Below are positions 1-64,000 of a DNA stretch of 64,000 bases, in pieces. The DNA lies in the IMG/VR virus record IMGVR_UViG_3300029880_000003, positions 2,978 through 66,977 of that record, one strand, 5' to 3'. This DNA comes from a virus. Lineage: Duplodnaviria; Heunggongvirae; Uroviricota; Caudoviricetes. Under the pieces are notes generated by a model that worked only from the letters and a program-made list of their open reading frames with translations, had not been told where the DNA came from and searched no databases. The translations under genes were made by a program, and so were the position numbers. How positions within the stretch are numbered: the first letter of the stretch is position 1; each line of letters starts with the position of its first letter.

Positions 1-13
1 ATTTATTCAGAGA

Positions 14-630
14 TTGCAACGACATAAATTTAAGTTTGAAGATAAAAGTTTTGATGAATTATACGCCGAGTATCCGAAGTGTAAGTCTGCTTTGCAGTGG
101 TGGTGCAATAGAAATAAAACATATTCTTTTAATATTAGTGGGCATAAATACTTAAAGGAATTTCTTATAGCTAACCCGCCAACATTTAACATTTCAAATA
201 AATGCTGTAAATATGCAAAGAAGGATGTAGTACACAAGGCAATCTCAGAAAACGGATACGACTTAAACATATATGGTGTAAGAAAGGCAGAGGGCGGAGC
301 TAGAGCTAAGGCGTATAAAATTGCTTTGATAAAAATGACGATGCTTCTGACAATTATAGACCTCTATTTTTCTACAAAGATGATGACAAAATTGAATATG
401 AATTAGCGTTCGATGTTATACATAGCAAGTGTTATACAGAATATGGTCTTGACAGAACTGGTTGCGCTGGTTGCCCATTTGGTAAGGATTTTGAATTCGA
501 GCTAGACGTTATCGAGAAATTCGAACCGAAACTATACAGGGCTGCGAACAAAATTTTCGGAGATAGCTACGAATATACTAGAAAATACAGAGAGTTTCGC
601 AAGAATATGGACGAGCAGAATATTGGATGA
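14..630 (+). pseudogene. PAPS-reductase-family protein, probably 5'-truncated by the window, with an apparent frameshift at A4 317-320
   Basis: CCKYAKK and GVRKAEGGARA lie in ORF 14..406. The continuation NCFDKNDD...RPLFFY...RTGCAGCPFG...NIG* (TGA 628-630) is in the -1 frame. Confidence 0.65.
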
Positions 631-692
631 GTAGCGACTGCACACATCCTTGGTCATATGAAATGATAAAATATCTATTTTAAGGAGTTAAT

Positions 693-875
693 ATGTATGA
701 TGTTATTGAGCAGCTTGAAAACTGGGTAAAAGAAAATTATAATAACTACGCTACTGAATATACTTATGAACGCTCAGAAGGTAACAGTTCCGACTGTTTT
801 GAAGATGGATTTGAATGTGGTACAAGTCTCGCCGCATTTGAGGTTGGTAAGATTCTAGGTATGGATATTGAGTAA
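693..875 (+). CDS. small acidic hypothetical phage protein
   Basis: 60-aa ORF with AAGGAG RBS. Confidence 0.75.
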   Translation: MYDVIEQLENWVKENYNNYATEYTYERSEGNSSDCFEDGFECGTSLAAFEVGKILGMDIE

Positions 876-901
876 CAAAACATTTACTTTAAGGAACGAT
901 T

Positions 902-1072
902 ATGTGTGATAATACAAAGCCAACTCAATGTATAGATCCAGAAATGAAGTTTTGTCAAGAATGCAAATATGGACATTGCATATATCCAGAGGATATTGAA
1001 ACAAGCGAAGATTTAGATGGGTGTTGTTTTGACACTTCTTGTATGTATGATTTTGATAAGGAAGAAGGTTAA
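902..1072 (+). CDS. 56-aa Cys-rich hypothetical protein (MCDNTKPTQCIDPEMKFCQECKYGHC...)
   Basis: Read manually; AAGGA RBS at 891-895; fills the gap between neighbours. Confidence 0.7.
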   Translation: MCDNTKPTQCIDPEMKFCQECKYGHCIYPEDIETSEDLDGCCFDTSCMYDFDKEEG

Positions 1073-1075
1073 AAC

Positions 1076-1303
1076 ATGAGAGACACAGATAGGATTGACA
1101 GGATTTGCGGTAAACTAGATATACTTTGGCATGAGTACCCAGACCAAAGATTAGGACAGTTGATTGTAAATTATTTGATGAATGAAGAGGATGTGTTTTG
1201 GCAAGACGATGATGTAACGGAATCGAGATTGGATTCATTTCTTAATAAAAATAGTACAGCGGAACAGCTTGCTGTTATGAAAGAAGTTATTATGAATTTA
1301 TAA
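1076..1303 (+). CDS. hypothetical phage protein (MRD..RI...W..YPD.RLGQL motif)
   Basis: ORF track; motif common in small phage proteins. Confidence 0.75.
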   Translation: MRDTDRIDRICGKLDILWHEYPDQRLGQLIVNYLMNEEDVFWQDDDVTESRLDSFLNKNSTAEQLAVMKEVIMNL

Positions 1304-1318
1304 AAGTAAGGGGTTGTA

Positions 1319-1597
1319 ATGCTATCGTTTTATTTATCAACCGTAATTGTTTGGATGATTATTTTTTTGTGTGTACTTAAATTGTGTTCAAAAACATTCT
1401 TAAAACGATACGGCGAGTACGTCAACATTGATAAGAAGCATAGCGAAGTTAAATCTTTTGTTGGTTTGTTCGTTATATCCGCTGTGCCGATCATTCGTCT
1501 TCTCATTATGATTTCGCTTTTCTATATGACGTTCTGTTCAGAAGAGAATTCTAAGGACATTGCCGAAAGACTAAAGAAGGAAAGCGAAGATGATTGA
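1319..1597 (+). CDS. small membrane protein
   Basis: Two hydrophobic segments. Confidence 0.7.
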   Translation: MLSFYLSTVIVWMIIFLCVLKLCSKTFLKRYGEYVNIDKKHSEVKSFVGLFVISAVPIIRLLIMISLFYMTFCSEENSKDIAERLKKESEDD

Positions 1598-1796
1598 GGC
1601 AACTGTGAAATATTATTGCGATAGATGCAGGAAAGAGATTGTGTCTAAACCTCTGTTGCCGACTCTTTACTATCGCATGGCTCTCAGTTCATCGAAGTTA
1701 GAATGGTTTGAAGGTTTGTCACATGAAAAGCAGCTTTGCAATGAGTGTGGGGAAGAGCTTAAGAAGTTTCTAGATGGTACAGAGTTAAAGAATTAA
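1590..1796 (+). CDS. small Zn-ribbon protein
   Basis: CDRC...CNEC. Confidence 0.75.
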   Translation: MIEATVKYYCDRCRKEIVSKPLLPTLYYRMALSSSKLEWFEGLSHEKQLCNECGEELKKFLDGTELKN

Positions 1797-1819
1797 AACA
1801 TTTATTTTAAGGAATAGAT

Positions 1820-2194
1820 ATGAAGAAAGATAGAACCCTCAACGAATGCAATGAGAAAGAAATTAGAGAGCTGTTGCTTGGGCATAAAATTGTAGCAGAC
1901 GAAGCCAGTGATAATCTTGTTCTTGATAACGGTACACTACTTCAGATTAATCCGAATATTGGATGTAGTGGATGTGAATCGGGAAACTATTATTTGCAGC
2001 ATATTGCATCTGTAAATAATGCCATTACAAATGTTGAGTTTGTTGAAGTTTATGGTAACTACCATAAGCATTATAAGATTTTCGTGATTGCAGATGGTAT
2101 GACAACAGAACTGCTTGACGTATATGGTACAGATGGCAATGGCTATTATGGCACTGGATATGAGATTGATGTGTATCTGCCAGACGAAGATTAA
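1820..2194 (+). CDS. hypothetical phage protein
   Basis: 124-aa ORF, RBS, GCSGC and GNGYYG motifs. Confidence 0.75.
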   Translation: MKKDRTLNECNEKEIRELLLGHKIVADEASDNLVLDNGTLLQINPNIGCSGCESGNYYLQHIASVNNAITNVEFVEVYGNYHKHYKIFVIADGMTTELLDVYGTDGNGYYGTGYEIDVYLPDED

Positions 2195-2217
2195 AACATT
2201 TGTTCTAAGGAATTGAC

Positions 2218-2385
2218 ATGCAAAACAAAAAAATAAAAAGGAGTTGCTATAATTGTAAATACATTAGACAAGACCTCCTTACGCTCTTTCCAACATTTTG
2301 GTGTGACAATCCAAAAAGCTCAGTAAGTGAGATTACTCCTGAACGAAAATATTGTGTGAAATTTGAACCTGATTTTAAGGATTGA
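2218..2385 (+). CDS. 55-aa Cys-rich hypothetical protein (MQNKKIKRSCYNCKY...)
   Basis: Read manually; AAGGA RBS; CxxC..C..C pattern. Confidence 0.6.
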   Translation: MQNKKIKRSCYNCKYIRQDLLTLFPTFWCDNPKSSVSEITPERKYCVKFEPDFKD

Positions 2386-2387
2386 TC

Positions 2388-2780
2388 ATGGAAACTAAGT
2401 TTATTGAGCGTTTTGATAATAAGAGAAATGAAATCAAAGAACACTTAGCATCCCTACTAGATACTTGTAAAGACGATATTATTTATGATGATATTGTACG
2501 CATTGTCATTGATGCTATACACGAAGATGATGGCGATCCAGATCCAAATGCAATCCATGAAATAGACGATGGTGATTATCAGGGGACGTTGTTGTTCGTA
2601 ATTCCAGAAGACCGTTATCAACCATATGACTATTGGTATGTAAGAGTTGAATATGGTTCATGTAGCGTTTGTGACACTCTGGAAGGCATTCTTTATGATT
2701 CAGACGATAGAGATCAGCAGATAAATGATTTGCTTACTCTCGCGTTGCATATTTTTCAGGGATTAAACAAACTAGATTAA
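2388..2780 (+). CDS. acidic hypothetical phage protein
   Basis: ORF with YGSCSVCD motif; ATG at 2388. Confidence 0.75.
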   Translation: METKFIERFDNKRNEIKEHLASLLDTCKDDIIYDDIVRIVIDAIHEDDGDPDPNAIHEIDDGDYQGTLLFVIPEDRYQPYDYWYVRVEYGSCSVCDTLEGILYDSDDRDQQINDLLTLALHIFQGLNKLD

Positions 2781-2930
2781 GTTAAAAACATCTGTTGCAA
2801 GAAGTCGTTCGTGTCGTTTATATTACGTTTGTAACTATATAAGTAATAAGCATAGTTAAAACGACACGATGTTTGAGAAATGTTTGCAAGACTAGATATA
2901 CTTTAATTCGTCTAATAAGGAAGGTAACAA

Positions 2931-3110
2931 ATGAAAGCTAAAGAACTAGCAGAAGAGTTGCTAAAGTATCCAGACTTCGATGTTCAGGCTTCTGTTTGTG
3001 TTAGTCTACCGACTTATGATAAGCCATATGAAGAATATGAATATTGTGAAGTATATGGTATCGATTATGTTATACCAGAAGAAAAGGTTATACTTCTTGA
3101 TGTAAACTAA
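2931..3110 (+). CDS. 59-aa hypothetical protein (MKAKELAEELLKYPDFDV...)
   Basis: Read manually; AAGGAAGG RBS. Confidence 0.7.
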   Translation: MKAKELAEELLKYPDFDVQASVCVSLPTYDKPYEEYEYCEVYGIDYVIPEEKVILLDVN

Positions 3111-3127
3111 ATCGTTTTGAGAACGGA

Positions 3128-3409
3128 GTGAAAATGTCTCGGTCTTATAAGAGAACTCCTTGCTACCAAGATAACCGTGGCATGAAGAAGATCTTCAATC
3201 GTAGGCTTCGCCGCAGCTCTAAGTGTCAGGACATTCCTTCTGGCAAGGCTTACCGCAAAGTAAATGAGACTTGGGATCAGTGTGATTATAAGCTTGGTTG
3301 GAACAGTTATAATGATTACAAGAAAGACATGGAGTCTTTTTATAAGCATTATGGTGGCGAGTACGGCGAACGTGATGAAGATTATTGGCGTAAGTTGATT
3401 GGAAAATAG
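3128..3409 (+). CDS. basic hypothetical phage protein
   Basis: ORF track (MSRSYKRTP...). Confidence 0.7.
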   Translation: MKMSRSYKRTPCYQDNRGMKKIFNRRLRRSSKCQDIPSGKAYRKVNETWDQCDYKLGWNSYNDYKKDMESFYKHYGGEYGERDEDYWRKLIGK

Positions 3410-3710
3410 ATTAGTTAAAGGGATAAGAATGAAAAAGATATGCACATTTTTCATCGTTGCTTGTCTATTCTTTTTTGGGTTTCTGTTCGAATGCTCGAAT
3501 AAGGTCGAAGCAAAGAGCAATGATGCGCCAGGTTTGCCTAGCAATTTTATTGTTGTAGAAGAAGCGGATGCGAGTATGGGTTGGACGGGTACAGTTGTAG
3601 ATAGGGATACTAATGTCGTTTATCTGTACTCTATCTATGCTACAAATGTTTTCCCCGAAGTAGAGCTTGTTCCTCTTTACAATCCTGATGGTTCTCTGAA
3701 GGTATGTTAA
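3399..3710 (+). CDS. small protein with N-terminal signal/TM segment
   Basis: MKKICTFFIVACLFFFG; VDRDTNVVY..PLYNPDG. Confidence 0.65.
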   Translation: MENRLVKGIRMKKICTFFIVACLFFFGFLFECSNKVEAKSNDAPGLPSNFIVVEEADASMGWTGTVVDRDTNVVYLYSIYATNVFPEVELVPLYNPDGSLKVC

Positions 3711-3711
3711 T

Positions 3712-4041
3712 ATGATTAATGCCTATGAAGCACACATGATTGCTAAGCAGAAGTGTTCTGGCGCTAGTATTCTTATCGAAGATATTGCACAAGCGATAGA
3801 ACATAGGGCGCAATCTGGTCTTAAATATCTTGATTATGATTTGAACATGTGTTCATCGAGGGTTTTTAAAGAGAGGTTCCTTAATCGTACCAACAACGAA
3901 GAGCAAACTAGAATGCTTCAATATATCGAACACTATTTTTCTTTGCTTGGCTATAATGTAGATGCTTTTAGTAAAGAGAAAAACGATATTATTAAAATTA
4001 ATTGGTTTTATCCTTATAACATGAAAGACTGGTATGAATAA
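3712..4041 (+). CDS. hypothetical protein
   Basis: ORF track, tight packing with neighbours. Confidence 0.7.
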   Translation: MINAYEAHMIAKQKCSGASILIEDIAQAIEHRAQSGLKYLDYDLNMCSSRVFKERFLNRTNNEEQTRMLQYIEHYFSLLGYNVDAFSKEKNDIIKINWFYPYNMKDWYE

Positions 4042-4120
4042 TGGTATCAAATATTATTTTTGTAATTTGGATTATACTGGCTATAGTATGTGTTGTATGT
4101 TTTTATTCTGAGAGGTAGAT

Positions 4121-4423
4121 ATGAGTATTTATATTGTTCATTTCTCAGATTACGATAACGATTTCTCAATTAGATACTTCATGAATAAAGAAGATACCGA
4201 AGCTTGTGCTGAATACTATAATGAAACAGAACCTAGTGTGTATTTTGATAATGCATATGAAGTAGAAGAGTATGATTTAGATGATACAGATTACGCCATA
4301 TTGTTAAAAGAGATTGAGGAGAAAAAACAGAGGGAACTTGAAGCCATACAAGAAGCTGAACGAGAAGCCATTAAGCAGAAAGAACTTGCTGAACTTGCCA
4401 GGCTGAAAGCAAAGTACGAATAA
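4121..4423 (+). CDS. hypothetical protein with C-terminal coiled coil
   Basis: GAGG RBS; ends ELAELARLKAKYE. Confidence 0.75.
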   Translation: MSIYIVHFSDYDNDFSIRYFMNKEDTEACAEYYNETEPSVYFDNAYEVEEYDLDDTDYAILLKEIEEKKQRELEAIQEAEREAIKQKELAELARLKAKYE

Positions 4424-4446
4424 TAGACAACTTACAGGAGTATAAA

Positions 4447-5271
4447 ATGCCAGTGAAAGATGAACTCGGAAAGAGAATGAAGGAGTATTACGAGAATATT
4501 CCTAAGACAAAGCTGATGCGTAGAACACCAGTTGCAATTAGACTTGATGGCAAGGCATTCCACACTTTTACTAGAGGTTTTGAAAAGCCATTTGATAACG
4601 TAATAACCGCTTCTATGCAAGAAACGATGAAGTATCTTTGCGAGAACGTTCAAGGTTGCGTGCTTGGGTATACTCAGTCTGATGAGATCACATTGATTCT
4701 TATAGACTACAAGAAGCTTGATACTTCTGCATGGTTTGATTATGAAGTGCAGAAGATGTGCAGTGTAGCTGCAAGCATGGCAACTATGGCGTTTAATAAA
4801 GAATTTGATAAGCAGCAGTTTAAATGGCTGAGAAACAATTGTCCAGTTTTTTGGTATGATGAGAATTGTCAAGAAGTTGATAAAGAAAAACATGACATAT
4901 ATCGCACCTATAATACAGCAGGCGCAAAAGGCGCAATGTTTGATGCAAGAGTATTCAATATTCCAAAGGAAGAAGTGACTAACCTTATTTATTGGAGGCA
5001 GCTAGACGCGATTAGAAACAGCATTCAGATGGTTGGTCAAGCAAACTTCTCTCATAAAGAATTGCAAAATAAGACTTGCAACCAAATCAAAGACATGCTT
5101 CTAGATCGGAAGGATATCAATTGGGATGACTTGCCTACGTATAAGAAGATGGGAAGTTGCTGTATTAAGAAGAAGTTAGATAACGGTAGAACTTGTTGGG
5201 ATATTGATACTGATATTCCTGTCTTCAAGGATGAAGGCAGAGAGTACATTGACAGTTTAATTCATTTTTAA
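4447..5271 (+). CDS. thg1: tRNA-His guanylyltransferase (Thg1)-like 3'-5' polymerase
   Basis: RLDGKAFHTFT, YTQSDEI, FDAR and WRQ.DA.RNS motifs. Confidence 0.92.
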   Translation: MPVKDELGKRMKEYYENIPKTKLMRRTPVAIRLDGKAFHTFTRGFEKPFDNVITASMQETMKYLCENVQGCVLGYTQSDEITLILIDYKKLDTSAWFDYEVQKMCSVAASMATMAFNKEFDKQQFKWLRNNCPVFWYDENCQEVDKEKHDIYRTYNTAGAKGAMFDARVFNIPKEEVTNLIYWRQLDAIRNSIQMVGQANFSHKELQNKTCNQIKDMLLDRKDINWDDLPTYKKMGSCCIKKKLDNGRTCWDIDTDIPVFKDEGREYIDSLIHF

Positions 5272-5284
5272 GAAAGGTACTATT

Positions 5285-5518
5285 ATGAGAAACGTTGTTG
5301 GTCTTTTGGTTATGATTATCGGCATCATCGCTGGGTTGTATGTCGGTGTATGGCTGATGTTTATTCAGCCAATTCTCGAAGCTTGTCAGGCTTTTGACGC
5401 TGGTACTCTAACTGGTGTGACAGTTGGTATTACGGTGCTGAAGTGTATTTTTGCTAGTGCCGTAGGATGGTTTATTGCTTATGTTGGTATGGCTGTTGGT
5501 GGACTTATTCGAGATTAA
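5285..5518 (+). CDS. small membrane protein
   Basis: Two hydrophobic helices. Confidence 0.7.
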   Translation: MRNVVGLLVMIIGIIAGLYVGVWLMFIQPILEACQAFDAGTLTGVTVGITVLKCIFASAVGWFIAYVGMAVGGLIRD

Positions 5519-5690
5519 GAATGGAGAAGATAACTATGAGCGTTGAATTTGAAGTTGATATGGGATATTTGGTAGAATATGACGAGCTTGATTGCGTGGT
5601 TCTGCATGATGAAAATGGCGAGATGGAGTCAATGATATTTATTCCTGAAGAGAAACAAGAGTAGTTAAGTTAAGATTGGAGTAAATTGTT

Positions 5691-6170
5691 ATGAGTGAGA
5701 AATCTATGAAAGATATTGATTACATTAGGGTACATAATTGCGGAGCTTTTAGCTATGATTGGAATTGGATGATTGACCCGAAAAAATGGGATAAGTTTAT
5801 TGACAGTTTTATTGACTCTCTAGGAAAATCAAACGAAGAAAAGCCGCACATTCCAGATATCAAGAATGTTATTTTCCACGATCCAGCCACTATCGTATGG
5901 TGGGAAGATGGTACCAAGACGGTCGTGAAGGCTTATGAGGACAAGTTTGATGCCGAGAAGGGTCTGACTATGGCTATTGCAAAGAAGGCTCTTGGTAACA
6001 AGGGTAATTACTATGAAGTTATCAAGAAATGGGTTGGAGACTTGATGCCCAGGTGTGAAGGTGTTGCCGAGAAGAAGACTCTGAAGAAGAGTAAGAAGAA
6101 TGGCGATGTCGGAGAAGAAACAAAGAAGACTGTTGAGTATGAGCGTAAGAACAAGAAGAAGCGAAATTAA
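5691..6170 (+). CDS. conserved hypothetical phage protein
   Basis: VIFHDPATIVWWEDGTKTVVK...FDAEKGLTMAIAKK motif. Confidence 0.75.
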   Translation: MSEKSMKDIDYIRVHNCGAFSYDWNWMIDPKKWDKFIDSFIDSLGKSNEEKPHIPDIKNVIFHDPATIVWWEDGTKTVVKAYEDKFDAEKGLTMAIAKKALGNKGNYYEVIKKWVGDLMPRCEGVAEKKTLKKSKKNGDVGEETKKTVEYERKNKKKRN

Positions 6171-6194
6171 TTATTTCTTGGTTTACTAATAAAT

Positions 6195-6208
6195 ATATAT
6201 GCTATAAT
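6195..6208 (+). promoter_or_regulatory. extended -10 promoter element (TGnTATAAT) upstream of dnaE
   Basis: ATATATGCTATAAT; identical 14-mer at 19901-19914. Confidence 0.6.
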
Positions 6209-6254
6209 AAGGGAGACAATGTTCTCCCTATTTTTATATCGAAAGAGTGAGTAT

Positions 6255-9200
6255 ATGCAACGATATATTAATTTTCACCGCCATAGTCATTACAGCAACA
6301 TTAGGAGTCTTGACTGTATCTCGAAACCAGAAGACTACATGAAAAGAGCTGTTGAGTTAGGACATAAAGAATATGTAACGACTGAGCATGGATTTCAAGG
6401 CAATATCTTCGAAGCTTATACTTTGTGTCAGCAGTACGGACTTAAATGCGTGTATGGTGTCGAGGCATATTACGTTGATGACATGTATGACAAGACTTCC
6501 CGTGCAAATTACCATCTTATGCTTGTTGCTTTGACCGAAAAGGGACGTAGGGAAATCAATCGTATCATGTCTATAGCAAATGCGGACGGCTTCTATTATA
6601 AGCCACGCATCGATTTAAAATGTCTTCTTTCTCTTACGCCTACTGATACAATTATAACCACTGCATGTGTTCAATCACGCATGTTCAAAGGCGATGATTG
6701 GGAAGAGAAATTCCTTATTCCTGTATACAATCACTTCAAAGATAATTTCTATCTTGAGGTTCAAAATCATAATGAGCCAGTACAGATTGAACACAATAAG
6801 AAACTGCTTGAGGTTAAGAGAAAGTATAGGATTCAACTTATCCATGCAAACGATAGCCATTATATTTACCCAGAAGATGCTAAGTATCGTGACTTGTTTC
6901 TGAAAGCAAAGGGTATCTATTACGAAGACGAAAGTAATTTCATTCTTGATTATCCTGACTCGGATACTATTATTGAGCGATATAAAGAGCAAGGCGTGCT
7001 AAGTGAAGATGAAATCGCAGAAGCACTAAACAATACCCTTGTAATTGATAAAGCAGAAGGTATTAAGCTAGATAAAGAATTCAAGATTCCAAAAGTCACT
7101 GAAGGTGATAGCAACGCCGTTCTTCGTGGTATTATTCGTGACGCATGGAAAGAAGAAAAGAAGTATATTCCACAATATAGAATCAAGGAATATCAACAGG
7201 CAATTTATTATGAGACAAAGATTATCGAAGATTGCGGTATGGCAGACTACTTCATTCTCGATCATAAGATTGTTAAGAAAGCAGTAGATGAGTATGATGC
7301 TGTTCTTACTAGAAGTGGGCGAGGATCTGCTGTATCATTTTATGTTAATCATCTTCTTGGATTGACAGAGATTGATAGATTGGAATCTCCAATTACTTTA
7401 TATCCTACTCGTTTTATGAGCGCTGAACGTATTCTAAGTTCTCGTTCATTGCCAGATATCGACCTTAACTTTGCAGATGTGAAACCTGTTATTAAGGCAT
7501 CTAAGGATATTCTTGGAGAGGAAGGTATCTACTATATGGTAGCCTATAAACCTCTTCAGGAATCGTCTGCATTCAGACTATGGTGTAAAGCTATTGGTAT
7601 GCATATCGATGAATACAATGAAATCGCTAAAGATTTGGATAGCCATGTAAATGATAAGAAGTGGAGTCAGATAATCGAAGGTAGCAAGAGATTCAGAGGC
7701 GTAATCGAAAGTATTGCTCCTTCACCATGTTCATTCTTGCTTCTCGATAAGCCTATTCCAGACGAGGTAGGGCTTATTAGAGTTGGCAATGCAACTAATT
7801 ATGAAATGTGTTGTGCATTGGACGGATATAATTGCGATCAATATAAATATTTGAAGAATGATTACTTGACCGTCCGTGTGTGGTCAATCATCAGTGAGGT
7901 ATACAAATTAATTGGAAGACCGATTGATGATATTGCTACGCTTCTTAATAACTGCGATGAAAATGTTTGGGATATTTATGCAAATGGATTGACTACTACA
8001 ATCAACCAATCCGACTCTGATTTCGGCAAGCAAACTCTGAAGCGTTATAAACCTACATCATTGGCTGAAATGTCGGCTTGGGTAGCGGCTATTCGTCCTG
8101 GTTTTGCATCATTGCTTGATAACTTTCTTGATAGAAAGCCATATTCTACTGGTGTGAATGAGCTTGATGAAATCCTGAAAGATTCATTCCACTTCATGAT
8201 GTACCAGGAATCCATCATGAAGTACCTGGTATGGCTTGGAATTGAAGAAAAAGGAACATACGATATTATTAAGAAGATTGCTAAGAAGAAATTCAAGCAA
8301 AAGGAACTTGATGAATTGCAAAAGAAACTCGAAGAAGGCTGGGTAAAAAATGTAGGCACAATAGATGGCTTTGCAGAGACTTGGCAGGTAGTACAAGATG
8401 CGGCGCATTATTCCTTCAATGCATCGCATTCGTTAAGCGTAGCAGTTGACAGTATCTATGGTGCTTACTTAAAGTCTCATTATCCGCTAGAATATTATAC
8501 TGTAGTATTAACGTTATATGCAGATGATATGAATAGAACATCAAAGCTTATTGCGGAGATGCCATACTTTGATATCAAGATTCGATCAATCAAGTTCGGT
8601 AAATCATCTGCTGATTACACTATGGATAAGGATACGAATAGTATCTATCGTGGTCTTGCAAGTGTGAAATTCCTTAACCGTCAAATCGCCGATGAACTAC
8701 TTGAACTCTCGAAGAACAAGTACAACTCATTTATCGACTTGCTAAAGGACATCAATGAACATACGTCAGTGAACTCTAGGCAGCTAGAGATTCTTATTAA
8801 GCTCAACTTCTTCTCTGACTTTGGAAACAACAAGTATCTACTTGAAGTAGTAGACATCTACAGCAAGTTCGCAAACGCGAAGATTATTGCCAAGAAGAAG
8901 ATGGAAGAGCTTGGCGTGTCTGAGTTCCTTATGAAGAAGTACGCTGGACGCGAGACTAAATCCCAGTGGCGCGATCTCGATAATCAAGGTCTTATCAAAG
9001 AGCTTTGCAGTAAACTAGAGAACAAGCCATTAGATATCGTTAGTCAAGTCAAGGCAGACATGGAATATCTGGGATACAGCGACTACATCAATGAAAACAT
9101 GTCAGAAGATTACTACATTGTAACGGTGTATGATGACAAGTATGATTCATGTAGACCTAATGTAGTTTTGCGTAGAATCTGCGATGGTGAAGAGATTAAG

Positions 9201-9371
9201 AGTAGAATTAAACAGTCTAAGATATTCAAGGAAAACCCATTTGGCGAGTTCTCTATCTTGAGAATCGAAGGATTTACTTATGTGTATAAGAAGAAAAAGG
9301 TAGACAACAAATGGGTGTCAACCGATGAAACAGAACCAATCTTAGAGAACTATGAGTGCATGAAGGGATAG
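6255..9371 (+). CDS. dnaE: DNA polymerase III alpha subunit (family C)
   Basis: PHP domain HRHSHYS/TEHG, RGSAVS, PDIDLNF, YSFNASH; ATG 6255 preferred on RBS. Confidence 0.95.
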   Translation: MQRYINFHRHSHYSNIRSLDCISKPEDYMKRAVELGHKEYVTTEHGFQGNIFEAYTLCQQYGLKCVYGVEAYYVDDMYDKTSRANYHLMLVALTEKGRREINRIMSIANADGFYYKPRIDLKCLLSLTPTDTIITTACVQSRMFKGDDWEEKFLIPVYNHFKDNFYLEVQNHNEPVQIEHNKKLLEVKRKYRIQLIHANDSHYIYPEDAKYRDLFLKAKGIYYEDESNFILDYPDSDTIIERYKEQGVLSEDEIAEALNNTLVIDKAEGIKLDKEFKIPKVTEGDSNAVLRGIIRDAWKEEKKYIPQYRIKEYQQAIYYETKIIEDCGMADYFILDHKIVKKAVDEYDAVLTRSGRGSAVSFYVNHLLGLTEIDRLESPITLYPTRFMSAERILSSRSLPDIDLNFADVKPVIKASKDILGEEGIYYMVAYKPLQESSAFRLWCKAIGMHIDEYNEIAKDLDSHVNDKKWSQIIEGSKRFRGVIESIAPSPCSFLLLDKPIPDEVGLIRVGNATNYEMCCALDGYNCDQYKYLKNDYLTVRVWSIISEVYKLIGRPIDDIATLLNNCDENVWDIYANGLTTTINQSDSDFGKQTLKRYKPTSLAEMSAWVAAIRPGFASLLDNFLDRKPYSTGVNELDEILKDSFHFMMYQESIMKYLVWLGIEEKGTYDIIKKIAKKKFKQKELDELQKKLEEGWVKNVGTIDGFAETWQVVQDAAHYSFNASHSLSVAVDSIYGAYLKSHYPLEYYTVVLTLYADDMNRTSKLIAEMPYFDIKIRSIKFGKSSADYTMDKDTNSIYRGLASVKFLNRQIADELLELSKNKYNSFIDLLKDINEHTSVNSRQLEILIKLNFFSDFGNNKYLLEVVDIYSKFANAKIIAKKKMEELGVSEFLMKKYAGRETKSQWRDLDNQGLIKELCSKLENKPLDIVSQVKADMEYLGYSDYINENMSEDYYIVTVYDDKYDSCRPNVVLRRICDGEEIKSRIKQSKIFKENPFGEFSILRIEGFTYVYKKKKVDNKWVSTDETEPILENYECMKG

Positions 9372-9376
9372 ATGCG

Positions 9377-11608
9377 ATGAGTGATAAACAAGTAGAGTTC
9401 AAAGGGAGGGCGGCTAGATGCGTTTATTCCTCTCCCGATTTTAAGACTTATGCAATGGATGTCGATAAAGATGAGTATCCAGACATCAAGCAGAACAAAT
9501 ATCGGAACGTCAGTATCATCGGTGGTATCTCAGATTTAACAATTGGTGTTGAATACGAGGTAACAGCAACAGAAGAAGAATCAAAGTATGGCACCAGCTA
9601 TCGCGTTACTAACATCAGGCGTAATGTGCCTACTACGGCAGCAGATACTAAAATCTTTCTTGAAGAGATTCTTACTGCAAACCAGGCTGATGTTCTGTAC
9701 GAAGAGTATCCAGATATCATTGACATTGTTAAAAACGATAGATGTGATGAGGTGGATATCAGCAAACTGCATGGTATCGGCGAGAAGACTTTCGAGGTAA
9801 TAAAAAACAAGATTATCGAGAACTTCAAGCTTGCAGACCTTGTTGCCGAGTTCAAAGGGACTGTCTCTCTTAGTATGCTTAAAAAAATCTACGACAAGTA
9901 TTCCGATATTGATGTACTACGTGAAAAGCTTAAGACCGAACCATATAAAACACTTACTAGGATTAGCGGTGTTGGTTTTAAAACAGCAGACAGCCTTATC
10001 CTCGACTTGCAAAAAGAGAGCATTATTGACTTCGGATATGATGTGAAGACAAGTGAAGATAGATGTCTTGCTTGTATTATCTACTTGCTTCAAGAGAATG
10101 AGAGCAATGGAAATACTAGGGCTAATCTAGCTGATATTCGCAGTCAATGCATTGAAACCATTCCTTCTTCCGTTAAGCACTTTGCACATGCGATTCAAGA
10201 TGATGCGATTTATTACAGTAAAGAGTCTATGTCTATCGCATTGAAAAAGACGTATGAGGATGAGTTATATATTGCTAAGACAATTGCCGACAACCTTCAC
10301 AACGTATCTAAGAACGATGATGTATGGGGTTACGATGTAGAGAAATATCGTATGGTAGAAGGCTTTGCGTTGTCCGATGAGCAGATGAAGGCTGTTGAGA
10401 ACGTTTGCAAGCATTCGATTAGCATCCTTAATGGCGGGGCAGGTTGCGGCAAGAGCTTTTCTACACAGGCAATCATCAATATGCTTGATGACAACAAAAA
10501 ACGCTATATTCTTCTTACGCCGACAGGGAAAGCCAGTAAAGTGTTGTCTGAGTTCACACACAGACAAGCATCAACGATTCATCGAGGTCTTTGCTATAAT
10601 CCTCAGACTGGATGGGGATATAATAAATACAACAAATTAGAGCATGATGTTGTAATAGTAGATGAGTTCTCTATGACAGATGTATCACTATGTCGGCACT
10701 TGTTTGAAGCTATTGACTTTGAATTTACGAGATTGCTGATAGTTGGTGATAATGCGCAGCTTCCATCTGTCGGTTGTGGTAACTTGTTACACGATTTCAT
10801 GGAGAGCAACGTGATTCCAACAACAACCCTTACCACCGTGTTTCGTTACAATGAAGGCGGTTTGTCTAAGGTTGCTACCGATACAAGATTTTGCAAAACC
10901 TATCTTGATAAATCTATGAAGGGAAAAGCAACGTCATTCGGTGCCAATAAAGATTATATGTTCATCGATATGCCACAAGAGGATATCCCAAGAAGTGCCG
11001 TGTCACTGTATAAGAAATTATACGATAGCGGAGTTGACGTTACGGACATTCAGGTATTGACTGCTAAAAATGTTGGCGATTATGGAACTATCGCATTAAA
11101 TAATATGATTCAAAGAGCTGTGAATCCTAACTATGGCAGTGAATTATGCATGAAGATTGGCGATACTTCTTATTACAAGGGCGATCTTATTATTGAGAAA
11201 AAGAACAATTATAAAGCCATCTTAGCTGATTGCGATAATGAACAAACAGCCTTCGTTGCAAACGGCGAGACAGCTATTGTTGAATATGCTTGTAAAGAAC
11301 ATGTCATTCTTAATTTTGATGGCATTAGGGTAACGTATGGCAAGTCGGATATGCAAATGGTTGGACTTGGCTATGCAATTACGTCACATAAGTCCCAAGG
11401 TAGCGGCATTAAAAATGTTATTGTATGCACTCCAAAAGCAGATATCTTCATGCTCAATTCAAATCTTATTTATGTTGCGCTTACCCGCATGAAAGAGCGA
11501 TGTTTCCATCTTGGCTCTGTAGATACTGTTAACATGGCAGTTAAGAAAAAGGCAAATCTAAGTAGACACACGTTCATTCAAGGAATGCTAAAGAGCCTTG
11601 TCAAATAA
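9377..11608 (+). CDS. recD2: RecD2-like SF1B helicase
   Basis: HhH motifs, Walker A GGAGCGKS, DEFSM, VGDNAQL, HKSQGS, YVALTR. Confidence 0.9.
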   Translation: MSDKQVEFKGRAARCVYSSPDFKTYAMDVDKDEYPDIKQNKYRNVSIIGGISDLTIGVEYEVTATEEESKYGTSYRVTNIRRNVPTTAADTKIFLEEILTANQADVLYEEYPDIIDIVKNDRCDEVDISKLHGIGEKTFEVIKNKIIENFKLADLVAEFKGTVSLSMLKKIYDKYSDIDVLREKLKTEPYKTLTRISGVGFKTADSLILDLQKESIIDFGYDVKTSEDRCLACIIYLLQENESNGNTRANLADIRSQCIETIPSSVKHFAHAIQDDAIYYSKESMSIALKKTYEDELYIAKTIADNLHNVSKNDDVWGYDVEKYRMVEGFALSDEQMKAVENVCKHSISILNGGAGCGKSFSTQAIINMLDDNKKRYILLTPTGKASKVLSEFTHRQASTIHRGLCYNPQTGWGYNKYNKLEHDVVIVDEFSMTDVSLCRHLFEAIDFEFTRLLIVGDNAQLPSVGCGNLLHDFMESNVIPTTTLTTVFRYNEGGLSKVATDTRFCKTYLDKSMKGKATSFGANKDYMFIDMPQEDIPRSAVSLYKKLYDSGVDVTDIQVLTAKNVGDYGTIALNNMIQRAVNPNYGSELCMKIGDTSYYKGDLIIEKKNNYKAILADCDNEQTAFVANGETAIVEYACKEHVILNFDGIRVTYGKSDMQMVGLGYAITSHKSQGSGIKNVIVCTPKADIFMLNSNLIYVALTRMKERCFHLGSVDTVNMAVKKKANLSRHTFIQGMLKSLVK

Positions 11609-11697
11609 GTCAAAATAAATATTGAACACAAATAACAGCTATGATACTATTTAATGTGTCATAGCTGTTAATGTTATATGTCTAAAGGAGCGATCAA

Positions 11698-13695
11698 ATG
11701 GATGACAAAGTATTGATACAAAGAATCAAACAGCTAGTTGAAAAGCTTAACGCCGCATCTGATGCATATTATCTGTACGACAATCCGATTATGTCAGACC
11801 ATGAGTATGATGAGATGATGGATAAGCTTGAGTCTCTTGAGAAGCAGACTGGATATGTGCTTAGCAATTCTCCTTTGCATAAGGTGCAAGGTAAGCTGCT
11901 TGACGGCTTCAAGAAGGTAAAGCATACCAAACCGATGTTGTCTGCAAACAAGACAAAGGACATTGATGAGATTGGCAAGTTCATTGGCGGTCATAAAGTA
12001 GTTGAGAGCTTTAAGCTTGATGGTCTGACTATAGTTTGTAGGTATGAAAAAGGCGTATTCAAGCAAGCTATTACCCGTGGTAATGGTGAGATTGGCGAGG
12101 ATGTCACAGAGAACTTCAGAAATTGTACTAACCTTCCTTTGAAGCTGCGTTATGATTTTGATCTTGAGGTTCGTGGTGAATGTGTAATCTCATGGGAGAA
12201 CTTCAATAAAATCAACGAATCTCTTGAAGAGCCGTATTCACACCCAAGAAACTTAGCGGCGGGATCGTTGCGCTGCCTTGACACGAATGTATCTAAAGAC
12301 AGGCATCTTGAATACATTGCTTTTGAGCTTGTGGACGCAAGTGGTTCTGGAATCAACAATGATAATATTGCTAAGGCTGACTTGATTGATACGTATGAGT
12401 TCTTGAAAACCATGGGATTCGATGTTGTGCCGCATCATATGGTTGATGTTAATAATTATGAGGATATTGATGCTGATTTATTCAACCCAGAAGAATACGA
12501 GTATCCCGTAGACGGTACAATCTTCAAGTATAACTCTTATGAATATGGTAAGAGCCTCGGTATGACCGCTCATCATCCATTGGATATGATTGCGCGCAAG
12601 TGGAAGGATGAGGAGGTTGAAACTACTCTGAAGGAGGTTCAATGGCAGCTCGGCAAGACTGGTCAGGTTACTCCTGTTGCTGTGTTCGAGCCAGTAGAGA
12701 TTGACGGCAGCATTGTAGAAAAAGCTACACTTCATAATCTCTCTATCTTTGAAGGCTATAAGCTTGCTGTTGGCGATACTATTACCTGTTTCAAAGCGAA
12801 CGCAATCATACCAGCTATTGCTGAGAATCTAAGCACAATTGACCGAGATGATGATTCTGTAGAATATATCAAGCCACCAACCACATGTCCCGTTTGTGGT
12901 ATGCCGCTTGAAGTAAAGCAGGACAACAACACGAAGTTCTTGGTTTGCGGGAACGAGAGTTGCGATGGCAAGCTTGTTGCACAGTTGACGCATTTTGCAT
13001 CTAAGAACGCAATGGATATCGATGGCTTATCTGAATCGACTATTGAGAAGCTTGTTAACGCTGGTATCCTAAGTAGTATCGTGGACATTTACGATCTTTA
13101 TATTAGACAAAATGATATGACTAAGATTGACGGTCTTGGCGAGAAGTTGGTAGACAAGCTGCTGAAGTCGATTGATGACAGCAAGGTTACTACGCTTGAT
13201 AGATATATCTACTCTCTGTCGATTCCTTTGATTGGCAGGACTGCAAGTAAGGCTATCAGCAATTACTTTAACGGTGACTTCGATGCGTTCTATGATTGCT
13301 GCGGTAGAAGTGACTTTGACTTTGAGAAACTAGATGGATTCGGTAGCCAAATGGCTGAGTCGATTGAGAATTACATCAACAACAATTGGGATATGATCTT
13401 CTATGCTCTTCCTCAGATTCTAACTATTGAGAAACCAGATGTTGTGAGTGCAAACAATAGTAACATTTTTGGTAAAACGTTTGTTATCACTGGCAAGCTT
13501 AATGCGTTCAGCAACCGTGATGAGCTGAAGGATAAAATTGAGTCTCTTGGTGGTAAGGTTGTCGGTTCTGTAAGCGCTAAAACTGATTATCTTATTAACA
13601 ATGATATTGAATCCAATTCATCGAAGAACAAGAAGGCGAAAAGTTTAAATATCCCCATCGTGAATGAGCAAAAAATTATTGAAATGATGTCTTGA
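11698..13695 (+). CDS. ligA: NAD-dependent DNA ligase
   Basis: KLDG, TRGNG, Zn finger CPVC..C..C, C-terminal BRCT. Confidence 0.95.
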   Translation: MDDKVLIQRIKQLVEKLNAASDAYYLYDNPIMSDHEYDEMMDKLESLEKQTGYVLSNSPLHKVQGKLLDGFKKVKHTKPMLSANKTKDIDEIGKFIGGHKVVESFKLDGLTIVCRYEKGVFKQAITRGNGEIGEDVTENFRNCTNLPLKLRYDFDLEVRGECVISWENFNKINESLEEPYSHPRNLAAGSLRCLDTNVSKDRHLEYIAFELVDASGSGINNDNIAKADLIDTYEFLKTMGFDVVPHHMVDVNNYEDIDADLFNPEEYEYPVDGTIFKYNSYEYGKSLGMTAHHPLDMIARKWKDEEVETTLKEVQWQLGKTGQVTPVAVFEPVEIDGSIVEKATLHNLSIFEGYKLAVGDTITCFKANAIIPAIAENLSTIDRDDDSVEYIKPPTTCPVCGMPLEVKQDNNTKFLVCGNESCDGKLVAQLTHFASKNAMDIDGLSESTIEKLVNAGILSSIVDIYDLYIRQNDMTKIDGLGEKLVDKLLKSIDDSKVTTLDRYIYSLSIPLIGRTASKAISNYFNGDFDAFYDCCGRSDFDFEKLDGFGSQMAESIENYINNNWDMIFYALPQILTIEKPDVVSANNSNIFGKTFVITGKLNAFSNRDELKDKIESLGGKVVGSVSAKTDYLINNDIESNSSKNKKAKSLNIPIVNEQKIIEMMS

Positions 13696-13758
13696 TATTG
13701 GTACGGTGTTGTTCTATACTGGTATACAAATAAGGTTATACACCCAAGAAAGGAGCCG

Positions 13759-15088
13759 ATGCTTATGGTTAGCATTACAGTCAAGCGTGATGGTAGAAAA
13801 GAGGAATTTGATAAAAATAAGATTTCAAATGCAATTAAGAAGGCATTCATCGAAGTAGACGGCGATATTGACGATAAGGCAGAAGCTATCGTTGACAAGA
13901 TTGCAAACGAAATTGCTGGAATCAAGAAGGAGGAGATGTCTGTAGAGGATATTCAGGATCTTGTAGTTAATAAGTTAATGGCTACTTCTCGCAAGGATAT
14001 TGCTTCTCGTTATGTTGAATATCGTTATCAACGTAAGATTATTCGTGAAGCGAATACTACAGATGAAACAATCATGGAATTGCTGAGTGGTCAAAGTGAT
14101 TACTGGAACAACGAAAATTCCAATAAAAATGCTGAGCTTGTTACTACGCAACGTGATTATATGGCTGGCGTTGTAAGCGAAGATATCTCCAAGCGATTCC
14201 TTGTCCCAAAGGATGTTATTGAGGCACATGATGCTGGCATTATTCATTTTCACGATATGGATTACTTTGCTCAGAATGCACTCCATAACTGCGATCTAGT
14301 AAATCTTGAAGACATGCTTCAGAATGGCACTGTAATTTCTGGTGTTATGATTGAAAAGCCACATAGCTTTGCTACTGCTTGCAATATCGCTACGCAGATT
14401 ATCGCACAGGTGGCTTCTAGTCAATATGGTGGACAGACCGTATCTATTGCCCATCTAGCTCCATTTGTAGACGTAAGCCGTCAAAAGTTCAAGAAAGACG
14501 CAATGATCGCGTTTGTTGAGTTTGCTGGACATGAGCCAGATACCGATGACGAGCTTGATAAGTATAACGACATGGTTGAACGTATGGTGAAGAATGAGAT
14601 TGAGCGTGGAGTTCAGACCATTCAATATCAAGTAGTAACGCTTATGACCACTAATGGTCAGGCTCCGTTTTTGTCCGTGAATATGTATCTTAATGAAGCA
14701 AAGAATGAACAAGAAAAGAACGACCTCGCTCTAATCATTGAAGAGATTCTTAATCAGCGAATTCAAGGCGTAAAGAACGAAAAGGGTGTATGGATTACCC
14801 CCGCATTCCCAAAGTTGCTATATGTTCTCGAAGAAGACAATGCTTATGAAGGTTCTAAGTATTTTTATTTGACTGAGCTTGCAGCTAAATGCACAGCAAA
14901 GCGCATGGTTCCCGACTATATCTCCGAGAAGAAAATGCTTGAATATAAGATTGATGGCAATGGAAACGGCAATGTATATCCTTGTATGGGTTGTAGAAGC
15001 TTCCTAACGCCAGATCGTTCTGGAAATGGTTATGATAATATTGCAAAAGCGAAGAATTATAATGGCGAATCAAAATATTATGGACGCT
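13759..15088 (+). CDS. nrdD: anaerobic ribonucleoside-triphosphate reductase, exon 1
   Basis: ATP cone (VKRDG), HFHDMDY, SSQYGG, MGCRS; ends YYGR at the intron. Confidence 0.93.
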
Positions 15089-15873
15089 TAACTAAAGTCG
15101 CTTAAACGATTAAGGTGTCCTTAAACAGCGTGAACGCAGTGATTCTGCGGTGTGGGCTTAATTGCCTGCTAACGGTGAAACTCCCATGAGGACAACACCG
15201 TGCCAAGACTATTTGTGATTACTTGTGAATAGGAGGAAGTCACAATGGATGTAATCATTAACGGAATTAAACTAAGAGCGTTTGATGAAACTTATTATGT
15301 TAGTAAGAATGGAGATGTATATTCAACATATTCAAATAAGTTTCTAAAACATTCAATTGACCATGACGGATATCATAGGGTCGATATTCATTCAAAGCAT
15401 ATGAAGGTTCATCGCCTTGTCTATATTACGTGGGTTGAAAATAATAAAGATATCCAAGTGAATCACATCGATGATAATAAAGATAATAATTCACTTGATA
15501 ATCTTTATGCTGGCACACAAAAAGAGAACGTTTCAGACTGTATTAGGAATGGAAATCGAGTCGGTCATATTGGTCATATAACAGTATTGGATAAATTAAC
15601 TAACGAGATATTAACGTTTTCTCCTATGTCAGACTTTATTCAATATTGTGGGCATCCGTCAAAAAGTGGTTCGGTCAAAAAGTTTTTTAACAAAAATTGG
15701 TTTAAAAAGCGTTTTGATATTATTGATTACAATCCACACAGTAAGGTGTAACGACTATGGCTGATGAATGTAAGCCAGTAGGGTGGGTTTAATCACCATT
15801 CGAAGTGCGCTGCACGAAATTTAAATTTCGTGAAGAGATAGTCTAATCCTTATGGTAACATAAGGTAATAATG
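15089..15873 (+). ncRNA. group I intron in nrdD
   Basis: Splicing restores GR-F-NQGVVTINLPD. IGS GGTGTCC (15114-15120) pairs with exon GGACGCT giving a U.G pair. P10 GATTAA/TTAATC; P7 GACTAT/ATAGTC; terminal G15873. Confidence 0.92.
15245..15751 (+). CDS. intron-encoded HNH homing endonuclease
   Basis: YYVSKNGDVYS, VHRLV, VNHIDDNKDNNSLDNL. Confidence 0.9.
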   Translation: MDVIINGIKLRAFDETYYVSKNGDVYSTYSNKFLKHSIDHDGYHRVDIHSKHMKVHRLVYITWVENNKDIQVNHIDDNKDNNSLDNLYAGTQKENVSDCIRNGNRVGHIGHITVLDKLTNEILTFSPMSDFIQYCGHPSKSGSVKKFFNKNWFKKRFDIIDYNPHSKV

Positions 15874-16814
15874 TTAATCAGGGTGTAGTTACAATTAATT
15901 TGCCAGACGTTGCTTTGTCTTCAGGGGGTGATACTAAGGTGTTTTGGGAGCTTTTTGAAGAGCGCACCGAACTGTGCCATAAGGCTATGCAAGTTCGCCA
16001 TAATCGCTTAGAAGGAACGCTGTCTGATGTAGCGCCTATTCTGTGGCAGCATGGGGCATTGGCACGACTTGAAAAGGGAGAAGCAATTGACAAGCTGCTT
16101 CACGGTGGATACTCTACGATCTCTCTAGGATATGCTGGTCTTTACGAATGTGTTAAGTATATGACTGGTCATAGTCATACTGATGGCGATATCGGCGAGA
16201 AGTTTGGTCTTGAAGTGATGCAAGCGCTTAATAATAAGTGTACCAAGTGGAAGCAGGAAGAAGATATTGATTACAGTTTGTACGGGACTCCAATCGAAAG
16301 TACAACGTATAAGTTTGCAAAGTGTCTTAAGGAGCGTTTTGGTGTAATTGAAGGGATTACGGACAAAGACTACATAACTAATAGTTACCACGTCCATGTA
16401 ACAGAAGAGATTAACGCATTTGACAAACTCGCACTAGAGGCGAAGTTTCAGAAACTATCCCCTGGGGGAGCAATTTCATATGTTGAATGCCCGAATCTGC
16501 AAGATAATATCGAAGCAGTAATTCAAATTATTCAGTTCATTTATGAGAATATCATGTATGCTGAACTGAATTCTAAGAGTGATTATTGTATGGCATGTGG
16601 CTACGATAAGGAGATTCTTATTGTAGAAGACGAAGAAAGTGGGGAGCTGGTATGGGAATGCCCTAACTGCGGCAATCGTGACCAGAATAAGATGAGTGTC
16701 GCAAGGCGAACATGCGGTTACATTGGAACAAACTTCTGGAACCAAGGTCGCACAGAGGAAATCCGAGAACGTGTTCTCCACGTAGACGATATGCCTTATA
16801 TCGAAAACGTATAG
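15874..16814 (+). CDS. nrdD: anaerobic ribonucleoside-triphosphate reductase, exon 2
   Basis: YGTPIEST, YITNSYH, CMAC..CPNC, RRTCGY glycyl-radical motif. Confidence 0.93.
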
Positions 16815-16831
16815 AGAGGTAGTATTAATTA

Positions 16832-17332
16832 ATGAGATATACGTTGATGAGGAAGATGGACATTTCAAATGGTAAGGGCATTGGTGTCTCGCTATTTGTC
16901 CAGGGGTGCAGAGCGCATTGCAAAAACTGTTTTAACCCAGAAACATGGAACTTCACTGGTGGAAACGAGTGGACTAAAGAATCTAAGAATACATTTTTTG
17001 AACTTGTTTCAAAGCCGTATGTTGCTCGCGTAACCATTCTCGGTGGAGAGCCATTTGAGCAAGAAAACATTGATGAAGTAATTGATATTCTTAAGGAAGT
17101 CAAAAATAGGTTTCCAGAAAAGCAAGTTTGGGTCTATACTGGATATAAGTTTGAACAAGTGCTTAGTAGTGATATGAAGAATGCGTTGCCATACATTGAT
17201 GTCTTAGTTGATGGCAGGTATGTTGATGAGCTTAGTGATATTTCCTTAGCTTATAAGGGTAGCTCTAATCAGCGAATCATCGACATTCAAAAGTCTCTAG
17301 CAAGCAATGAAGTAGTATTGTATAATATCTAA
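16832..17332 (+). CDS. nrdG: anaerobic RNR activating radical-SAM protein
   Basis: CRAHCKNC, LGGEP, GSSNQR; follows nrdD. Confidence 0.95.
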   Translation: MRYTLMRKMDISNGKGIGVSLFVQGCRAHCKNCFNPETWNFTGGNEWTKESKNTFFELVSKPYVARVTILGGEPFEQENIDEVIDILKEVKNRFPEKQVWVYTGYKFEQVLSSDMKNALPYIDVLVDGRYVDELSDISLAYKGSSNQRIIDIQKSLASNEVVLYNI

Positions 17333-17433
17333 ACAACAAAAGTTATATGCAAACAAGGGACAACATGTTAACTAAAATAGTCAAAAAACGAAGAAATAGC
17401 TAGCATGTTGTCCAAGCAAAGAAAGGATAATAT

Positions 17434-17985
17434 ATGGGTCTTTTTAAGCAGAAGGTAAAGAATTTTCTTGAAGGTACATACTTTGACAAGGTATCGTATG
17501 AACAATTCAAATCTGACTGGCTGAACACATTCCCAGATTATGACGAGTCTGACGATGCAGAGATTCGTGAAATCTATGACGAGATTGAGATTCCAAAACG
17601 AAGCACCTCTGGATCGGCAGGATATGACTTTGTATCTCCAATCCATCTCTGCTTCAAGCCAGGTGAGTCAATTATGATTCCAACTGGTATCAAGTGCAAT
17701 ATGGAACGTGGCATGGTTCTTATGATGTTCCCTCGAAGTGGTCTTGGCACGAAGTATCGCCTAATTCCTTGCAACCTTACAGGCATTGTGGACAGCGATT
17801 ACATTAATGCAGAAAATGAGGGTCACATCTTTATGAAGATGGTAAACGATGGCGATGAGCGAGTAGTGCTTAAGCAGGGTCAAGCATTCTGTCAGGGTAT
17901 CTTGACAAATTATCATGTAACAGATTACGATATCGCGTCTGGCTCTCGAACTGGCGGCATGGGTTCTACCGACAAGAAACAGTAA
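17434..17985 (+). CDS. dut: trimeric dUTPase
   Basis: SAGYDF, PRSGLG, GIVDSDY, RTGGMGST. Confidence 0.93.
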   Translation: MGLFKQKVKNFLEGTYFDKVSYEQFKSDWLNTFPDYDESDDAEIREIYDEIEIPKRSTSGSAGYDFVSPIHLCFKPGESIMIPTGIKCNMERGMVLMMFPRSGLGTKYRLIPCNLTGIVDSDYINAENEGHIFMKMVNDGDERVVLKQGQAFCQGILTNYHVTDYDIASGSRTGGMGSTDKKQ

Positions 17986-18006
17986 GCGACAATAAAACGG
18001 CATGAT

Positions 18007-18246
18007 GTGTGGCAACAAAACAAACTTGTCATGCGTCATGCCACAATAAGTTTGAAGGAGTTAACAGTGAACGATTTCAATTTTAAAGATTTTATATTCA
18101 ATCGTGCATTCCTTATCCTGCCGTTTACATGGCTAATTATCTTAGTGTTCAGTGTGTTCACAGATAATAACATTCTTGCAATTATCAGTAGCACTGGATT
18201 TTATGGAAGTCTCATTCTTGATGCGCTTGAACAAGATAGAGGGTAA
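18007..18246 (+). CDS. small membrane protein (start may be GTG 18068)
   Basis: Two hydrophobic segments. Confidence 0.55.
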   Translation: MWQQNKLVMRHATISLKELTVNDFNFKDFIFNRAFLILPFTWLIILVFSVFTDNNILAIISSTGFYGSLILDALEQDRG

Positions 18247-18378
18247 GTATGTTAAACAAATACGGAGTAATTCAGATTTTCCGTTTGCATTGCTTGTAGA
18301 ACAGAAGGTAGAAGAATATATGAAATACCTTCAAAATGAAGGTGTTCTCAGTGGTCACATAAGAGGAGAGTATATTTA

Positions 18379-18918
18379 ATTAGTGTAGTAGCAGTAAAGG
18401 TATATGACGATAAGATTCAAATCGCAGCCGATTCCATTGTTTGCAGAGGAGACTCAAAGAGAGTAGATGATAATTTTACAAAGCTTGTAAACATCAACGA
18501 CATGATTATTGGCTGTTTTGGATTATGCGAAGAGTCAAGCCTACTGTACCATTATGCAGAAACTCATAAGCCTTTAAGCACAAGCGAAAAAGATATCCTC
18601 GCTTTTATCATCGAGTTCTCAAAATGGAAAAACGATCTCGTTGGAAGCCCTAGCATTAATAATGAATACATTATCGTGTTTGACGGACATGCATTTATCG
18701 TTGTTAGTATGTTTGTTAACGAAGTCAAGAATTATGCCGCTATTGGTGCTGGTCTAGATTTTGCTAACGCAGCCCTATATCTCGGACACTCCCCAAAAGA
18801 ATCGGTTAAGGTAGCTTGCGCTTTGTTCTGCTATGTTGCTGAGCCAATTATTGAATATGAGGTAAAACTCGGCAGCAATAAAAACAAGAACAAAAACAAG
18901 AACAAAAAGAAGCATTAA
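18379..18918 (+). CDS. Ntn-hydrolase / HslV-proteasome-beta-like protein, probable ATT start
   Basis: In-frame (I/M)SVVAVKVYDDKIQIAADS upstream of the tracked ATG; AAIGAG motif; GAGGAG RBS at 18363. Confidence 0.6.
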   Translation: MSVVAVKVYDDKIQIAADSIVCRGDSKRVDDNFTKLVNINDMIIGCFGLCEESSLLYHYAETHKPLSTSEKDILAFIIEFSKWKNDLVGSPSINNEYIIVFDGHAFIVVSMFVNEVKNYAAIGAGLDFANAALYLGHSPKESVKVACALFCYVAEPIIEYEVKLGSNKNKNKNKNKKKH

Positions 18919-18943
18919 CTCACTACAAGCATAAGGAGTATAT

Positions 18944-19216
18944 ATGAGCAAAGATAAGAACAATACTTCAAAGCATTGTGCAAATTGCAAGTATTGGGAA
19001 TGTTATAACGAAAAAGAATTTGAAAAGTTCGGAGAATGCACAGAAGGCGAATGCCATCGCTACCCACCAAACACACTTAACTTTGAGCGAGTGAACGAGA
19101 TGGGCATCATGGTTCCCGAAACGATTATGAATACGCCACTCCTTAGTCATCCATTTACGTTTGCTTCTGAGTGGTGTGGTGAGTTCAAGCCAATGAAGAA
19201 TCCAAGGTGGGTGTAG
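18944..19216 (+). CDS. Cys-rich hypothetical protein
   Basis: CANCKYW...GECHRYPP...WCGEF. Confidence 0.75.
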   Translation: MSKDKNNTSKHCANCKYWECYNEKEFEKFGECTEGECHRYPPNTLNFERVNEMGIMVPETIMNTPLLSHPFTFASEWCGEFKPMKNPRWV

Positions 19217-19217
19217 C

Positions 19218-19898
19218 GTGTCGAACTATATGATGAAATATAAAGGCAGTTATAGACTACTCCCCGTAATTGACCAGTCAACGAATGATTTTCCAAGGGA
19301 TTCAAATGGAAACATCGAAGACGATCTTGAGATTTACGTGTCTTGCCAAAACGGTAATCGAATTGAATACTACGGACTCAATGATAGTAGACGAGCCGTA
19401 TTGCTTGCCTATGTCCCGTCACTCGGACGTGGTAGAAACATCAAGAAGGCTTTGAAGAAGCAGGGTGTGGATATTCTTTTTTACGATGAATCAGACGAAG
19501 AGGTGCTGTTCCACTTCAACGCAACTGATATCGAAACGGTTGCAACTCTTCTAAAAGCCAAGACCAGTGGTGCTAACATTTCACCAATGAGCAAGAGAAA
19601 CTTGCCAAAGGTAAAGTTTGAGTTACCCGAAGAAGACATGGCTGCATATAAGGATATTGTCGATAAGGTAGATAAGAACGACAAACTGCTGATTCACCGT
19701 ATCACTACGGAGTTTCTTGATAAGGTTCTTGCTAAAGAGCTTAGACCAAAAGGCACTAGAAAGCCTTATGACTACAAGACCGAGATGAAGAAGCTGAAGC
19801 TCGCCAGTGATTCAAAGGGCTACATTTGGACTAAGGAACTTTGGAACGAGTATCTTGAATTTCTAGAAAAAGAGATCAATTCTTATTACAACAAGTAA
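19218..19898 (+). CDS. hypothetical phage protein
   Basis: 226-aa ORF. Confidence 0.75.
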   Translation: MSNYMMKYKGSYRLLPVIDQSTNDFPRDSNGNIEDDLEIYVSCQNGNRIEYYGLNDSRRAVLLAYVPSLGRGRNIKKALKKQGVDILFYDESDEEVLFHFNATDIETVATLLKAKTSGANISPMSKRNLPKVKFELPEEDMAAYKDIVDKVDKNDKLLIHRITTEFLDKVLAKELRPKGTRKPYDYKTEMKKLKLASDSKGYIWTKELWNEYLEFLEKEINSYYNK

Positions 19899-19900
19899 GG

Positions 19901-19914
19901 ATATATGCTATAAT
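19901..19914 (+). promoter_or_regulatory. extended -10 promoter element
   Basis: ATATATGCTATAAT, same as 6195-6208. Confidence 0.55.
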
Positions 19915-19968
19915 GCCAATTGTATAGTGAATCAGCTATACAATCAGCGTTTTGCTAAGGAGGATATA

Positions 19969-20688
19969 ATGCTAAAGATTGAAAACACTGAAACCTACGG
20001 CTGGGAAGCAGCTGTCCGAGGTATGCGAAATCCGATGAATTCTTGGGATAAGAGCGATAGTTATGATGGATGCTTAGACAAGGATATGTTTGAAATTTTT
20101 AAAGAAGATGGCGATATCCCAAAGAACGCAGTTTGGACAGATGATTTCATCAAATCTGGATGTACATTTGTTATTGGTAATAAAGATTTAAATTTAGCAA
20201 AAAAACTCGCTAAAGCTGGTACAGACCATCGTAAATTCATGCGTATGATTACTGTATATTGTGACATTATCGCTCCATTGTATTGGTGGAAGGAGTTCGA
20301 TACTTACAAGGTTGGCACTGTCGCAAATTCTTGCAGTACGATACATAAAATTCAGGATAAGGAATTCGTAATGGATGACTTTAGCCATGAGCATCTTAGT
20401 GCAGACGTTTCCAATCGAAGTGCAATTGGGATACTTAGGCTTACTGTTCAAGTCCTTAATGATAATCGATATAAATATCTCGAAACCAAAGACAAGAAAT
20501 ATTGGTGGCAGATGATCCAACTTCTTCCGTCATCCTACAATCAGAAGCGTACAGTCATGCTTAACTACGAAGTCCTAGCTAATATTTACACGTCTCGTAA
20601 AGGGCATCGTCTGGACGAGTGGAAAACTATGTTGGATTGGATTGAGACGCTACCATACTCTGAACTAATCACTGGAAAGGAAGAATAG
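19969..20688 (+). CDS. conserved phage protein, divergent ThyX-like
   Basis: GWEAAVRGMRNP, HRKFMR, APLYWWKEFDTY, RKGHRLDEW; family recalled, not searched. Confidence 0.6.
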   Translation: MLKIENTETYGWEAAVRGMRNPMNSWDKSDSYDGCLDKDMFEIFKEDGDIPKNAVWTDDFIKSGCTFVIGNKDLNLAKKLAKAGTDHRKFMRMITVYCDIIAPLYWWKEFDTYKVGTVANSCSTIHKIQDKEFVMDDFSHEHLSADVSNRSAIGILRLTVQVLNDNRYKYLETKDKKYWWQMIQLLPSSYNQKRTVMLNYEVLANIYTSRKGHRLDEWKTMLDWIETLPYSELITGKEE

Positions 20689-20689
20689 C

Positions 20690-21193
20690 ATGGCAGTAGT
20701 TAGCTATAATGAAAGTAAGAACGGTAAAAACAATTCTCTTATTATTCATGGTAACAAGGAGGAGCTTAAGAAAGTAGCTGAGTTCGTGAACGGCATGTAC
20801 GACAAGCCTGTTAATGATGACGATAATGATGAAGGTGCGGCTGATATGGTTAACGAACCACCTCATTATATACATGGCATGGAATGCATTGATGAGATGG
20901 TTTTGGTATTCGGCAAAGAAGCCGTAATGAATTTCTGTCTTTGTAATGCGTGGAAATATCGTTACAGAGCGCCATACAAGGGTGATATTGAAGAAAACAT
21001 GCAAAAGAGCCGTTGGTATTTGAACAAGTATAAAGAGCTAAAGGGTTCTATTATTGTTTCTAACCAAAACATTATACATAGTAACCTAAAGCCTTTGTCA
21101 TATAACGATTGTGTGCTACGAACGCCTTATCCATATACAGATGATAAGAAAGTATGGTGTGGTACGACTACCAATACAACAATGAACAGCTAA
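20690..21193 (+). CDS. DUF3310-like protein
   Basis: DMVNEPPHY..ECID..NAWKYRYR..KG. Confidence 0.75.
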   Translation: MAVVSYNESKNGKNNSLIIHGNKEELKKVAEFVNGMYDKPVNDDDNDEGAADMVNEPPHYIHGMECIDEMVLVFGKEAVMNFCLCNAWKYRYRAPYKGDIEENMQKSRWYLNKYKELKGSIIVSNQNIIHSNLKPLSYNDCVLRTPYPYTDDKKVWCGTTTNTTMNS

Positions 21194-21205
21194 ATATATA
21201 TGCTA

Positions 21206-21230
21206 TGGGGCTGCAACAAGCCCCATTTTT
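21206..21230 (+). terminator. rho-independent terminator
   Basis: TGGGGCT-loop-AGCCCCA followed by T5. Confidence 0.7.
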
Positions 21231-21326
21231 GTGCAAATATTCTTTATAGAACTTATCTTTTGTAATTTACGTAAAACAAAGATACAATATTGTTGTAAAA
21301 ATATATTATAAAGGTGTGTTAACATC

Positions 21327-22523
21327 ATGGGGAAAGACCTTAAAGGCAAAGACTTGGGGCGCGGATACAGTCAACGAAAAGACAAGCGATATGAAGCGAG
21401 GTGCATGATTAATGGTGTTCGCATTTGCTTATACGATATGCATCTCCCAACATTAAAGAAACGCTTTGAAGAAGAAAAGATTAAAATTCTAAGAGACGAA
21501 AAGAATATTAGACCAAACCTTACACTGTCTGAATGGTTTGAAGAGTGGTTTGAAAAATACAAAAAGCCAGCATTGAAATCAGAAGTATCTAAAAAGGCAT
21601 ATCATAGAAAAGTATCAAACACATATATTGCCGCAATAGGAGATAAAAAGATAGAGAATATATCTCATATGAATATGCAAGACGCAACAAACGAATTGCT
21701 TAATAAGTTCAAAGCAAGAACATTAAGAGAAGCACTTGGCGTACTTAGAGAGTGTTTAGATATAGCTGTGATGAATCAAATCATTAAGTCTAACCCGTGT
21801 ATTAATATAGCAATTAAAGATGAGAACGAAGCCGTTCAAGAACGCAGGGTCTTGAGTTCTCGTGAAATGAAGATGTTCTTAGATGAAATAGAGCATGAGT
21901 ATTATAATGAAGCTTACCAAATCCTATTGCTTACTGGCATGAGGATAGGTGAATTCAGCGGTCTTCAATGGCAAGATATAAACTGGCAAAACAAAACGAT
22001 TAGGATACAAAGAAGCCTGAGTATTGGTTATGTTGACGGCAAGAAAATGGAATATCTCACAACGCCTAAGACAAGTAATAGCTATAGAACTATTCCATTC
22101 TTCGGAAACGTAGGTGAGCTATTTAAAGATTGGAAGGTAAAACAAGACCAATACAAAGCAAAGCTTGGAAATAGATGGAGATTGCGACCAGAGTTAGGTG
22201 ATTTAGTTTTCACGACAACACTTGGCTCGCCAGTAACAAGATATGCGCTATCTCATAACATTGAAAAGGTATTGAAGAATATCAATGAAAAAGAGAAATA
22301 TAATGCTTCAGTAGAAGGCAGAGAACCAGAAGAAATGGCACATATTTACCCACATGCTTTCCGACATACATTTGCTACTCGATGTTTTGAGAAAAAATTA
22401 GACCCAGTGTTTATACAAAGAATTATGGGTCATACTAGTTATGCTACCACTTTGAAATATACGCATCTTTTAGAAACTAAACTGAATGAAGAGGTAGCAA
22501 AAGCAGAAGACTTCCTATTATAA
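21327..22523 (+). CDS. int: tyrosine integrase with N-terminal arm-binding domain
   Basis: GMRIGE, HAFRH, MGH, KY; N-terminal GYSQRKDKRYEAR. Confidence 0.92.
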   Translation: MGKDLKGKDLGRGYSQRKDKRYEARCMINGVRICLYDMHLPTLKKRFEEEKIKILRDEKNIRPNLTLSEWFEEWFEKYKKPALKSEVSKKAYHRKVSNTYIAAIGDKKIENISHMNMQDATNELLNKFKARTLREALGVLRECLDIAVMNQIIKSNPCINIAIKDENEAVQERRVLSSREMKMFLDEIEHEYYNEAYQILLLTGMRIGEFSGLQWQDINWQNKTIRIQRSLSIGYVDGKKMEYLTTPKTSNSYRTIPFFGNVGELFKDWKVKQDQYKAKLGNRWRLRPELGDLVFTTTLGSPVTRYALSHNIEKVLKNINEKEKYNASVEGREPEEMAHIYPHAFRHTFATRCFEKKLDPVFIQRIMGHTSYATTLKYTHLLETKLNEEVAKAEDFLL

Positions 22524-22539
22524 TGGAAGTCTTTTTTTT
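22507..22539 (+). terminator. terminator overlapping the integrase stop
   Basis: AAGACTTCC/GGAAGTCTT followed by a T run. Confidence 0.7.
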
Positions 22540-22551
22540 AATGCTGTATAC

Positions 22552-22886
22552 TTGCGTATTTGCGTAAAACATTGTTTTGCGTAAGAAATTGCGCAAATTT
22601 ATTTTTTGCGTTTTTAAGCAGTTGCGTAGCGTTTGCGTAAAATTTCTAAACAAGCTTGCAAACACCATATAAATAAAGTAATATATATAAGGGCTTTGCA
22701 TTTGGAGTTCTAGGAGAAAACGACAAGTAAGTATCTACAACACCTTGATAGATAAGGGGTTGAAGAAATCCTATATTTGGGTAAAATAAGCAAAACCTTA
22801 TATTAATGTCGTATGGTTTTGAGTCAGATTTGCTTACAGATTTGCTTAAACACTATCGTCCATTTCCTTCAGCGAAGTGTACGCAA
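22552..22886. repeat. putative attP with arm-type repeats
   Basis: TTGCGTA x5 plus variants at 22552-22639; GATTTGCTTA x2 near 22827-22849; inverted TACGCAA at 22880. Confidence 0.55.
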
Positions 22887-22980
22887 CTTGGCTTGAACCT
22901 GCGACACCTTATACTCACAAGAAACAAAGATTAAAACAACAGTATTCCAACTATTATGTACTTAGATTGTCGTTCATTTT

Positions 22981-23006
22981 GAGGTTCCTAATGGAGCCTC
23001 TTTTTT
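22981..23006 (+). terminator. hairpin terminator
   Basis: GAGGTTCC-TAAT-GGAGCCTC followed by T6. Confidence 0.55.
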
Positions 23007-23076
23007 GTTGGGACATAAAATTATTCTTTTAAGCTCTCTCCTGATAAGATAATAAAAGGGAGGGAGACACCAAGAA

Positions 23077-23331
23077 ATGCACATAGTATATTCTAAGCAA
23101 GCATATAAATATTTAAAGAAGCAAAGTGAACAAGATTATAATCGAATCCTTAGTGAGATAAACAAGCTGCCAAATAATCATAATAGAATAAAGAAATTAA
23201 ATGGCTTGTCGAATTTATATCGTTTACGCGTTGGAGATTTTCGTGTTTTGTTCACACCAGAGTTGGAACATGATACAATCAAGATAGAAAAAATATTGCC
23301 AAGAGGTGACGTATACAATGGCATTAGATAA
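23077..23331 (+). CDS. RelE/ParE-family toxin
   Basis: YSKQAYKYL, IKKL.G, YRLRVGDFRVLF, PRGDVY. Confidence 0.85.
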   Translation: MHIVYSKQAYKYLKKQSEQDYNRILSEINKLPNNHNRIKKLNGLSNLYRLRVGDFRVLFTPELEHDTIKIEKILPRGDVYNGIR

Positions 23332-23527
23332 GAAAGTTGCTGAGAAATTTTTGAATAGGCTTGATAGTTTGCAAAAGGAAATAGAGTCAATCCATCGTGA
23401 TTTAGTGTTTGCAATGGATGAAGATAAATTGAGTCTAGATGATTTAGATGCAATAAAAAAAATAAGAGAAAAAAATGAATATAAAACCATTGAAGAATGG
23501 GAAAAGGAAGACAATCAAAAATCGTAA
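23318..23527 (+). CDS. putative antitoxin
   Basis: Small acidic ORF overlapping the toxin 3' end. Confidence 0.55.
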   Translation: MALDKKVAEKFLNRLDSLQKEIESIHRDLVFAMDEDKLSLDDLDAIKKIREKNEYKTIEEWEKEDNQKS

Positions 23528-23560
23528 AAAAAAGGAGCAGCATTAAATTGCTACTCCTTA
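23526..23560. terminator. terminator at the convergence of the two genome arms
   Basis: A8-GGAGCAGC..GCTACTCC (U-tract on the minus strand). Confidence 0.65.
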
Positions 23561-23568
23561 AAAATTAT

Positions 23569-24342
23569 TTAAACACCGATCACATAACGAAGAACCATGT
23601 TCCTGTTATCAACAGTTTGACCATGAAGAGATAAAGCAGAATTGTTGTTTACAGCATTGCCTTTTATCTCATTGTTGTTGATATAAAGATACTTCTTGTA
23701 GAACTTCCCTCCACGTTCAAGTATAAACGAGAATCCGCCACCGCCGTCATTTGCAACAGCATATTTAGGAACGAAGAAAGAGTTCCAGCTAGAGTTAACA
23801 GGTGCAGTATTAGTAACATCATAGGCACTGAATATCAATGAGATTCCATGAGGCTGTGCGGATACATTGCCAGAAAGTGTAATTGTGGCATCCTCTTTTA
23901 CATATAAAGCACCGCTCCACAGCACTTTGTTTTGCCCATAATTAGCACCAGAAAGCCCACCATCTCTACTCCAAATACGTACTGAGTCTCCATAAATATT
24001 AGTTGACCCACTAGATTTCTGATAATTGTCATATCCAATAGCGGTATTGCCAGCAGCAGACATCGGTACGAACACATTCTTTAGTGTACCGTCAGCAGCC
24101 TTACCATTTATAGCTGCTTCTACGCCCATGTTGATGTCTTTACTGGTTGTGACATTGCCTGTAAGTGTGCCACCATTTAAAGGAAGATAGTTATGCGAAT
24201 GGCTCTTTGCTGCATACTTGTTAGGCAGAGTATTGTGTATTGCATCCATAGCATTTAAATCATCGGTTAAGCAGCGTGTGGAGTCCGAACCTCTCCAAAT
24301 ATCGTCCGTTGAGTACAATCCAACAAAATCTTGACTGGACAT
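23569..24342 (-). CDS. fibre/receptor-binding-like structural protein
   Basis: N-terminal STDDIWR..RCLTDD motif, YLPLNGGTLTG, VLWSG..LRYVIGV C-terminus. Confidence 0.7.
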   Translation of the reverse strand: MSSQDFVGLYSTDDIWRGSDSTRCLTDDLNAMDAIHNTLPNKYAAKSHSHNYLPLNGGTLTGNVTTSKDINMGVEAAINGKAADGTLKNVFVPMSAAGNTAIGYDNYQKSSGSTNIYGDSVRIWSRDGGLSGANYGQNKVLWSGALYVKEDATITLSGNVSAQPHGISLIFSAYDVTNTAPVNSSWNSFFVPKYAVANDGGGGFSFILERGGKFYKKYLYINNNEIKGNAVNNNSALSLHGQTVDNRNMVLRYVIGV

Positions 24343-24389
24343 AGTGTTCTCCTTAGAACGTAGTGTCAGTTTATGTTATATAGGCTAAG

Positions 24390-25604
24390 CTAAATAACGT
24401 TATGAGGTTTGCCATTCTGATCGTAGATGGTCATAATTGCGTAGTGCTGCTCTCCACTGGAATTATATGTATAGCAAAGACCAGTATGAGCCTTACCATC
24501 TTGGTCATAAAAGGTTATGCGAGAAGCAGCCAGCTCCCAAACTGCATATAAAGTAAGGCTTGCATTTGTAGAATACTTGTCCCCGCCATGATATTTAACA
24601 TCGCCAGTAGGAGATGTTGACCAACCTAAGAAGTTATAGCGCTGTCTCGTAGGCTTTGTGGTAGAGATAGTTGCTGTGGCATCGTAATCTTTTACCTGTG
24701 GCTCTGGAACGCCAGTACCACCATTGCCATCGTATCGAATAGCATATTTCAACCTGTCCCATACAGCTACCATCGTTGTACTAGCATTCGTTGTGTATGA
24801 ATCACCTGGATTATATCTCTTCGATGATTCTTCCCAATATAAGAAGTTGTATCCTTCATATGTAGGAATAGTTTTAGACAGCGTTAGATTTGTAAAGTAT
24901 TTCTTCGTCTGATTGCCAGGAGCGCCAGTTCCTCCATTAGCATTGTATTTTACTGTATAAGTAAGCTCTTCCCAAATAGCTATCAGAGTTTGATTTCCAT
25001 TATATGCAACTGTGTCACCTGGCTGGTAGTAAGGTTGAGTCTTATATTTGCTATCGATATCTGAGCGGTTTGTAACGCCCCATCCTTTGAACGTGTAACC
25101 AGTTTTCGTAGGTTTCGTGCTAGACAGAGTAAGGTCTTCATTCCACCATTTAGTTTGACTGTCGGGAGCGCCCTTACCGCCATCAACATCGAACGAAACC
25201 GTGTAAGATGTCTTAGCACCAACCCAAACATTAACAGTTGTCTCAGTGCTGCCGTAATAGCCACCATAATCGTTTACTGGCTGAAGGTTTACCCATACTT
25301 TAACTGGCACATTACGACCAGACTTACCCTTTGAAATTGTAGTATAACCAGATGTTTCAGCGGCGGTTCTATATGAACCTCCTGGGTTAGATGATAGATA
25401 TCCACTAGCAGAACCTCTATCCGTACCATCAACATTGCATACTACTCTTACGCCATATTGATAAGCCCACTTGAACTGAGCGCATACATACCAATAAATA
25501 GTTGCAGATCCATCGGCATTCGAATTAACATATGCATTGACGTAACCGCGCACATATCTTTTACCGTTGTAAAATGTTTTCTCAGGAGTATAAGCATCTG
25601 CCAT
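24390..25604 (-). CDS. structural protein with three InlB-B (Listeria-Bacteroides) repeats
   Basis: YTVSFDVDGG..PTKTGYTFKGW, YTVKYNANGG..PTYEGYNF, IRYDGNGG..PTRQRYNFLGW. Confidence 0.8.
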   Translation of the reverse strand: MADAYTPEKTFYNGKRYVRGYVNAYVNSNADGSATIYWYVCAQFKWAYQYGVRVVCNVDGTDRGSASGYLSSNPGGSYRTAAETSGYTTISKGKSGRNVPVKVWVNLQPVNDYGGYYGSTETTVNVWVGAKTSYTVSFDVDGGKGAPDSQTKWWNEDLTLSSTKPTKTGYTFKGWGVTNRSDIDSKYKTQPYYQPGDTVAYNGNQTLIAIWEELTYTVKYNANGGTGAPGNQTKKYFTNLTLSKTIPTYEGYNFLYWEESSKRYNPGDSYTTNASTTMVAVWDRLKYAIRYDGNGGTGVPEPQVKDYDATATISTTKPTRQRYNFLGWSTSPTGDVKYHGGDKYSTNASLTLYAVWELAASRITFYDQDGKAHTGLCYTYNSSGEQHYAIMTIYDQNGKPHNVI

Positions 25605-25638
25605 ACACCATCACCTCCTTAGCATGTATATAGATTCA

Positions 25639-26235
25639 TTAATTAATCTGGATATAAATACTATTAGGAGTTCCAGTAGAAGGTGCGGCACCAGTACCCC
25701 ATGTAATTCCAAGGTTGTTTAAAGCTTTTGCACCAGTAGTAGCACCAGTACCGCCATTAGCCACGGGTACTGCACCACTTGTGTTTCCAAGACCTAGATT
25801 ATTTCTGGCACCAGCAACAGTATCAGCGTTCGTACCGCCATTCTCAATAGGGAGAGTTCCGTATGCATCATTCATATTCGGCTTAACATAGCTTACAATC
25901 CAGAATGCACCATCATACATTACATTGAACGGCTTACCTTCAGAAATCCAATTCTCATAAGTACCAGCGATTGTACTCTTTGGATTGCTGGAAAGGCGTT
26001 GTCTGATATTCTTTGCACCAAGACCGTTCACGTTGAGAGTCGGCGCAGTAGTTGTACTATCGATATGAGGAATCATTGTAAAGTTAACACCAGTAACAAG
26101 GCTATCTATTCCCTTTACAGTAGCGGTATACGCAGCGCCAGTGCCAGCAGTTGTAACGCCATTGATTTGCTGTCTTGCAGCTTCATCGTAAATTTCTAAG
26201 CCATTATATGATTTTATAATCTTGTTTCCATCCAT
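25639..26235 (-). CDS. tail-fibre-like protein
   Basis: GTGAAYTAT..TLNVNGLGAK domain; GGTGAT..AR.NLG repeats. Confidence 0.75.
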   Translation of the reverse strand: MDGNKIIKSYNGLEIYDEAARQQINGVTTAGTGAAYTATVKGIDSLVTGVNFTMIPHIDSTTTAPTLNVNGLGAKNIRQRLSSNPKSTIAGTYENWISEGKPFNVMYDGAFWIVSYVKPNMNDAYGTLPIENGGTNADTVAGARNNLGLGNTSGAVPVANGGTGATTGAKALNNLGITWGTGAAPSTGTPNSIYIQIN

Positions 26236-26237
26236 AT

Positions 26238-26612
26238 CTATTCCACCACCTTCAATACTTCGGTTACATTGCCATGTCCATCATTACTCAGGACTAACTT
26301 ATATCCTTTTTCAACTATCATAGACCTGATATCTTTTTCGATTGTATTCTCTGTATCGCCAGCAATCTTAATAGTGTTCTTATAAATAACATCAGTGTCA
26401 TCGTCAAGCTCTTGAAGCTTATTCCTAATCTCAGAGAACTGTATAATCAAGTCTCGTTTTTGTTCGGTTATGAAGGATACACCTTGCTCTTTGATATAGC
26501 CAATATTGTTTATAGCATCAACTCTGATGTCCTCGGTTTCTTCAAGAACCTCTTCTTCTAGCATTTGCTCAGTGATGCGCTCGATATTCTCAACATGATA
26601 AGCGGTTGCCAT
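26238..26612 (-). CDS. hypothetical tail-associated protein
   Basis: ORF; C-terminus LVLSNDGHGNVT resembles that of the upstream gene. Confidence 0.65.
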   Translation of the reverse strand: MATAYHVENIERITEQMLEEEVLEETEDIRVDAINNIGYIKEQGVSFITEQKRDLIIQFSEIRNKLQELDDDTDVIYKNTIKIAGDTENTIEKDIRSMIVEKGYKLVLSNDGHGNVTEVLKVVE

Positions 26613-26615
26613 ACG

Positions 26616-27335
26616 TTACGCCTCCTGTGAATTCAAGAGAATCGCAACAGTAACATTGCCTTCTCCGTCATTTTTCGTAGTAAGGACAAGACCATCTTGA
26701 GTCATCATGTTATCGATATCTGTCTCAATCTTTGCCTTTGTTTGATTGGCAACTTTTACGGTATCATCGTATGTCTTCTGCGTGTTATCCTTTATTGCAG
26801 TAGCCGTCTTTACAAGACCGTTGCCAATCGTTAGAAAGCTGTCTTTATTTTGCGTTACAGTCTCGATAGCACTGTTCTTCGTATCTGTGATATCCTTGAT
26901 CGCATTTGATCTTGCTTCTTCTGTACTTGCTTCAATCTCGTCTTTGATGTCTTCTGCGGTGATGCGCTTGATATTCTCTACATATAGATAGTCATTCGGC
27001 ATCTCTCGCTTACGAATTGGAATCTCAGAGAATAAGATAGTCCGTTGAGAAGAAACATCTTCTGAGTTTGTCAGATAGACATATACAAGAAGAGGATAAG
27101 GCTCTTGCAATAGAATGTTAGGTATCGTAGCCTTCATAACGTCTTCACCGATTACATTAGACCTAACGATCAAAGCAGTGTCTCTGTGCTTGTTGGTGAA
27201 ATGAAATTCTGGTGCAATAGAAAGATATCCTTGTGGACAACCTTCAAGCTTAATGGTTATCTCCTGGTCGATATCCCACTGAAAGAAATTGTTTATGGTA
27301 TTGCCATATTGATCTAAGCATTTTACTTCGTACAT
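26616..27335 (-). CDS. baseplate-upper (BppU-like) tail-associated protein
   Basis: FQWDIDQ, IPNILLQ, IPIRKREMPNDY. Confidence 0.6.
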   Translation of the reverse strand: MYEVKCLDQYGNTINNFFQWDIDQEITIKLEGCPQGYLSIAPEFHFTNKHRDTALIVRSNVIGEDVMKATIPNILLQEPYPLLVYVYLTNSEDVSSQRTILFSEIPIRKREMPNDYLYVENIKRITAEDIKDEIEASTEEARSNAIKDITDTKNSAIETVTQNKDSFLTIGNGLVKTATAIKDNTQKTYDDTVKVANQTKAKIETDIDNMMTQDGLVLTTKNDGEGNVTVAILLNSQEA

Positions 27336-27373
27336 AGGCTACACCTCCTTTAAATTGATAAGCTTTAATAAGT

Positions 27374-27838
27374 CTACTTCCATTTACCAACAACACGCAC
27401 ATAGACGCTAACATCGAAGTCTAGGTCTGCTGGATTGGAAATACGAAGACCCAACTTGTTATTGGTATTCAGATATACGCTTACATTGGGAACACCTTGC
27501 TCACACTCGGCAGTGCAGTATACACGTTGCTTCGCTCCAATAAGCTCAACGGGGTAATTAACCTCAATCTCGTTGTACTTAACATCATAGTAAGATTTTG
27601 CAAACATACCACTGACAGAAAGCCTTGCTTCACATTCGATTCTTCCGTTGCCGAATTTCTTAAACTCCCATAAGCCATCAGAACCAACTTCAACAGTATC
27701 AAGATTGCCTACTGTGCTTTTGAGTTCCTTAATGTCTTCCTCAATAAAATCAAGGTCATCCGTCAGGCAACGGTTAGTGTCTTCTCCGCGCCAAACTTCA
27801 TTAGATGATACTACTGGGTTGAAAGCATTAGCTGACAT
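27374..27838 (-). CDS. fibre-tip-like protein with gp53-like C-terminal domain
   Basis: N-terminal NEVWR..RCLTDDL; WEFKKFGNGRIEC..V.GKWK; ATG of MSANAF. Confidence 0.7.
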   Translation of the reverse strand: MSANAFNPVVSSNEVWRGEDTNRCLTDDLDFIEEDIKELKSTVGNLDTVEVGSDGLWEFKKFGNGRIECEARLSVSGMFAKSYYDVKYNEIEVNYPVELIGAKQRVYCTAECEQGVPNVSVYLNTNNKLGLRISNPADLDFDVSVYVRVVGKWK

Positions 27839-27931
27839 ACGCATCCTCCTTTTGTAATGAATAATCAATTAATTGTATCTTATTATTGTATTTCAACATT
27901 TTCCAAAAAATATTTTCACATTTTCTATATG

Positions 27932-27986
27932 AAAAATCCCACGCACAATATATACTATTTCTCGTGTAAAACTGCGTGGGATTTTT
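27932..27986. promoter_or_regulatory. 14-bp inverted repeat around the predicted recombinase -10 box (putative operator)
   Basis: AAAAATCCCACGCA / TGCGTGGGATTTTT flank TATACT (27951). Confidence 0.7.
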
Positions 27987-28007
27987 AGCATCGAAAGGAC
28001 TAGAAAA

Positions 28008-28919
28008 ATGAAAATTATCGACATTTATGAGCAACATTACCTGCCTGAGAAAACAGCAAAAAGAGCCGCATCTACCATCTCTGGATACGACTCTTCTATG
28101 CGTCTTCACGTTCTTCCACGGTGGGGAGAATGCGAGATTGAGGATATCGACCCAGACGATTTGCAAGAATGGGTTGACTCGTTCGAACTCAACGGAGCAG
28201 CAGAGAAAGCATTCAAATGCCTTCGTCAAATCATCCGATGGTGGGTACGCAAGAAGCGTCTTCATATCGCCGACCCGACTATCTATATTGAACTCAACTC
28301 CCGTGAGCCATATAGGGCAGAAGTTCTCGATGCCACAGAGGTGTCCGATATGCTTCGCGGTATGTGGGGTCATTGGGCAGAGGCAGTCACCATCTGTGCT
28401 GTAACCCTCGGTCTTAGAAGAGGAGAGGCTTGCGCTCTTGAATGGTCTGATATCAACCTGAAAACAGGAGAAGTTCGCATTAACAAGTCAAGGCAATACA
28501 TAAAAGGCAAGACTGTCACGTTAAGAACCAAGACAGATAAATCTACAAGGTCGTGCTATCTACCTAAATTCGCACGTCAGCGCCTAAAGCAAATTAAAGG
28601 AACTGGTCTTCTAACAGGCGATACATCGCCAGACAGGGTTGCTCGCGCAATCAAGAGGCAATGTGAGCGCCAAGGAGTACCACATGTATCTATGACAAAT
28701 ATGCGTCATACATGGGCTACTCTAGCTGTAGAAGCTGGCGTAGGAATTGAGACTGTAGCTATGATGCTTGGGCATACAGACATTAGCACCGCATATAACC
28801 ATTACATTATTCCTCGCAAGACTATATGCCAGGAAGCTCAGGCTGCGGTAGAGAAGCTATTGTTCGATAAGGCTAAAAAGTTAAGCATCTGTCTGTTGTT
28901 TGATAAGGTGTCGAGATAG
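28008..28919 (+). CDS. tyrosine recombinase (shufflon invertase)
   Basis: GLRRGE, TNMRH, LGH, HY; its TAG stop is part of the first recombination site; oriented against the tail genes. Confidence 0.9.
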   Translation: MKIIDIYEQHYLPEKTAKRAASTISGYDSSMRLHVLPRWGECEIEDIDPDDLQEWVDSFELNGAAEKAFKCLRQIIRWWVRKKRLHIADPTIYIELNSREPYRAEVLDATEVSDMLRGMWGHWAEAVTICAVTLGLRRGEACALEWSDINLKTGEVRINKSRQYIKGKTVTLRTKTDKSTRSCYLPKFARQRLKQIKGTGLLTGDTSPDRVARAIKRQCERQGVPHVSMTNMRHTWATLAVEAGVGIETVAMMLGHTDISTAYNHYIIPRKTICQEAQAAVEKLLFDKAKKLSICLLFDKVSR

Positions 28920-29246
28920 CATTCCATATCCCCAACCAAAACGACAGGAGATGGATATACCGCTTATCTCAGCAAACGCATCATTGTTGGAACCACCATT
29001 GTCACGGCGAGTGGAAGTTATCAAGTAAAACTGTTTACAAAAGCTCAATTCAAAGCCATTGCTGGTCGTTATTTTGATTACTTAAAAGACTTCATCGTTG
29101 TTATGAACGCAGATTTTCATGATGCAATGGCTGTTCATGTTACTAGCGCTGGATACGAAAGTACCAAAGGAGATATTTATGCTCTATATGAAGGAACACG
29201 TAACGGCAATCTTCGTATAAACTATCTAATTATACTTGGCGAATAG
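28920..29246 (+). other. silent cassette 1 (SISPTKTTGDG...INYLIILGE*)
   Basis: Open frame from the site to the TAG of the next site. Confidence 0.88.
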
Positions 29247-29528
29247 CATTCCATATCCCCGTTATTTAAAGTAACCAGATATACAAGCAAAGCACAAGAT
29301 GTTGCCTCTGGTAGTGTACTTGAATACACCGAAACTCTTAAGAAAATAAGCGGCTATAGTCCAGTTGGGATAGTAGGGACAACTACAAACCACGAATGGT
29401 CATTTGCTTTGTTTCAATCAAAAATGAACAGCGACAACACTTTTGTCGCAACATGGATGAATTTCAACAAAAACACGTGGAAGGGCGCGTATGGCATAGT
29501 AGACGTTCTATATATTAAGAATCTCTAG
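29247..29528 (+). other. silent cassette 2 (SISPLFKVTRY...VDVLYIKNL*)
   Basis: Open frame from site to site. Confidence 0.88.
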
Positions 29529-29795
29529 CATTCCATATCCCAATACGGTACAACAAATTTCTCGTCACAACAGTTGAGTGTCTGGAAAAATATGAATATG
29601 TGTACAGTTGACGTACCAATAGGTAAAACACTTCCTAACAATACGTACACGGTTGTTCCAGTAATTCAACGAAATGGTGTTCCGTTTACGTGTTCTGTTG
29701 TTTCAAAAACTACAACATCATTCAAACTCTACGTTTGGACAATGGGAGATTTCGGTGCAGAAAGCTTCACAGTCAATTGGCATATTAGTTATTAG
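29529..29795 (+). other. silent cassette 3 (SISQYGTTNF...VNWHISY*)
   Basis: Open frame from site to site. Confidence 0.88.
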
Positions 29796-30140
29796 TATTC
29801 CATATCCCAAGTAGAATATTTCGCATCTGAGTCAAATACTTTTAATGTCACACCAAAGATATCTGGTATTGTTGAGGTTGAATGTGTTGTGCATTCAACT
29901 TTTGGAGCGTGGGCAAATAAGCTAAGTGCGAGAATCGCCACGCCAGATGGGTTAACGCTTATAGCAGGAACGGCAAGTGCAGTTAACGGAAATGACCAAG
30001 TTCTACGATCATTCAGGGCGCATGCCGTATTTTCAGGTGTAAAGTCTGGCAGCGCATATAATTTCTCTGTTTATAGAACTGACGGCTCATTCGGGAACTC
30101 ACCGTCATTTTCATGGTTTATTACTGTTCGTCAATACTAG
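29796..30140 (+). other. silent cassette 4 (SISQVEYFAS...WFITVRQY*)
   Basis: Open frame from the site. Confidence 0.88.
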
Positions 30141-30158
30141 CATTTTTCTTGGGCTTAG

Positions 30159-30383
30159 CATTCCATATCCCAGTTAGAGGATGACCTAAAAACATTAACC
30201 AAAAAATTCAATACGCTGAACGGATGCTTCTCGTTCACCAGTGGGCTTTCTGGCATCGCGTTCCATGCTTGGGACGGCGGCTTCCAGATTGCCACAAAAG
30301 GTGGTGCGCAGCAGAAGATTGCCACGTTCGACAAAAACGGTATCAACTTTTATCTGGACGGCAACTACACTTGGCACAAATAA
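30159..30383 (+). other. silent cassette 5 (SISQLEDDLK...GNYTWHK*)
   Basis: Open frame from the site; TAA stop. Confidence 0.85.
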
Positions 30384-30391
30384 TTTGATAG

Positions 30392-30733
30392 CATTCCATA
30401 TCCCAAGTAACTGACTGGACATACCTTGTTGAATCATCGGCTGGAACGACGCTAACAACGGGATACGTGCGATACAGGGTCAACCGTTTTGCTGTTGAGC
30501 TTGACATTGATTACCCTATCACCGATGCATCCGACAAAAAGCTAAGCAAGTTGATTCCCACCAACCTTCGCCCGTATGAGACATTATGGTGGGCGATCTG
30601 CGCCACTAAAAGATGGAACATATCAGACCATATGGCTTACTGCGAAGTGAATAAAGACGGCACTGTGTGGATTGGCAGAAAAGGAGCCGAAGCCGAAGGG
30701 CGTGTGGTCGGCTCGGTTTCGTGGGTTATTTAG
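30392..30733 (+). other. silent cassette 6 (SISQVTDWTY...GSVSWVI*)
   Basis: Open frame from site to site. Confidence 0.88.
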
Positions 30734-31051
30734 TATTCCATATCCCAGGTTACTTTAAAAACCGTCAATGGTATCACTTGTACTTATCGAGTGTGGTCAA
30801 AAAAAGTTGTCGAATGCTGTGTCTCAGGAACAACTACTAATACCCTTAGCTCTGGCAGTGTCATTAATTTCGGAACAATCCCATCTGGGTTACGTCCGAA
30901 AACAACATCGTTTATCATATGTAACGTTCTCTGGAACGGTGGAAAAGTATATTTTAGAACTTATAATGACGGAAGCGTTAGCGTACTATGTGCCGACCAA
31001 GAATTTTCAGGAGGATCTTCTGTTCGTTGTTCGAGAACATGGATTATTTAG
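30734..31051 (+). other. silent cassette 7 (SISQVTLKTV...CSRTWII*)
   Basis: Open frame from site to site. Confidence 0.88.
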
Positions 31052-31369
31052 CATTCCATATCCCCTACAACTCCGTCATTAATTACAGGAAATGGATATG
31101 TTGTCCATAAAGTTGGCAGAATCGTCCTTGTAACAATAAGCCTAAATACATCGATAGGAGATGCTTGGGGTCAAAAATCGATAGCAACATTGCCAAGCAA
31201 CTATGAGCCAATTAAGGAATGTAATTGTGCGCTCGCTGTACAAGGAGGCTACGATAGCTCCGTAGTAGCAAGAATAACTCATAGCTGTAATATAGTTATA
31301 CAAGGAAAAGGTACGGGATGGCGCAGTGGTTGGGTATTTGGGTCATTTGCGTATATTAGTATCGAATAG
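31052..31369 (+). other. silent cassette 8 (SISPTTPSLI...SFAYISIE*)
   Basis: Open frame from site to site. Confidence 0.88.
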
Positions 31370-31726
31370 CATTCCATATCCCAAGCAAAGGACTACGTAG
31401 TAGAGCAAGGCATTAAAAGCGATTGGCAGTACGTCAAATGGGCAAGTGGTCGTGCGGAATGCAGCCGAACAATGGAAGCCAGCCTAACCAAGACAGGCAA
31501 CTACTGGCTACCTGAAGTTAGCCTTCCATTCGCGTTCAAGAAAACCGCAAACTCGCGATCGCGCTTCAGCATCTTCGTGTCTGGCGGTGATTACATTGCC
31601 CCTGTGCTTTACCCTAAATACCCAGTATCCGAATCGACCGTAACAAAAGTATGCTGCGCCGTCACATACGTCACAGCGACAGGCACTACTACGGTTAATT
31701 ATCTTGTTCGTGGATGGTGGAAATGA
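31370..31726 (+). other. silent cassette 9 (SISQAKDYVVEQG..WQYVKWASGRAEC..VRGWWK*)
   Basis: gp53-like fibre C-terminal motif; tail-to-tail with the expressed cassette. Confidence 0.88.
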
Positions 31727-32140
31727 TCACTCGTACAAGATTGTCAACGAAGCTCCGATGTACTGACTAACGCTTCCGCGCAATGTGATGCTGCTTGCAT
31801 CGTAATCTGACAACACGATTCGGTCGCTGGTGCTATGGCAAACGTATGTCAAAAACACGGCTTTGATCTTCGCGAAATCGACACCCCACGAGACACTTAC
31901 ATTCGTGGTGGTGTTCTCGCCGATGTAGATATTGGGGAGCGTTAGCTTCGATGTTTTCAGCGCATGGGATATGGAATCCCACGCACTTTGCAAAGTGGTA
32001 TTATCTGACAATTTTATATCGCTGGCACCAAGCGTAACATTGGAGGACAATGCCTTTCCGTTGATGGTTCTCGTATTGGGAACCTTTGAATTCACCTCTG
32101 ATTTAGTGGCATAGATTGTGTTTAGATTTACCCAAGCCAT
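31727..32140 (-). CDS. expressed shufflon gene: 54-aa constant part, DSIS site, current variable tip
   Basis: GAAGGTG RBS; KVPNTRTINGKALSSNVTL fibre motif; site in frame as W-D-S-I-S. Confidence 0.88.
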   Translation of the reverse strand: MAWVNLNTIYATKSEVNSKVPNTRTINGKALSSNVTLGASDIKLSDNTTLQSAWDSISHALKTSKLTLPNIYIGENTTTNVSVSWGVDFAKIKAVFLTYVCHSTSDRIVLSDYDASSITLRGSVSQYIGASLTILYE

Positions 32141-32242
32141 ATAATCACCTTCCTAGTTGATATATTGAAAATAAGAAAAAGAAGGGTGCGAACACTAAGT
32201 TCACACCCATTGTAATAACTTATTCAATCTAAAAATATAAGA

Positions 32243-33379
32243 CTATTTGCTGGAAATCATTTGCTCAATCAGTGCAACGACCTCAGCTTTTGAATACACA
32301 TCAAGATTATCTCTTGCAGCGGCAGCAGTGGTAGCACCAGTACCACCCTGCGCAACTCCCAATGTGCCATAAAGATTTGCAACGCTCGGTCTAACGATGT
32401 CGATGACCCATTGAGTGCCATCGTACATAACGCGAACAGGCTTATTTGCAACAAGCATGTTGCTTGAACTCAGAGTAGTCGTAGCAGTTGTGTTGTTGGA
32501 TATCTTCATCCTAATGTTCTTGGCACCAAGCCCATTCACATTAATGGTTGGATTGACTTTTGTACTTGTAACATTGGGAATCATCACGAAGCTCACGCCA
32601 GCAGTTAGAGCCGTGATTCCATCTACAGATGCAACATATGCCCCGCCAGTGCCAGTGGTGGTAACAATTTTATCGCCACCGTTTTCTTCTCCCCAAACAG
32701 CGGTGCCGTCAGAAGACCAGCGAAGAACCTGTCCGCTCGCACCGCCAGCAGGGACATGCTTGCTGCCAGCGGCGATAGGGTGCGTATACACCGTATCCTT
32801 GGATGCAATTGTAACAGACTTGCCATCGGTATTAGGGGTAAGCGTTACATTGTTCCCAGCAATCATGGTCAACGTATCGGTCTTTGCACCAGAGGAAATA
32901 GTTGAGCTGCCTACTTTTACCTTTGAGAACGCATTCTGATTAGCCTCTGCGCCACTAGGGGCATGGGTAGACTGAGAATGGGCATACGCAGCATCCCAGT
33001 TGGTTTTCTTCGCAGATGTAACATGCACATCGGCATTGCCAGTGTGGGAAGTCAAGATGCTTGAGTCAGCCTTCGCGCTCAGCTTCGAGTCAACGTCTGA
33101 CTTCTTGTAATAAGAGCCGTCATGGTTATGGTTAGTAGAGGCATATTCTGTATGCGTGTGATTGACATTAGCCTTGCTGCTTAAGGCATCTCTAACTGCG
33201 GTCACGTCTTCGGCTGTAGCATAACCCGTATGTGTATGGTTCTTTGCTGCATAAGTGCTTGGCAAAGAAGCGTGAACTGCATCAATAGCATCGATATCAT
33301 CCGTTAAACAACGGGTCATGTCGGTGTCTCTCCAAATATCGTTTGTTGAATAAGTTGGTGTAAAATTCGGGTTAGCCAT
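32243..33379 (-). CDS. tail-fibre-like protein
   Basis: N-terminal STNDIWR..RCLTDD, HTH repeats, NVNGLGAK domain. Confidence 0.78.
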   Translation of the reverse strand: MANPNFTPTYSTNDIWRDTDMTRCLTDDIDAIDAVHASLPSTYAAKNHTHTGYATAEDVTAVRDALSSKANVNHTHTEYASTNHNHDGSYYKKSDVDSKLSAKADSSILTSHTGNADVHVTSAKKTNWDAAYAHSQSTHAPSGAEANQNAFSKVKVGSSTISSGAKTDTLTMIAGNNVTLTPNTDGKSVTIASKDTVYTHPIAAGSKHVPAGGASGQVLRWSSDGTAVWGEENGGDKIVTTTGTGGAYVASVDGITALTAGVSFVMIPNVTSTKVNPTINVNGLGAKNIRMKISNNTTATTTLSSSNMLVANKPVRVMYDGTQWVIDIVRPSVANLYGTLGVAQGGTGATTAAAARDNLDVYSKAEVVALIEQMISSK

Positions 33380-33432
33380 AATATTCTCCTTAGAACGTAG
33401 TGAACAAGGTTGTTTCGATTGCTACATTGGTA

Positions 33433-35904
33433 TTAAATATAAACGTATACCTCTGGGCTGCCGTTATTTGGCTCGATCCATATGCTTCCCTGAGTAACGT
33501 CAGTAGAGGGGACATAGGTGCCGTAGTATATAGGCTTAACACCAAGATTATCCCTTGCAGTAGCAGCATCAGTTGCACCAGTGCCACCACCAGAAACAGG
33601 AACAGTGCCGTATAGCCCAGAGGCATTGGGTCTAAAGCCATCGATAACCCATTGAATACCATCATACATAACATCTACTGGCTTGTTTGCAACCAGAAAA
33701 TTTCTGACTGTAAAGCCAGTTGTTGCACTCGTATAACCAGACAGGCGCATCCTAAGATTCTTTGCACCAAGCCCGTTTACGTTTAATGTAGGTGTGACAT
33801 CTGTACTTGTCGTATGCGGAATCATAGTGAACTTAACACCTGCTGTGAGAGACGTGATGCCATTGACAGTGGCAGTATATGCAGCACCAGTACCAGCGGT
33901 AGTGACTGGGTTTATGCCGATGTTAGTCCTGATGCCATCTACGGTATTAGTTCCAGTACCGCCATTGCCGATAGGCAAGATGCCCGTGACACCAGGCGCT
34001 ATGTTGGCAGAACCATTAAATGATGCAGGAGAGGCAGAGCCAAGGTTCGTCTGAATAGTACGGCTTGTTGCAAGCTTGGTTGCCGTTGCTGCATTGCCAG
34101 AGCAAGAAGATGCAGTTGTAGCAGATGTTGCCGAAGTTGCCGAAGTTGCCGATCCAGCAGACGTAGCATATTTTACCGACTTATCGGCATCAGCAGTATT
34201 GTCTACGTTGCCCAAACCGACATCTGATTTGGTGTGTGTATGAGAACTGCTAGCCTTGCCGCTTAAAGCAGATGTAATAGCGCTCTGTGTCATGGTGCCG
34301 TCTGTATTAGTACCAATGCCAGAGTAAAGCTTAGTAGTGCCAGTAGCAGTAGCGCTGCCAACAGGATATGTAGTATTTGTAGTAGGAGGAGTATAGCCAA
34401 GAGCCGTAGTCACATTTGCCTTGGTAAGCTCTCCACGGATAGTGGCAGAAGATTTGTTCTCAACGCTGCCAAGACCTAAATCAGATTTGGTTGTACCGTG
34501 TGGATTTCCAGTCTCCTGAGAATGGTCATAAGCAACTTTGCCTCTATCGCCACGATAAGCAGTAGAAGAAGTTTCTCCGAGAGCAATCGTATCAGAGATT
34601 ACTGCAAAGGCAGAGCCACTCCAGCGATAGATCTTATTCGTATTTAAGTCAGTATAAATCTTACCAGCCTCACCAGCAATCTCAGTGCCGTAGGTGCTAT
34701 CGGAGTTCTTCGTCTTATAAAACTTTGAACTAGAATAATAGCCTTCGATAACATCATCTACATAGCCAGGCAAGTTAGCAGCAGGTATTACACCACTTAG
34801 CTTGCTTGTGGCATCAATAGTGCCAGTTATCTCGCTATAGCTGTAAGACGGTTTTGTACTTGCTTTAGCCCAAGAGCTAACATCTGATGCTGGCATAGAA
34901 GTGGGAAAGTCAGCAATCTGAGATTTCGTATGCGTATGACTTGAAGCAGCAGCGCCAATGCTTGATGGCGTGATGTTGATGGACTTTGCAACAGAGCCAT
35001 CATACGCACCTTGAGAAGCCCCGTTCAATGAAATCGTAAGCGAGCTGGGATTCTTCATCGTTGTCGGGAAATCCGTAATCTGAGACTTAGTATGGTTATG
35101 ACTTGAAGCAGCAGCGCCTATATCTGATGGTGTAGGTTTGTATAAGGTACTGTAGTAATATCCCCAGTCACTCCACGAAGAAGCATTGAATTGTCTTGTC
35201 CAAGTTTTCCCAGCAGAAGCATTGCCTTCGATTAGAATCTGATTAATATATCCAGTGGAAGTTCTCTGAACTGTCAACCCAAATGCATCAACGCCAGACG
35301 GCTTATTCGTAACGGTATTGTCTCCGTCAGCATAATAAGTGCCAGTTGCCTTAATGTTGTTTAGGCTCTCAGTTGTCAGTTGGTTAGCATTCAAATAACT
35401 AGCGGTTTCAGCAGTATCGGCATGTTTAACGCTTTTGTCTGCGTCAGCGGTATTGTCTACATTACCCAACCCAACTTCGGATTTAGTATACGTAGGCTTT
35501 GTAGCAGCCTTTGCCCATGCAGGAACATCACTTGCTGGCATTGAAGTGGGGAAGTCGATGATCTGACTCTTGGAATGAGTATGCACAGAAGCAGCCTTCT
35601 CACTCAACTTGTCATCCACTTCTGATTCTGTATAATAAATATCATTATGGTTATGCGCAGAATCGGCAGCACCTACATCAGATGCAGATAGGGCAACATC
35701 AGCAGACAAGCTCTTTCCATTTACTTTTCTTGTCGTAGGAACCTTGCCAGAAAGAGCAGAGTTCACTACCTTGTTCTGCACTGGGTTAGTTGAAGTAGAG
35801 CTGAGTGAGCTATCTACAGGATGCGTATGAGACTTCGAGGCAAACGTGTCTCTGAGCTTCGCAAGAAAATCTGTCAGTCCAGTAAGGTCAAGATATTTAA
35901 CCAT
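33433..35904 (-). CDS. long tail-fibre-like protein with internal repeats
   Basis: HTHxKSQIxDFP x3, VGLGNVDNTADADKSVK x2, pyocin-knob-like segment, NVNGLGAK domain. Confidence 0.82.
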   Translation of the reverse strand: MVKYLDLTGLTDFLAKLRDTFASKSHTHPVDSSLSSTSTNPVQNKVVNSALSGKVPTTRKVNGKSLSADVALSASDVGAADSAHNHNDIYYTESEVDDKLSEKAASVHTHSKSQIIDFPTSMPASDVPAWAKAATKPTYTKSEVGLGNVDNTADADKSVKHADTAETASYLNANQLTTESLNNIKATGTYYADGDNTVTNKPSGVDAFGLTVQRTSTGYINQILIEGNASAGKTWTRQFNASSWSDWGYYYSTLYKPTPSDIGAAASSHNHTKSQITDFPTTMKNPSSLTISLNGASQGAYDGSVAKSINITPSSIGAAASSHTHTKSQIADFPTSMPASDVSSWAKASTKPSYSYSEITGTIDATSKLSGVIPAANLPGYVDDVIEGYYSSSKFYKTKNSDSTYGTEIAGEAGKIYTDLNTNKIYRWSGSAFAVISDTIALGETSSTAYRGDRGKVAYDHSQETGNPHGTTKSDLGLGSVENKSSATIRGELTKANVTTALGYTPPTTNTTYPVGSATATGTTKLYSGIGTNTDGTMTQSAITSALSGKASSSHTHTKSDVGLGNVDNTADADKSVKYATSAGSATSATSATSATTASSCSGNAATATKLATSRTIQTNLGSASPASFNGSANIAPGVTGILPIGNGGTGTNTVDGIRTNIGINPVTTAGTGAAYTATVNGITSLTAGVKFTMIPHTTSTDVTPTLNVNGLGAKNLRMRLSGYTSATTGFTVRNFLVANKPVDVMYDGIQWVIDGFRPNASGLYGTVPVSGGGTGATDAATARDNLGVKPIYYGTYVPSTDVTQGSIWIEPNNGSPEVYVYI

Positions 35905-36049
35905 ATATAAATCACATCCTTTCCTGTATCTAAATATATCGATTTTATTGATTTTTCTTTTTAAAAATAGAGATACTTAGATACAATATCTCCATGTGAA
36001 TTACCCTACAAATTGGAAATAGATGCGATAAAGTAGGGTAGAGGGGTGG

Positions 36050-36076
36050 GGTAGGGGAGGGATTAACTCCCCTACC
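36050..36076. terminator. strong hairpin downstream of the 467-aa gene
   Basis: GGTAGGGGAG / CTCCCCTACC; no clear U-tract. Confidence 0.45.
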
Positions 36077-36096
36077 GTCACTAATATCGTTTAAAC

Positions 36097-37500
36097 TTAC
36101 GCGAAGAGAGCATTTACTTCATCAGTAGTAACGGCTACGAAATCCGCAACAAGTCCATCGGCATATGCCTTTGCATTTGTTTCCGCAGAATCCCAGCCAG
36201 AAACCTTCGCAGCGGTAATGCCGTCAAGTACAGTTTTATTTGTATGAGAATGAGAAGCGGTAGACGCAGCATCCCAATCTGCAACCTTACCAGCATCAAT
36301 ACCGTTAAGCACCTCGGCATTAGCATGGGTATGAGCCTTGCCTTCGAGAGTCGTAACCTTGCCCTCAGCGGTGGTTACACGAGTACCGAGTGCGGTAACA
36401 TCGGAAGCAGCAGCCTTGGTTGCTACAACCTCTTCAAGTGCGTCAACGTCAGCCTGAGCATCGTCACCAGCCTTCTTAGCTGCGGTAATCTTGGTATCAA
36501 GAGCGGTATCGGCAGCAGTACGAGCATCGGTTTCAACCTTGACCGCATCAGCAATCTGATCGGCAACAGAGCCTTCGCCCTCGCCAAACTTAGCCTCAAT
36601 AGCCTTTACACGAGTATCAAGTGCGCCCTCAGCCTTCTCTGCACGAGACTGCTCGGCAGCTACCTTCTCATTGATATAGCCAATTACATCAGCAGCAGAA
36701 GTGCCTTCAGGAAGCTTGCCTACGAACTTCTCAAGGGTGGAGATAGCGGTGGCATTCTTGGCAATATCGCCAGCCATCTCAGCAGCTTCGGAGCTGTGGG
36801 TCGCGCAATAATCGACCAGTTCCTTATAAGTATTCACAACATTGTCATCGGAAACCTTGGTTGCGAAGTCGTTGAAAGCATCGTCAATCTGCTTCTTGAC
36901 AGAGCCAGCGCCCTCGCCATTAAGTGTAGTGATGGCAGCGGCATTTGCAGTTGCCTTTGCCTCTACAGCGTCAGCGCGACCTTCAAGCGCATCGATATCA
37001 TCAGCGTTGGTCTTAATAGAGCCTTCAGCAGTAGCAACACGAGTCTTCAGTGTGGTAAGCTCGGCATCAGAAGCAATGCCAGAAGTCTTCTCATCAACAT
37101 ATGCGACTACGTTCTTGGACTTTGCAGTTTCAGGAATAGTGCCGACATAGACTTCAAGATTGTCAACATCGCCCTGCGCCGCATCAGCCTTACCCTCAAC
37201 AGCAGTGATTTTGCCTTCGAGAGCGGTCTTAGCATCAGCAACAGCCTTCGCAACAGAACCATCGGTTGTGGCATCGCCATTGAGTTTCGCGATAGCTTCC
37301 TTATTAGCCTTCACCTGACCATCGGCGAGTTCCTGTACTTTTGTTGCAGCAGTCCCAGCTTTGTCGTAGTTGCCAGCAAGACCATCAGCATAGTCTTTTG
37401 CCGCCTGAAGCGCAGCAGCGTCCTTATCATCAATTAGCGCCTTGATTTTACCGTCATATGTGGTCAAACCAGTGAGATCCACATATTTCTTTTCAGCCAT
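36097..37500 (-). CDS. Ala-rich coiled-coil fibre-like structural protein
   Basis: Heptad-like repeats, HTHAN.VL.GI repeats, biased codon usage. Confidence 0.75.
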   Translation of the reverse strand: MAEKKYVDLTGLTTYDGKIKALIDDKDAAALQAAKDYADGLAGNYDKAGTAATKVQELADGQVKANKEAIAKLNGDATTDGSVAKAVADAKTALEGKITAVEGKADAAQGDVDNLEVYVGTIPETAKSKNVVAYVDEKTSGIASDAELTTLKTRVATAEGSIKTNADDIDALEGRADAVEAKATANAAAITTLNGEGAGSVKKQIDDAFNDFATKVSDDNVVNTYKELVDYCATHSSEAAEMAGDIAKNATAISTLEKFVGKLPEGTSAADVIGYINEKVAAEQSRAEKAEGALDTRVKAIEAKFGEGEGSVADQIADAVKVETDARTAADTALDTKITAAKKAGDDAQADVDALEEVVATKAAASDVTALGTRVTTAEGKVTTLEGKAHTHANAEVLNGIDAGKVADWDAASTASHSHTNKTVLDGITAAKVSGWDSAETNAKAYADGLVADFVAVTTDEVNALFA

Positions 37501-37512
37501 AAAAAATACCTC

Positions 37513-38013
37513 CTAGAAGAGAGAATTGATATCATCGTCAGTGACGGTTTCAATAGAACCGCCAGAAGAAACATCTGATTTATCTGCCACAACTACATAC
37601 TTGTTAACGGCACTATCGTAAACAGATATTTCCTTTTTTGTCTTATCGACATACAGCGTTTTTTCGTTAGCTTTTCCAAGCCCCAATTCGGGTAATTCAG
37701 CCCCGATGAATACTATGTCTTCTGGTTGGCTAGTAATCTGAATCCAACCATTTTGATAATGCCATAATACGGCAGTGTCAATCACAAAATAATATCCATC
37801 GGACGGAGAGGAAAGCGATGCCCTCTCGTAATCTGTTTCCAACTCCGTAATCTGATTGTAGAATGTACGCTTGTCATTGAAGTCAAAAGCAATTCTGCCC
37901 TTGTCTTTGATAAAAACAAGTTGCCCATTCTTAATCAACAAACTTGAGAGTTTTTCGGAGGTAGTAACAACGATTGACATTGAGGCTTTGTTCGCCGTTT
38001 CTGCCATATTCAT
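37513..38013 (-). CDS. hypothetical tail-associated protein
   Basis: GGAGG RBS; C-terminus VTDDDINSLF. Confidence 0.7.
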   Translation of the reverse strand: MNMAETANKASMSIVVTTSEKLSSLLIKNGQLVFIKDKGRIAFDFNDKRTFYNQITELETDYERASLSSPSDGYYFVIDTAVLWHYQNGWIQITSQPEDIVFIGAELPELGLGKANEKTLYVDKTKKEISVYDSAVNKYVVVADKSDVSSGGSIETVTDDDINSLF

Positions 38014-38030
38014 TACCTCCAAATCAGGGA

Positions 38031-38390
38031 CTAAAACTCAACTACTTCGACAACGCCACCAGAAATTTGATCGGCGTAATCCTTTGCAGATTGCAGCGTC
38101 TCTTCCTTGACCTTTGGCAGAATAGACTGAGCAATAATCTTTACGGCTTCATCTAGTGTTTTTCCAGCAGCAATCTTGTTGCCATTTGTTTCATCAACAC
38201 TGTTTACGCATGAAACATTAATGTCCTCCTGGATTCGAGGAGTATGAAGAACCGTGTTGCCGCTTTTGTCGAGCCAACCAAATTCGCCATCATCAAGATA
38301 AAGAATATCAAACTGATCGATAACTCCATTGGTCTTTGCTGTCTCGATATTCGCCTTGCTGCCGAAAGCAGCTTTTGAGAGTTTTGCCAT
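38031..38390 (-). CDS. hypothetical tail-associated protein
   Basis: GGAGG RBS; C-terminus VEVVEF. Confidence 0.7.
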   Translation of the reverse strand: MAKLSKAAFGSKANIETAKTNGVIDQFDILYLDDGEFGWLDKSGNTVLHTPRIQEDINVSCVNSVDETNGNKIAAGKTLDEAVKIIAQSILPKVKEETLQSAKDYADQISGGVVEVVEF

Positions 38391-38478
38391 AAGCTATACC
38401 TCCTTTAGTTAATAGAATTTTACATGTTATGAAAGAATCTATGTTGATTCATTTCGTAATTTAAAAGGAGGCATATAT

Positions 38479-38607
38479 CTATTTTCCAAGTATATACGCC
38501 TTTTCAGCATCGGTAATCTTACCGCTTTCAAAAAGCTTGACTACCTTATCATCTTTAATAATATGGTTATCGTACAAACGCTTCAAAGACTCTACGAATT
38601 GATTCAT
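38479..38607 (-). CDS. 42-aa XkdX-like protein (MNQFVESLKRLY...ITDAEKAYILGK)
   Basis: Read manually; typical LKRLY..KIT..E..I pattern. Confidence 0.65.
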   Translation of the reverse strand: MNQFVESLKRLYDNHIIKDDKVVKLFESGKITDAEKAYILGK

Positions 38608-38922
38608 TTAAATCAGCTCCTCGTCAAGCAACATCTTCGTATATTCATCGATTATAGCTTGTGGAGTCTTCATGTTCAGAATCCTAAGCTGATTATACTC
38701 ATACTCATCTATTTGTTCTATTCTCACAGTATCGTATCCTGGCACTGGGATGTTGTATAAAGATTCCTCGTGCCAGATATACTTTCTGTCAGAAGAGAAA
38801 ATAGCCTGTGCCACAGATTCATCGCAGAACTGCATACGATTATGCTTCTCTTGATAATTCAGATAAACTATCTCATCCAGAACATCAATTACTTTGTCAT
38901 CTTTGATAACCTTGTAGTACAT
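38608..38922 (-). CDS. hypothetical protein
   Basis: GGAGGTG RBS before MYYKVIK. Confidence 0.7.
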   Translation of the reverse strand: MYYKVIKDDKVIDVLDEIVYLNYQEKHNRMQFCDESVAQAIFSSDRKYIWHEESLYNIPVPGYDTVRIEQIDEYEYNQLRILNMKTPQAIIDEYTKMLLDEELI

Positions 38923-38988
38923 GCAATCACCTCCAAAAAATAGAAAGGAGGATGCCGTATGCATCTACGACACCCTCAATTAATCCAG

Positions 38989-41900
38989 TTAGAAAGAAAT
39001 CTCTATCAATACGCCAGCTTTGTTATATGCATTTGCAAATCCATACAAAGCGCCAGTTGCCTCAACCTGATAGATATAATTCGCATAGGAGGCATTAGGA
39101 GAACGCAACCAATAAGAAGCGTAATCTCCTCCAACATATGCGCGTTTTCTCTTCTCATCAGAAATCATATAAGAAATGGTAGAGCCTTCATTTGTATAAG
39201 GCTCTGTATTTATCGTACTCTCATTACTTACTTCGATTGCTGCTGGGATTGTGATATAACAATCAGACGTGCTAATCTCAGTTGACAGATTTCCAATAGA
39301 AGACGCAACAGTCACCTTCTTGAGGAGCGACTTTATCTGAGTAGGCATGGCTTCGTACAGTCTGTTATTTAGGAACTCATTGAGTTTAGAGTTTGCCCAA
39401 CCGCCAACAGATGTGTTGGTTGTATTGTAAGCCCTGCCGTTGTCAAGCAGATGAGTCGCAAGCAAACTGAACGTGCATCGCTGGGAAGGATTGTCACTCA
39501 GATAATAGCGTTTGAAACCGCACACTTCCAAGCTCACATTCTCGTGAGTCCAACCAGCAAGCTTCTTGCAAGCGTCATCTCCGAGATCCATGTACCAAAC
39601 TTTCGACCAATTGACCTCGCCAACGGCATTGTTCTCAAACGCACCATCATCTGCCTTAGCGCAACCGAACACAAGGGTGCTGTTTGCAATAGTAGGTTTA
39701 GAACGCTGAAGAACGACTGTCTCTGGCTCAGCAGAATCAAGCTTAGAGTTGTAAATAGTAAGGTTATTCTCGCCTTTCTTATGCCTGATTACAAGCATCT
39801 CACGAGAATCCTTTGACGCAGAGACAGTAGAACTTGTTCCCCAAGTTGTCTTAACATCTCCATTGCTGTACCAAAGCTTGAAACCGTTGGATCCGTTTGA
39901 TTGCAAACACTGAGCCAATACAGCGTTATTAGCGCTTTCAGAGCTTGCCTTATAATCAATGGCAAGAACAAAGTCTCTATCCTCATCAAACAATTTCACG
40001 CCAGTATCAACATGGTTAGATCCATCAAACCTGGTCTTCTTTGAGATAAGAACCTTAGACTCGATATCATCATAATCAACATCGTATCCGATATCGAACG
40101 AGTAGGTATCACCATCTTGAATGTCGGCACCAGAATAAGCAATGCCCATCTTAGTGATGGCGTAAATCTCGGCGGGAGTCATATCACTAAGATTTTTCCC
40201 TTCGAATGCGCCAGAGTAGTATTCAAATGAATCGAATACGGCGTTCACGGTTTTATCCCCATCGATATAACCGCTCTTATCCCATCTGTTGAACAGATAG
40301 TATTTGTATGCGCCTTCCTCAAGGGTATACGTAGGAATCTCTCCCTTATACAAAACATTCTCTCCATAAAGACCAGTAGACTCTTGGAGGGTAATGCCGT
40401 TAGACACATATTTGATAGTATATCGTCTTGTAGACTCAGTGTATGTAGCCTTGATAGTTCTCTCACTGAATATGTTGTTGAAGGAGCCTTCCCAACCAGC
40501 AAACGTGAAGTCGGTGCTTACAGTGCTTTCCTTGGTTGGGATTGCAATAGGATCGTCTTCCCTTGTGGTGGGGTCAACAGCATTGCCGCCCTTGTCAACA
40601 TACTGAACATCAAGCACATCACCATTGTCGTTCACAAAGGTTACAGCATATTGCTCAACCATTGTGTTGAATACGATTTCAAGGTCAGACCATGCCTCAC
40701 GATAGTCATATAGCTGTTGCTGCTTGACAACAGGAACATGAACAGTACCAGTCAACACAGACTGCTCAACATTATATCCATTCTTATCAATACCAGCCAT
40801 CTTGTAGATACGATCAAGAAGCTTCGTATCGTCAAGATTCCAATCAACGCCGATAATCCTTGCTCTATTGATGTTAGGAGACTTCTCGACAATATCCTTA
40901 GTATCAACAATATCACAATTCTCAATGATTACAGTTGTGACAGCATCGTATCCAGCAATAGATAAATTCGTGAGATACATCAAGTTCTTCATGTTGATAG
41001 ATGTCAATGTACCAGGAAGTTGCGCAAGCTTGATGCTGCCGCCACTGGCGAACAATATGCCTTTCAAGCCAGAACCAGACGAATAAAGCTCTTCAAGGTT
41101 TACGCACTTAGACAAATCCAAGCTGCTTACCAAGTTTGGAGTATTGCGAATATCAAGTTTCTCAAGAAGTTTATTGTTGCCAATAACAAGATTAGTCAAG
41201 AATGTATTTGAATATCCTTCAGTCGTGTTGCCGATAATCAGCTCTTTAAGCTTCTCAGCCTTAGAGAAGTCATTGTCATGTATATAGCAAGCAGACACAT
41301 CGCCAACAGACTGAATCCTAGACGCACCATAGATAAGCACTGCGGTATCGTCCATAGTATCATATGGGCATGGAATATCATATTGCTTTCCAGCCTTTGC
41401 CCTTACCTGAGTAGGGGAGGAATTGCCGAACATAACAGACAGATACATGTCTGAGAATGGAGTAAGATGAAGAGTATAGTTTGGTGCGACAACGGCATTC
41501 TTTGGTGTGTTGCATCTGAACATAATCTGATCTGATGTAGCAGTGTTGCCGATGAACTTAGTTGCCATATACATCTCTTGATCGCGTTCAAACTGCCTAC
41601 GCTGATACTTCTTCTTGCCGTTCATCATCTGCTCAAGGAATCGAGTATTGCCATCTTTATAGGGGCGTTCATACTTGCGCACGTAGTCAACGCGCCAAAG
41701 TTCCTCGCACCATTCATTCTGTTTCTCATCGAACTGATTGATAAGAGAGGTTGCGCCCCAACAATTCTTGCTTTCGCAACTTACGTACATCTTCTGCAAT
41801 TCAGAACCCATGAGGTCACGAACACGACAGAAGAAGACAGACTCAGCAGCATTAAAGACATAGCCAGAAGAGAGATCTCCGTCAACGCGATAGTCTGTAT

Positions 41901-44900
41901 CTTCCTTGCCATAAGTCATGGTAAGTTCGCCGCTGTTGTTAATACCAAGGCTCGAATCATTATCATAGTCCCAAAAATCAAAACGATATCCGTTATTGAT
42001 GCCAGCAGCTTCGTCATCAACAGTATAATAAGCAGCTTTGTCTCCAAGTGTTGTTGCTTCAGCGGTAGTGATGTAATGCTTAGCCCAATGCCAGAAGGTA
42101 TTTTTACTTCTGTTGTCGATCATCGTATATCTAAGTGTAAACAAATAAAAATACGTAGCAGAATCAACAATAAACCAATTGCCGAGTTTATTCTTAAAGT
42201 CTTCATCGCTTGAAGTAATTACGAACTCATAGAAATCTCGCCAAATCTGCTTATTGCTCGTTCTAATTTGCTCTTTTGTTTCATCAGTAGAGATAGATGA
42301 GCCGTCTTTTGTGTCTCCACAGCAGTCATAGCGGAACTCAAACGAGCCGTCCCAATCGTTATACAAAGCGTCATAGGCTTCATTCCCAGCAACCCATTCA
42401 GCCTTTGTGATAGGATACTTCATAGAGCCATCAGATTTAGCAACACCAGTCTGGAAGATGGAGTTAGGCAACGTGTTATCGCTAATCTCGATTGTGAATT
42501 CCTTCATGTCATCAGGATCATATGCTCTTGTAACATCTGTCTTCTTAGAATCGCCGATGTTCGCTAACGCGTAGAAATGGTATTCTGTATCTTGAAATTC
42601 CCTGTGAGTCGTTAAATCTGGGTCGCTTTCCTTAATGAAGACAACACAGTTTACAAACTCCATATCATTCTTAATCCTAGAATCTCTGCGAGTTGCAGGG
42701 GTAGAATATGGGAGATAATCATTATATCTCTTCTGAAGGTATGCGTTATTTACCATCTCGGAGCTTGCAATATTAACTTTTAAATTTAGCCAGTTATTCG
42801 GTACAGATGTTCTAGTAAGCGAAACCTTGCCAGTGCCATCCGTAACTGTACTGCCGTCACCAAGCGTAAGCTTAGTAATGTAATTCGGGTCTAGCTCAAT
42901 TTTGCTAGTCACTTGATGCTTGCCATCAAATCCACCAATAATATCAATGTTACGACCAGCAGCGCCATATTCATTGGAAGTTGTCCCTTGTCCAGAATGT
43001 ACCATGTTTGTAAACTTCCAGTTATCAAGAACCGCATCGCCATTTTTATAGATACATTCAACATTCGTATTTAATACAAAATCTTTCTTGTTGTTTGTAA
43101 AGTGAGGTGCCTCAATCTTGATAACTCTCATATCAGGACAAGCTTCCGCAACAGACTCAGGAGTAAGAATGTTGTTCTCGTTATAAATCTGATTTCGATT
43201 ATAACGGTCAATCATCTCCGTAGCGGTACGTGCATCTGCGATAAAGTTAGACAAAATAGCAGAACTTGTAAGGCTTGTATTATAAGCCTTCATACGGTAA
43301 ATCATAACATCACAATCAGCAGAACCAATCGTAATAGGAACTGGGTTCTCCTGTGTGAAAGAGTAGTCATTTGTATAGCTCATAGGGCGGCAAGGAGTAC
43401 CATCTTCATAAGACATAACGATAGGAATGTCCGTATCCTTATTGATATTGAACTCCCATTCAATAATATCCTCTTCGCTATATGGAATATACAGGGACTT
43501 TGCATTTGATTTAATATAAGCCTCATGCACATTCATCTGAAGACCAATTACAGATGTGTCACCAGACTGACAAGTAAGGAATGTAGCATCGCTCTTTGCA
43601 ACATTCGTGGTCTTGAACACAAGCTTAAATTCCTTGCCGTTTCTCCTAGCATCATCTGCAAACAGATTATAAGAGATAACGACAGATGTACCAGCTTTCA
43701 CGCAGAAATACTGATCGCCATTCTCATCAATCTGATAGCCACCGTTAACCCAGTCGAAATTATCAGATACGGTCATAGCAACATCACCGTCAGACCAAAG
43801 CCTATCTGCATCATTGTTCGACTTACCAGATGGATTGAAGTCAAATGCAAGACCAGCGGTAACAGGCTCGATATCGACATCAAGTTTCTCAATAGTTGCA
43901 ACAATGGTCTTCGCTGTCTTGCCGCAAGTAATAGTAAGAGTGTGTTGACCAACATCAGAAGACTTATATTGCCAAGTCTGGGTATTGTTATCGATTGTCA
44001 AAGTCGATACAACCTTGCCATCAACAGCCAATGTCACCTCTGGTGTTTCAGTAGAAGGGTCATACACGGTGTATACAATGTTGGTCGCATCGTATTGCTT
44101 TGCCGTGAGCTTCTGCTGAACACAGCCGATAACGGGAACATCGCTTGAAGGATTGTACCAAATAATATCCTTCATGATATGGTTTGACTCGATAGTGCTG
44201 CCATTGATCTCTGCCGTCATATAAACTTCGAGAAGATGAGAGCCATGTTCCTGAGAAGGCAACTCGTATCCCAGCGGAACACCAGACACAGACGTTTCAA
44301 CGGCACCAAGTTCTTTACCGTCCAAAACAAAGTGAACGGTCTTTGAAATCGCGCCATAGGGAGTGTAGTCAAAGGAAACCTTGCCAATTGGATAAGTCAG
44401 CTTGTCATTAAAAGTAGACTCAATGCGAACATCTACTTTTTGAACAGTCCAAGATTTAGTTACAAGGCTTCCTGCGTCATCAACAATGCTCAGGTTTACC
44501 TTCTGCGTACCAACGGTAAGATAGTCGGTAACATCAAAAGAGTTCTCACCAGCAACAGCGGTATTCGTTGCCACAATAGAACCACCAACTCGCCAAGTTG
44601 CCGTGCCTTCCATAACTGCATCGCCAGAAGAGTCCGTACCAGAGAAGTTGTACTTGATTATAACCTTATCTTCGAGAGTTGAGACAATTGGTGTGGCAGT
44701 TACATATTCGATCTTAAGCACACTGCTCGTGCTACCGCCACCGCTGCCGCCTTGAATCTTAAACTGGCTCTTAGCAGTTCTTACCTCAGAATCGCCATTG
44801 CCCTCATTCTCAATCTCCCACAGCGTATAGATGTTGTCTTCTCCGTAGGTAGCGTCATAAGTAAGACGAGGAGATTTGTCAATGCCGTTAATTGAATCTT

Positions 44901-46176
44901 CTAGCTCGACAATCTTCTTGCTGATAGTGGTAATATTCTGACTATTTGCGTCAATAGAAGATGTCATGCCAGACACTTTGTTGTCAGTGGCAGCAAGGCT
45001 TTCTTTTGTGGCAAACTTAGAATCAACATTTGTCTTCGTGTAATAATCAGATGCAAGAGTCTCAGGAAGACCATCAATATCAGAATGGATACCATCAAGG
45101 TCTGTCTGAATCTCACTCTTAAGAGTCTCGATTTTGCTGTTAACAGAAGCAATATACTCAGCAGATGGAACTGTGACAGACTTGATTACAGTAGCTCCAT
45201 TGTAGAACGTCATGATGCTGCCATCGTATTCAACCTTGAACTTAGCAAGACCATCAAGACTGTTGATTTGATCTTGAATGCCCTGTAGCTGGTCTGAGAT
45301 ATCAATATCATTAATCAGATTATCAACCTCTGTTTTAGTATAGTAAGAGGAGAGGGCTGTCTTCACTTTTTCATCAACGGTTGTCTGAACAGTGTTAGAT
45401 AAATCGTTCCTTGCAGTATCGACTGTCTTCTGTGCGTTATCTGCATATTGCCTTGCCTTTGCTTCAGAGTCGGCAGCATCGCTTGCATGTGTCGCAGCTT
45501 CCTGCGCAGAAGCTTGTGCATCTGCAACCTTCTCGTTCACAAGAGTAATAAAGCTAGTCATCCATGAGTTGTCTGGTTTGATAGCTCCATTGCCCGATAA
45601 AGACTTAAGGACATTCAGGTTAGAATCAATCTTAGACTTCCAAATATAATCCTCACCCTTTGAGTTCACGCCAGTAGCTTGAATCTCAAAACTAAGATTG
45701 CCAGCAACAGCAGTTGCATCATTGCCGACAAGCCAGCCGAAGCGAATCTTGTCCGCACTCTTATACACATTCACTGGATCTGAATAACTCTCATAGCCGT
45801 CTTGGTTTACGAAGTGAACCAGAAGCTTAGCATTGGTTAAGTCGAAACCGTCATAGTATCGTGGCATCTCAAACGGAATGAACTGAGAGTTTGATTCCTG
45901 CGTGATGTTGATCTGCTTGTGATTAAGAGAGATGTTCTTCTCATCGTCAACAGTAGAGATATCATCGTCAGAGTAATCATCATAGGACTTGTAATTGTCG
46001 CACAAAGTCCATTCGCTGCCCAAAGACATAACAACTGGTTTGGCAGCATACTCTTCAGTGTTAAGAGCTTGCTCATCTACTACGTAATCTAAGCTTGCTA
46101 CAGATACATCCTCAGAATTATCTTCAGACTGTTCATTTGCCTTCAGAGAGTCTTCAAAAGATAAAGCCATATTCAT
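38989..46176 (-). CDS. 2395-aa multidomain virion protein (BppU-like, Ig/LamG-like, CotH-kinase-like, LRR, InlB-like, DUF6273-like C-terminus)
   Basis: MPRYYDGFDL/WLV..AT..AG.L.F; DNRSKN..DYDNDS; LEKLDIRNTPNL LRRs; GGWANS..YWLRSP. Confidence 0.7.
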   Translation of the reverse strand: MNMALSFEDSLKANEQSEDNSEDVSVASLDYVVDEQALNTEEYAAKPVVMSLGSEWTLCDNYKSYDDYSDDDISTVDDEKNISLNHKQINITQESNSQFIPFEMPRYYDGFDLTNAKLLVHFVNQDGYESYSDPVNVYKSADKIRFGWLVGNDATAVAGNLSFEIQATGVNSKGEDYIWKSKIDSNLNVLKSLSGNGAIKPDNSWMTSFITLVNEKVADAQASAQEAATHASDAADSEAKARQYADNAQKTVDTARNDLSNTVQTTVDEKVKTALSSYYTKTEVDNLINDIDISDQLQGIQDQINSLDGLAKFKVEYDGSIMTFYNGATVIKSVTVPSAEYIASVNSKIETLKSEIQTDLDGIHSDIDGLPETLASDYYTKTNVDSKFATKESLAATDNKVSGMTSSIDANSQNITTISKKIVELEDSINGIDKSPRLTYDATYGEDNIYTLWEIENEGNGDSEVRTAKSQFKIQGGSGGGSTSSVLKIEYVTATPIVSTLEDKVIIKYNFSGTDSSGDAVMEGTATWRVGGSIVATNTAVAGENSFDVTDYLTVGTQKVNLSIVDDAGSLVTKSWTVQKVDVRIESTFNDKLTYPIGKVSFDYTPYGAISKTVHFVLDGKELGAVETSVSGVPLGYELPSQEHGSHLLEVYMTAEINGSTIESNHIMKDIIWYNPSSDVPVIGCVQQKLTAKQYDATNIVYTVYDPSTETPEVTLAVDGKVVSTLTIDNNTQTWQYKSSDVGQHTLTITCGKTAKTIVATIEKLDVDIEPVTAGLAFDFNPSGKSNNDADRLWSDGDVAMTVSDNFDWVNGGYQIDENGDQYFCVKAGTSVVISYNLFADDARRNGKEFKLVFKTTNVAKSDATFLTCQSGDTSVIGLQMNVHEAYIKSNAKSLYIPYSEEDIIEWEFNINKDTDIPIVMSYEDGTPCRPMSYTNDYSFTQENPVPITIGSADCDVMIYRMKAYNTSLTSSAILSNFIADARTATEMIDRYNRNQIYNENNILTPESVAEACPDMRVIKIEAPHFTNNKKDFVLNTNVECIYKNGDAVLDNWKFTNMVHSGQGTTSNEYGAAGRNIDIIGGFDGKHQVTSKIELDPNYITKLTLGDGSTVTDGTGKVSLTRTSVPNNWLNLKVNIASSEMVNNAYLQKRYNDYLPYSTPATRRDSRIKNDMEFVNCVVFIKESDPDLTTHREFQDTEYHFYALANIGDSKKTDVTRAYDPDDMKEFTIEISDNTLPNSIFQTGVAKSDGSMKYPITKAEWVAGNEAYDALYNDWDGSFEFRYDCCGDTKDGSSISTDETKEQIRTSNKQIWRDFYEFVITSSDEDFKNKLGNWFIVDSATYFYLFTLRYTMIDNRSKNTFWHWAKHYITTAEATTLGDKAAYYTVDDEAAGINNGYRFDFWDYDNDSSLGINNSGELTMTYGKEDTDYRVDGDLSSGYVFNAAESVFFCRVRDLMGSELQKMYVSCESKNCWGATSLINQFDEKQNEWCEELWRVDYVRKYERPYKDGNTRFLEQMMNGKKKYQRRQFERDQEMYMATKFIGNTATSDQIMFRCNTPKNAVVAPNYTLHLTPFSDMYLSVMFGNSSPTQVRAKAGKQYDIPCPYDTMDDTAVLIYGASRIQSVGDVSACYIHDNDFSKAEKLKELIIGNTTEGYSNTFLTNLVIGNNKLLEKLDIRNTPNLVSSLDLSKCVNLEELYSSGSGLKGILFASGGSIKLAQLPGTLTSINMKNLMYLTNLSIAGYDAVTTVIIENCDIVDTKDIVEKSPNINRARIIGVDWNLDDTKLLDRIYKMAGIDKNGYNVEQSVLTGTVHVPVVKQQQLYDYREAWSDLEIVFNTMVEQYAVTFVNDNGDVLDVQYVDKGGNAVDPTTREDDPIAIPTKESTVSTDFTFAGWEGSFNNIFSERTIKATYTESTRRYTIKYVSNGITLQESTGLYGENVLYKGEIPTYTLEEGAYKYYLFNRWDKSGYIDGDKTVNAVFDSFEYYSGAFEGKNLSDMTPAEIYAITKMGIAYSGADIQDGDTYSFDIGYDVDYDDIESKVLISKKTRFDGSNHVDTGVKLFDEDRDFVLAIDYKASSESANNAVLAQCLQSNGSNGFKLWYSNGDVKTTWGTSSTVSASKDSREMLVIRHKKGENNLTIYNSKLDSAEPETVVLQRSKPTIANSTLVFGCAKADDGAFENNAVGEVNWSKVWYMDLGDDACKKLAGWTHENVSLEVCGFKRYYLSDNPSQRCTFSLLATHLLDNGRAYNTTNTSVGGWANSKLNEFLNNRLYEAMPTQIKSLLKKVTVASSIGNLSTEISTSDCYITIPAAIEVSNESTINTEPYTNEGSTISYMISDEKRKRAYVGGDYASYWLRSPNASYANYIYQVEATGALYGFANAYNKAGVLIEISF

Positions 46177-46208
46177 CCTCCTTTCAAACTAATTAATATT
46201 AGCAATAA

Positions 46209-46853
46209 CTAAAACTCAACAACCTCTGTCTCACCAGAATTAGGATCGTCATTATCATCGTTAGTAATGATAACTGCATCACCGATTTCCTTTGCGCCAG
46301 ACAAAAGTTGCAAAGCACTTGTTTTCTTATCATATTTAATATTATCTGCCTTGGTATCGATAATCGCATTTCCGATATCAGCCATCTCCTTCAATTGAGA
46401 ATCGAGCTTGATGATGCGTTGGTCGATGGCACTCAAGGCACCGTCTGGAACAACATCGCTCCAAGCACTGATAGGCAGAATCTCAACAAAGCATGTGGAT
46501 GTTTTCCTTACACGCTGAATACTCTTACCGTTCTCATCCATATCAGAGTAGATGAAGGTAAGCTGCAACTCAATCTTACCAGGTTCAGATGTGAGATTCG
46601 TATCGAACGGGAGAGTGTACTTAAGGTACTCTTCATAGCCTTCCTCTGAAAGCTCAAGAATCTCACTCTCATACTTCTTACTTACAGGAAGGACATACTC
46701 AAGAACAACAGTACAAAGAGACATATCATATCCCTTGTAAGTGGGTTCTGCAAGAAACCAAAGATTCGAGAATAACTTGCTTCTTTGCATAATACGCTCT
46801 TTTTTACTTGCGGTAAGCGAGTTGTCGCTATTTACTAAAATGACATAAGCCAT
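46209..46853 (-). CDS. BppU-like baseplate protein
   Basis: IMQRSK, LTSEPGKIELQLTF, RVRKTS. Confidence 0.65.
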   Translation of the reverse strand: MAYVILVNSDNSLTASKKERIMQRSKLFSNLWFLAEPTYKGYDMSLCTVVLEYVLPVSKKYESEILELSEEGYEEYLKYTLPFDTNLTSEPGKIELQLTFIYSDMDENGKSIQRVRKTSTCFVEILPISAWSDVVPDGALSAIDQRIIKLDSQLKEMADIGNAIIDTKADNIKYDKKTSALQLLSGAKEIGDAVIITNDDNDDPNSGETEVVEF

Positions 46854-47004
46854 AAAGGTGTCACCTCATTTCATCAGTGTTTACAATAGTATATATTCGG
46901 TTACACCATAGACATCTCAAACGAATGTATGATGCAAAGAAGAAAGTTATCAAGTCATGGAGCGGAGCCACATGTCACGCCCCATGACTTGCAAGATAGC
47001 TAAA

Positions 47005-47925
47005 CTATCGAAGAAGGGCGGCAAAGGTATTCTTGCCAGCAATACCGTCTACGGACAGACCGCAAGCGCGCTGGAAAGATTTCACCGCCCTGGTTGTGCC
47101 AGAGCCAAAGATCCCATCGAAACCGTTGGTGCTGTAACCACGGCAAATAAGAGCGCCCTGAAGCACTCTGGTAATGTTACCGCGAGCGCCTTGCCTTACA
47201 TTGATGCAAGCTGCGCGGGTCTTAGGACCCCAGATTCCGTCAACGGCAAGACCAGCACCGCACTGACGGTTAAGCTCAGTCTGAAGAGCCTTCACAAGAC
47301 CCTTCTTAGTGTTCTTACCGTTAATGCCGTCTACGGTCTGATGATAATCGTAGTTGTCATTGCACCACTGCTGTACTGCCGCAATACCAGAGCCACCAGA
47401 AGAAGAGCTGGAACCAGAGTTTGTGGATGCATTATTGGTGGTTACAGCAGGAGCCTGACCATTGGTAATCTTCTGACGAAGCTCACTCCAACGACCATTA
47501 TCCACATAATATGCTGGGCAGTGCTTACGGGAAGCGTCATAGTGACGCATAACATGATCGGCAGATACACCGAACTTGTTCATCAGATAGGGAACGAGTT
47601 CGCAAAGATATGCAATCTCCTTATCAGAGAATGCGCCGCCAGCGTTGACTACCTCGATGTTGATAGAGTTAGAGTTTGTGATGCCATAGCGACCGTGACC
47701 GTCACCGACAGCCCAGGTATAGTAACCGCTTGCAGGGTCATTGTATTCCCAGATGCCATTGTCATCTACAAAATAGTCGGCAGATGCATTGCGGTTGCCA
47801 CCAGCAAAATACTTGCAGTTGTTAATAGCAGGTGCAGTAGTAGAAGTATAATGGATGTTGATATACTTGATGCCTACGCCTCTGCGAGAGCGATTATATG
47901 AGCCATGATATTGATTAATCTGCAT
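47005..47925 (-). CDS. endolysin: N-acetylmuramoyl-L-alanine amidase plus peptidoglycan-binding repeats
   Basis: IHYT, ASADYFVD, SINIE, RHYD..K.CP; three VDGI.G..T motifs. Confidence 0.92.
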   Translation of the reverse strand: MQINQYHGSYNRSRRGVGIKYINIHYTSTTAPAINNCKYFAGGNRNASADYFVDDNGIWEYNDPASGYYTWAVGDGHGRYGITNSNSINIEVVNAGGAFSDKEIAYLCELVPYLMNKFGVSADHVMRHYDASRKHCPAYYVDNGRWSELRQKITNGQAPAVTTNNASTNSGSSSSSGGSGIAAVQQWCNDNYDYHQTVDGINGKNTKKGLVKALQTELNRQCGAGLAVDGIWGPKTRAACINVRQGARGNITRVLQGALICRGYSTNGFDGIFGSGTTRAVKSFQRACGLSVDGIAGKNTFAALLR

Positions 47926-48016
47926 TTTCTACCACCTCGTCTTCTTCGTCACGATAATTATCCCCTGCTTGTTCGCCGCGAATCTCGGCGATTTGTTCTT
48001 CGTTGAGTTCATCCAT
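47915..48016 (-). CDS. 33-aa acidic peptide (MDELNEEQIAEIRGEQ...)
   Basis: AGGAGG RBS; overlaps the endolysin start. Confidence 0.5.
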   Translation of the reverse strand: MDELNEEQIAEIRGEQAGDNYRDEEDEVVENAD

Positions 48017-48018
48017 GG

Positions 48019-48324
48019 CTATTCCTCCTTAATGTGAGTTGGCTTATCTAAGCCAATGCTATCTAGTCGGCGATGCGCTTCGTCTGCTCGATCTCTTGCA
48101 TTGAGAGCGATGCTTCGAATCTCGTTTATGTCGCGTTGGAAAGCCCGCTGATCGGCTTTTATGTCTTTTACGTCTTCGCTGATAAAATCCAATTTGGTAA
48201 CAACAGCGGTGATTGTGTGTTCGTCACCTCTTGCCTCTTTGCGTTGATTGAAGAAGTACGTGCATACACCGACAACGCAACCGATAATACCGATTACGAA
48301 CATCAATTCATCTAACGGCAACAC
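48019..48324 (-). CDS. single-TM coiled-coil holin-like protein
   Basis: N-terminal TM, C-terminal AHRRLD; in the lysis cassette. Confidence 0.7.
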   Translation of the reverse strand: MLPLDELMFVIGIIGCVVGVCTYFFNQRKEARGDEHTITAVVTKLDFISEDVKDIKADQRAFQRDINEIRSIALNARDRADEAHRRLDSIGLDKPTHIKEE

Positions 48325-48361
48325 GACTCACCTCCTTGATGCTTACGATAAAGCGCCAGCA

Positions 48362-48622
48362 TTACTCATCTTCCTCGGCTGGCTTCTCATATTGCATAGC
48401 ATTGGAGCTGTCGCTGATGCCGCTCGTGGTTGGGTCAACCACAATACCCAAGGATGCGAGCATGGACACCACCATCACGGCAAGGTTGAGAACCTGGTCT
48501 TGTGCAATGCCAGGCGTTACGCCAAAGAGCGACAGAATAGAATAAATGAAAGCCACCACTGTGGTAATAAGGGTGATGAGCGTAGTCTTATTCTGCAATC
48601 TAAGTTTCCAATTGATATTCAT
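48362..48622 (-). CDS. phi-LC3-family holin
   Basis: INWKLRLQNK...LGIVVDPTT.GISDS. Confidence 0.88.
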   Translation of the reverse strand: MNINWKLRLQNKTTLITLITTVVAFIYSILSLFGVTPGIAQDQVLNLAVMVVSMLASLGIVVDPTTSGISDSSNAMQYEKPAEEDE

Positions 48623-48713
48623 TGTCAACCACTTCCTTAAATCCGTTTCAATGAAATATAAAAAGAGCCGCATATAAACGGCTCTGAGTTTGATACGATA
48701 TTTAATTCTAATA

Positions 48714-51700
48714 TTAGGAGTCTCCCAAGAATTTTACGTTTAGGGCTGCATTCGAGGATCCGCTTACCGTTCCACTTCCTGTAGTGTATGCAGCCAAATA
48801 TAGAACTTGGTCTGCTGAAAGCTCGACAACAGATGACGGAATCGAAACCGTTATATTACTGCCAGCAGATGTAGATACAGCTTCTCTAACAACATCGGAG
48901 CCATTTAATATCCTTATGCCTAAGTCTTTTCCAGACGAAAGACCAGTTGCGTTAACATAGCCTGAAACCTCGTACAAACCAGCATAAGGCACCTTTATAC
49001 CATTAGAATAAGCAGAATAATTCCCTCGCTTCACAATAGATGCCAAAGGGAGTGCTGTGCTTGTAGATGTCAAAGTCTGGGTTTTCCCGCTAGCCAACGT
49101 AGCTGTAGCCGCAATGTTTATTGTGCCAATCTTACTCTCAGCGGCTTTTGCGGTGTTTACGGCAGAAGTTGCTTTCGCATCAATGCCATTCGCTGTCTTA
49201 AGAGCATCGTTTGCTGTAGATACAGCGGACTTAACCTCTAGCGAAATTTCCTCAATGCTAGTATCACCATCATCTGAAGCAGAACCAAAGACAACCCTAC
49301 CTTTTGAAAGGACTAGGTTGCCATCAGAATTGACATACACCAATTCATTGCCCTGTGGATCTTTGATGACGAATGGATTTCTATCACCAGAGCTTGCAGT
49401 AATCGCTATACCGTCACCATTAATGGCAACGTCACCGTTCTCACTGTAGATGCCAAGTTCCTTTGTGAGCATCAATGCGCCTATGAGTGTATCGGCAATA
49501 ACGCCATATCCCTGTTCAACATTCTTTGTCTTTGGGTTATAGTAAGAGAACTTGCCTATTGCAGCTCTTGACGTTTGCCAGTTGTCATTTGTTGTATAAA
49601 GACCATTGTTGATGATTTTCAGCTGCTCATCACCATATGTCTCATTGTCGTAGATATATTCCCTGCATAGAATACCGTGTTTATCCCACGATACGCTTTG
49701 ATTGTCTGTGCCGCTTACAAGCTTGATATCAGACATTGAAAGACCGTTTTCAAACCAGTCGTTTATCTGGTTCATGCTGGTGTTGCCTTGCTTAGCCTGT
49801 CTCTTAACATAGCTATATGACGTAGCCATAGACGATGCCTGGTCTAAGACACTCTTGATATCAGTCACAGAATCTTTCACTCTTGTGGTATCAGAGAACT
49901 CAACTGACATACTGCTTATATCATCATAGTCTATCGAGTATTCTATAAGGCGAAGCTTGTAAATCTCGTCATCTATTTGTATCCTTAGCCAATTGCCAAC
50001 CTTGAAGTCTCTAACAATGGGTTCGAACTTCTTTATTGCAAGAAGATTGTTAAGATTGGCAGATATGCTATGCTGAAACTCCGAAGCCTTATGAATTTCC
50101 TCGTTTGCTACGTTTATAAACTCCAATGCTTTCTTGAACAACTGAGCATTGTCCAAACCATCGGAGACGTAGTTATCGTTAGAATACTTGTCTTCTCTTC
50201 TAAACGAGCAAAATTCCATCCAGAGCCTATTGCCAAGATAGTCTTGAAAATCAAGGGCATTCTGTATATCAGCTACATCTTTCTTTATGTAGCTTTGAAG
50301 ACCATGCGTTAGCAATGTACCATCATTGTCGTATATGCCAACAACAGTATTTATCTCTGATTCCCTTACTGCGATTTCATCCGTAACAGCAGATAACTTA
50401 TCAAGATAGGGAACATACAAATCATCATATAGATTCGGATCGCCACCAGACCAGGTTTCCTTATCAGCGATACCTTGCTCAATAAGGATATCGATGCATG
50501 TTTGGCAAGCATCGAAGAAAGAGGTGAGCCTATTCAAAGAATACTTCTTCAGCTCTGTCTTAAAATCAGTAAGCTCTTTCTTGAACAAACCAGTAATGCT
50601 CATATCATCGCTATTGCCTTTTGCCAACGCTTTGTCTATCTTCTGCTTCACAAAAGACTCGTAGTTGTCATTTATGATAATAGTCACTTCGCCGCTTGTG
50701 CCAGAGTCATCTTCATCAGAGTAGCTGGTGATATCGAAACTACCAACCCAAACACAATGATCTACTTCTTTGTTAAGAGTAGATGAATGAACCTTTATCC
50801 TGAATCGAGACGAGTCTACTACGACCTTTGCCATAGACAAAACAATGCTATCTGCGGTCGCGTTAGAAATATTCTTGATAGACTCGGCAGAAACAGGGGA
50901 GAGGTTCTTTTCGGTAAGCTTCCTTACCTCCGATTCTGCGTCTGTCTTATCAATCTTGACTGTCGGCATCAATGAGCTTCTTAGATACAGTTCCATGTCA
51001 ATAGTATTATAATATGCGTTCATAAGAGCTGGATAGCCTTTGATTGGCGTATCTATCTCCCGCAACTCATCGTTCATACTTCTATATTTTTTGACAAGGT
51101 TGTTGTAATTAACAACTATATCATTATCACTATTTATTGAAACATACTCGTTTTGATAATACGCATATTGCTTATCGTATGATTCTATCTTGGCAACAAG
51201 ATTGCTAGACATATCTGCTTTAACAGCATCGGTAATATTCCATATGTAATCAGATCCATTTGGATTGCAGTTTCGAACCGATGCAGTCATAAGGTCATCG
51301 CCAGCTTCTAGCTTAAAACAATTCTTAACCTCATCAGTATCGGTTGTTAACTGAATATCCTCTGCAAGCTCATCGGCAGTTATGAAGATGGTGGTGTCAT
51401 CGCCATAACCTTCGTTAATGTCTGTGCTTCCACATTTAGGGCATACACCAGTGAACTCACCCCTGTTGCCGCAATCATTGCAATTTGATTCAAGGTCGTA
51501 AACAGAGATGATTCTTCTGATATCTCCAAGATGATCTCTCTCGACAAGAAGTTCTCTAGTCTTCGAGTCAAGCAGTCGGTCTTCCTCAGACGAATCAAGA
51601 TAGACATTCTCCGTATCACTTGATTTTGCATTTATCACAAACAGACAGTTTATTTCTTCTGCGATATCCTGCAACGCATCGTAAATAGACATGTCATCGA

Positions 51701-52220
51701 AAGAAAACATCCTCTGTATTCTGTCTATGGTGCTATCAACATGACCTATAGAATAATGAGGAGCTTTCTCAAGAATCCTGTGCAACAAAGAAGAGCTAGG
51801 ATCGTCTGGGTTATATAGAACTGTCGGAGTTTTGTAATCGTCACGAGCGATATCATCTTCAGTGTTTATCTCGATATTGTATAGCATTATCTGAGAAAGC
51901 TCTGCTTGACCGAGCGAAGTGCCGTAAACAGTCTTCTTAACCTCGGCAGACTCATCAATCTCAACCCTTATCTCGAACCACATATCCCATTCGATACAAT
52001 ACACTAATTTGAAGTTGGTTATATAATCCCATATGCTATCTTTTTTACCGTTCTCATATTTGTAAACGGTAAACGTAAACTCCGATGCATCATTCAAAGC
52101 ATCGGTTATCTCAATTGCCTTGGCATTTACCAGTCCGATTTTATCTCCACTTTTCTTAGCCAATATAAAAGTGGGTGTTTCAGGGTTGTGGGCTTTGTCA
52201 AAATTTATCTTCATTGGCAT
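48714..52220 (-). CDS. tail spike / Tal-like baseplate hub protein
   Basis: Position after Dit; DASEFTF, D.LQDIAEE..CLF, coiled coil, C1q-like C-terminus. Confidence 0.7.
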   Translation of the reverse strand: MPMKINFDKAHNPETPTFILAKKSGDKIGLVNAKAIEITDALNDASEFTFTVYKYENGKKDSIWDYITNFKLVYCIEWDMWFEIRVEIDESAEVKKTVYGTSLGQAELSQIMLYNIEINTEDDIARDDYKTPTVLYNPDDPSSSLLHRILEKAPHYSIGHVDSTIDRIQRMFSFDDMSIYDALQDIAEEINCLFVINAKSSDTENVYLDSSEEDRLLDSKTRELLVERDHLGDIRRIISVYDLESNCNDCGNRGEFTGVCPKCGSTDINEGYGDDTTIFITADELAEDIQLTTDTDEVKNCFKLEAGDDLMTASVRNCNPNGSDYIWNITDAVKADMSSNLVAKIESYDKQYAYYQNEYVSINSDNDIVVNYNNLVKKYRSMNDELREIDTPIKGYPALMNAYYNTIDMELYLRSSLMPTVKIDKTDAESEVRKLTEKNLSPVSAESIKNISNATADSIVLSMAKVVVDSSRFRIKVHSSTLNKEVDHCVWVGSFDITSYSDEDDSGTSGEVTIIINDNYESFVKQKIDKALAKGNSDDMSITGLFKKELTDFKTELKKYSLNRLTSFFDACQTCIDILIEQGIADKETWSGGDPNLYDDLYVPYLDKLSAVTDEIAVRESEINTVVGIYDNDGTLLTHGLQSYIKKDVADIQNALDFQDYLGNRLWMEFCSFRREDKYSNDNYVSDGLDNAQLFKKALEFINVANEEIHKASEFQHSISANLNNLLAIKKFEPIVRDFKVGNWLRIQIDDEIYKLRLIEYSIDYDDISSMSVEFSDTTRVKDSVTDIKSVLDQASSMATSYSYVKRQAKQGNTSMNQINDWFENGLSMSDIKLVSGTDNQSVSWDKHGILCREYIYDNETYGDEQLKIINNGLYTTNDNWQTSRAAIGKFSYYNPKTKNVEQGYGVIADTLIGALMLTKELGIYSENGDVAINGDGIAITASSGDRNPFVIKDPQGNELVYVNSDGNLVLSKGRVVFGSASDDGDTSIEEISLEVKSAVSTANDALKTANGIDAKATSAVNTAKAAESKIGTINIAATATLASGKTQTLTSTSTALPLASIVKRGNYSAYSNGIKVPYAGLYEVSGYVNATGLSSGKDLGIRILNGSDVVREAVSTSAGSNITVSIPSSVVELSADQVLYLAAYTTGSGTVSGSSNAALNVKFLGDS

Positions 52221-52233
52221 AGCACATCACACC

Positions 52234-53037
52234 CTAAATGCCTATCTTGACAATTGGAGAATACTCCATCTTAATAGAGCATGGGAGGGATACCGTCACA
52301 TTGTTCTCTTTGTCCTTGAACGTACTTGAAATCCTAAAGAATTGCCAATTGAAATCGTTCTGTATCTTATGAGAGAGAAGAGATGAGCTTATCATAGGAT
52401 ACTCGACAGTGATAACTTCACCTTTTTTACAGTTATTGATGCGCATGGTTCTGTCTTCGGATGCGTTGTATATCTCCAATACGCCGTTTGCACTGATTGT
52501 AATTTCCATATTTGGGTAAATATATCCCTCTTCATCAGAAGCACTGTATATTGTCTTTGCTTCATTTGCTTCCACAATATCTAGCGCAATCAAAACTGGT
52601 TCTTGGAGTGCAAACGGTCTATTGGTAAACATCTCAAGCTCAAAGCCGCGAATCCTACCATCAATCTCGACCTTGCTCACATTGAAGCTTGCCTCTAAGT
52701 ATATACCGCTGTACTCATCGTCAAGAAGCTTGAACTTATGATATTCCTTGCGATTAAGCCAGCGCATGATTTTTCTCATATCCTCAACTGAAACCTCAGT
52801 CTCATCATAATCGCAGGGGTGCTTGCATATCTGAAAAGTAGCAGTCAAGCAATCTTCGTATATAGCACTTGTAAGCTCATGCTTGATTCCATTCAAAGTA
52901 GACACAGTTTCGAACTTGATCTCAGAGCCATTCGATACAGTCTCAACATCGCTTGAATCAAATTGGCATATTATAAACCCAAGATCGCTAAGCCTAACGT
53001 TATCGTATTCAAAGTCATAACATTTCACACGCGCCAC
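52234..53037 (-). CDS. distal tail protein (Dit)
   Basis: DFEYD..LSD.G, RWLNR, PFA, FNW.F; position after the tape measure gene. Confidence 0.75.
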   Translation of the reverse strand: MARVKCYDFEYDNVRLSDLGFIICQFDSSDVETVSNGSEIKFETVSTLNGIKHELTSAIYEDCLTATFQICKHPCDYDETEVSVEDMRKIMRWLNRKEYHKFKLLDDEYSGIYLEASFNVSKVEIDGRIRGFELEMFTNRPFALQEPVLIALDIVEANEAKTIYSASDEEGYIYPNMEITISANGVLEIYNASEDRTMRINNCKKGEVITVEYPMISSSLLSHKIQNDFNWQFFRISSTFKDKENNVTVSLPCSIKMEYSPIVKIGI

Positions 53038-53051
53038 CTCCGATCATAAAT

Positions 53052-53363
53052 CTATTTCAACAACCATTTGATAATCTTCCATCTACCATTGAAGACATCA
53101 TGGTTCATTACATTCCTCATTTGAATGAGATCATCCATGAGCTTGTCGTATTCATCGCCCTTGGACTTAAGCTCATCGATAACCTCAAGCATCTCATTTC
53201 TAAGAGAGTCAATAGAGTGAATCAAAGCATCTTTCTGCTCACAGTCAATCTCAAGGTTGGAGATCGTGCTTTTAAGATTCTCGATTTCAGTAGTCTGCCT
53301 ATCGATAATCTTGCTTTTCATATCACGCCTATTATTTTTCTTCCTCTTATTTCTAGTGTTCAT
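53052..53363 (-). CDS. small coiled-coil protein
   Basis: ORF track. Confidence 0.65.
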   Translation of the reverse strand: MNTRNKRKKNNRRDMKSKIIDRQTTEIENLKSTISNLEIDCEQKDALIHSIDSLRNEMLEVIDELKSKGDEYDKLMDDLIQMRNVMNHDVFNGRWKIIKWLLK

Positions 53364-53402
53364 ACATCATCACCCTTCACACAACAAAGTATGTCTATAG
53401 AA

Positions 53403-53864
53403 TCACACAATGCCGATTATCTTTGTAATCTGAGGTGACTCCAAGTTAAGCGCCTCATCAGAATACAAAACAACATGAGATTCATATTTTCTTGTGAGTT
53501 TAGTACCGTCAACAGATAGCCTTATATGTGTTGTGCATTCGTATCCGCTGTCAGTAGTCCAACAGGCACCACCATCGATAAAGACACCGTACTTCCAACA
53601 TATTGCCGCAAAGGAGTTGTCAAAGACTACTGCTACGAGTGAATAGTTTTTTATTCCTTCGATGCTGATGCTGCCGCTAGTCCAGCTGCCACTCCATAGA
53701 ACCTTGAGAGCGTCTGAGTTAATCATACCCTGTATTGCCTCAATGTTTTTCTTAATGGAATCAAATGTATCTTGAGCAGATTCAAGAGTGTCTTTATTCC
53801 TATCAATAGAACCAAGTAGCTCATCAACTTCCTCACCTGTGTATTGCAGTTTGTATTCACTCAT
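53403..53864 (-). CDS. small fibre-like protein
   Basis: YTGEEVDELL N-terminus; VLWSG..ITKIIGIV C-terminus like 23569..24342. Confidence 0.65.
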   Translation of the reverse strand: MSEYKLQYTGEEVDELLGSIDRNKDTLESAQDTFDSIKKNIEAIQGMINSDALKVLWSGSWTSGSISIEGIKNYSLVAVVFDNSFAAICWKYGVFIDGGACWTTDSGYECTTHIRLSVDGTKLTRKYESHVVLYSDEALNLESPQITKIIGIV

Positions 53865-53907
53865 AAGCTTCACCTCCATTTACACGTCCGTAATCCAAAA
53901 CAAAGAA

Positions 53908-53933
53908 GGGAGGGTGCTTTTACACACCCTCCC
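53908..53933 (-). terminator. hairpin terminator after the tape measure gene
   Basis: GGGAGGGTG / CACCCTCCC followed by TTCTTTG on the minus strand. Confidence 0.55.
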
Positions 53934-54023
53934 ACAAACAAGAGAGAATCGCTAAGCGCAATTCCAAACACGTTGCAGATATTCTAATTTAAAGACCCGT
54001 CTGCATCGGAGTCGAAACATCAA

Positions 54024-57000
54024 CTACCTGATAGCCTTGCCTTTGGCTAACGCGCTCTTGCCAGCAACTCTATCGATAGTCATAGAAGTGATAAGACGCT
54101 CGAAATTCTTATCCTTCTGCATAGAAGTCAACAACTGCTCGTAGTTCTTGACATTTGGAAGATTAAAGACAATCTTATCAAGGTTTTGAGTATAGTTGAC
54201 GTTGCCGCTGTTCGTGATAGGAGCGTTTGCAGCATCAATACCCAGGTTGCCTTTGATGAAGTCTGCTGGGTTGTTAGCCATATCCCAGATATTCTTGCTT
54301 GCAGCAGCAGTGAGAACACTGTCTCCTTGAGCAAGAGGCGTGAGGATGGCACCGTCCGATGGTCTTACAATCATCTCAGCGCCGTTCTCCTGAGTCCAAG
54401 CCAACTGATCCGCGATAATGTCTTCAACACCAGTCTTGTACGCGCTTACATCGCCCTTCTTGAACCAACCAGTGTATCCACGAGCCAAGCTATGATGACG
54501 TGTTAAGATATACCCGTTGCGCTCAGACAGAACGGTGTAGATAGGATCGTTCCTAAAATACTGTCTACCACCTCCGTGACCTTCGGAGTCTGCATAGATA
54601 GTAGCACTACCAGCGTTTATCTGACCGCCAACAGAGATGGACTTGTTCTCATTGTCTGAAGTCGATGGGGCTGGTGGTGGTGGAACATACTTCTCCGTGT
54701 TCGCCTCTTTGGAGTTTGCGGCAGAAGAAGTGGATGCAGACTTTACATCTGTACCAGCAAGCTTGTTGAGCTGTGTTATCATATTCTGCAAATTGGTGTT
54801 GATGGTGTTCAGAGCGAAGTTTGTGGTAGTCAACTTGCTCGTGAAGTCATCTCCATATGTAGAGATAATATTTGAGACACTGCCATTGCCAGAACTCCAA
54901 ATGGTAGCCATGGCATCCGTAAGCTCATATCCAACATTGCTTGCCGAGTCGGTGATGGTTTGACCGATCTTGTCACCATTCTCGTTGATTTTGACAATCA
55001 TATCGTTCATGAGAGCGTCTATGTCATCAAGACGCTTATTGAGGATTTCTTCGTATTGACTGTATAAGGAGTCAAGCATTTTGCTTTGGTCATCAGCAAA
55101 TTTGTCAAGCTCGGTTTCTTCTAAATCAGATTTGGCTTCTTCAAGATCAACCTTGATTTGCTGGATCTTTGCCTTAGCTTCTTCCGATGAGTCATTTTGA
55201 TAAGCACTTAATTGCTTTTCGAGTTTTGCAACCTCGCCAGCTTGCTCCTTGACTTTCTTACTGTAGTCATAAAGATCACGCTGCGTTTCGATAGCATCTT
55301 CATATTTGTCAATCAAATCTTGCAGAGAATCAAGTTCCTTATCAATACCTTCCTCGACAAGATCCTTTATAGCGTCTTTTTCTTGCTCAGCATTTAGAAT
55401 TGCTTCCTGCTGTGCTTCAAGAAGCTCTTGTCTTCTGTCGATAAGGTTCTGATTGTAAGGGTCTTTTGCAAGCTCTGCTTGGATACGCTTAAGCTCTTCT
55501 GCGTACTTGTCAGCCTGATACATATATGTATTATAGTTTGTACCGTGAAGACCCATGGTAGCCATACCCTCATCGGTAAGCTGCCCATTATCCTCAAATA
55601 GCTTCTTATTATCCATGAGGTCGATAAGGAAGTTTGCCTCGTCTGCAACATTAGAGATTTGGTCTTGCATCTTATCAAAGATGTCCCATTTCACTTCCCT
55701 TATCGAATTGGCATATTCGAGTGTGCTGGTCTTCAACTCTTCGATGGACTTGGTAACCTCATCCACCGAATTTACCATATCGTACCAGGACTCCGAGTAT
55801 TTCGTAATAGTGCCACTAGACATAGCATTTTGAAGCTCTTTAAGCATCTCAGCCTTTTGCTGCTCTAGCTTAGTGATATTCTTCTGAGCGTTGGCAGTAA
55901 GCGCCTCATAGTATCTGCTAGAAATTAAATATCCTCGCTCTTCGGTTTGCGAAACAAATTCGTCTAGCATATCTTTCTCGTGTTGAATTACACCCAAAGC
56001 ACCTTCGTACTTTGTAGAGACGTTTTCGAAGCGTTGTTTGTAAAGCTCAGCTTCGCTTTCCTTAAGCTCATCGATTGCATCTTTACAGTCGAGTGCCTTC
56101 TCATACCACTCTTTGTAATCCGATATCTTGTCATTAAGATCCTCGTCAGTGATTGTCTCAATGTCAATCGTACCATCGCGTACCTTAGAGGCATAGTTTT
56201 CAGACAAACCAACCTTGTTGGCTTCTTGCATATATCTGTTATATGCAGAATCTTGCAAAGAAATCTCTTTGGTTGTCTGACTAATCTGATCGTTGAGAGC
56301 AGACGTTCTCTCAGTCCAACCTTTAAAAACGCTTGTTGCCTTAAGGTCTAGTCGGGAAATCGCACGTTCGATTCTGTCGATGGCGATCTCAATCCAATCA
56401 ATCTGTTCCTCGAACTTATCTGCTTCATCGCTTGAACCAGAGGAGGAGGATTTGGATGAGCCAGAGGACTTAGAAGAAGAACCAGAAGATGACTTCTTTG
56501 AGCTAGAGGAACTAGACCTCTTCTTAGAAGAAGAAGCTCTACCCAATCCACCAGAACCACTAGAAAATGCAGTGCCATCAGCAAGTGCGCGACCTCTGCC
56601 ATTACCATGGGTTATCTTACCCTTTTCAAAGATTTCGCGTGTCTGATCCGCATTGAAGATAATGTCACCCTTTTTATAACCAAAGAACTCAGCACTATCT
56701 TCACCGATAGTATACCAGTGACCATTGCGTACCAATAGCTCAGTACCAAGCTCTCCCCCAAGAGCAACACCGTTTTCTTTTGTTCCCCAATTTCCTTGAG
56801 CAAAAGCCTTACCAGCAGTCCCATTTGCATAGGCTGTACCATTTGCATGGGCAGTGCCATCAACGCCGTTACCGCCACCGAATAGATTCTTAATACCACT
56901 AGCAATGCCACTAGTAACAGTTTGCACAGTATATTTGATGGTGCCATATAGAGTAGGAGGGGTGTAAGGAGTCATACTGGCGGTATAAACTGCGTCCGCA

Positions 57001-60000
57001 TTCTTATTTGCTGGTTGCCATCCGTCAACCTGACTAGAATCCTTTTTATATGTAGCAGTACCTTCTTTTGACGGGGCGCTCCAAGCTTCAACCTGTTCCG
57101 CACTAACACCAAACTTAACAAGGGCATTTTTAATTTCTGGTGTCCACCCGTCAACCTCGGCAGTTTTCTTCAGAAATTCAACGTATGCCTTTTTTTGTTC
57201 TGGTGTATAGCTATCAACATTTGCTGAATTTGCAAAAAACTTGACTATAGCTTTTCTATCATCTACGCTATAATTCTCTACGGCTCCGCCATCGACAGCG
57301 TACCTAGCAATCGCCTGTTTCTCTTCAGGAGCGTAATTGTCAATATCGGTAGAATCTTTTACGAAATTAACAATTGTCGTTAGTTCTTCTGGCTTGTAAC
57401 TGTCTACAATATTTGTATCTGCAACAAACTTGACAGCTACTTGTTTTTCATCGTCATTAAGATCATTAAAAATGCCTGGATTTTTAACAACAAGCCTAAC
57501 GGCTACTTGTTTTTCATCATCGCCAAGCTTATCAAGAAAATCTTTATTCTTAGCAATAAAGTTTATGGCTACTGTCCTATCGACATCTTCTAAACCCTTA
57601 AGAACATCTGGATTTTTGGCTACAAAATCAACAACAACTTTTCTCTGACCTTCATCAAGTTTGAGGTCATCGAGGATATTTTTGTTTTTGGCTACAAAAT
57701 CAATAGCTACTTTCTTCTGTTCATCTTTGTTAAGATCTTTAAGAAAATCTGGGTTCTTAGCGACATATTCAACAACGGCTTGCTGTTCTTCTTGATTATA
57801 CTTGTCTATTTCAGACCAATCGCCTACAAATTTGATAACTCTTGTCTGCTCATCCTCATTGAAGTCATTCACATAACTATTCTTATCATTATTGGCAAAC
57901 TTAGTTAACCTGTCATTTTGGGCGGCGGTCAGCGACTTTCCTTCTTTGGCAAGCTCTTGACCCCAATTCTTGACTCTTTCTTTGAAGCTTTTCTTAGCCG
58001 CCTCGCCAGCCGCCTCGCCAGCTTTCTCACCAGATTCTTCAGATTTGTCTGCATCTGCATCTGCATCAACATAAACCTTAAGACGCTTCTTATACTCTTC
58101 ATCGTCAATAATTCCAGCATCGTGAAGAGCTTGGTCTACAAGAACGCCAAGCTTGCTATCCATCTTAGCCTGGATGTCGAGTTCCGCAGGTATCGTAATT
58201 TCATCATTCTCAAGCTTAGATTTAAGCTCATCTTCGCTAAGATTATCAATACCAAGCCTAGTTTTTACTTCTGGCTCAAGCCCCTCTAGCTTCGAAACAA
58301 TCTCATCCATAGACTTGTCTACTTCAGAAGTATCGGCACCAGCTAACTCCATTTGATGCTTTTGACTAGACAGCTTATCGAACTCTTGCAAATTTTTTAT
58401 AGGCTCTTTAATCACATCGTCAACTTGACTTACATCAATGCTCATATAAGCTGGCTTGTTAAGGTTGTCCCATTGTGCCTGAAGCGTCTGGGCGATAGTA
58501 AGCGCCTCTTGAGCGCCTTCCGTTTTGATATTAAATTTGCCATCAACCTTGAACTGATCGGAATCAAGTAATTCTTTAGCGCTGTCAAGTTGGCTTTTTA
58601 CACCTTCTTTAGTGCTTTCATTAAACTTGAATGTAGTAGTCGTTTTGCCCATTTTAATTAAGGCTTCATTAGCGGTCATTGCTCTATTTTGCAAATCTGC
58701 CAAACTAGTATAGGCACCATCCATATTAATAGTGAAACCAGCGTCTTCAGATGCTCGCTCGATAATCTGAACCATTTCTTCGCTAATACCCATTGCGTCA
58801 GCAATAGCTTTATCACCATTAACGCCGAAATCAAACGAGACAATTTCACCATTCTCATCTCGTTTGATGTTTCCTTTTCCTAGTTGATCTACAGCATCAA
58901 GAAAATTATAAACGCCATCATTTGTCGATGCGCCTTCTTCATTTTTAGTAAAGAAATCTCTTACTGAATAACTAGTTCCTTTAATCTTCTCATCAAGACT
59001 ATCCCATTTTGCCTTGTAATCATCTATTGAGTTCAGCACTGTACCATCAGGCACAAACATATCAATAAATGCTTTAGAGCCATCGTCTAGCCATCCACGG
59101 TCAAGTTCTTCTTTTACGGAGTCAAAACCAGAAAGAACAGATTCGTACATATCTCTATCGGAACCAGCGGATTCAATGTTCTGCCATGCATTGAACTTTG
59201 ATGCAAGACCTTCATATTGAGCAGCTAATTCTGCAACATTGTTGATTTGCTGGCGAATATTTTCTTGCTCAGTAACCATTGCAGACATCTGAGAAGCATC
59301 AGAGCAATTCTTAATAGAGCCATCAAGCTCGTCATAGCGAGATTTTAAAGTCGCTAATTGAGAGTCTGCTTCTTTTAGCTTTCCGCTTGCATATTGTTGC
59401 TCTAGTTTTTGATACTCAGAAGAATTAAGTCTAATGCCATTAGCTGTTTCTTCGAATAAACTTGCTACATTATATCCAACTAAATCCTTGTACCGACTCT
59501 TCAAAGCGTCAATAGATTCAGTTGTAAGACCAGTTGCGGTCTTTGATTCAGCCAATGCAGTATTGACCTTATCCAAACCATCTGTCTCAGTTTCGATATC
59601 AATAGTAAATCTCATTGCCTCGGTTAACTTGGCAAGATCTTGAATCTCTTTTTTGATATCGTCTGGCGATTTGCCCTTCCAATCAATATTGCCGTCAATT
59701 ATCAACTCTTGCGCAGCTGCCAGCTCAGAAGACGATAGGCTGTCTACAAAATCCTCTGCTAACTCTGGCTTCATCTTAATTTTTTCGTCAGTCTCTAAAC
59801 GATTCTTTAGACTATCATACTGACTCTTTACGTCATTTACATTCAAAGATAACTTGAGTTGATTTTTGGTGTTATCGTCAACATTCAGGCTATCGATGAT
59901 TTCTTCAGCTTCTTCTAGCTGCTTTTTATATTCTCCAAGAGACATATCGCCTTTAGAAAATTCACTGCTTAAATCAAAAGCAGAAGTAAGCTTATCTCTA

Positions 60001-62102
60001 ACGCCAGTGTCAAGATTATCAAAAGTAGAGAGGAGATCATCAGCCCAGCCAGTAATAGCAGCTTTTGCGTCATCACCAGTTTTATCACCTATGATGTTCT
60101 TAACAGTTTCGCCACTTAATCCACTGACAATAGAATTTAAAACTCCTTGAGTTTTCTCATCAATATTCTTATAATCATCGCTCAAGAACGCATTTTCAAG
60201 ATAGGCGCTTATTGCCTCGCGAGTCTCTTGTGTAGCCTCGTTCATTGCAGAATCAACTTCAGATGTGTAATTACTCAAAACGCTCTTTACAACTTCAGGA
60301 TGTTGCTTGCGCACCTCTGCGATGAACTTGCTATAAGTCTCAGAAGTAGAGAAATCGCCAGGTAGATCAACGCCTTCTAATTGGATATTTTGTTTCTCTA
60401 TCTCATCTTTTAAGGCTTGACCTATTTTATGAGCAGAGCCAACTACGCTATCTGTGTATTCCCTTGCTTTTTCCTCGTTGATATCGGAATCACCAAGAAT
60501 CTTTTCCAAAACACTTTTGTCATCGGAACCAAGGGAATTGGAGTTCTTACCATATTCCTTTTCGATTTTCTTATAATCGTTCTGAAAATCATCAGCAATA
60601 TCACTAAGACCTTTATAGTCTTTGCCGTCACCATTCAGCAGACTATTGTTCTCTGCTATGATAAGATTGTTATAAGCATCGGTAAGGGTATCTACATTGC
60701 CAGCACAATTAAGAATTGCATTACCCTGAGAGTCATAACCAGAAACAAGAGATGGGGTCATACCTGCTATTTGATTTACAACCTCTTGATACTTCTCATA
60801 TTCATCTGGCATAAGACTTACATTTTTGCCAGTTTTTTCATCAACGCCCTTTGACAATTCAACATAACTCTTAGCCAAATCCTCAAAGTCAGACTTGTTC
60901 TTTACAAGTTCTTCTCTTTGCTGCTTATGGCTTGTAGTAACATCATCAATTTTATCAGCTAGCTCGCTAGCTCTATTTATATATGATGATATTCCTTCAA
61001 TTGCAGCAGATATAAGGAAGCTAACTCCCATTGTCAAGGCGGCGTTAGCGGCTATAGAGGCAACGCGAAGAGCCATTGTTGCAGCTTTTGCAGCCACAAG
61101 CGATCTAGTGTATCCAGCAATGCTAGCCTCGGCATTCTTTATGCCAGCACTGTCAACAAGTGCGGTAGCGCTGCCAGATTCTTTAAGTGATGCTCTTTGT
61201 TTGGCTCTCTCTTCGTTTACTTTTGCGTAACTAGTCAGATACTTGCCAAGAGATTTATCTGTCTTCTCAATCGCCGCAGCATACTCAAGCTGGTTAACGC
61301 CCATGTCCTTTAATTGCTTAGGGTCGTTAAACCTGTCTATAATAGACTTCTTAGAGCTAAGGCTCTTATCTTCTGCCGACCTGGATATCGCATCTAAATT
61401 TACAAGCTTCGTGACCATTTCCTCGGTAATGCCATTTGTTTCTTTGCTTACATTGTTTAGATCGATCTGACGTTTTATAAGTCTTTTGATAGACTCTTCG
61501 CCGTCTGCGAAATGATTTTGCCACGCCTGAATCGGAGCGGTACCGTTCGCTACATCAGCATTGAAAGCAGCTAGGGCGCTTCTGCTTTTCTCGATGTTCT
61601 CAGTTACCTTGCTGAACGCCGCATCATGCTTCTTGCCGAACGATGATTCAGACATGTCCTTTCCGAAGAAAGACCCTATGGTATCGCCAGCATACTTGAA
61701 CATCTTCGGCAAATCTTTTACATCGTTGTTAAGAATCTGCATCTTCGGGATAAGACCATCAACGTCTTTGTTCAACGTGAAGATACCAGTATTCTTAAAC
61801 GACAAAGCGGCACTGATTGTACCAAGAAGAGTGGGGAGGACACCTATGGTATTAATAAGACCAGTAAATGTCTCAACAGCAGCTCTACCGCCATCAACGA
61901 TTCCATTAAGGAATCCAGAGTCCATAGTAGATGTAGAGAATGCTTGCCAAGAAGCTGTCAACTGGTCAAGATGACCCTGCATAGACTGCATGTATTTCTC
62001 TTGCTCTGCGGCTGCGCTGCCGTCAGAGTTAAGAGCAGAGTCTTTCATCTTCTTTACGTTCTCCCAGTTTTGGAGGAGGGAGGCGATGTCGTTAGCGCGG
62101 TG
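54024..62102 (-). CDS. tape measure protein, 3' exon
   Basis: Frame opens at HRANDIASLLQNW upstream of the tracked ATG; long coiled coils; C-terminal AWTQE.GAE. Confidence 0.9.
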   Translation of the reverse strand, partial: HRANDIASLLQNWENVKKMKDSALNSDGSAAAEQEKYMQSMQGHLDQLTASWQAFSTSTMDSGFLNGIVDGGRAAVETFTGLINTIGVLPTLLGTISAALSFKNTGIFTLNKDVDGLIPKMQILNNDVKDLPKMFKYAGDTIGSFFGKDMSESSFGKKHDAAFSKVTENIEKSRSALAAFNADVANGTAPIQAWQNHFADGEESIKRLIKRQIDLNNVSKETNGITEEMVTKLVNLDAISRSAEDKSLSSKKSIIDRFNDPKQLKDMGVNQLEYAAAIEKTDKSLGKYLTSYAKVNEERAKQRASLKESGSATALVDSAGIKNAEASIAGYTRSLVAAKAATMALRVASIAANAALTMGVSFLISAAIEGISSYINRASELADKIDDVTTSHKQQREELVKNKSDFEDLAKSYVELSKGVDEKTGKNVSLMPDEYEKYQEVVNQIAGMTPSLVSGYDSQGNAILNCAGNVDTLTDAYNNLIIAENNSLLNGDGKDYKGLSDIADDFQNDYKKIEKEYGKNSNSLGSDDKSVLEKILGDSDINEEKAREYTDSVVGSAHKIGQALKDEIEKQNIQLEGVDLPGDFSTSETYSKFIAEVRKQHPEVVKSVLSNYTSEVDSAMNEATQETREAISAYLENAFLSDDYKNIDEKTQGVLNSIVSGLSGETVKNIIGDKTGDDAKAAITGWADDLLSTFDNLDTGVRDKLTSAFDLSSEFSKGDMSLGEYKKQLEEAEEIIDSLNVDDNTKNQLKLSLNVNDVKSQYDSLKNRLETDEKIKMKPELAEDFVDSLSSSELAAAQELIIDGNIDWKGKSPDDIKKEIQDLAKLTEAMRFTIDIETETDGLDKVNTALAESKTATGLTTESIDALKSRYKDLVGYNVASLFEETANGIRLNSSEYQKLEQQYASGKLKEADSQLATLKSRYDELDGSIKNCSDASQMSAMVTEQENIRQQINNVAELAAQYEGLASKFNAWQNIESAGSDRDMYESVLSGFDSVKEELDRGWLDDGSKAFIDMFVPDGTVLNSIDDYKAKWDSLDEKIKGTSYSVRDFFTKNEEGASTNDGVYNFLDAVDQLGKGNIKRDENGEIVSFDFGVNGDKAIADAMGISEEMVQIIERASEDAGFTINMDGAYTSLADLQNRAMTANEALIKMGKTTTTFKFNESTKEGVKSQLDSAKELLDSDQFKVDGKFNIKTEGAQEALTIAQTLQAQWDNLNKPAYMSIDVSQVDDVIKEPIKNLQEFDKLSSQKHQMELAGADTSEVDKSMDEIVSKLEGLEPEVKTRLGIDNLSEDELKSKLENDEITIPAELDIQAKMDSKLGVLVDQALHDAGIIDDEEYKKRLKVYVDADADADKSEESGEKAGEAAGEAAKKSFKERVKNWGQELAKEGKSLTAAQNDRLTKFANNDKNSYVNDFNEDEQTRVIKFVGDWSEIDKYNQEEQQAVVEYVAKNPDFLKDLNKDEQKKVAIDFVAKNKNILDDLKLDEGQRKVVVDFVAKNPDVLKGLEDVDRTVAINFIAKNKDFLDKLGDDEKQVAVRLVVKNPGIFNDLNDDEKQVAVKFVADTNIVDSYKPEELTTIVNFVKDSTDIDNYAPEEKQAIARYAVDGGAVENYSVDDRKAIVKFFANSANVDSYTPEQKKAYVEFLKKTAEVDGWTPEIKNALVKFGVSAEQVEAWSAPSKEGTATYKKDSSQVDGWQPANKNADAVYTASMTPYTPPTLYGTIKYTVQTVTSGIASGIKNLFGGGNGVDGTAHANGTAYANGTAGKAFAQGNWGTKENGVALGGELGTELLVRNGHWYTIGEDSAEFFGYKKGDIIFNADQTREIFEKGKITHGNGRGRALADGTAFSSGSGGLGRASSSKKRSSSSSSKKSSSGSSSKSSGSSKSSSSGSSDEADKFEEQIDWIEIAIDRIERAISRLDLKATSVFKGWTERTSALNDQISQTTKEISLQDSAYNRYMQEANKVGLSENYASKVRDGTIDIETITDEDLNDKISDYKEWYEKALDCKDAIDELKESEAELYKQRFENVSTKYEGALGVIQHEKDMLDEFVSQTEERGYLISSRYYEALTANAQKNITKLEQQKAEMLKELQNAMSSGTITKYSESWYDMVNSVDEVTKSIEELKTSTLEYANSIREVKWDIFDKMQDQISNVADEANFLIDLMDNKKLFEDNGQLTDEGMATMGLHGTNYNTYMYQADKYAEELKRIQAELAKDPYNQNLIDRRQELLEAQQEAILNAEQEKDAIKDLVEEGIDKELDSLQDLIDKYEDAIETQRDLYDYSKKVKEQAGEVAKLEKQLSAYQNDSSEEAKAKIQQIKVDLEEAKSDLEETELDKFADDQSKMLDSLYSQYEEILNKRLDDIDALMNDMIVKINENGDKIGQTITDSASNVGYELTDAMATIWSSGNGSVSNIISTYGDDFTSKLTTTNFALNTINTNLQNMITQLNKLAGTDVKSASTSSAANSKEANTEKYVPPPPAPSTSDNENKSISVGGQINAGSATIYADSEGHGGGRQYFRNDPIYTVLSERNGYILTRHHSLARGYTGWFKKGDVSAYKTGVEDIIADQLAWTQENGAEMIVRPSDGAILTPLAQGDSVLTAAASKNIWDMANNPADFIKGNLGIDAANAPITNSGNVNYTQNLDKIVFNLPNVKNYEQLLTSMQKDKNFERLITSMTIDRVAGKSALAKGKAIR

Positions 62103-63785
62103 CTTTTTGTAATCTTTTTGTAAACTTGTATGTTGTTTACAAGATTTGGTTTATATGGCTATTAGGATTTAAATTCTCCGTTATTATATCTTTCAACAAA
62201 TCTGCCCCACATATCTGGCGTTGTAATTTTTCCATAAATATGATGAAACAATTTATGTAAATCAGTCCTGATGCATACGCCAAGTGGATATTCGTTATGC
62301 TTCGTTATCATACAATTTAACATTAATGACAATTCATCATCAGTATAATCGCTAAAATTATCTTTTAACGTAATATCTAATTCCTCTAGTGCTTCGTTAA
62401 ACATTGTGTTAAAACTATACAAATGATGTATTTGAAAATTTTTTGAACCAGTTAATACACACATATAATCGCAATTACGCATAGATTCATTCTTCCACAC
62501 CCTAAGATTACCTCTGATATATGCTTGAAGATCGGCGTATGATTTACCGTTTCTATCGCTTATCCTAGCAAGCTTTAACATGCTGCGCTTATCTACGATT
62601 GCATGAAGTTCTCTGCCTAAACTCTTGGCTATCTCTTTATCAGACATCGATTTCCAATTGTCAATAAGAAATTTTTCTTCTTCATCAGACCAATAAGTAT
62701 CCAGATAAAATTTACTTTGTATATTCAAATTATTAGCCTGACGTACAATAGCTTGCCTTGTGCGCTTTGATAATCGCAAACATACTTCATCAACTGATTC
62801 GATTGGGTAATATCTGTATAATATATCCAATTCCTCGTCAGTCCACGACCTATCCTTTGAATATCCAAAATACTTCAAAGCCTTCGTTTGAATGGCATCG
62901 TTTGAATGCCTATCACAAATCATCTCTCTGATCTCATCAAGCGTGTTCGAATAATAACATTTTTCAACAACAGCTAAATCTTCATTAGTCCATTTTTTCT
63001 CATTATAATAATCTGCCGATATTCCAAGTCTATTACATGTACCAATTATACTTGACATTGTAGTGTCTGGTATTTCTTTAAAGATACTATCAAAATCACC
63101 TTTAGGATAATATTTACTTAGCGTTTTAATATCATCATCGGTAAATCTATGTTTTGTATTTTTATATACACCAATAGACTTTAATTTTCCAATAATGGTT
63201 CCAGAATTCCTGTCATATTTTTCAGACATTTCTTTCGGGGTCATCCCGTTTTTATAATCCGAAATAATGTTATTTAATTCTTCTTCTGTAAATCTTCTTG
63301 CCATATAAATCCTTATATAAACCAAATCCTCATGTTTTCACATGAGAAGCGACCATTTCTTCACCTTCAACATTGTAGCATAATTTGAATACAATATTCT
63401 GACAATTATGCACAATTTGTTAAGGGCATACCTTTTCCGATTAAGGGAATTTCTCCCACGCCATAAACTTGCGCCGTACTCCTTATGATTTGGATATTCA
63501 GGGTTTCCACCTTTATTTTATAACCATATATTATACTTATTATAATATATACAGTATTTCCAAATCCCTACATGGGGATGGTCTGTGAACGTTCACCCTC
63601 GACTAAAGTACCGCATGGTCTGCGGGATACGTTAGGGTGCTTCGTTGCAGAACAGCCATTGTAGCATCTTTACGTTTTCAAACCATCATATAATAGTTTC
63701 CCATATATTGTGGTGTAAAGCTTTAGGCATTACCTGCAATTAAATATGTTCTTTATGCGCATTTCTGCGCATTCTGGTAAGCATT
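62103..63785 (-). ncRNA. group I intron in the tape measure gene (ends uncertain by up to 3 nt)
   Basis: P AATTGCAGGTAA, Q CTGCAAC, R GTTCACAGACCAT, S AAGAAATGGTCG; removal restores LLETVAGK-HRAND. Confidence 0.88.
62162..63304 (-). CDS. intron-encoded HNH endonuclease with Myb/SANT-like repeats
   Basis: Five (F/W)(T/S)xx(E/D) repeats; CVLTG..IHH..H..FH C-terminus; AT-rich; located after P7. Confidence 0.8.
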   Translation of the reverse strand: MARRFTEEELNNIISDYKNGMTPKEMSEKYDRNSGTIIGKLKSIGVYKNTKHRFTDDDIKTLSKYYPKGDFDSIFKEIPDTTMSSIIGTCNRLGISADYYNEKKWTNEDLAVVEKCYYSNTLDEIREMICDRHSNDAIQTKALKYFGYSKDRSWTDEELDILYRYYPIESVDEVCLRLSKRTRQAIVRQANNLNIQSKFYLDTYWSDEEEKFLIDNWKSMSDKEIAKSLGRELHAIVDKRSMLKLARISDRNGKSYADLQAYIRGNLRVWKNESMRNCDYMCVLTGSKNFQIHHLYSFNTMFNEALEELDITLKDNFSDYTDDELSLMLNCMITKHNEYPLGVCIRTDLHKLFHHIYGKITTPDMWGRFVERYNNGEFKS

Positions 63786-64000
63786 TTTACCAGCAACCGT
63801 TTCAAGCAACTCTGCTTGGTCTGTGTCTCCAATGTCATCCCAAACTTCTGCTATACTGTTTAAGATATCGTATGTTGATTTAAATTCACCGTTACTATCG
63901 AAGATGTTGGTGTGACCACCAGTAAGGTTGAAAATTTGACCCTGCATCTTAGACAGATTCTCAACGTTTTCATCTGTGTCTTCGCCAAGTTCTTCTAATT
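63786..64000 (-). CDS. tape measure protein, upstream exon (runs off the window)
   Basis: KMQG.I..LTG..FKSTYDIL..IAEVWD..QAELLETVAGK (TP901-type TMP core). Confidence 0.88.

Follow-up and report, generated by a model that had tools for sequence, protein, structure and literature searches.

A probable ten-cassette Rin-type shufflon at a tail gene of a large gut-type phage

Recombinase, sites and cassettes of the locus

The window, a 64,000-nucleotide stretch of a gut-type phage with a 131-kb genome, 40% GC and a phiCD211-like backbone, holds a recombinase gene, an array of short repeats that each open a start-less frame, and a small tail gene on the opposite strand. The features are as follows.

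27931..27986, no strand: two half-sites in inverted orientation that resemble the array sites, both TGCGTGGGATT; predicted autoregulatory operator
28008..28919, plus: Rin-type tyrosine recombinase, 303 aa (PF14659, PF00589, aligned homologues, tree)
28917..29246, plus: cassette 1 (107 aa) behind site 1; its family counts 29 cassettes among related arrays
29244..29528, plus: cassette 2 (92 aa) behind site 2; adjoins the recombinase in L165 and L167
29526..29795, plus: cassette 3 (87 aa) behind site 3; from site to site, the DNA is 98% identical to a differently placed copy in L001
29793..30140, plus: cassette 4 (113 aa) behind site 4; jelly-roll head (PF21454 above cut-off); fused form P0149
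30156..30383, plus: cassette 5 (73 aa) behind site 5; fused form P0135, 97%
30389..30733, plus: cassette 6 (112 aa) behind site 6; profile family of cassettes 7 and 8; fused form P0146, 75%
30731..31051, plus: cassette 7 (104 aa) behind site 7; fused form P0151, 94%
31049..31369, plus: cassette 8 (104 aa) behind site 8; predicted receptor-binding head of the TP901-1/p2 type; in the expressed position in L163-L166
31367..31726, plus: cassette 9 (117 aa) behind site 9; matches phrog_2712, a tail fibre C-terminus (E 2.9e-6)
31727..31975, minus: cassette 10, 82 aa; joined to the constant part in the window assembly
31966..31981, minus: expression site TGGGATTCCATATCCC; the only site of the array with a left arm complementary to its right arm
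31976..32140, minus: constant N-terminal part of 55 aa, resembling a tail-fibre stem (PHROG tail fibre matches) and having a ribosome-binding site of its own
32174..32208, minus: terminator-like hairpin directly upstream of the constant gene

The recombinase contains a core-binding domain (PF14659, residues 9-58) and a catalytic domain (PF00589), but no arm-binding domain, and its C-terminus lies 37 residues past Y266. R137, K175, R233, H234, H256 and Y266 are invariant in the recombinase and nine aligned homologues, and the histidine of the H-x-x-R motif is substituted in the recombinase (T230) as well as in all nine homologues. The domain profiles place the protein in the tyrosine family, which rules out a serine-type recombinase; an integron-type (IntI) system was also ruled out, since the integron integrase model TIGR02249 scored 38.8 bits against a cut-off of 265. 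The stop codon of the gene is the TAG of site 1, and a one-base difference near the 3′ end gives 303 aa here versus 298 aa in L001, L164, L167 and most cluster members. The nearest recombinase in bacterial genomes (73%) was found in Enteroscipio rubneri, a member of the Eggerthellaceae. Bifidobacterium-type homologues that adjoin like arrays are 35-37% identical, and the gene of Bifidobacterium phage PMBT6 (36% identity) is adjoined by TTCCGTAACCC sites and cassettes. Of 75 loci whose recombinase is at least 38% identical, 74 have the site downstream. A separate 398-aa integrase with an N-terminal extension (21327-22523) is distinct from the array recombinase and may point to a temperate phage.

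Exact copies of ATTCCATATCCC lie on the plus strand at 28921, 29248, 29530, 29797, 30160, 30393, 30735, 31053 and 31371, and the sole exact minus-strand copy is at 31966, giving ten sites (nine plus, one minus). These ten are the only copies at zero or one mismatch in the 130,977-bp genome. At up to two mismatches there were 19 matches in the window versus a shuffle mean of 4.8, and none of 100 shuffles reached 19; together with the lack of further copies at up to one mismatch, this rules out chance repeats. The sites are spaced 233-363 bp apart and every interval is an open frame, which rules out a CRISPR array or tandem repeat. A search of the window against Rfam returned no RNA family at gathering score. 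A preliminary description of this DNA had reported nine direct 16-bp sites, and their exact positions and 16-bp consensus, TAG(C/T)ATTCCATATCCC, were recovered. As a shared site the 16 bp hold for the nine direct copies but not for the inverted one, which has TGGG where the others have TAG(C/T), so that just 12 bp are common to all ten. Across related arrays, where counts over loci are not independent, a symmetric left arm was found in 39 of 41 expression sites versus 2 of 183 storage sites; a GGGA left arm is also present at the first site in 10 of 16 low-GC arrays, so symmetry is not exclusive to the expression site everywhere. Related arrays hold up to 12–13 sites.

Behind each site lies an open frame beginning S-I-S and lacking a start codon, as had been described earlier, of 107, 92, 87, 113, 73, 112, 104, 104, 117 and 82 aa for cassettes 1-10; the remaining two frames at each site close after 4–50 codons. 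The same description had several cassettes escaping ORF callers, and cassettes 1, 2, 5 and 8 are indeed absent from the 60-aa ORF list, in which cassettes 3, 4, 6, 7 and 9 appear from internal starts only. Pairwise identity among the cassettes is 3.9-28.6% (45 pairs). By sequence, cassette 4 matched residues 61-162 of chain G in PDB 5E7T/5E7F (E 2.4e-7). The structure model of cassette 8 (pLDDT 91.9) aligned with 2F0C over 100 residues (Z 10.8, rmsd 3.2), which predicts a fold like the TP901-1 receptor-binding head. Cassettes 6 and 7 are assigned to the heads by profile and cassette 9 by PHROG, which leaves 1, 2, 3, 5 and 10 without assignment. Six of the ten cassettes (1, 2, 3, 5, 9 and 10) had no solved-structure match; cassette 9 had no PDB sequence match, and all Atlas matches of cassette 10 were below 0.9.

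The tail gene on the minus strand (31727–32140) encodes 137 aa, and the W of WDSIS is residue 54, as expected from the earlier proposal that the inverted site lies in frame within a small fibre gene. Its structure model was poor (pLDDT 43), and a tblastn search with the 137-aa gene against 63 high-GC loci at E 1e-6 gave no match. The constant part is 52% identical over 33 aa to an 823-aa fibre at 33433-35904 and is 48-57 aa long in sister phages. The terminator-like hairpin upstream of it is kept in L164 and L167 and absent in L003 and L014.

Cassettes are shuffled between strains

Cassette order differed between strains; the evidence comes from different assemblies, which may represent strain differences or mosaic assembly paths. 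Seven close contigs contained 13 new tail-to-head joins at sites, and none of the window's ten joins recurred in them, which fits recent shuffling. Homology blocks shared with L001, L164, L165 and L167 start and stop at sites, and some are flipped. For example, cassettes 9 and 10 are arranged tail-to-tail with no site between them and are flipped as one unit in L001, and cassette 10 is in a storage position in L001, L164 and L168. All eight close-strain arrays examined had the single-convergence form. Contigs from wastewater also break or rejoin at sites, a weak observation; only 5-19% of the words were present in sequencing runs, which came from one study and were covered as contigs.

In other assemblies, the 55-aa start also occurs fused to seven of the ten window cassettes; for cassettes 1, 2 and 3, no fused form was seen at 75% identity. 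The constant start is carried by 34 of 47 homologues, and 22 different endings were seen behind it. The original shufflon reading and the in-frame fusion geometry that had been predicted from the window are both supported, and rearranged forms exist in public assemblies. Because near-identical phages carry other cassette orders and other fusions to the same start, the adjacent recombinase likely flips the cassettes by inversion.

Comparison with Rin and other inversion systems

Sequence comparisons support assignment of the array to the Rin-type shufflons, a system type already published, and the likeness to Rin suggested earlier extends beyond analogy to homology of recombinase and site. The Rin shufflon was described in the Bifidobacterium breve and longum prophages Bb423phi1, Bl157phi1 and Bl30698phi1 (Mavrich et al. 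2018, PMC6109161). In the accessible parts of that report, as here, an armless tyrosine recombinase lies on one side and a constant receptor-binding protein start on the other, with start-less, dissimilar cassettes in between, each behind an 11-bp site (rix TTCCCTAACCC versus TTCCATATCCC here, 9/11 identical). Both have TP901-1-like head cassettes (predicted here), similar pairwise cassette identities (about 6-30% versus 4-29% here) and a separate integrase elsewhere. The Bifidobacterium systems have five alternatives versus ten here, and a constant part of 168 aa that is phage-1358-like, whereas that of the window is 55 aa and unrelated; the constant Rc of actinobacterial prophages is 156-260 aa, and no homology of the 55-aa part to Rc was seen in the tblastn search of the high-GC loci. 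The carriers also differ, with small actinobacterial prophages there and the large phage here, and inversions were seen in reads of one lysate there but only between assemblies here. That study left open whether the recombinase catalyzes the inversions and whether host range changes (PMC6109161).

The Rin locus of Eggerthella lenta clade 1 prophages, in the accessible text (PMC8778435), has the same layout. Its rix core ttccgtat matches TTCCATAT here at 7/8 positions, with A here and G there, and is an exact match to the sites of L002-L019, which are large sister phages. H-type lectin domains were reported in the Eggerthella cassettes but were not found in the window cassettes by Pfam, and the carriers are small prophages instead of a large phage.

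Among other systems, the R64 shufflon (Rci, sfx, pilV), from what is available of its description (PMC11852207), shares a tyrosine recombinase, in-frame C-terminal swapping, sites with a conserved core and right arm and a variable left arm, and cassettes paired tail-to-tail that invert together as a single segment. An R64-type shufflon was rejected, since the target is a phage tail gene and not the plasmid pilus adhesin pilV, and since Rci has an extra C-terminal domain that the recombinase, which stops soon after its catalytic tyrosine, does not; unlike in R64, the expression site here is itself symmetric. In p15B Min and Mu Gin/P1 Cin, alternative tail-fibre ends are inverted onto a constant start as here, but by serine recombinases at unrelated sites (PMC6109161, accessible parts). 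In contrast to the folded, single-stranded attC of integrons, the sites here are 12-16-bp repeats of double-stranded type.

Proposed switching mechanism and its alternatives

The locus is very probably a ten-cassette Rin-type shufflon in which the adjacent recombinase inverts DNA between opposite sites, and would thereby switch the receptor-binding head and hence the host strains recognised. Rin may cut a core of about 7 bp, TTCCATA, flanked by GGGA/TCCC arms, and inversion between the expression site and any plus-strand site would swap in that cassette in one step. All reachable states would keep one convergence point, giving 2(n-1)! arrangements, which extrapolates to 725,760 for n=10. In storage sites the left arm appears to be replaced by the TAG stop of the upstream cassette, making them asymmetric. 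Such asymmetry may restrain deletion between sites in direct orientation, an effect also proposed for R64 Rci. As a partner, the symmetric expression site would be favoured, and the 128-172-aa fusion would form a trimeric BppL-like receptor-binding protein.

The host is probably a Coriobacteriia bacterium. No CRISPR spacer or prophage tying the phage to a host was found in the genomes searched, where one or two candidates were scored per genome, so that spacers could be missed. Specifically, no prophage was found in 301 Coriobacteriia genomes (DNA polymerase query, E 1e-150, 0/301); window positions 44000-63900 gave one endolysin match only in 401 Coriobacteriia genomes, positions 2000-21900 matched only at nrdD (358 of 385 scored), and the array DNA had no match in 401 Collinsella-genus genomes. 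A search with L160 in 151 genomes turned up a single shared membrane-protein gene. One 34-nt match of L158 in 151 Eggerthellaceae lay in a coding region without repeats and was taken as chance. NrdD is 75% identical to Collinsella, 66% to Enterocloster phages and up to 77% to faecal records, and is not decisive for host. No related paper on a Collinsella phage invertase was found in open-access text.

Rin might also excise and insert site-bounded cassettes, exchanging them between co-infecting phages of different families in an open, integron-like library, which we regard as a serious but somewhat improbable alternative. The window and L001 share just 4 of 10 cassettes and their homology stops at sites, although the recombinases are 98.6% and the flanks 94-95% identical. 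There are 29 cassette labels at 75% identity among nine arrays (the unrelated L169 included), and close strains range in array size from 4 to 11. Small high-GC phages share cassettes at 82–92% DNA identity: an L001 cassette is 92% identical over 362 bp to one of a Collinsella aerofaciens prophage, and two high-GC arrays contain cassettes with 82-84% identity to cassette 10 of the window. In addition, L163 and L167 have G-core sites within A-core arrays. The same pattern, however, can arise by ordinary homologous recombination between co-infecting phages or by incomplete assembly of shuffling loci; no insertion event was seen, and the low score of the integron integrase model argues against the library.

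It is doubtful that the cassettes are accessory adhesins (mucus or capsule) on a minor fibre, such that the switch alters persistence or adsorption rate and not host range. Several fixed fibre genes surround the array, one of which (23569-24342) ends in a cassette-type domain with 36% identity to an L016 cassette, and the short constant part lacks the N-terminal motif common to three neighbouring fibres, as could suit a minor fibre. Cassettes 4 and 8, on the other hand, match genuine receptor-binding heads of siphophages, and in the 173-aa protein matched by cassette 4 the match begins at residue 61, which gives the same stem-plus-head proportions as in the fusion. A shufflon active in ancestors whose recombinase or tip gene is dead in the window isolate is very unlikely, for while the one-base 3′ difference, the simple nine-plus-one layout and the hairpin ahead of the tip gene could point that way, all catalytic positions are intact, the change falls 30 residues beyond the nucleophile, where the tail is variable, the ten sites are exact, the ten frames are open and the window's joins do not recur in the close contigs.

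Beyond the ten-cassette shufflon itself, we tentatively propose that Rin shufflons form an open, shared library of receptor-binding heads across unrelated gut Coriobacteriia phages, among them a lineage of large, Firmicutes-type phages that acquired the module, with direction and rate set by site hierarchy and by self-repression at two promoter half-sites; as a whole this is unlikely to hold. Rin was described as putative, with the question of how an armless tyrosine recombinase inverts without deleting left open, and site hierarchy and self-repression would, if true, answer this question of directionality. Two handles are testable, the symmetric expression versus asymmetric storage sites and the conserved promoter half-site pair. 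The unrelated 55-aa constant part and the 40%-GC phiCD211-like backbone depart from the described Rin, to which the expression-site symmetry, the half-site pair and the cassettes shared with small high-GC phages are additions. The difficulty of plaquing such gut phages and of assigning them to a host may be explained by a ten-way switch that draws on a larger shared pool of cassettes. Rci-type barcoding tools would gain an 11-bp multi-site invertase from Actinobacteria-associated phages.

No paper on invertase autoregulation at the promoter in shufflons was found in open-access text. The putative recombinase promoter (ATGAAA-16-TATACT, 27929-27956) is flanked on both sides by TGCGTGGGATT half-sites, about four helical turns apart, through which Rin may repress its own promoter. 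This 11-mer has three copies in the genome, the promoter pair and the left arm of the expression site. Among 37 distinct regions upstream of recombinase homologues, 34 carry the pair, versus 1 of 14,600 controls; the pair is also able to form an RNA hairpin (-24 kcal/mol).

Site array and rearrangement between strains

The window contained ten exact copies of ATTCCATATCCC, nine on the plus strand (28921 to 31371) and one on the minus strand (31966), with no further copy in the 130,977-bp genome when one mismatch was allowed. Start-less frames of 73-117 aa beginning with S-I-S ran from all ten, while the other two reading frames behind each site closed within 4-50 codons. The minus-strand site lay in frame within a 137-aa gene, behind a 55-aa start similar to tail-fibre repeats. 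Both central claims of the preliminary description, nine direct sites opening start-less S-I-S frames and one inverted site in frame in a small minus-strand fibre gene, were thus borne out. At seven of nine direct sites, a TAG on the left side of the 16-bp repeat served as stop codon of the preceding frame (six cassettes and the recombinase); cassettes 4 and 5 stopped a few bases before it, and cassettes 9 and 10 lay tail-to-tail without an intervening site. Pairwise identity between cassettes was 3.9-28.6% (45 pairs). Ten cassettes is not an exceptional array size, since sister phages hold up to 12-13 sites per array.

The locus is a real and very likely active shufflon, judging from comparisons between different assemblies, which at shuffling loci can be mosaic or cassette-poor. 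The 137-aa protein as query returned 47 proteins, 34 of which carried the constant start and junction motif, with 22 different endings (60% identity). With a threshold of 75% identity, seven of the ten window cassettes (4-10) were seen fused to the constant start elsewhere. Seven contigs of close strains (L001 and L163-L168) held 13 tail-to-head joins of window parts that were new relative to the window, and none of the window's own ten joins; the recombinase was 98-99% identical in the four that include it. DNA homology blocks between the window and these strains were bounded by sites, and several were flipped; the proposed shuffling held up between strains. A single convergence point was found in 8 of 8 arrays, the sole form reachable from the window layout by inversion between opposite sites, and enumeration for n=2-7 gave 2(n−1)! 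states. Wastewater contigs from one study joined the cassette 2 end to cassette 9 and had loose ends at five site positions; placed at 88% likeness, they are strain mixtures and lend weak support.

Several related arrays departed from this layout. In contrast to the window's group, the sister phages L002, L003, L004, L007 and L011, whose sites have the core of Eggerthella rix (G-core), had several convergence points, created by paired sites set back to back at a distance of 10-25 bp. A cassette block in L143, a 37-kb high-GC phage, was present twice in tandem (3610-5452); either direct sites gave rise to a duplication or the assembly is at fault. One cassette may be a stuck passenger, because its site was altered by one base in L165 (4558) and was of the G-core type in L167 (6747), where the frame closed after 10 codons.

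Recombinase and kinship to Rin

The 303-aa recombinase combines a core-binding with a catalytic domain and lacks an arm domain. R137, K175, R233, H234, H256 and Y266 were invariant across nine aligned homologues, and the first histidine of H-x-x-R was replaced in all nine. Relative to L001, L164 and L167, the window gene is one base shorter close to its 3′ end (28878-28919), so that it encodes 303 aa in place of 298 and stops at the site 1 TAG. The same kind of site lay directly behind the recombinase gene at 74 of 75 loci (window included; homologues of at least 38% identity over more than 100 residues, with two short matches and all below 38% dropped). Named hosts of homologues were Collinsella, Olsenella and Enteroscipio, and in Bifidobacterium phage PMBT6 a homologue of 36% identity was accompanied by cassettes and three TTCCGTAACCC sites.

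As given in the open-access text, rix of Bifidobacterium prophages is TTCCCTAACCC (Mavrich et al., PMC6109161), differing from the window core at 2 of 11 bases, and rix of Eggerthella prophages is ttccgtat (PMC8778435), differing at 1 of 8. In a midpoint-rooted recombinase tree (58 sequences thinned to 21 rows), the low-GC large phages formed one clade (100/99) within a Coriobacteriia group, together with Enteroscipio-type sequences (100/100). From the homologues, the shared site, the similar cores and the tree placement, the recombinase and site are Rin and rix by homology, which places the suggested likeness to the Rin shufflon on firmer ground. The constant part is 48-57 aa in large phages versus 156-260 aa in Rin prophages; no similarity between them was detectable. 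The system is accordingly described here as a variant of the published one, in which a large phage of low GC combines a Rin recombinase, rix sites and cassettes with a short stem that is unrelated. Its value lies in a testable site hierarchy, a promoter half-site pair and a shared cassette pool.

Site arms and the half-site pair

By the usual design of tyrosine-recombinase sites, the site would comprise a 7-bp core between two short inverted arms, GGGA–TTCCATA–TCCC. Of 41 expression sites (the site inside the tail gene), 39 had the GGGA left arm, versus 2 of 183 storage sites, which mostly had TAG(C/T)A; the recombinase-side site carried this arm in 10 of the 16 arrays of low GC and in none of the 39 of high GC. 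These counts come from related, non-independent loci and use the majority core per locus. For R64, site asymmetry has been proposed to limit Rci to inversion, and symmetric sites allow excision (PMC11852207). This proposal and the GGGA asymmetry suggest that storage sites may be weak and the expression site the preferred partner.

TGCGTGGGATT had three genome copies, one at the expression site and an inverted pair ahead of the recombinase gene; one member of the pair lay between a promoter-like −35 and −10. Of 37 distinct upstream regions (72 loci), 34 contained an ATCCC…GGGAT pair 35-37 bases apart, versus 1 of 14,600 control stretches, and the other three regions were one base off each. The window pair could fold as RNA (−24 kcal/mol). 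Protein binding is favoured over an RNA hairpin, because GGGATT is almost invariant, the outer bases are often non-complementary (11-19 of 19), and in PMBT6, where the right arm is AACCC, the upstream pair takes the AACCC form. Neither the half-site pair nor a site hierarchy was found in the searched open-access main text of the Rin literature.

Predicted cassette heads, phage backbone and probable host

Where they could be assessed, the cassettes are predicted receptor-binding heads. The cassette 8 model (pLDDT 91.9, 30-row alignment) matched the TP901-1 RBP (Z 10.8, rmsd 3.2, 100 aligned), along with the heads of bIL170 and p2 and the RBP of Listeria PSA. A tail needle from a Pseudomonas phage tied with these heads (Z 11.0), the next rows dropped to 7.1, and the Foldseek E was about 1e-3. 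Cassettes 6 and 7 belong to the same profile family. Cassette 4 matched residues 61-162 of chain G (173 aa) of 5E7T/5E7F (E 2.4e-7), which we take to be the Tuc2009 RBP, and cassette 9 matched a PHROG tail-fibre C-terminus. Structure, profile and PHROG comparisons gave no assignment for cassettes 1, 2, 3, 5 and 10.

The contig is probably a complete phage genome (40% GC, 78-base terminal overlap), with the array among tail-fibre genes. Other features of the window were:

13759-16814, nrdD (anaerobic ribonucleotide reductase), split into pieces of 448 and 304 aa on either side of a 168-aa HNH-like gene
21327-22523, integrase of 398 aa, apart from the shufflon recombinase
23569-24342, 27374-27838 and 32243-33379, three fixed fibre genes with a common N-terminal motif
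24390-25604, tail-region protein of 404 aa in which the Listeria-Bacteroides repeat (PF09479) occurs three times
32174-32208, strong terminator-like hairpin immediately preceding the shufflon constant gene

The nrdD split fits insertion of an intron or a homing endonuclease, and no Rfam family reached its gathering score. The separate integrase makes a temperate lifestyle plausible; with the polymerase as query, no prophage was found in 301 Coriobacteriia genomes. The fixed-fibre motif (40-58% identity over 33-50 aa) was missing from the shufflon gene, and the terminal domain of the 257-aa fixed fibre was 36% identical to a cassette of sister phage L016. The hairpin was retained in close strains and missing from G-core sister phages.

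Only 4 of 10 cassettes were common to the window and L001, although the flanks were 94-95% identical. An L001 cassette and one from a Collinsella aerofaciens prophage shared 92% identity over 362 bp, and window cassette 10 was 82-84% identical to cassettes of two high-GC arrays. L163 and L167, arrays with the window-type core, each had a single G-core site. Such movement could be due to Rin or to ordinary recombination. The endolysin shared 47.5% identity over its full length with a counterpart from a Coriobacteriia genome (55% with Olsenella uli in the amidase domain), compared with 33% at best over the full length among named phages. For DNA polymerase III alpha, the nearest named phages were c-st of Clostridium (58%) and phiCD211 (50%). 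The shared cassettes and endolysin similarity make a Coriobacteriia host, for a phage with a Firmicutes-type backbone, a fairly likely reading; no CRISPR spacer supporting it was found in the Coriobacteriia genomes searched.

As a separate observation, a phage membrane-protein gene (G000:C1 113148-114149 and L162) had 66% DNA identity over 218 bp to a Collinsella-genus gene located in a prophage-like region.
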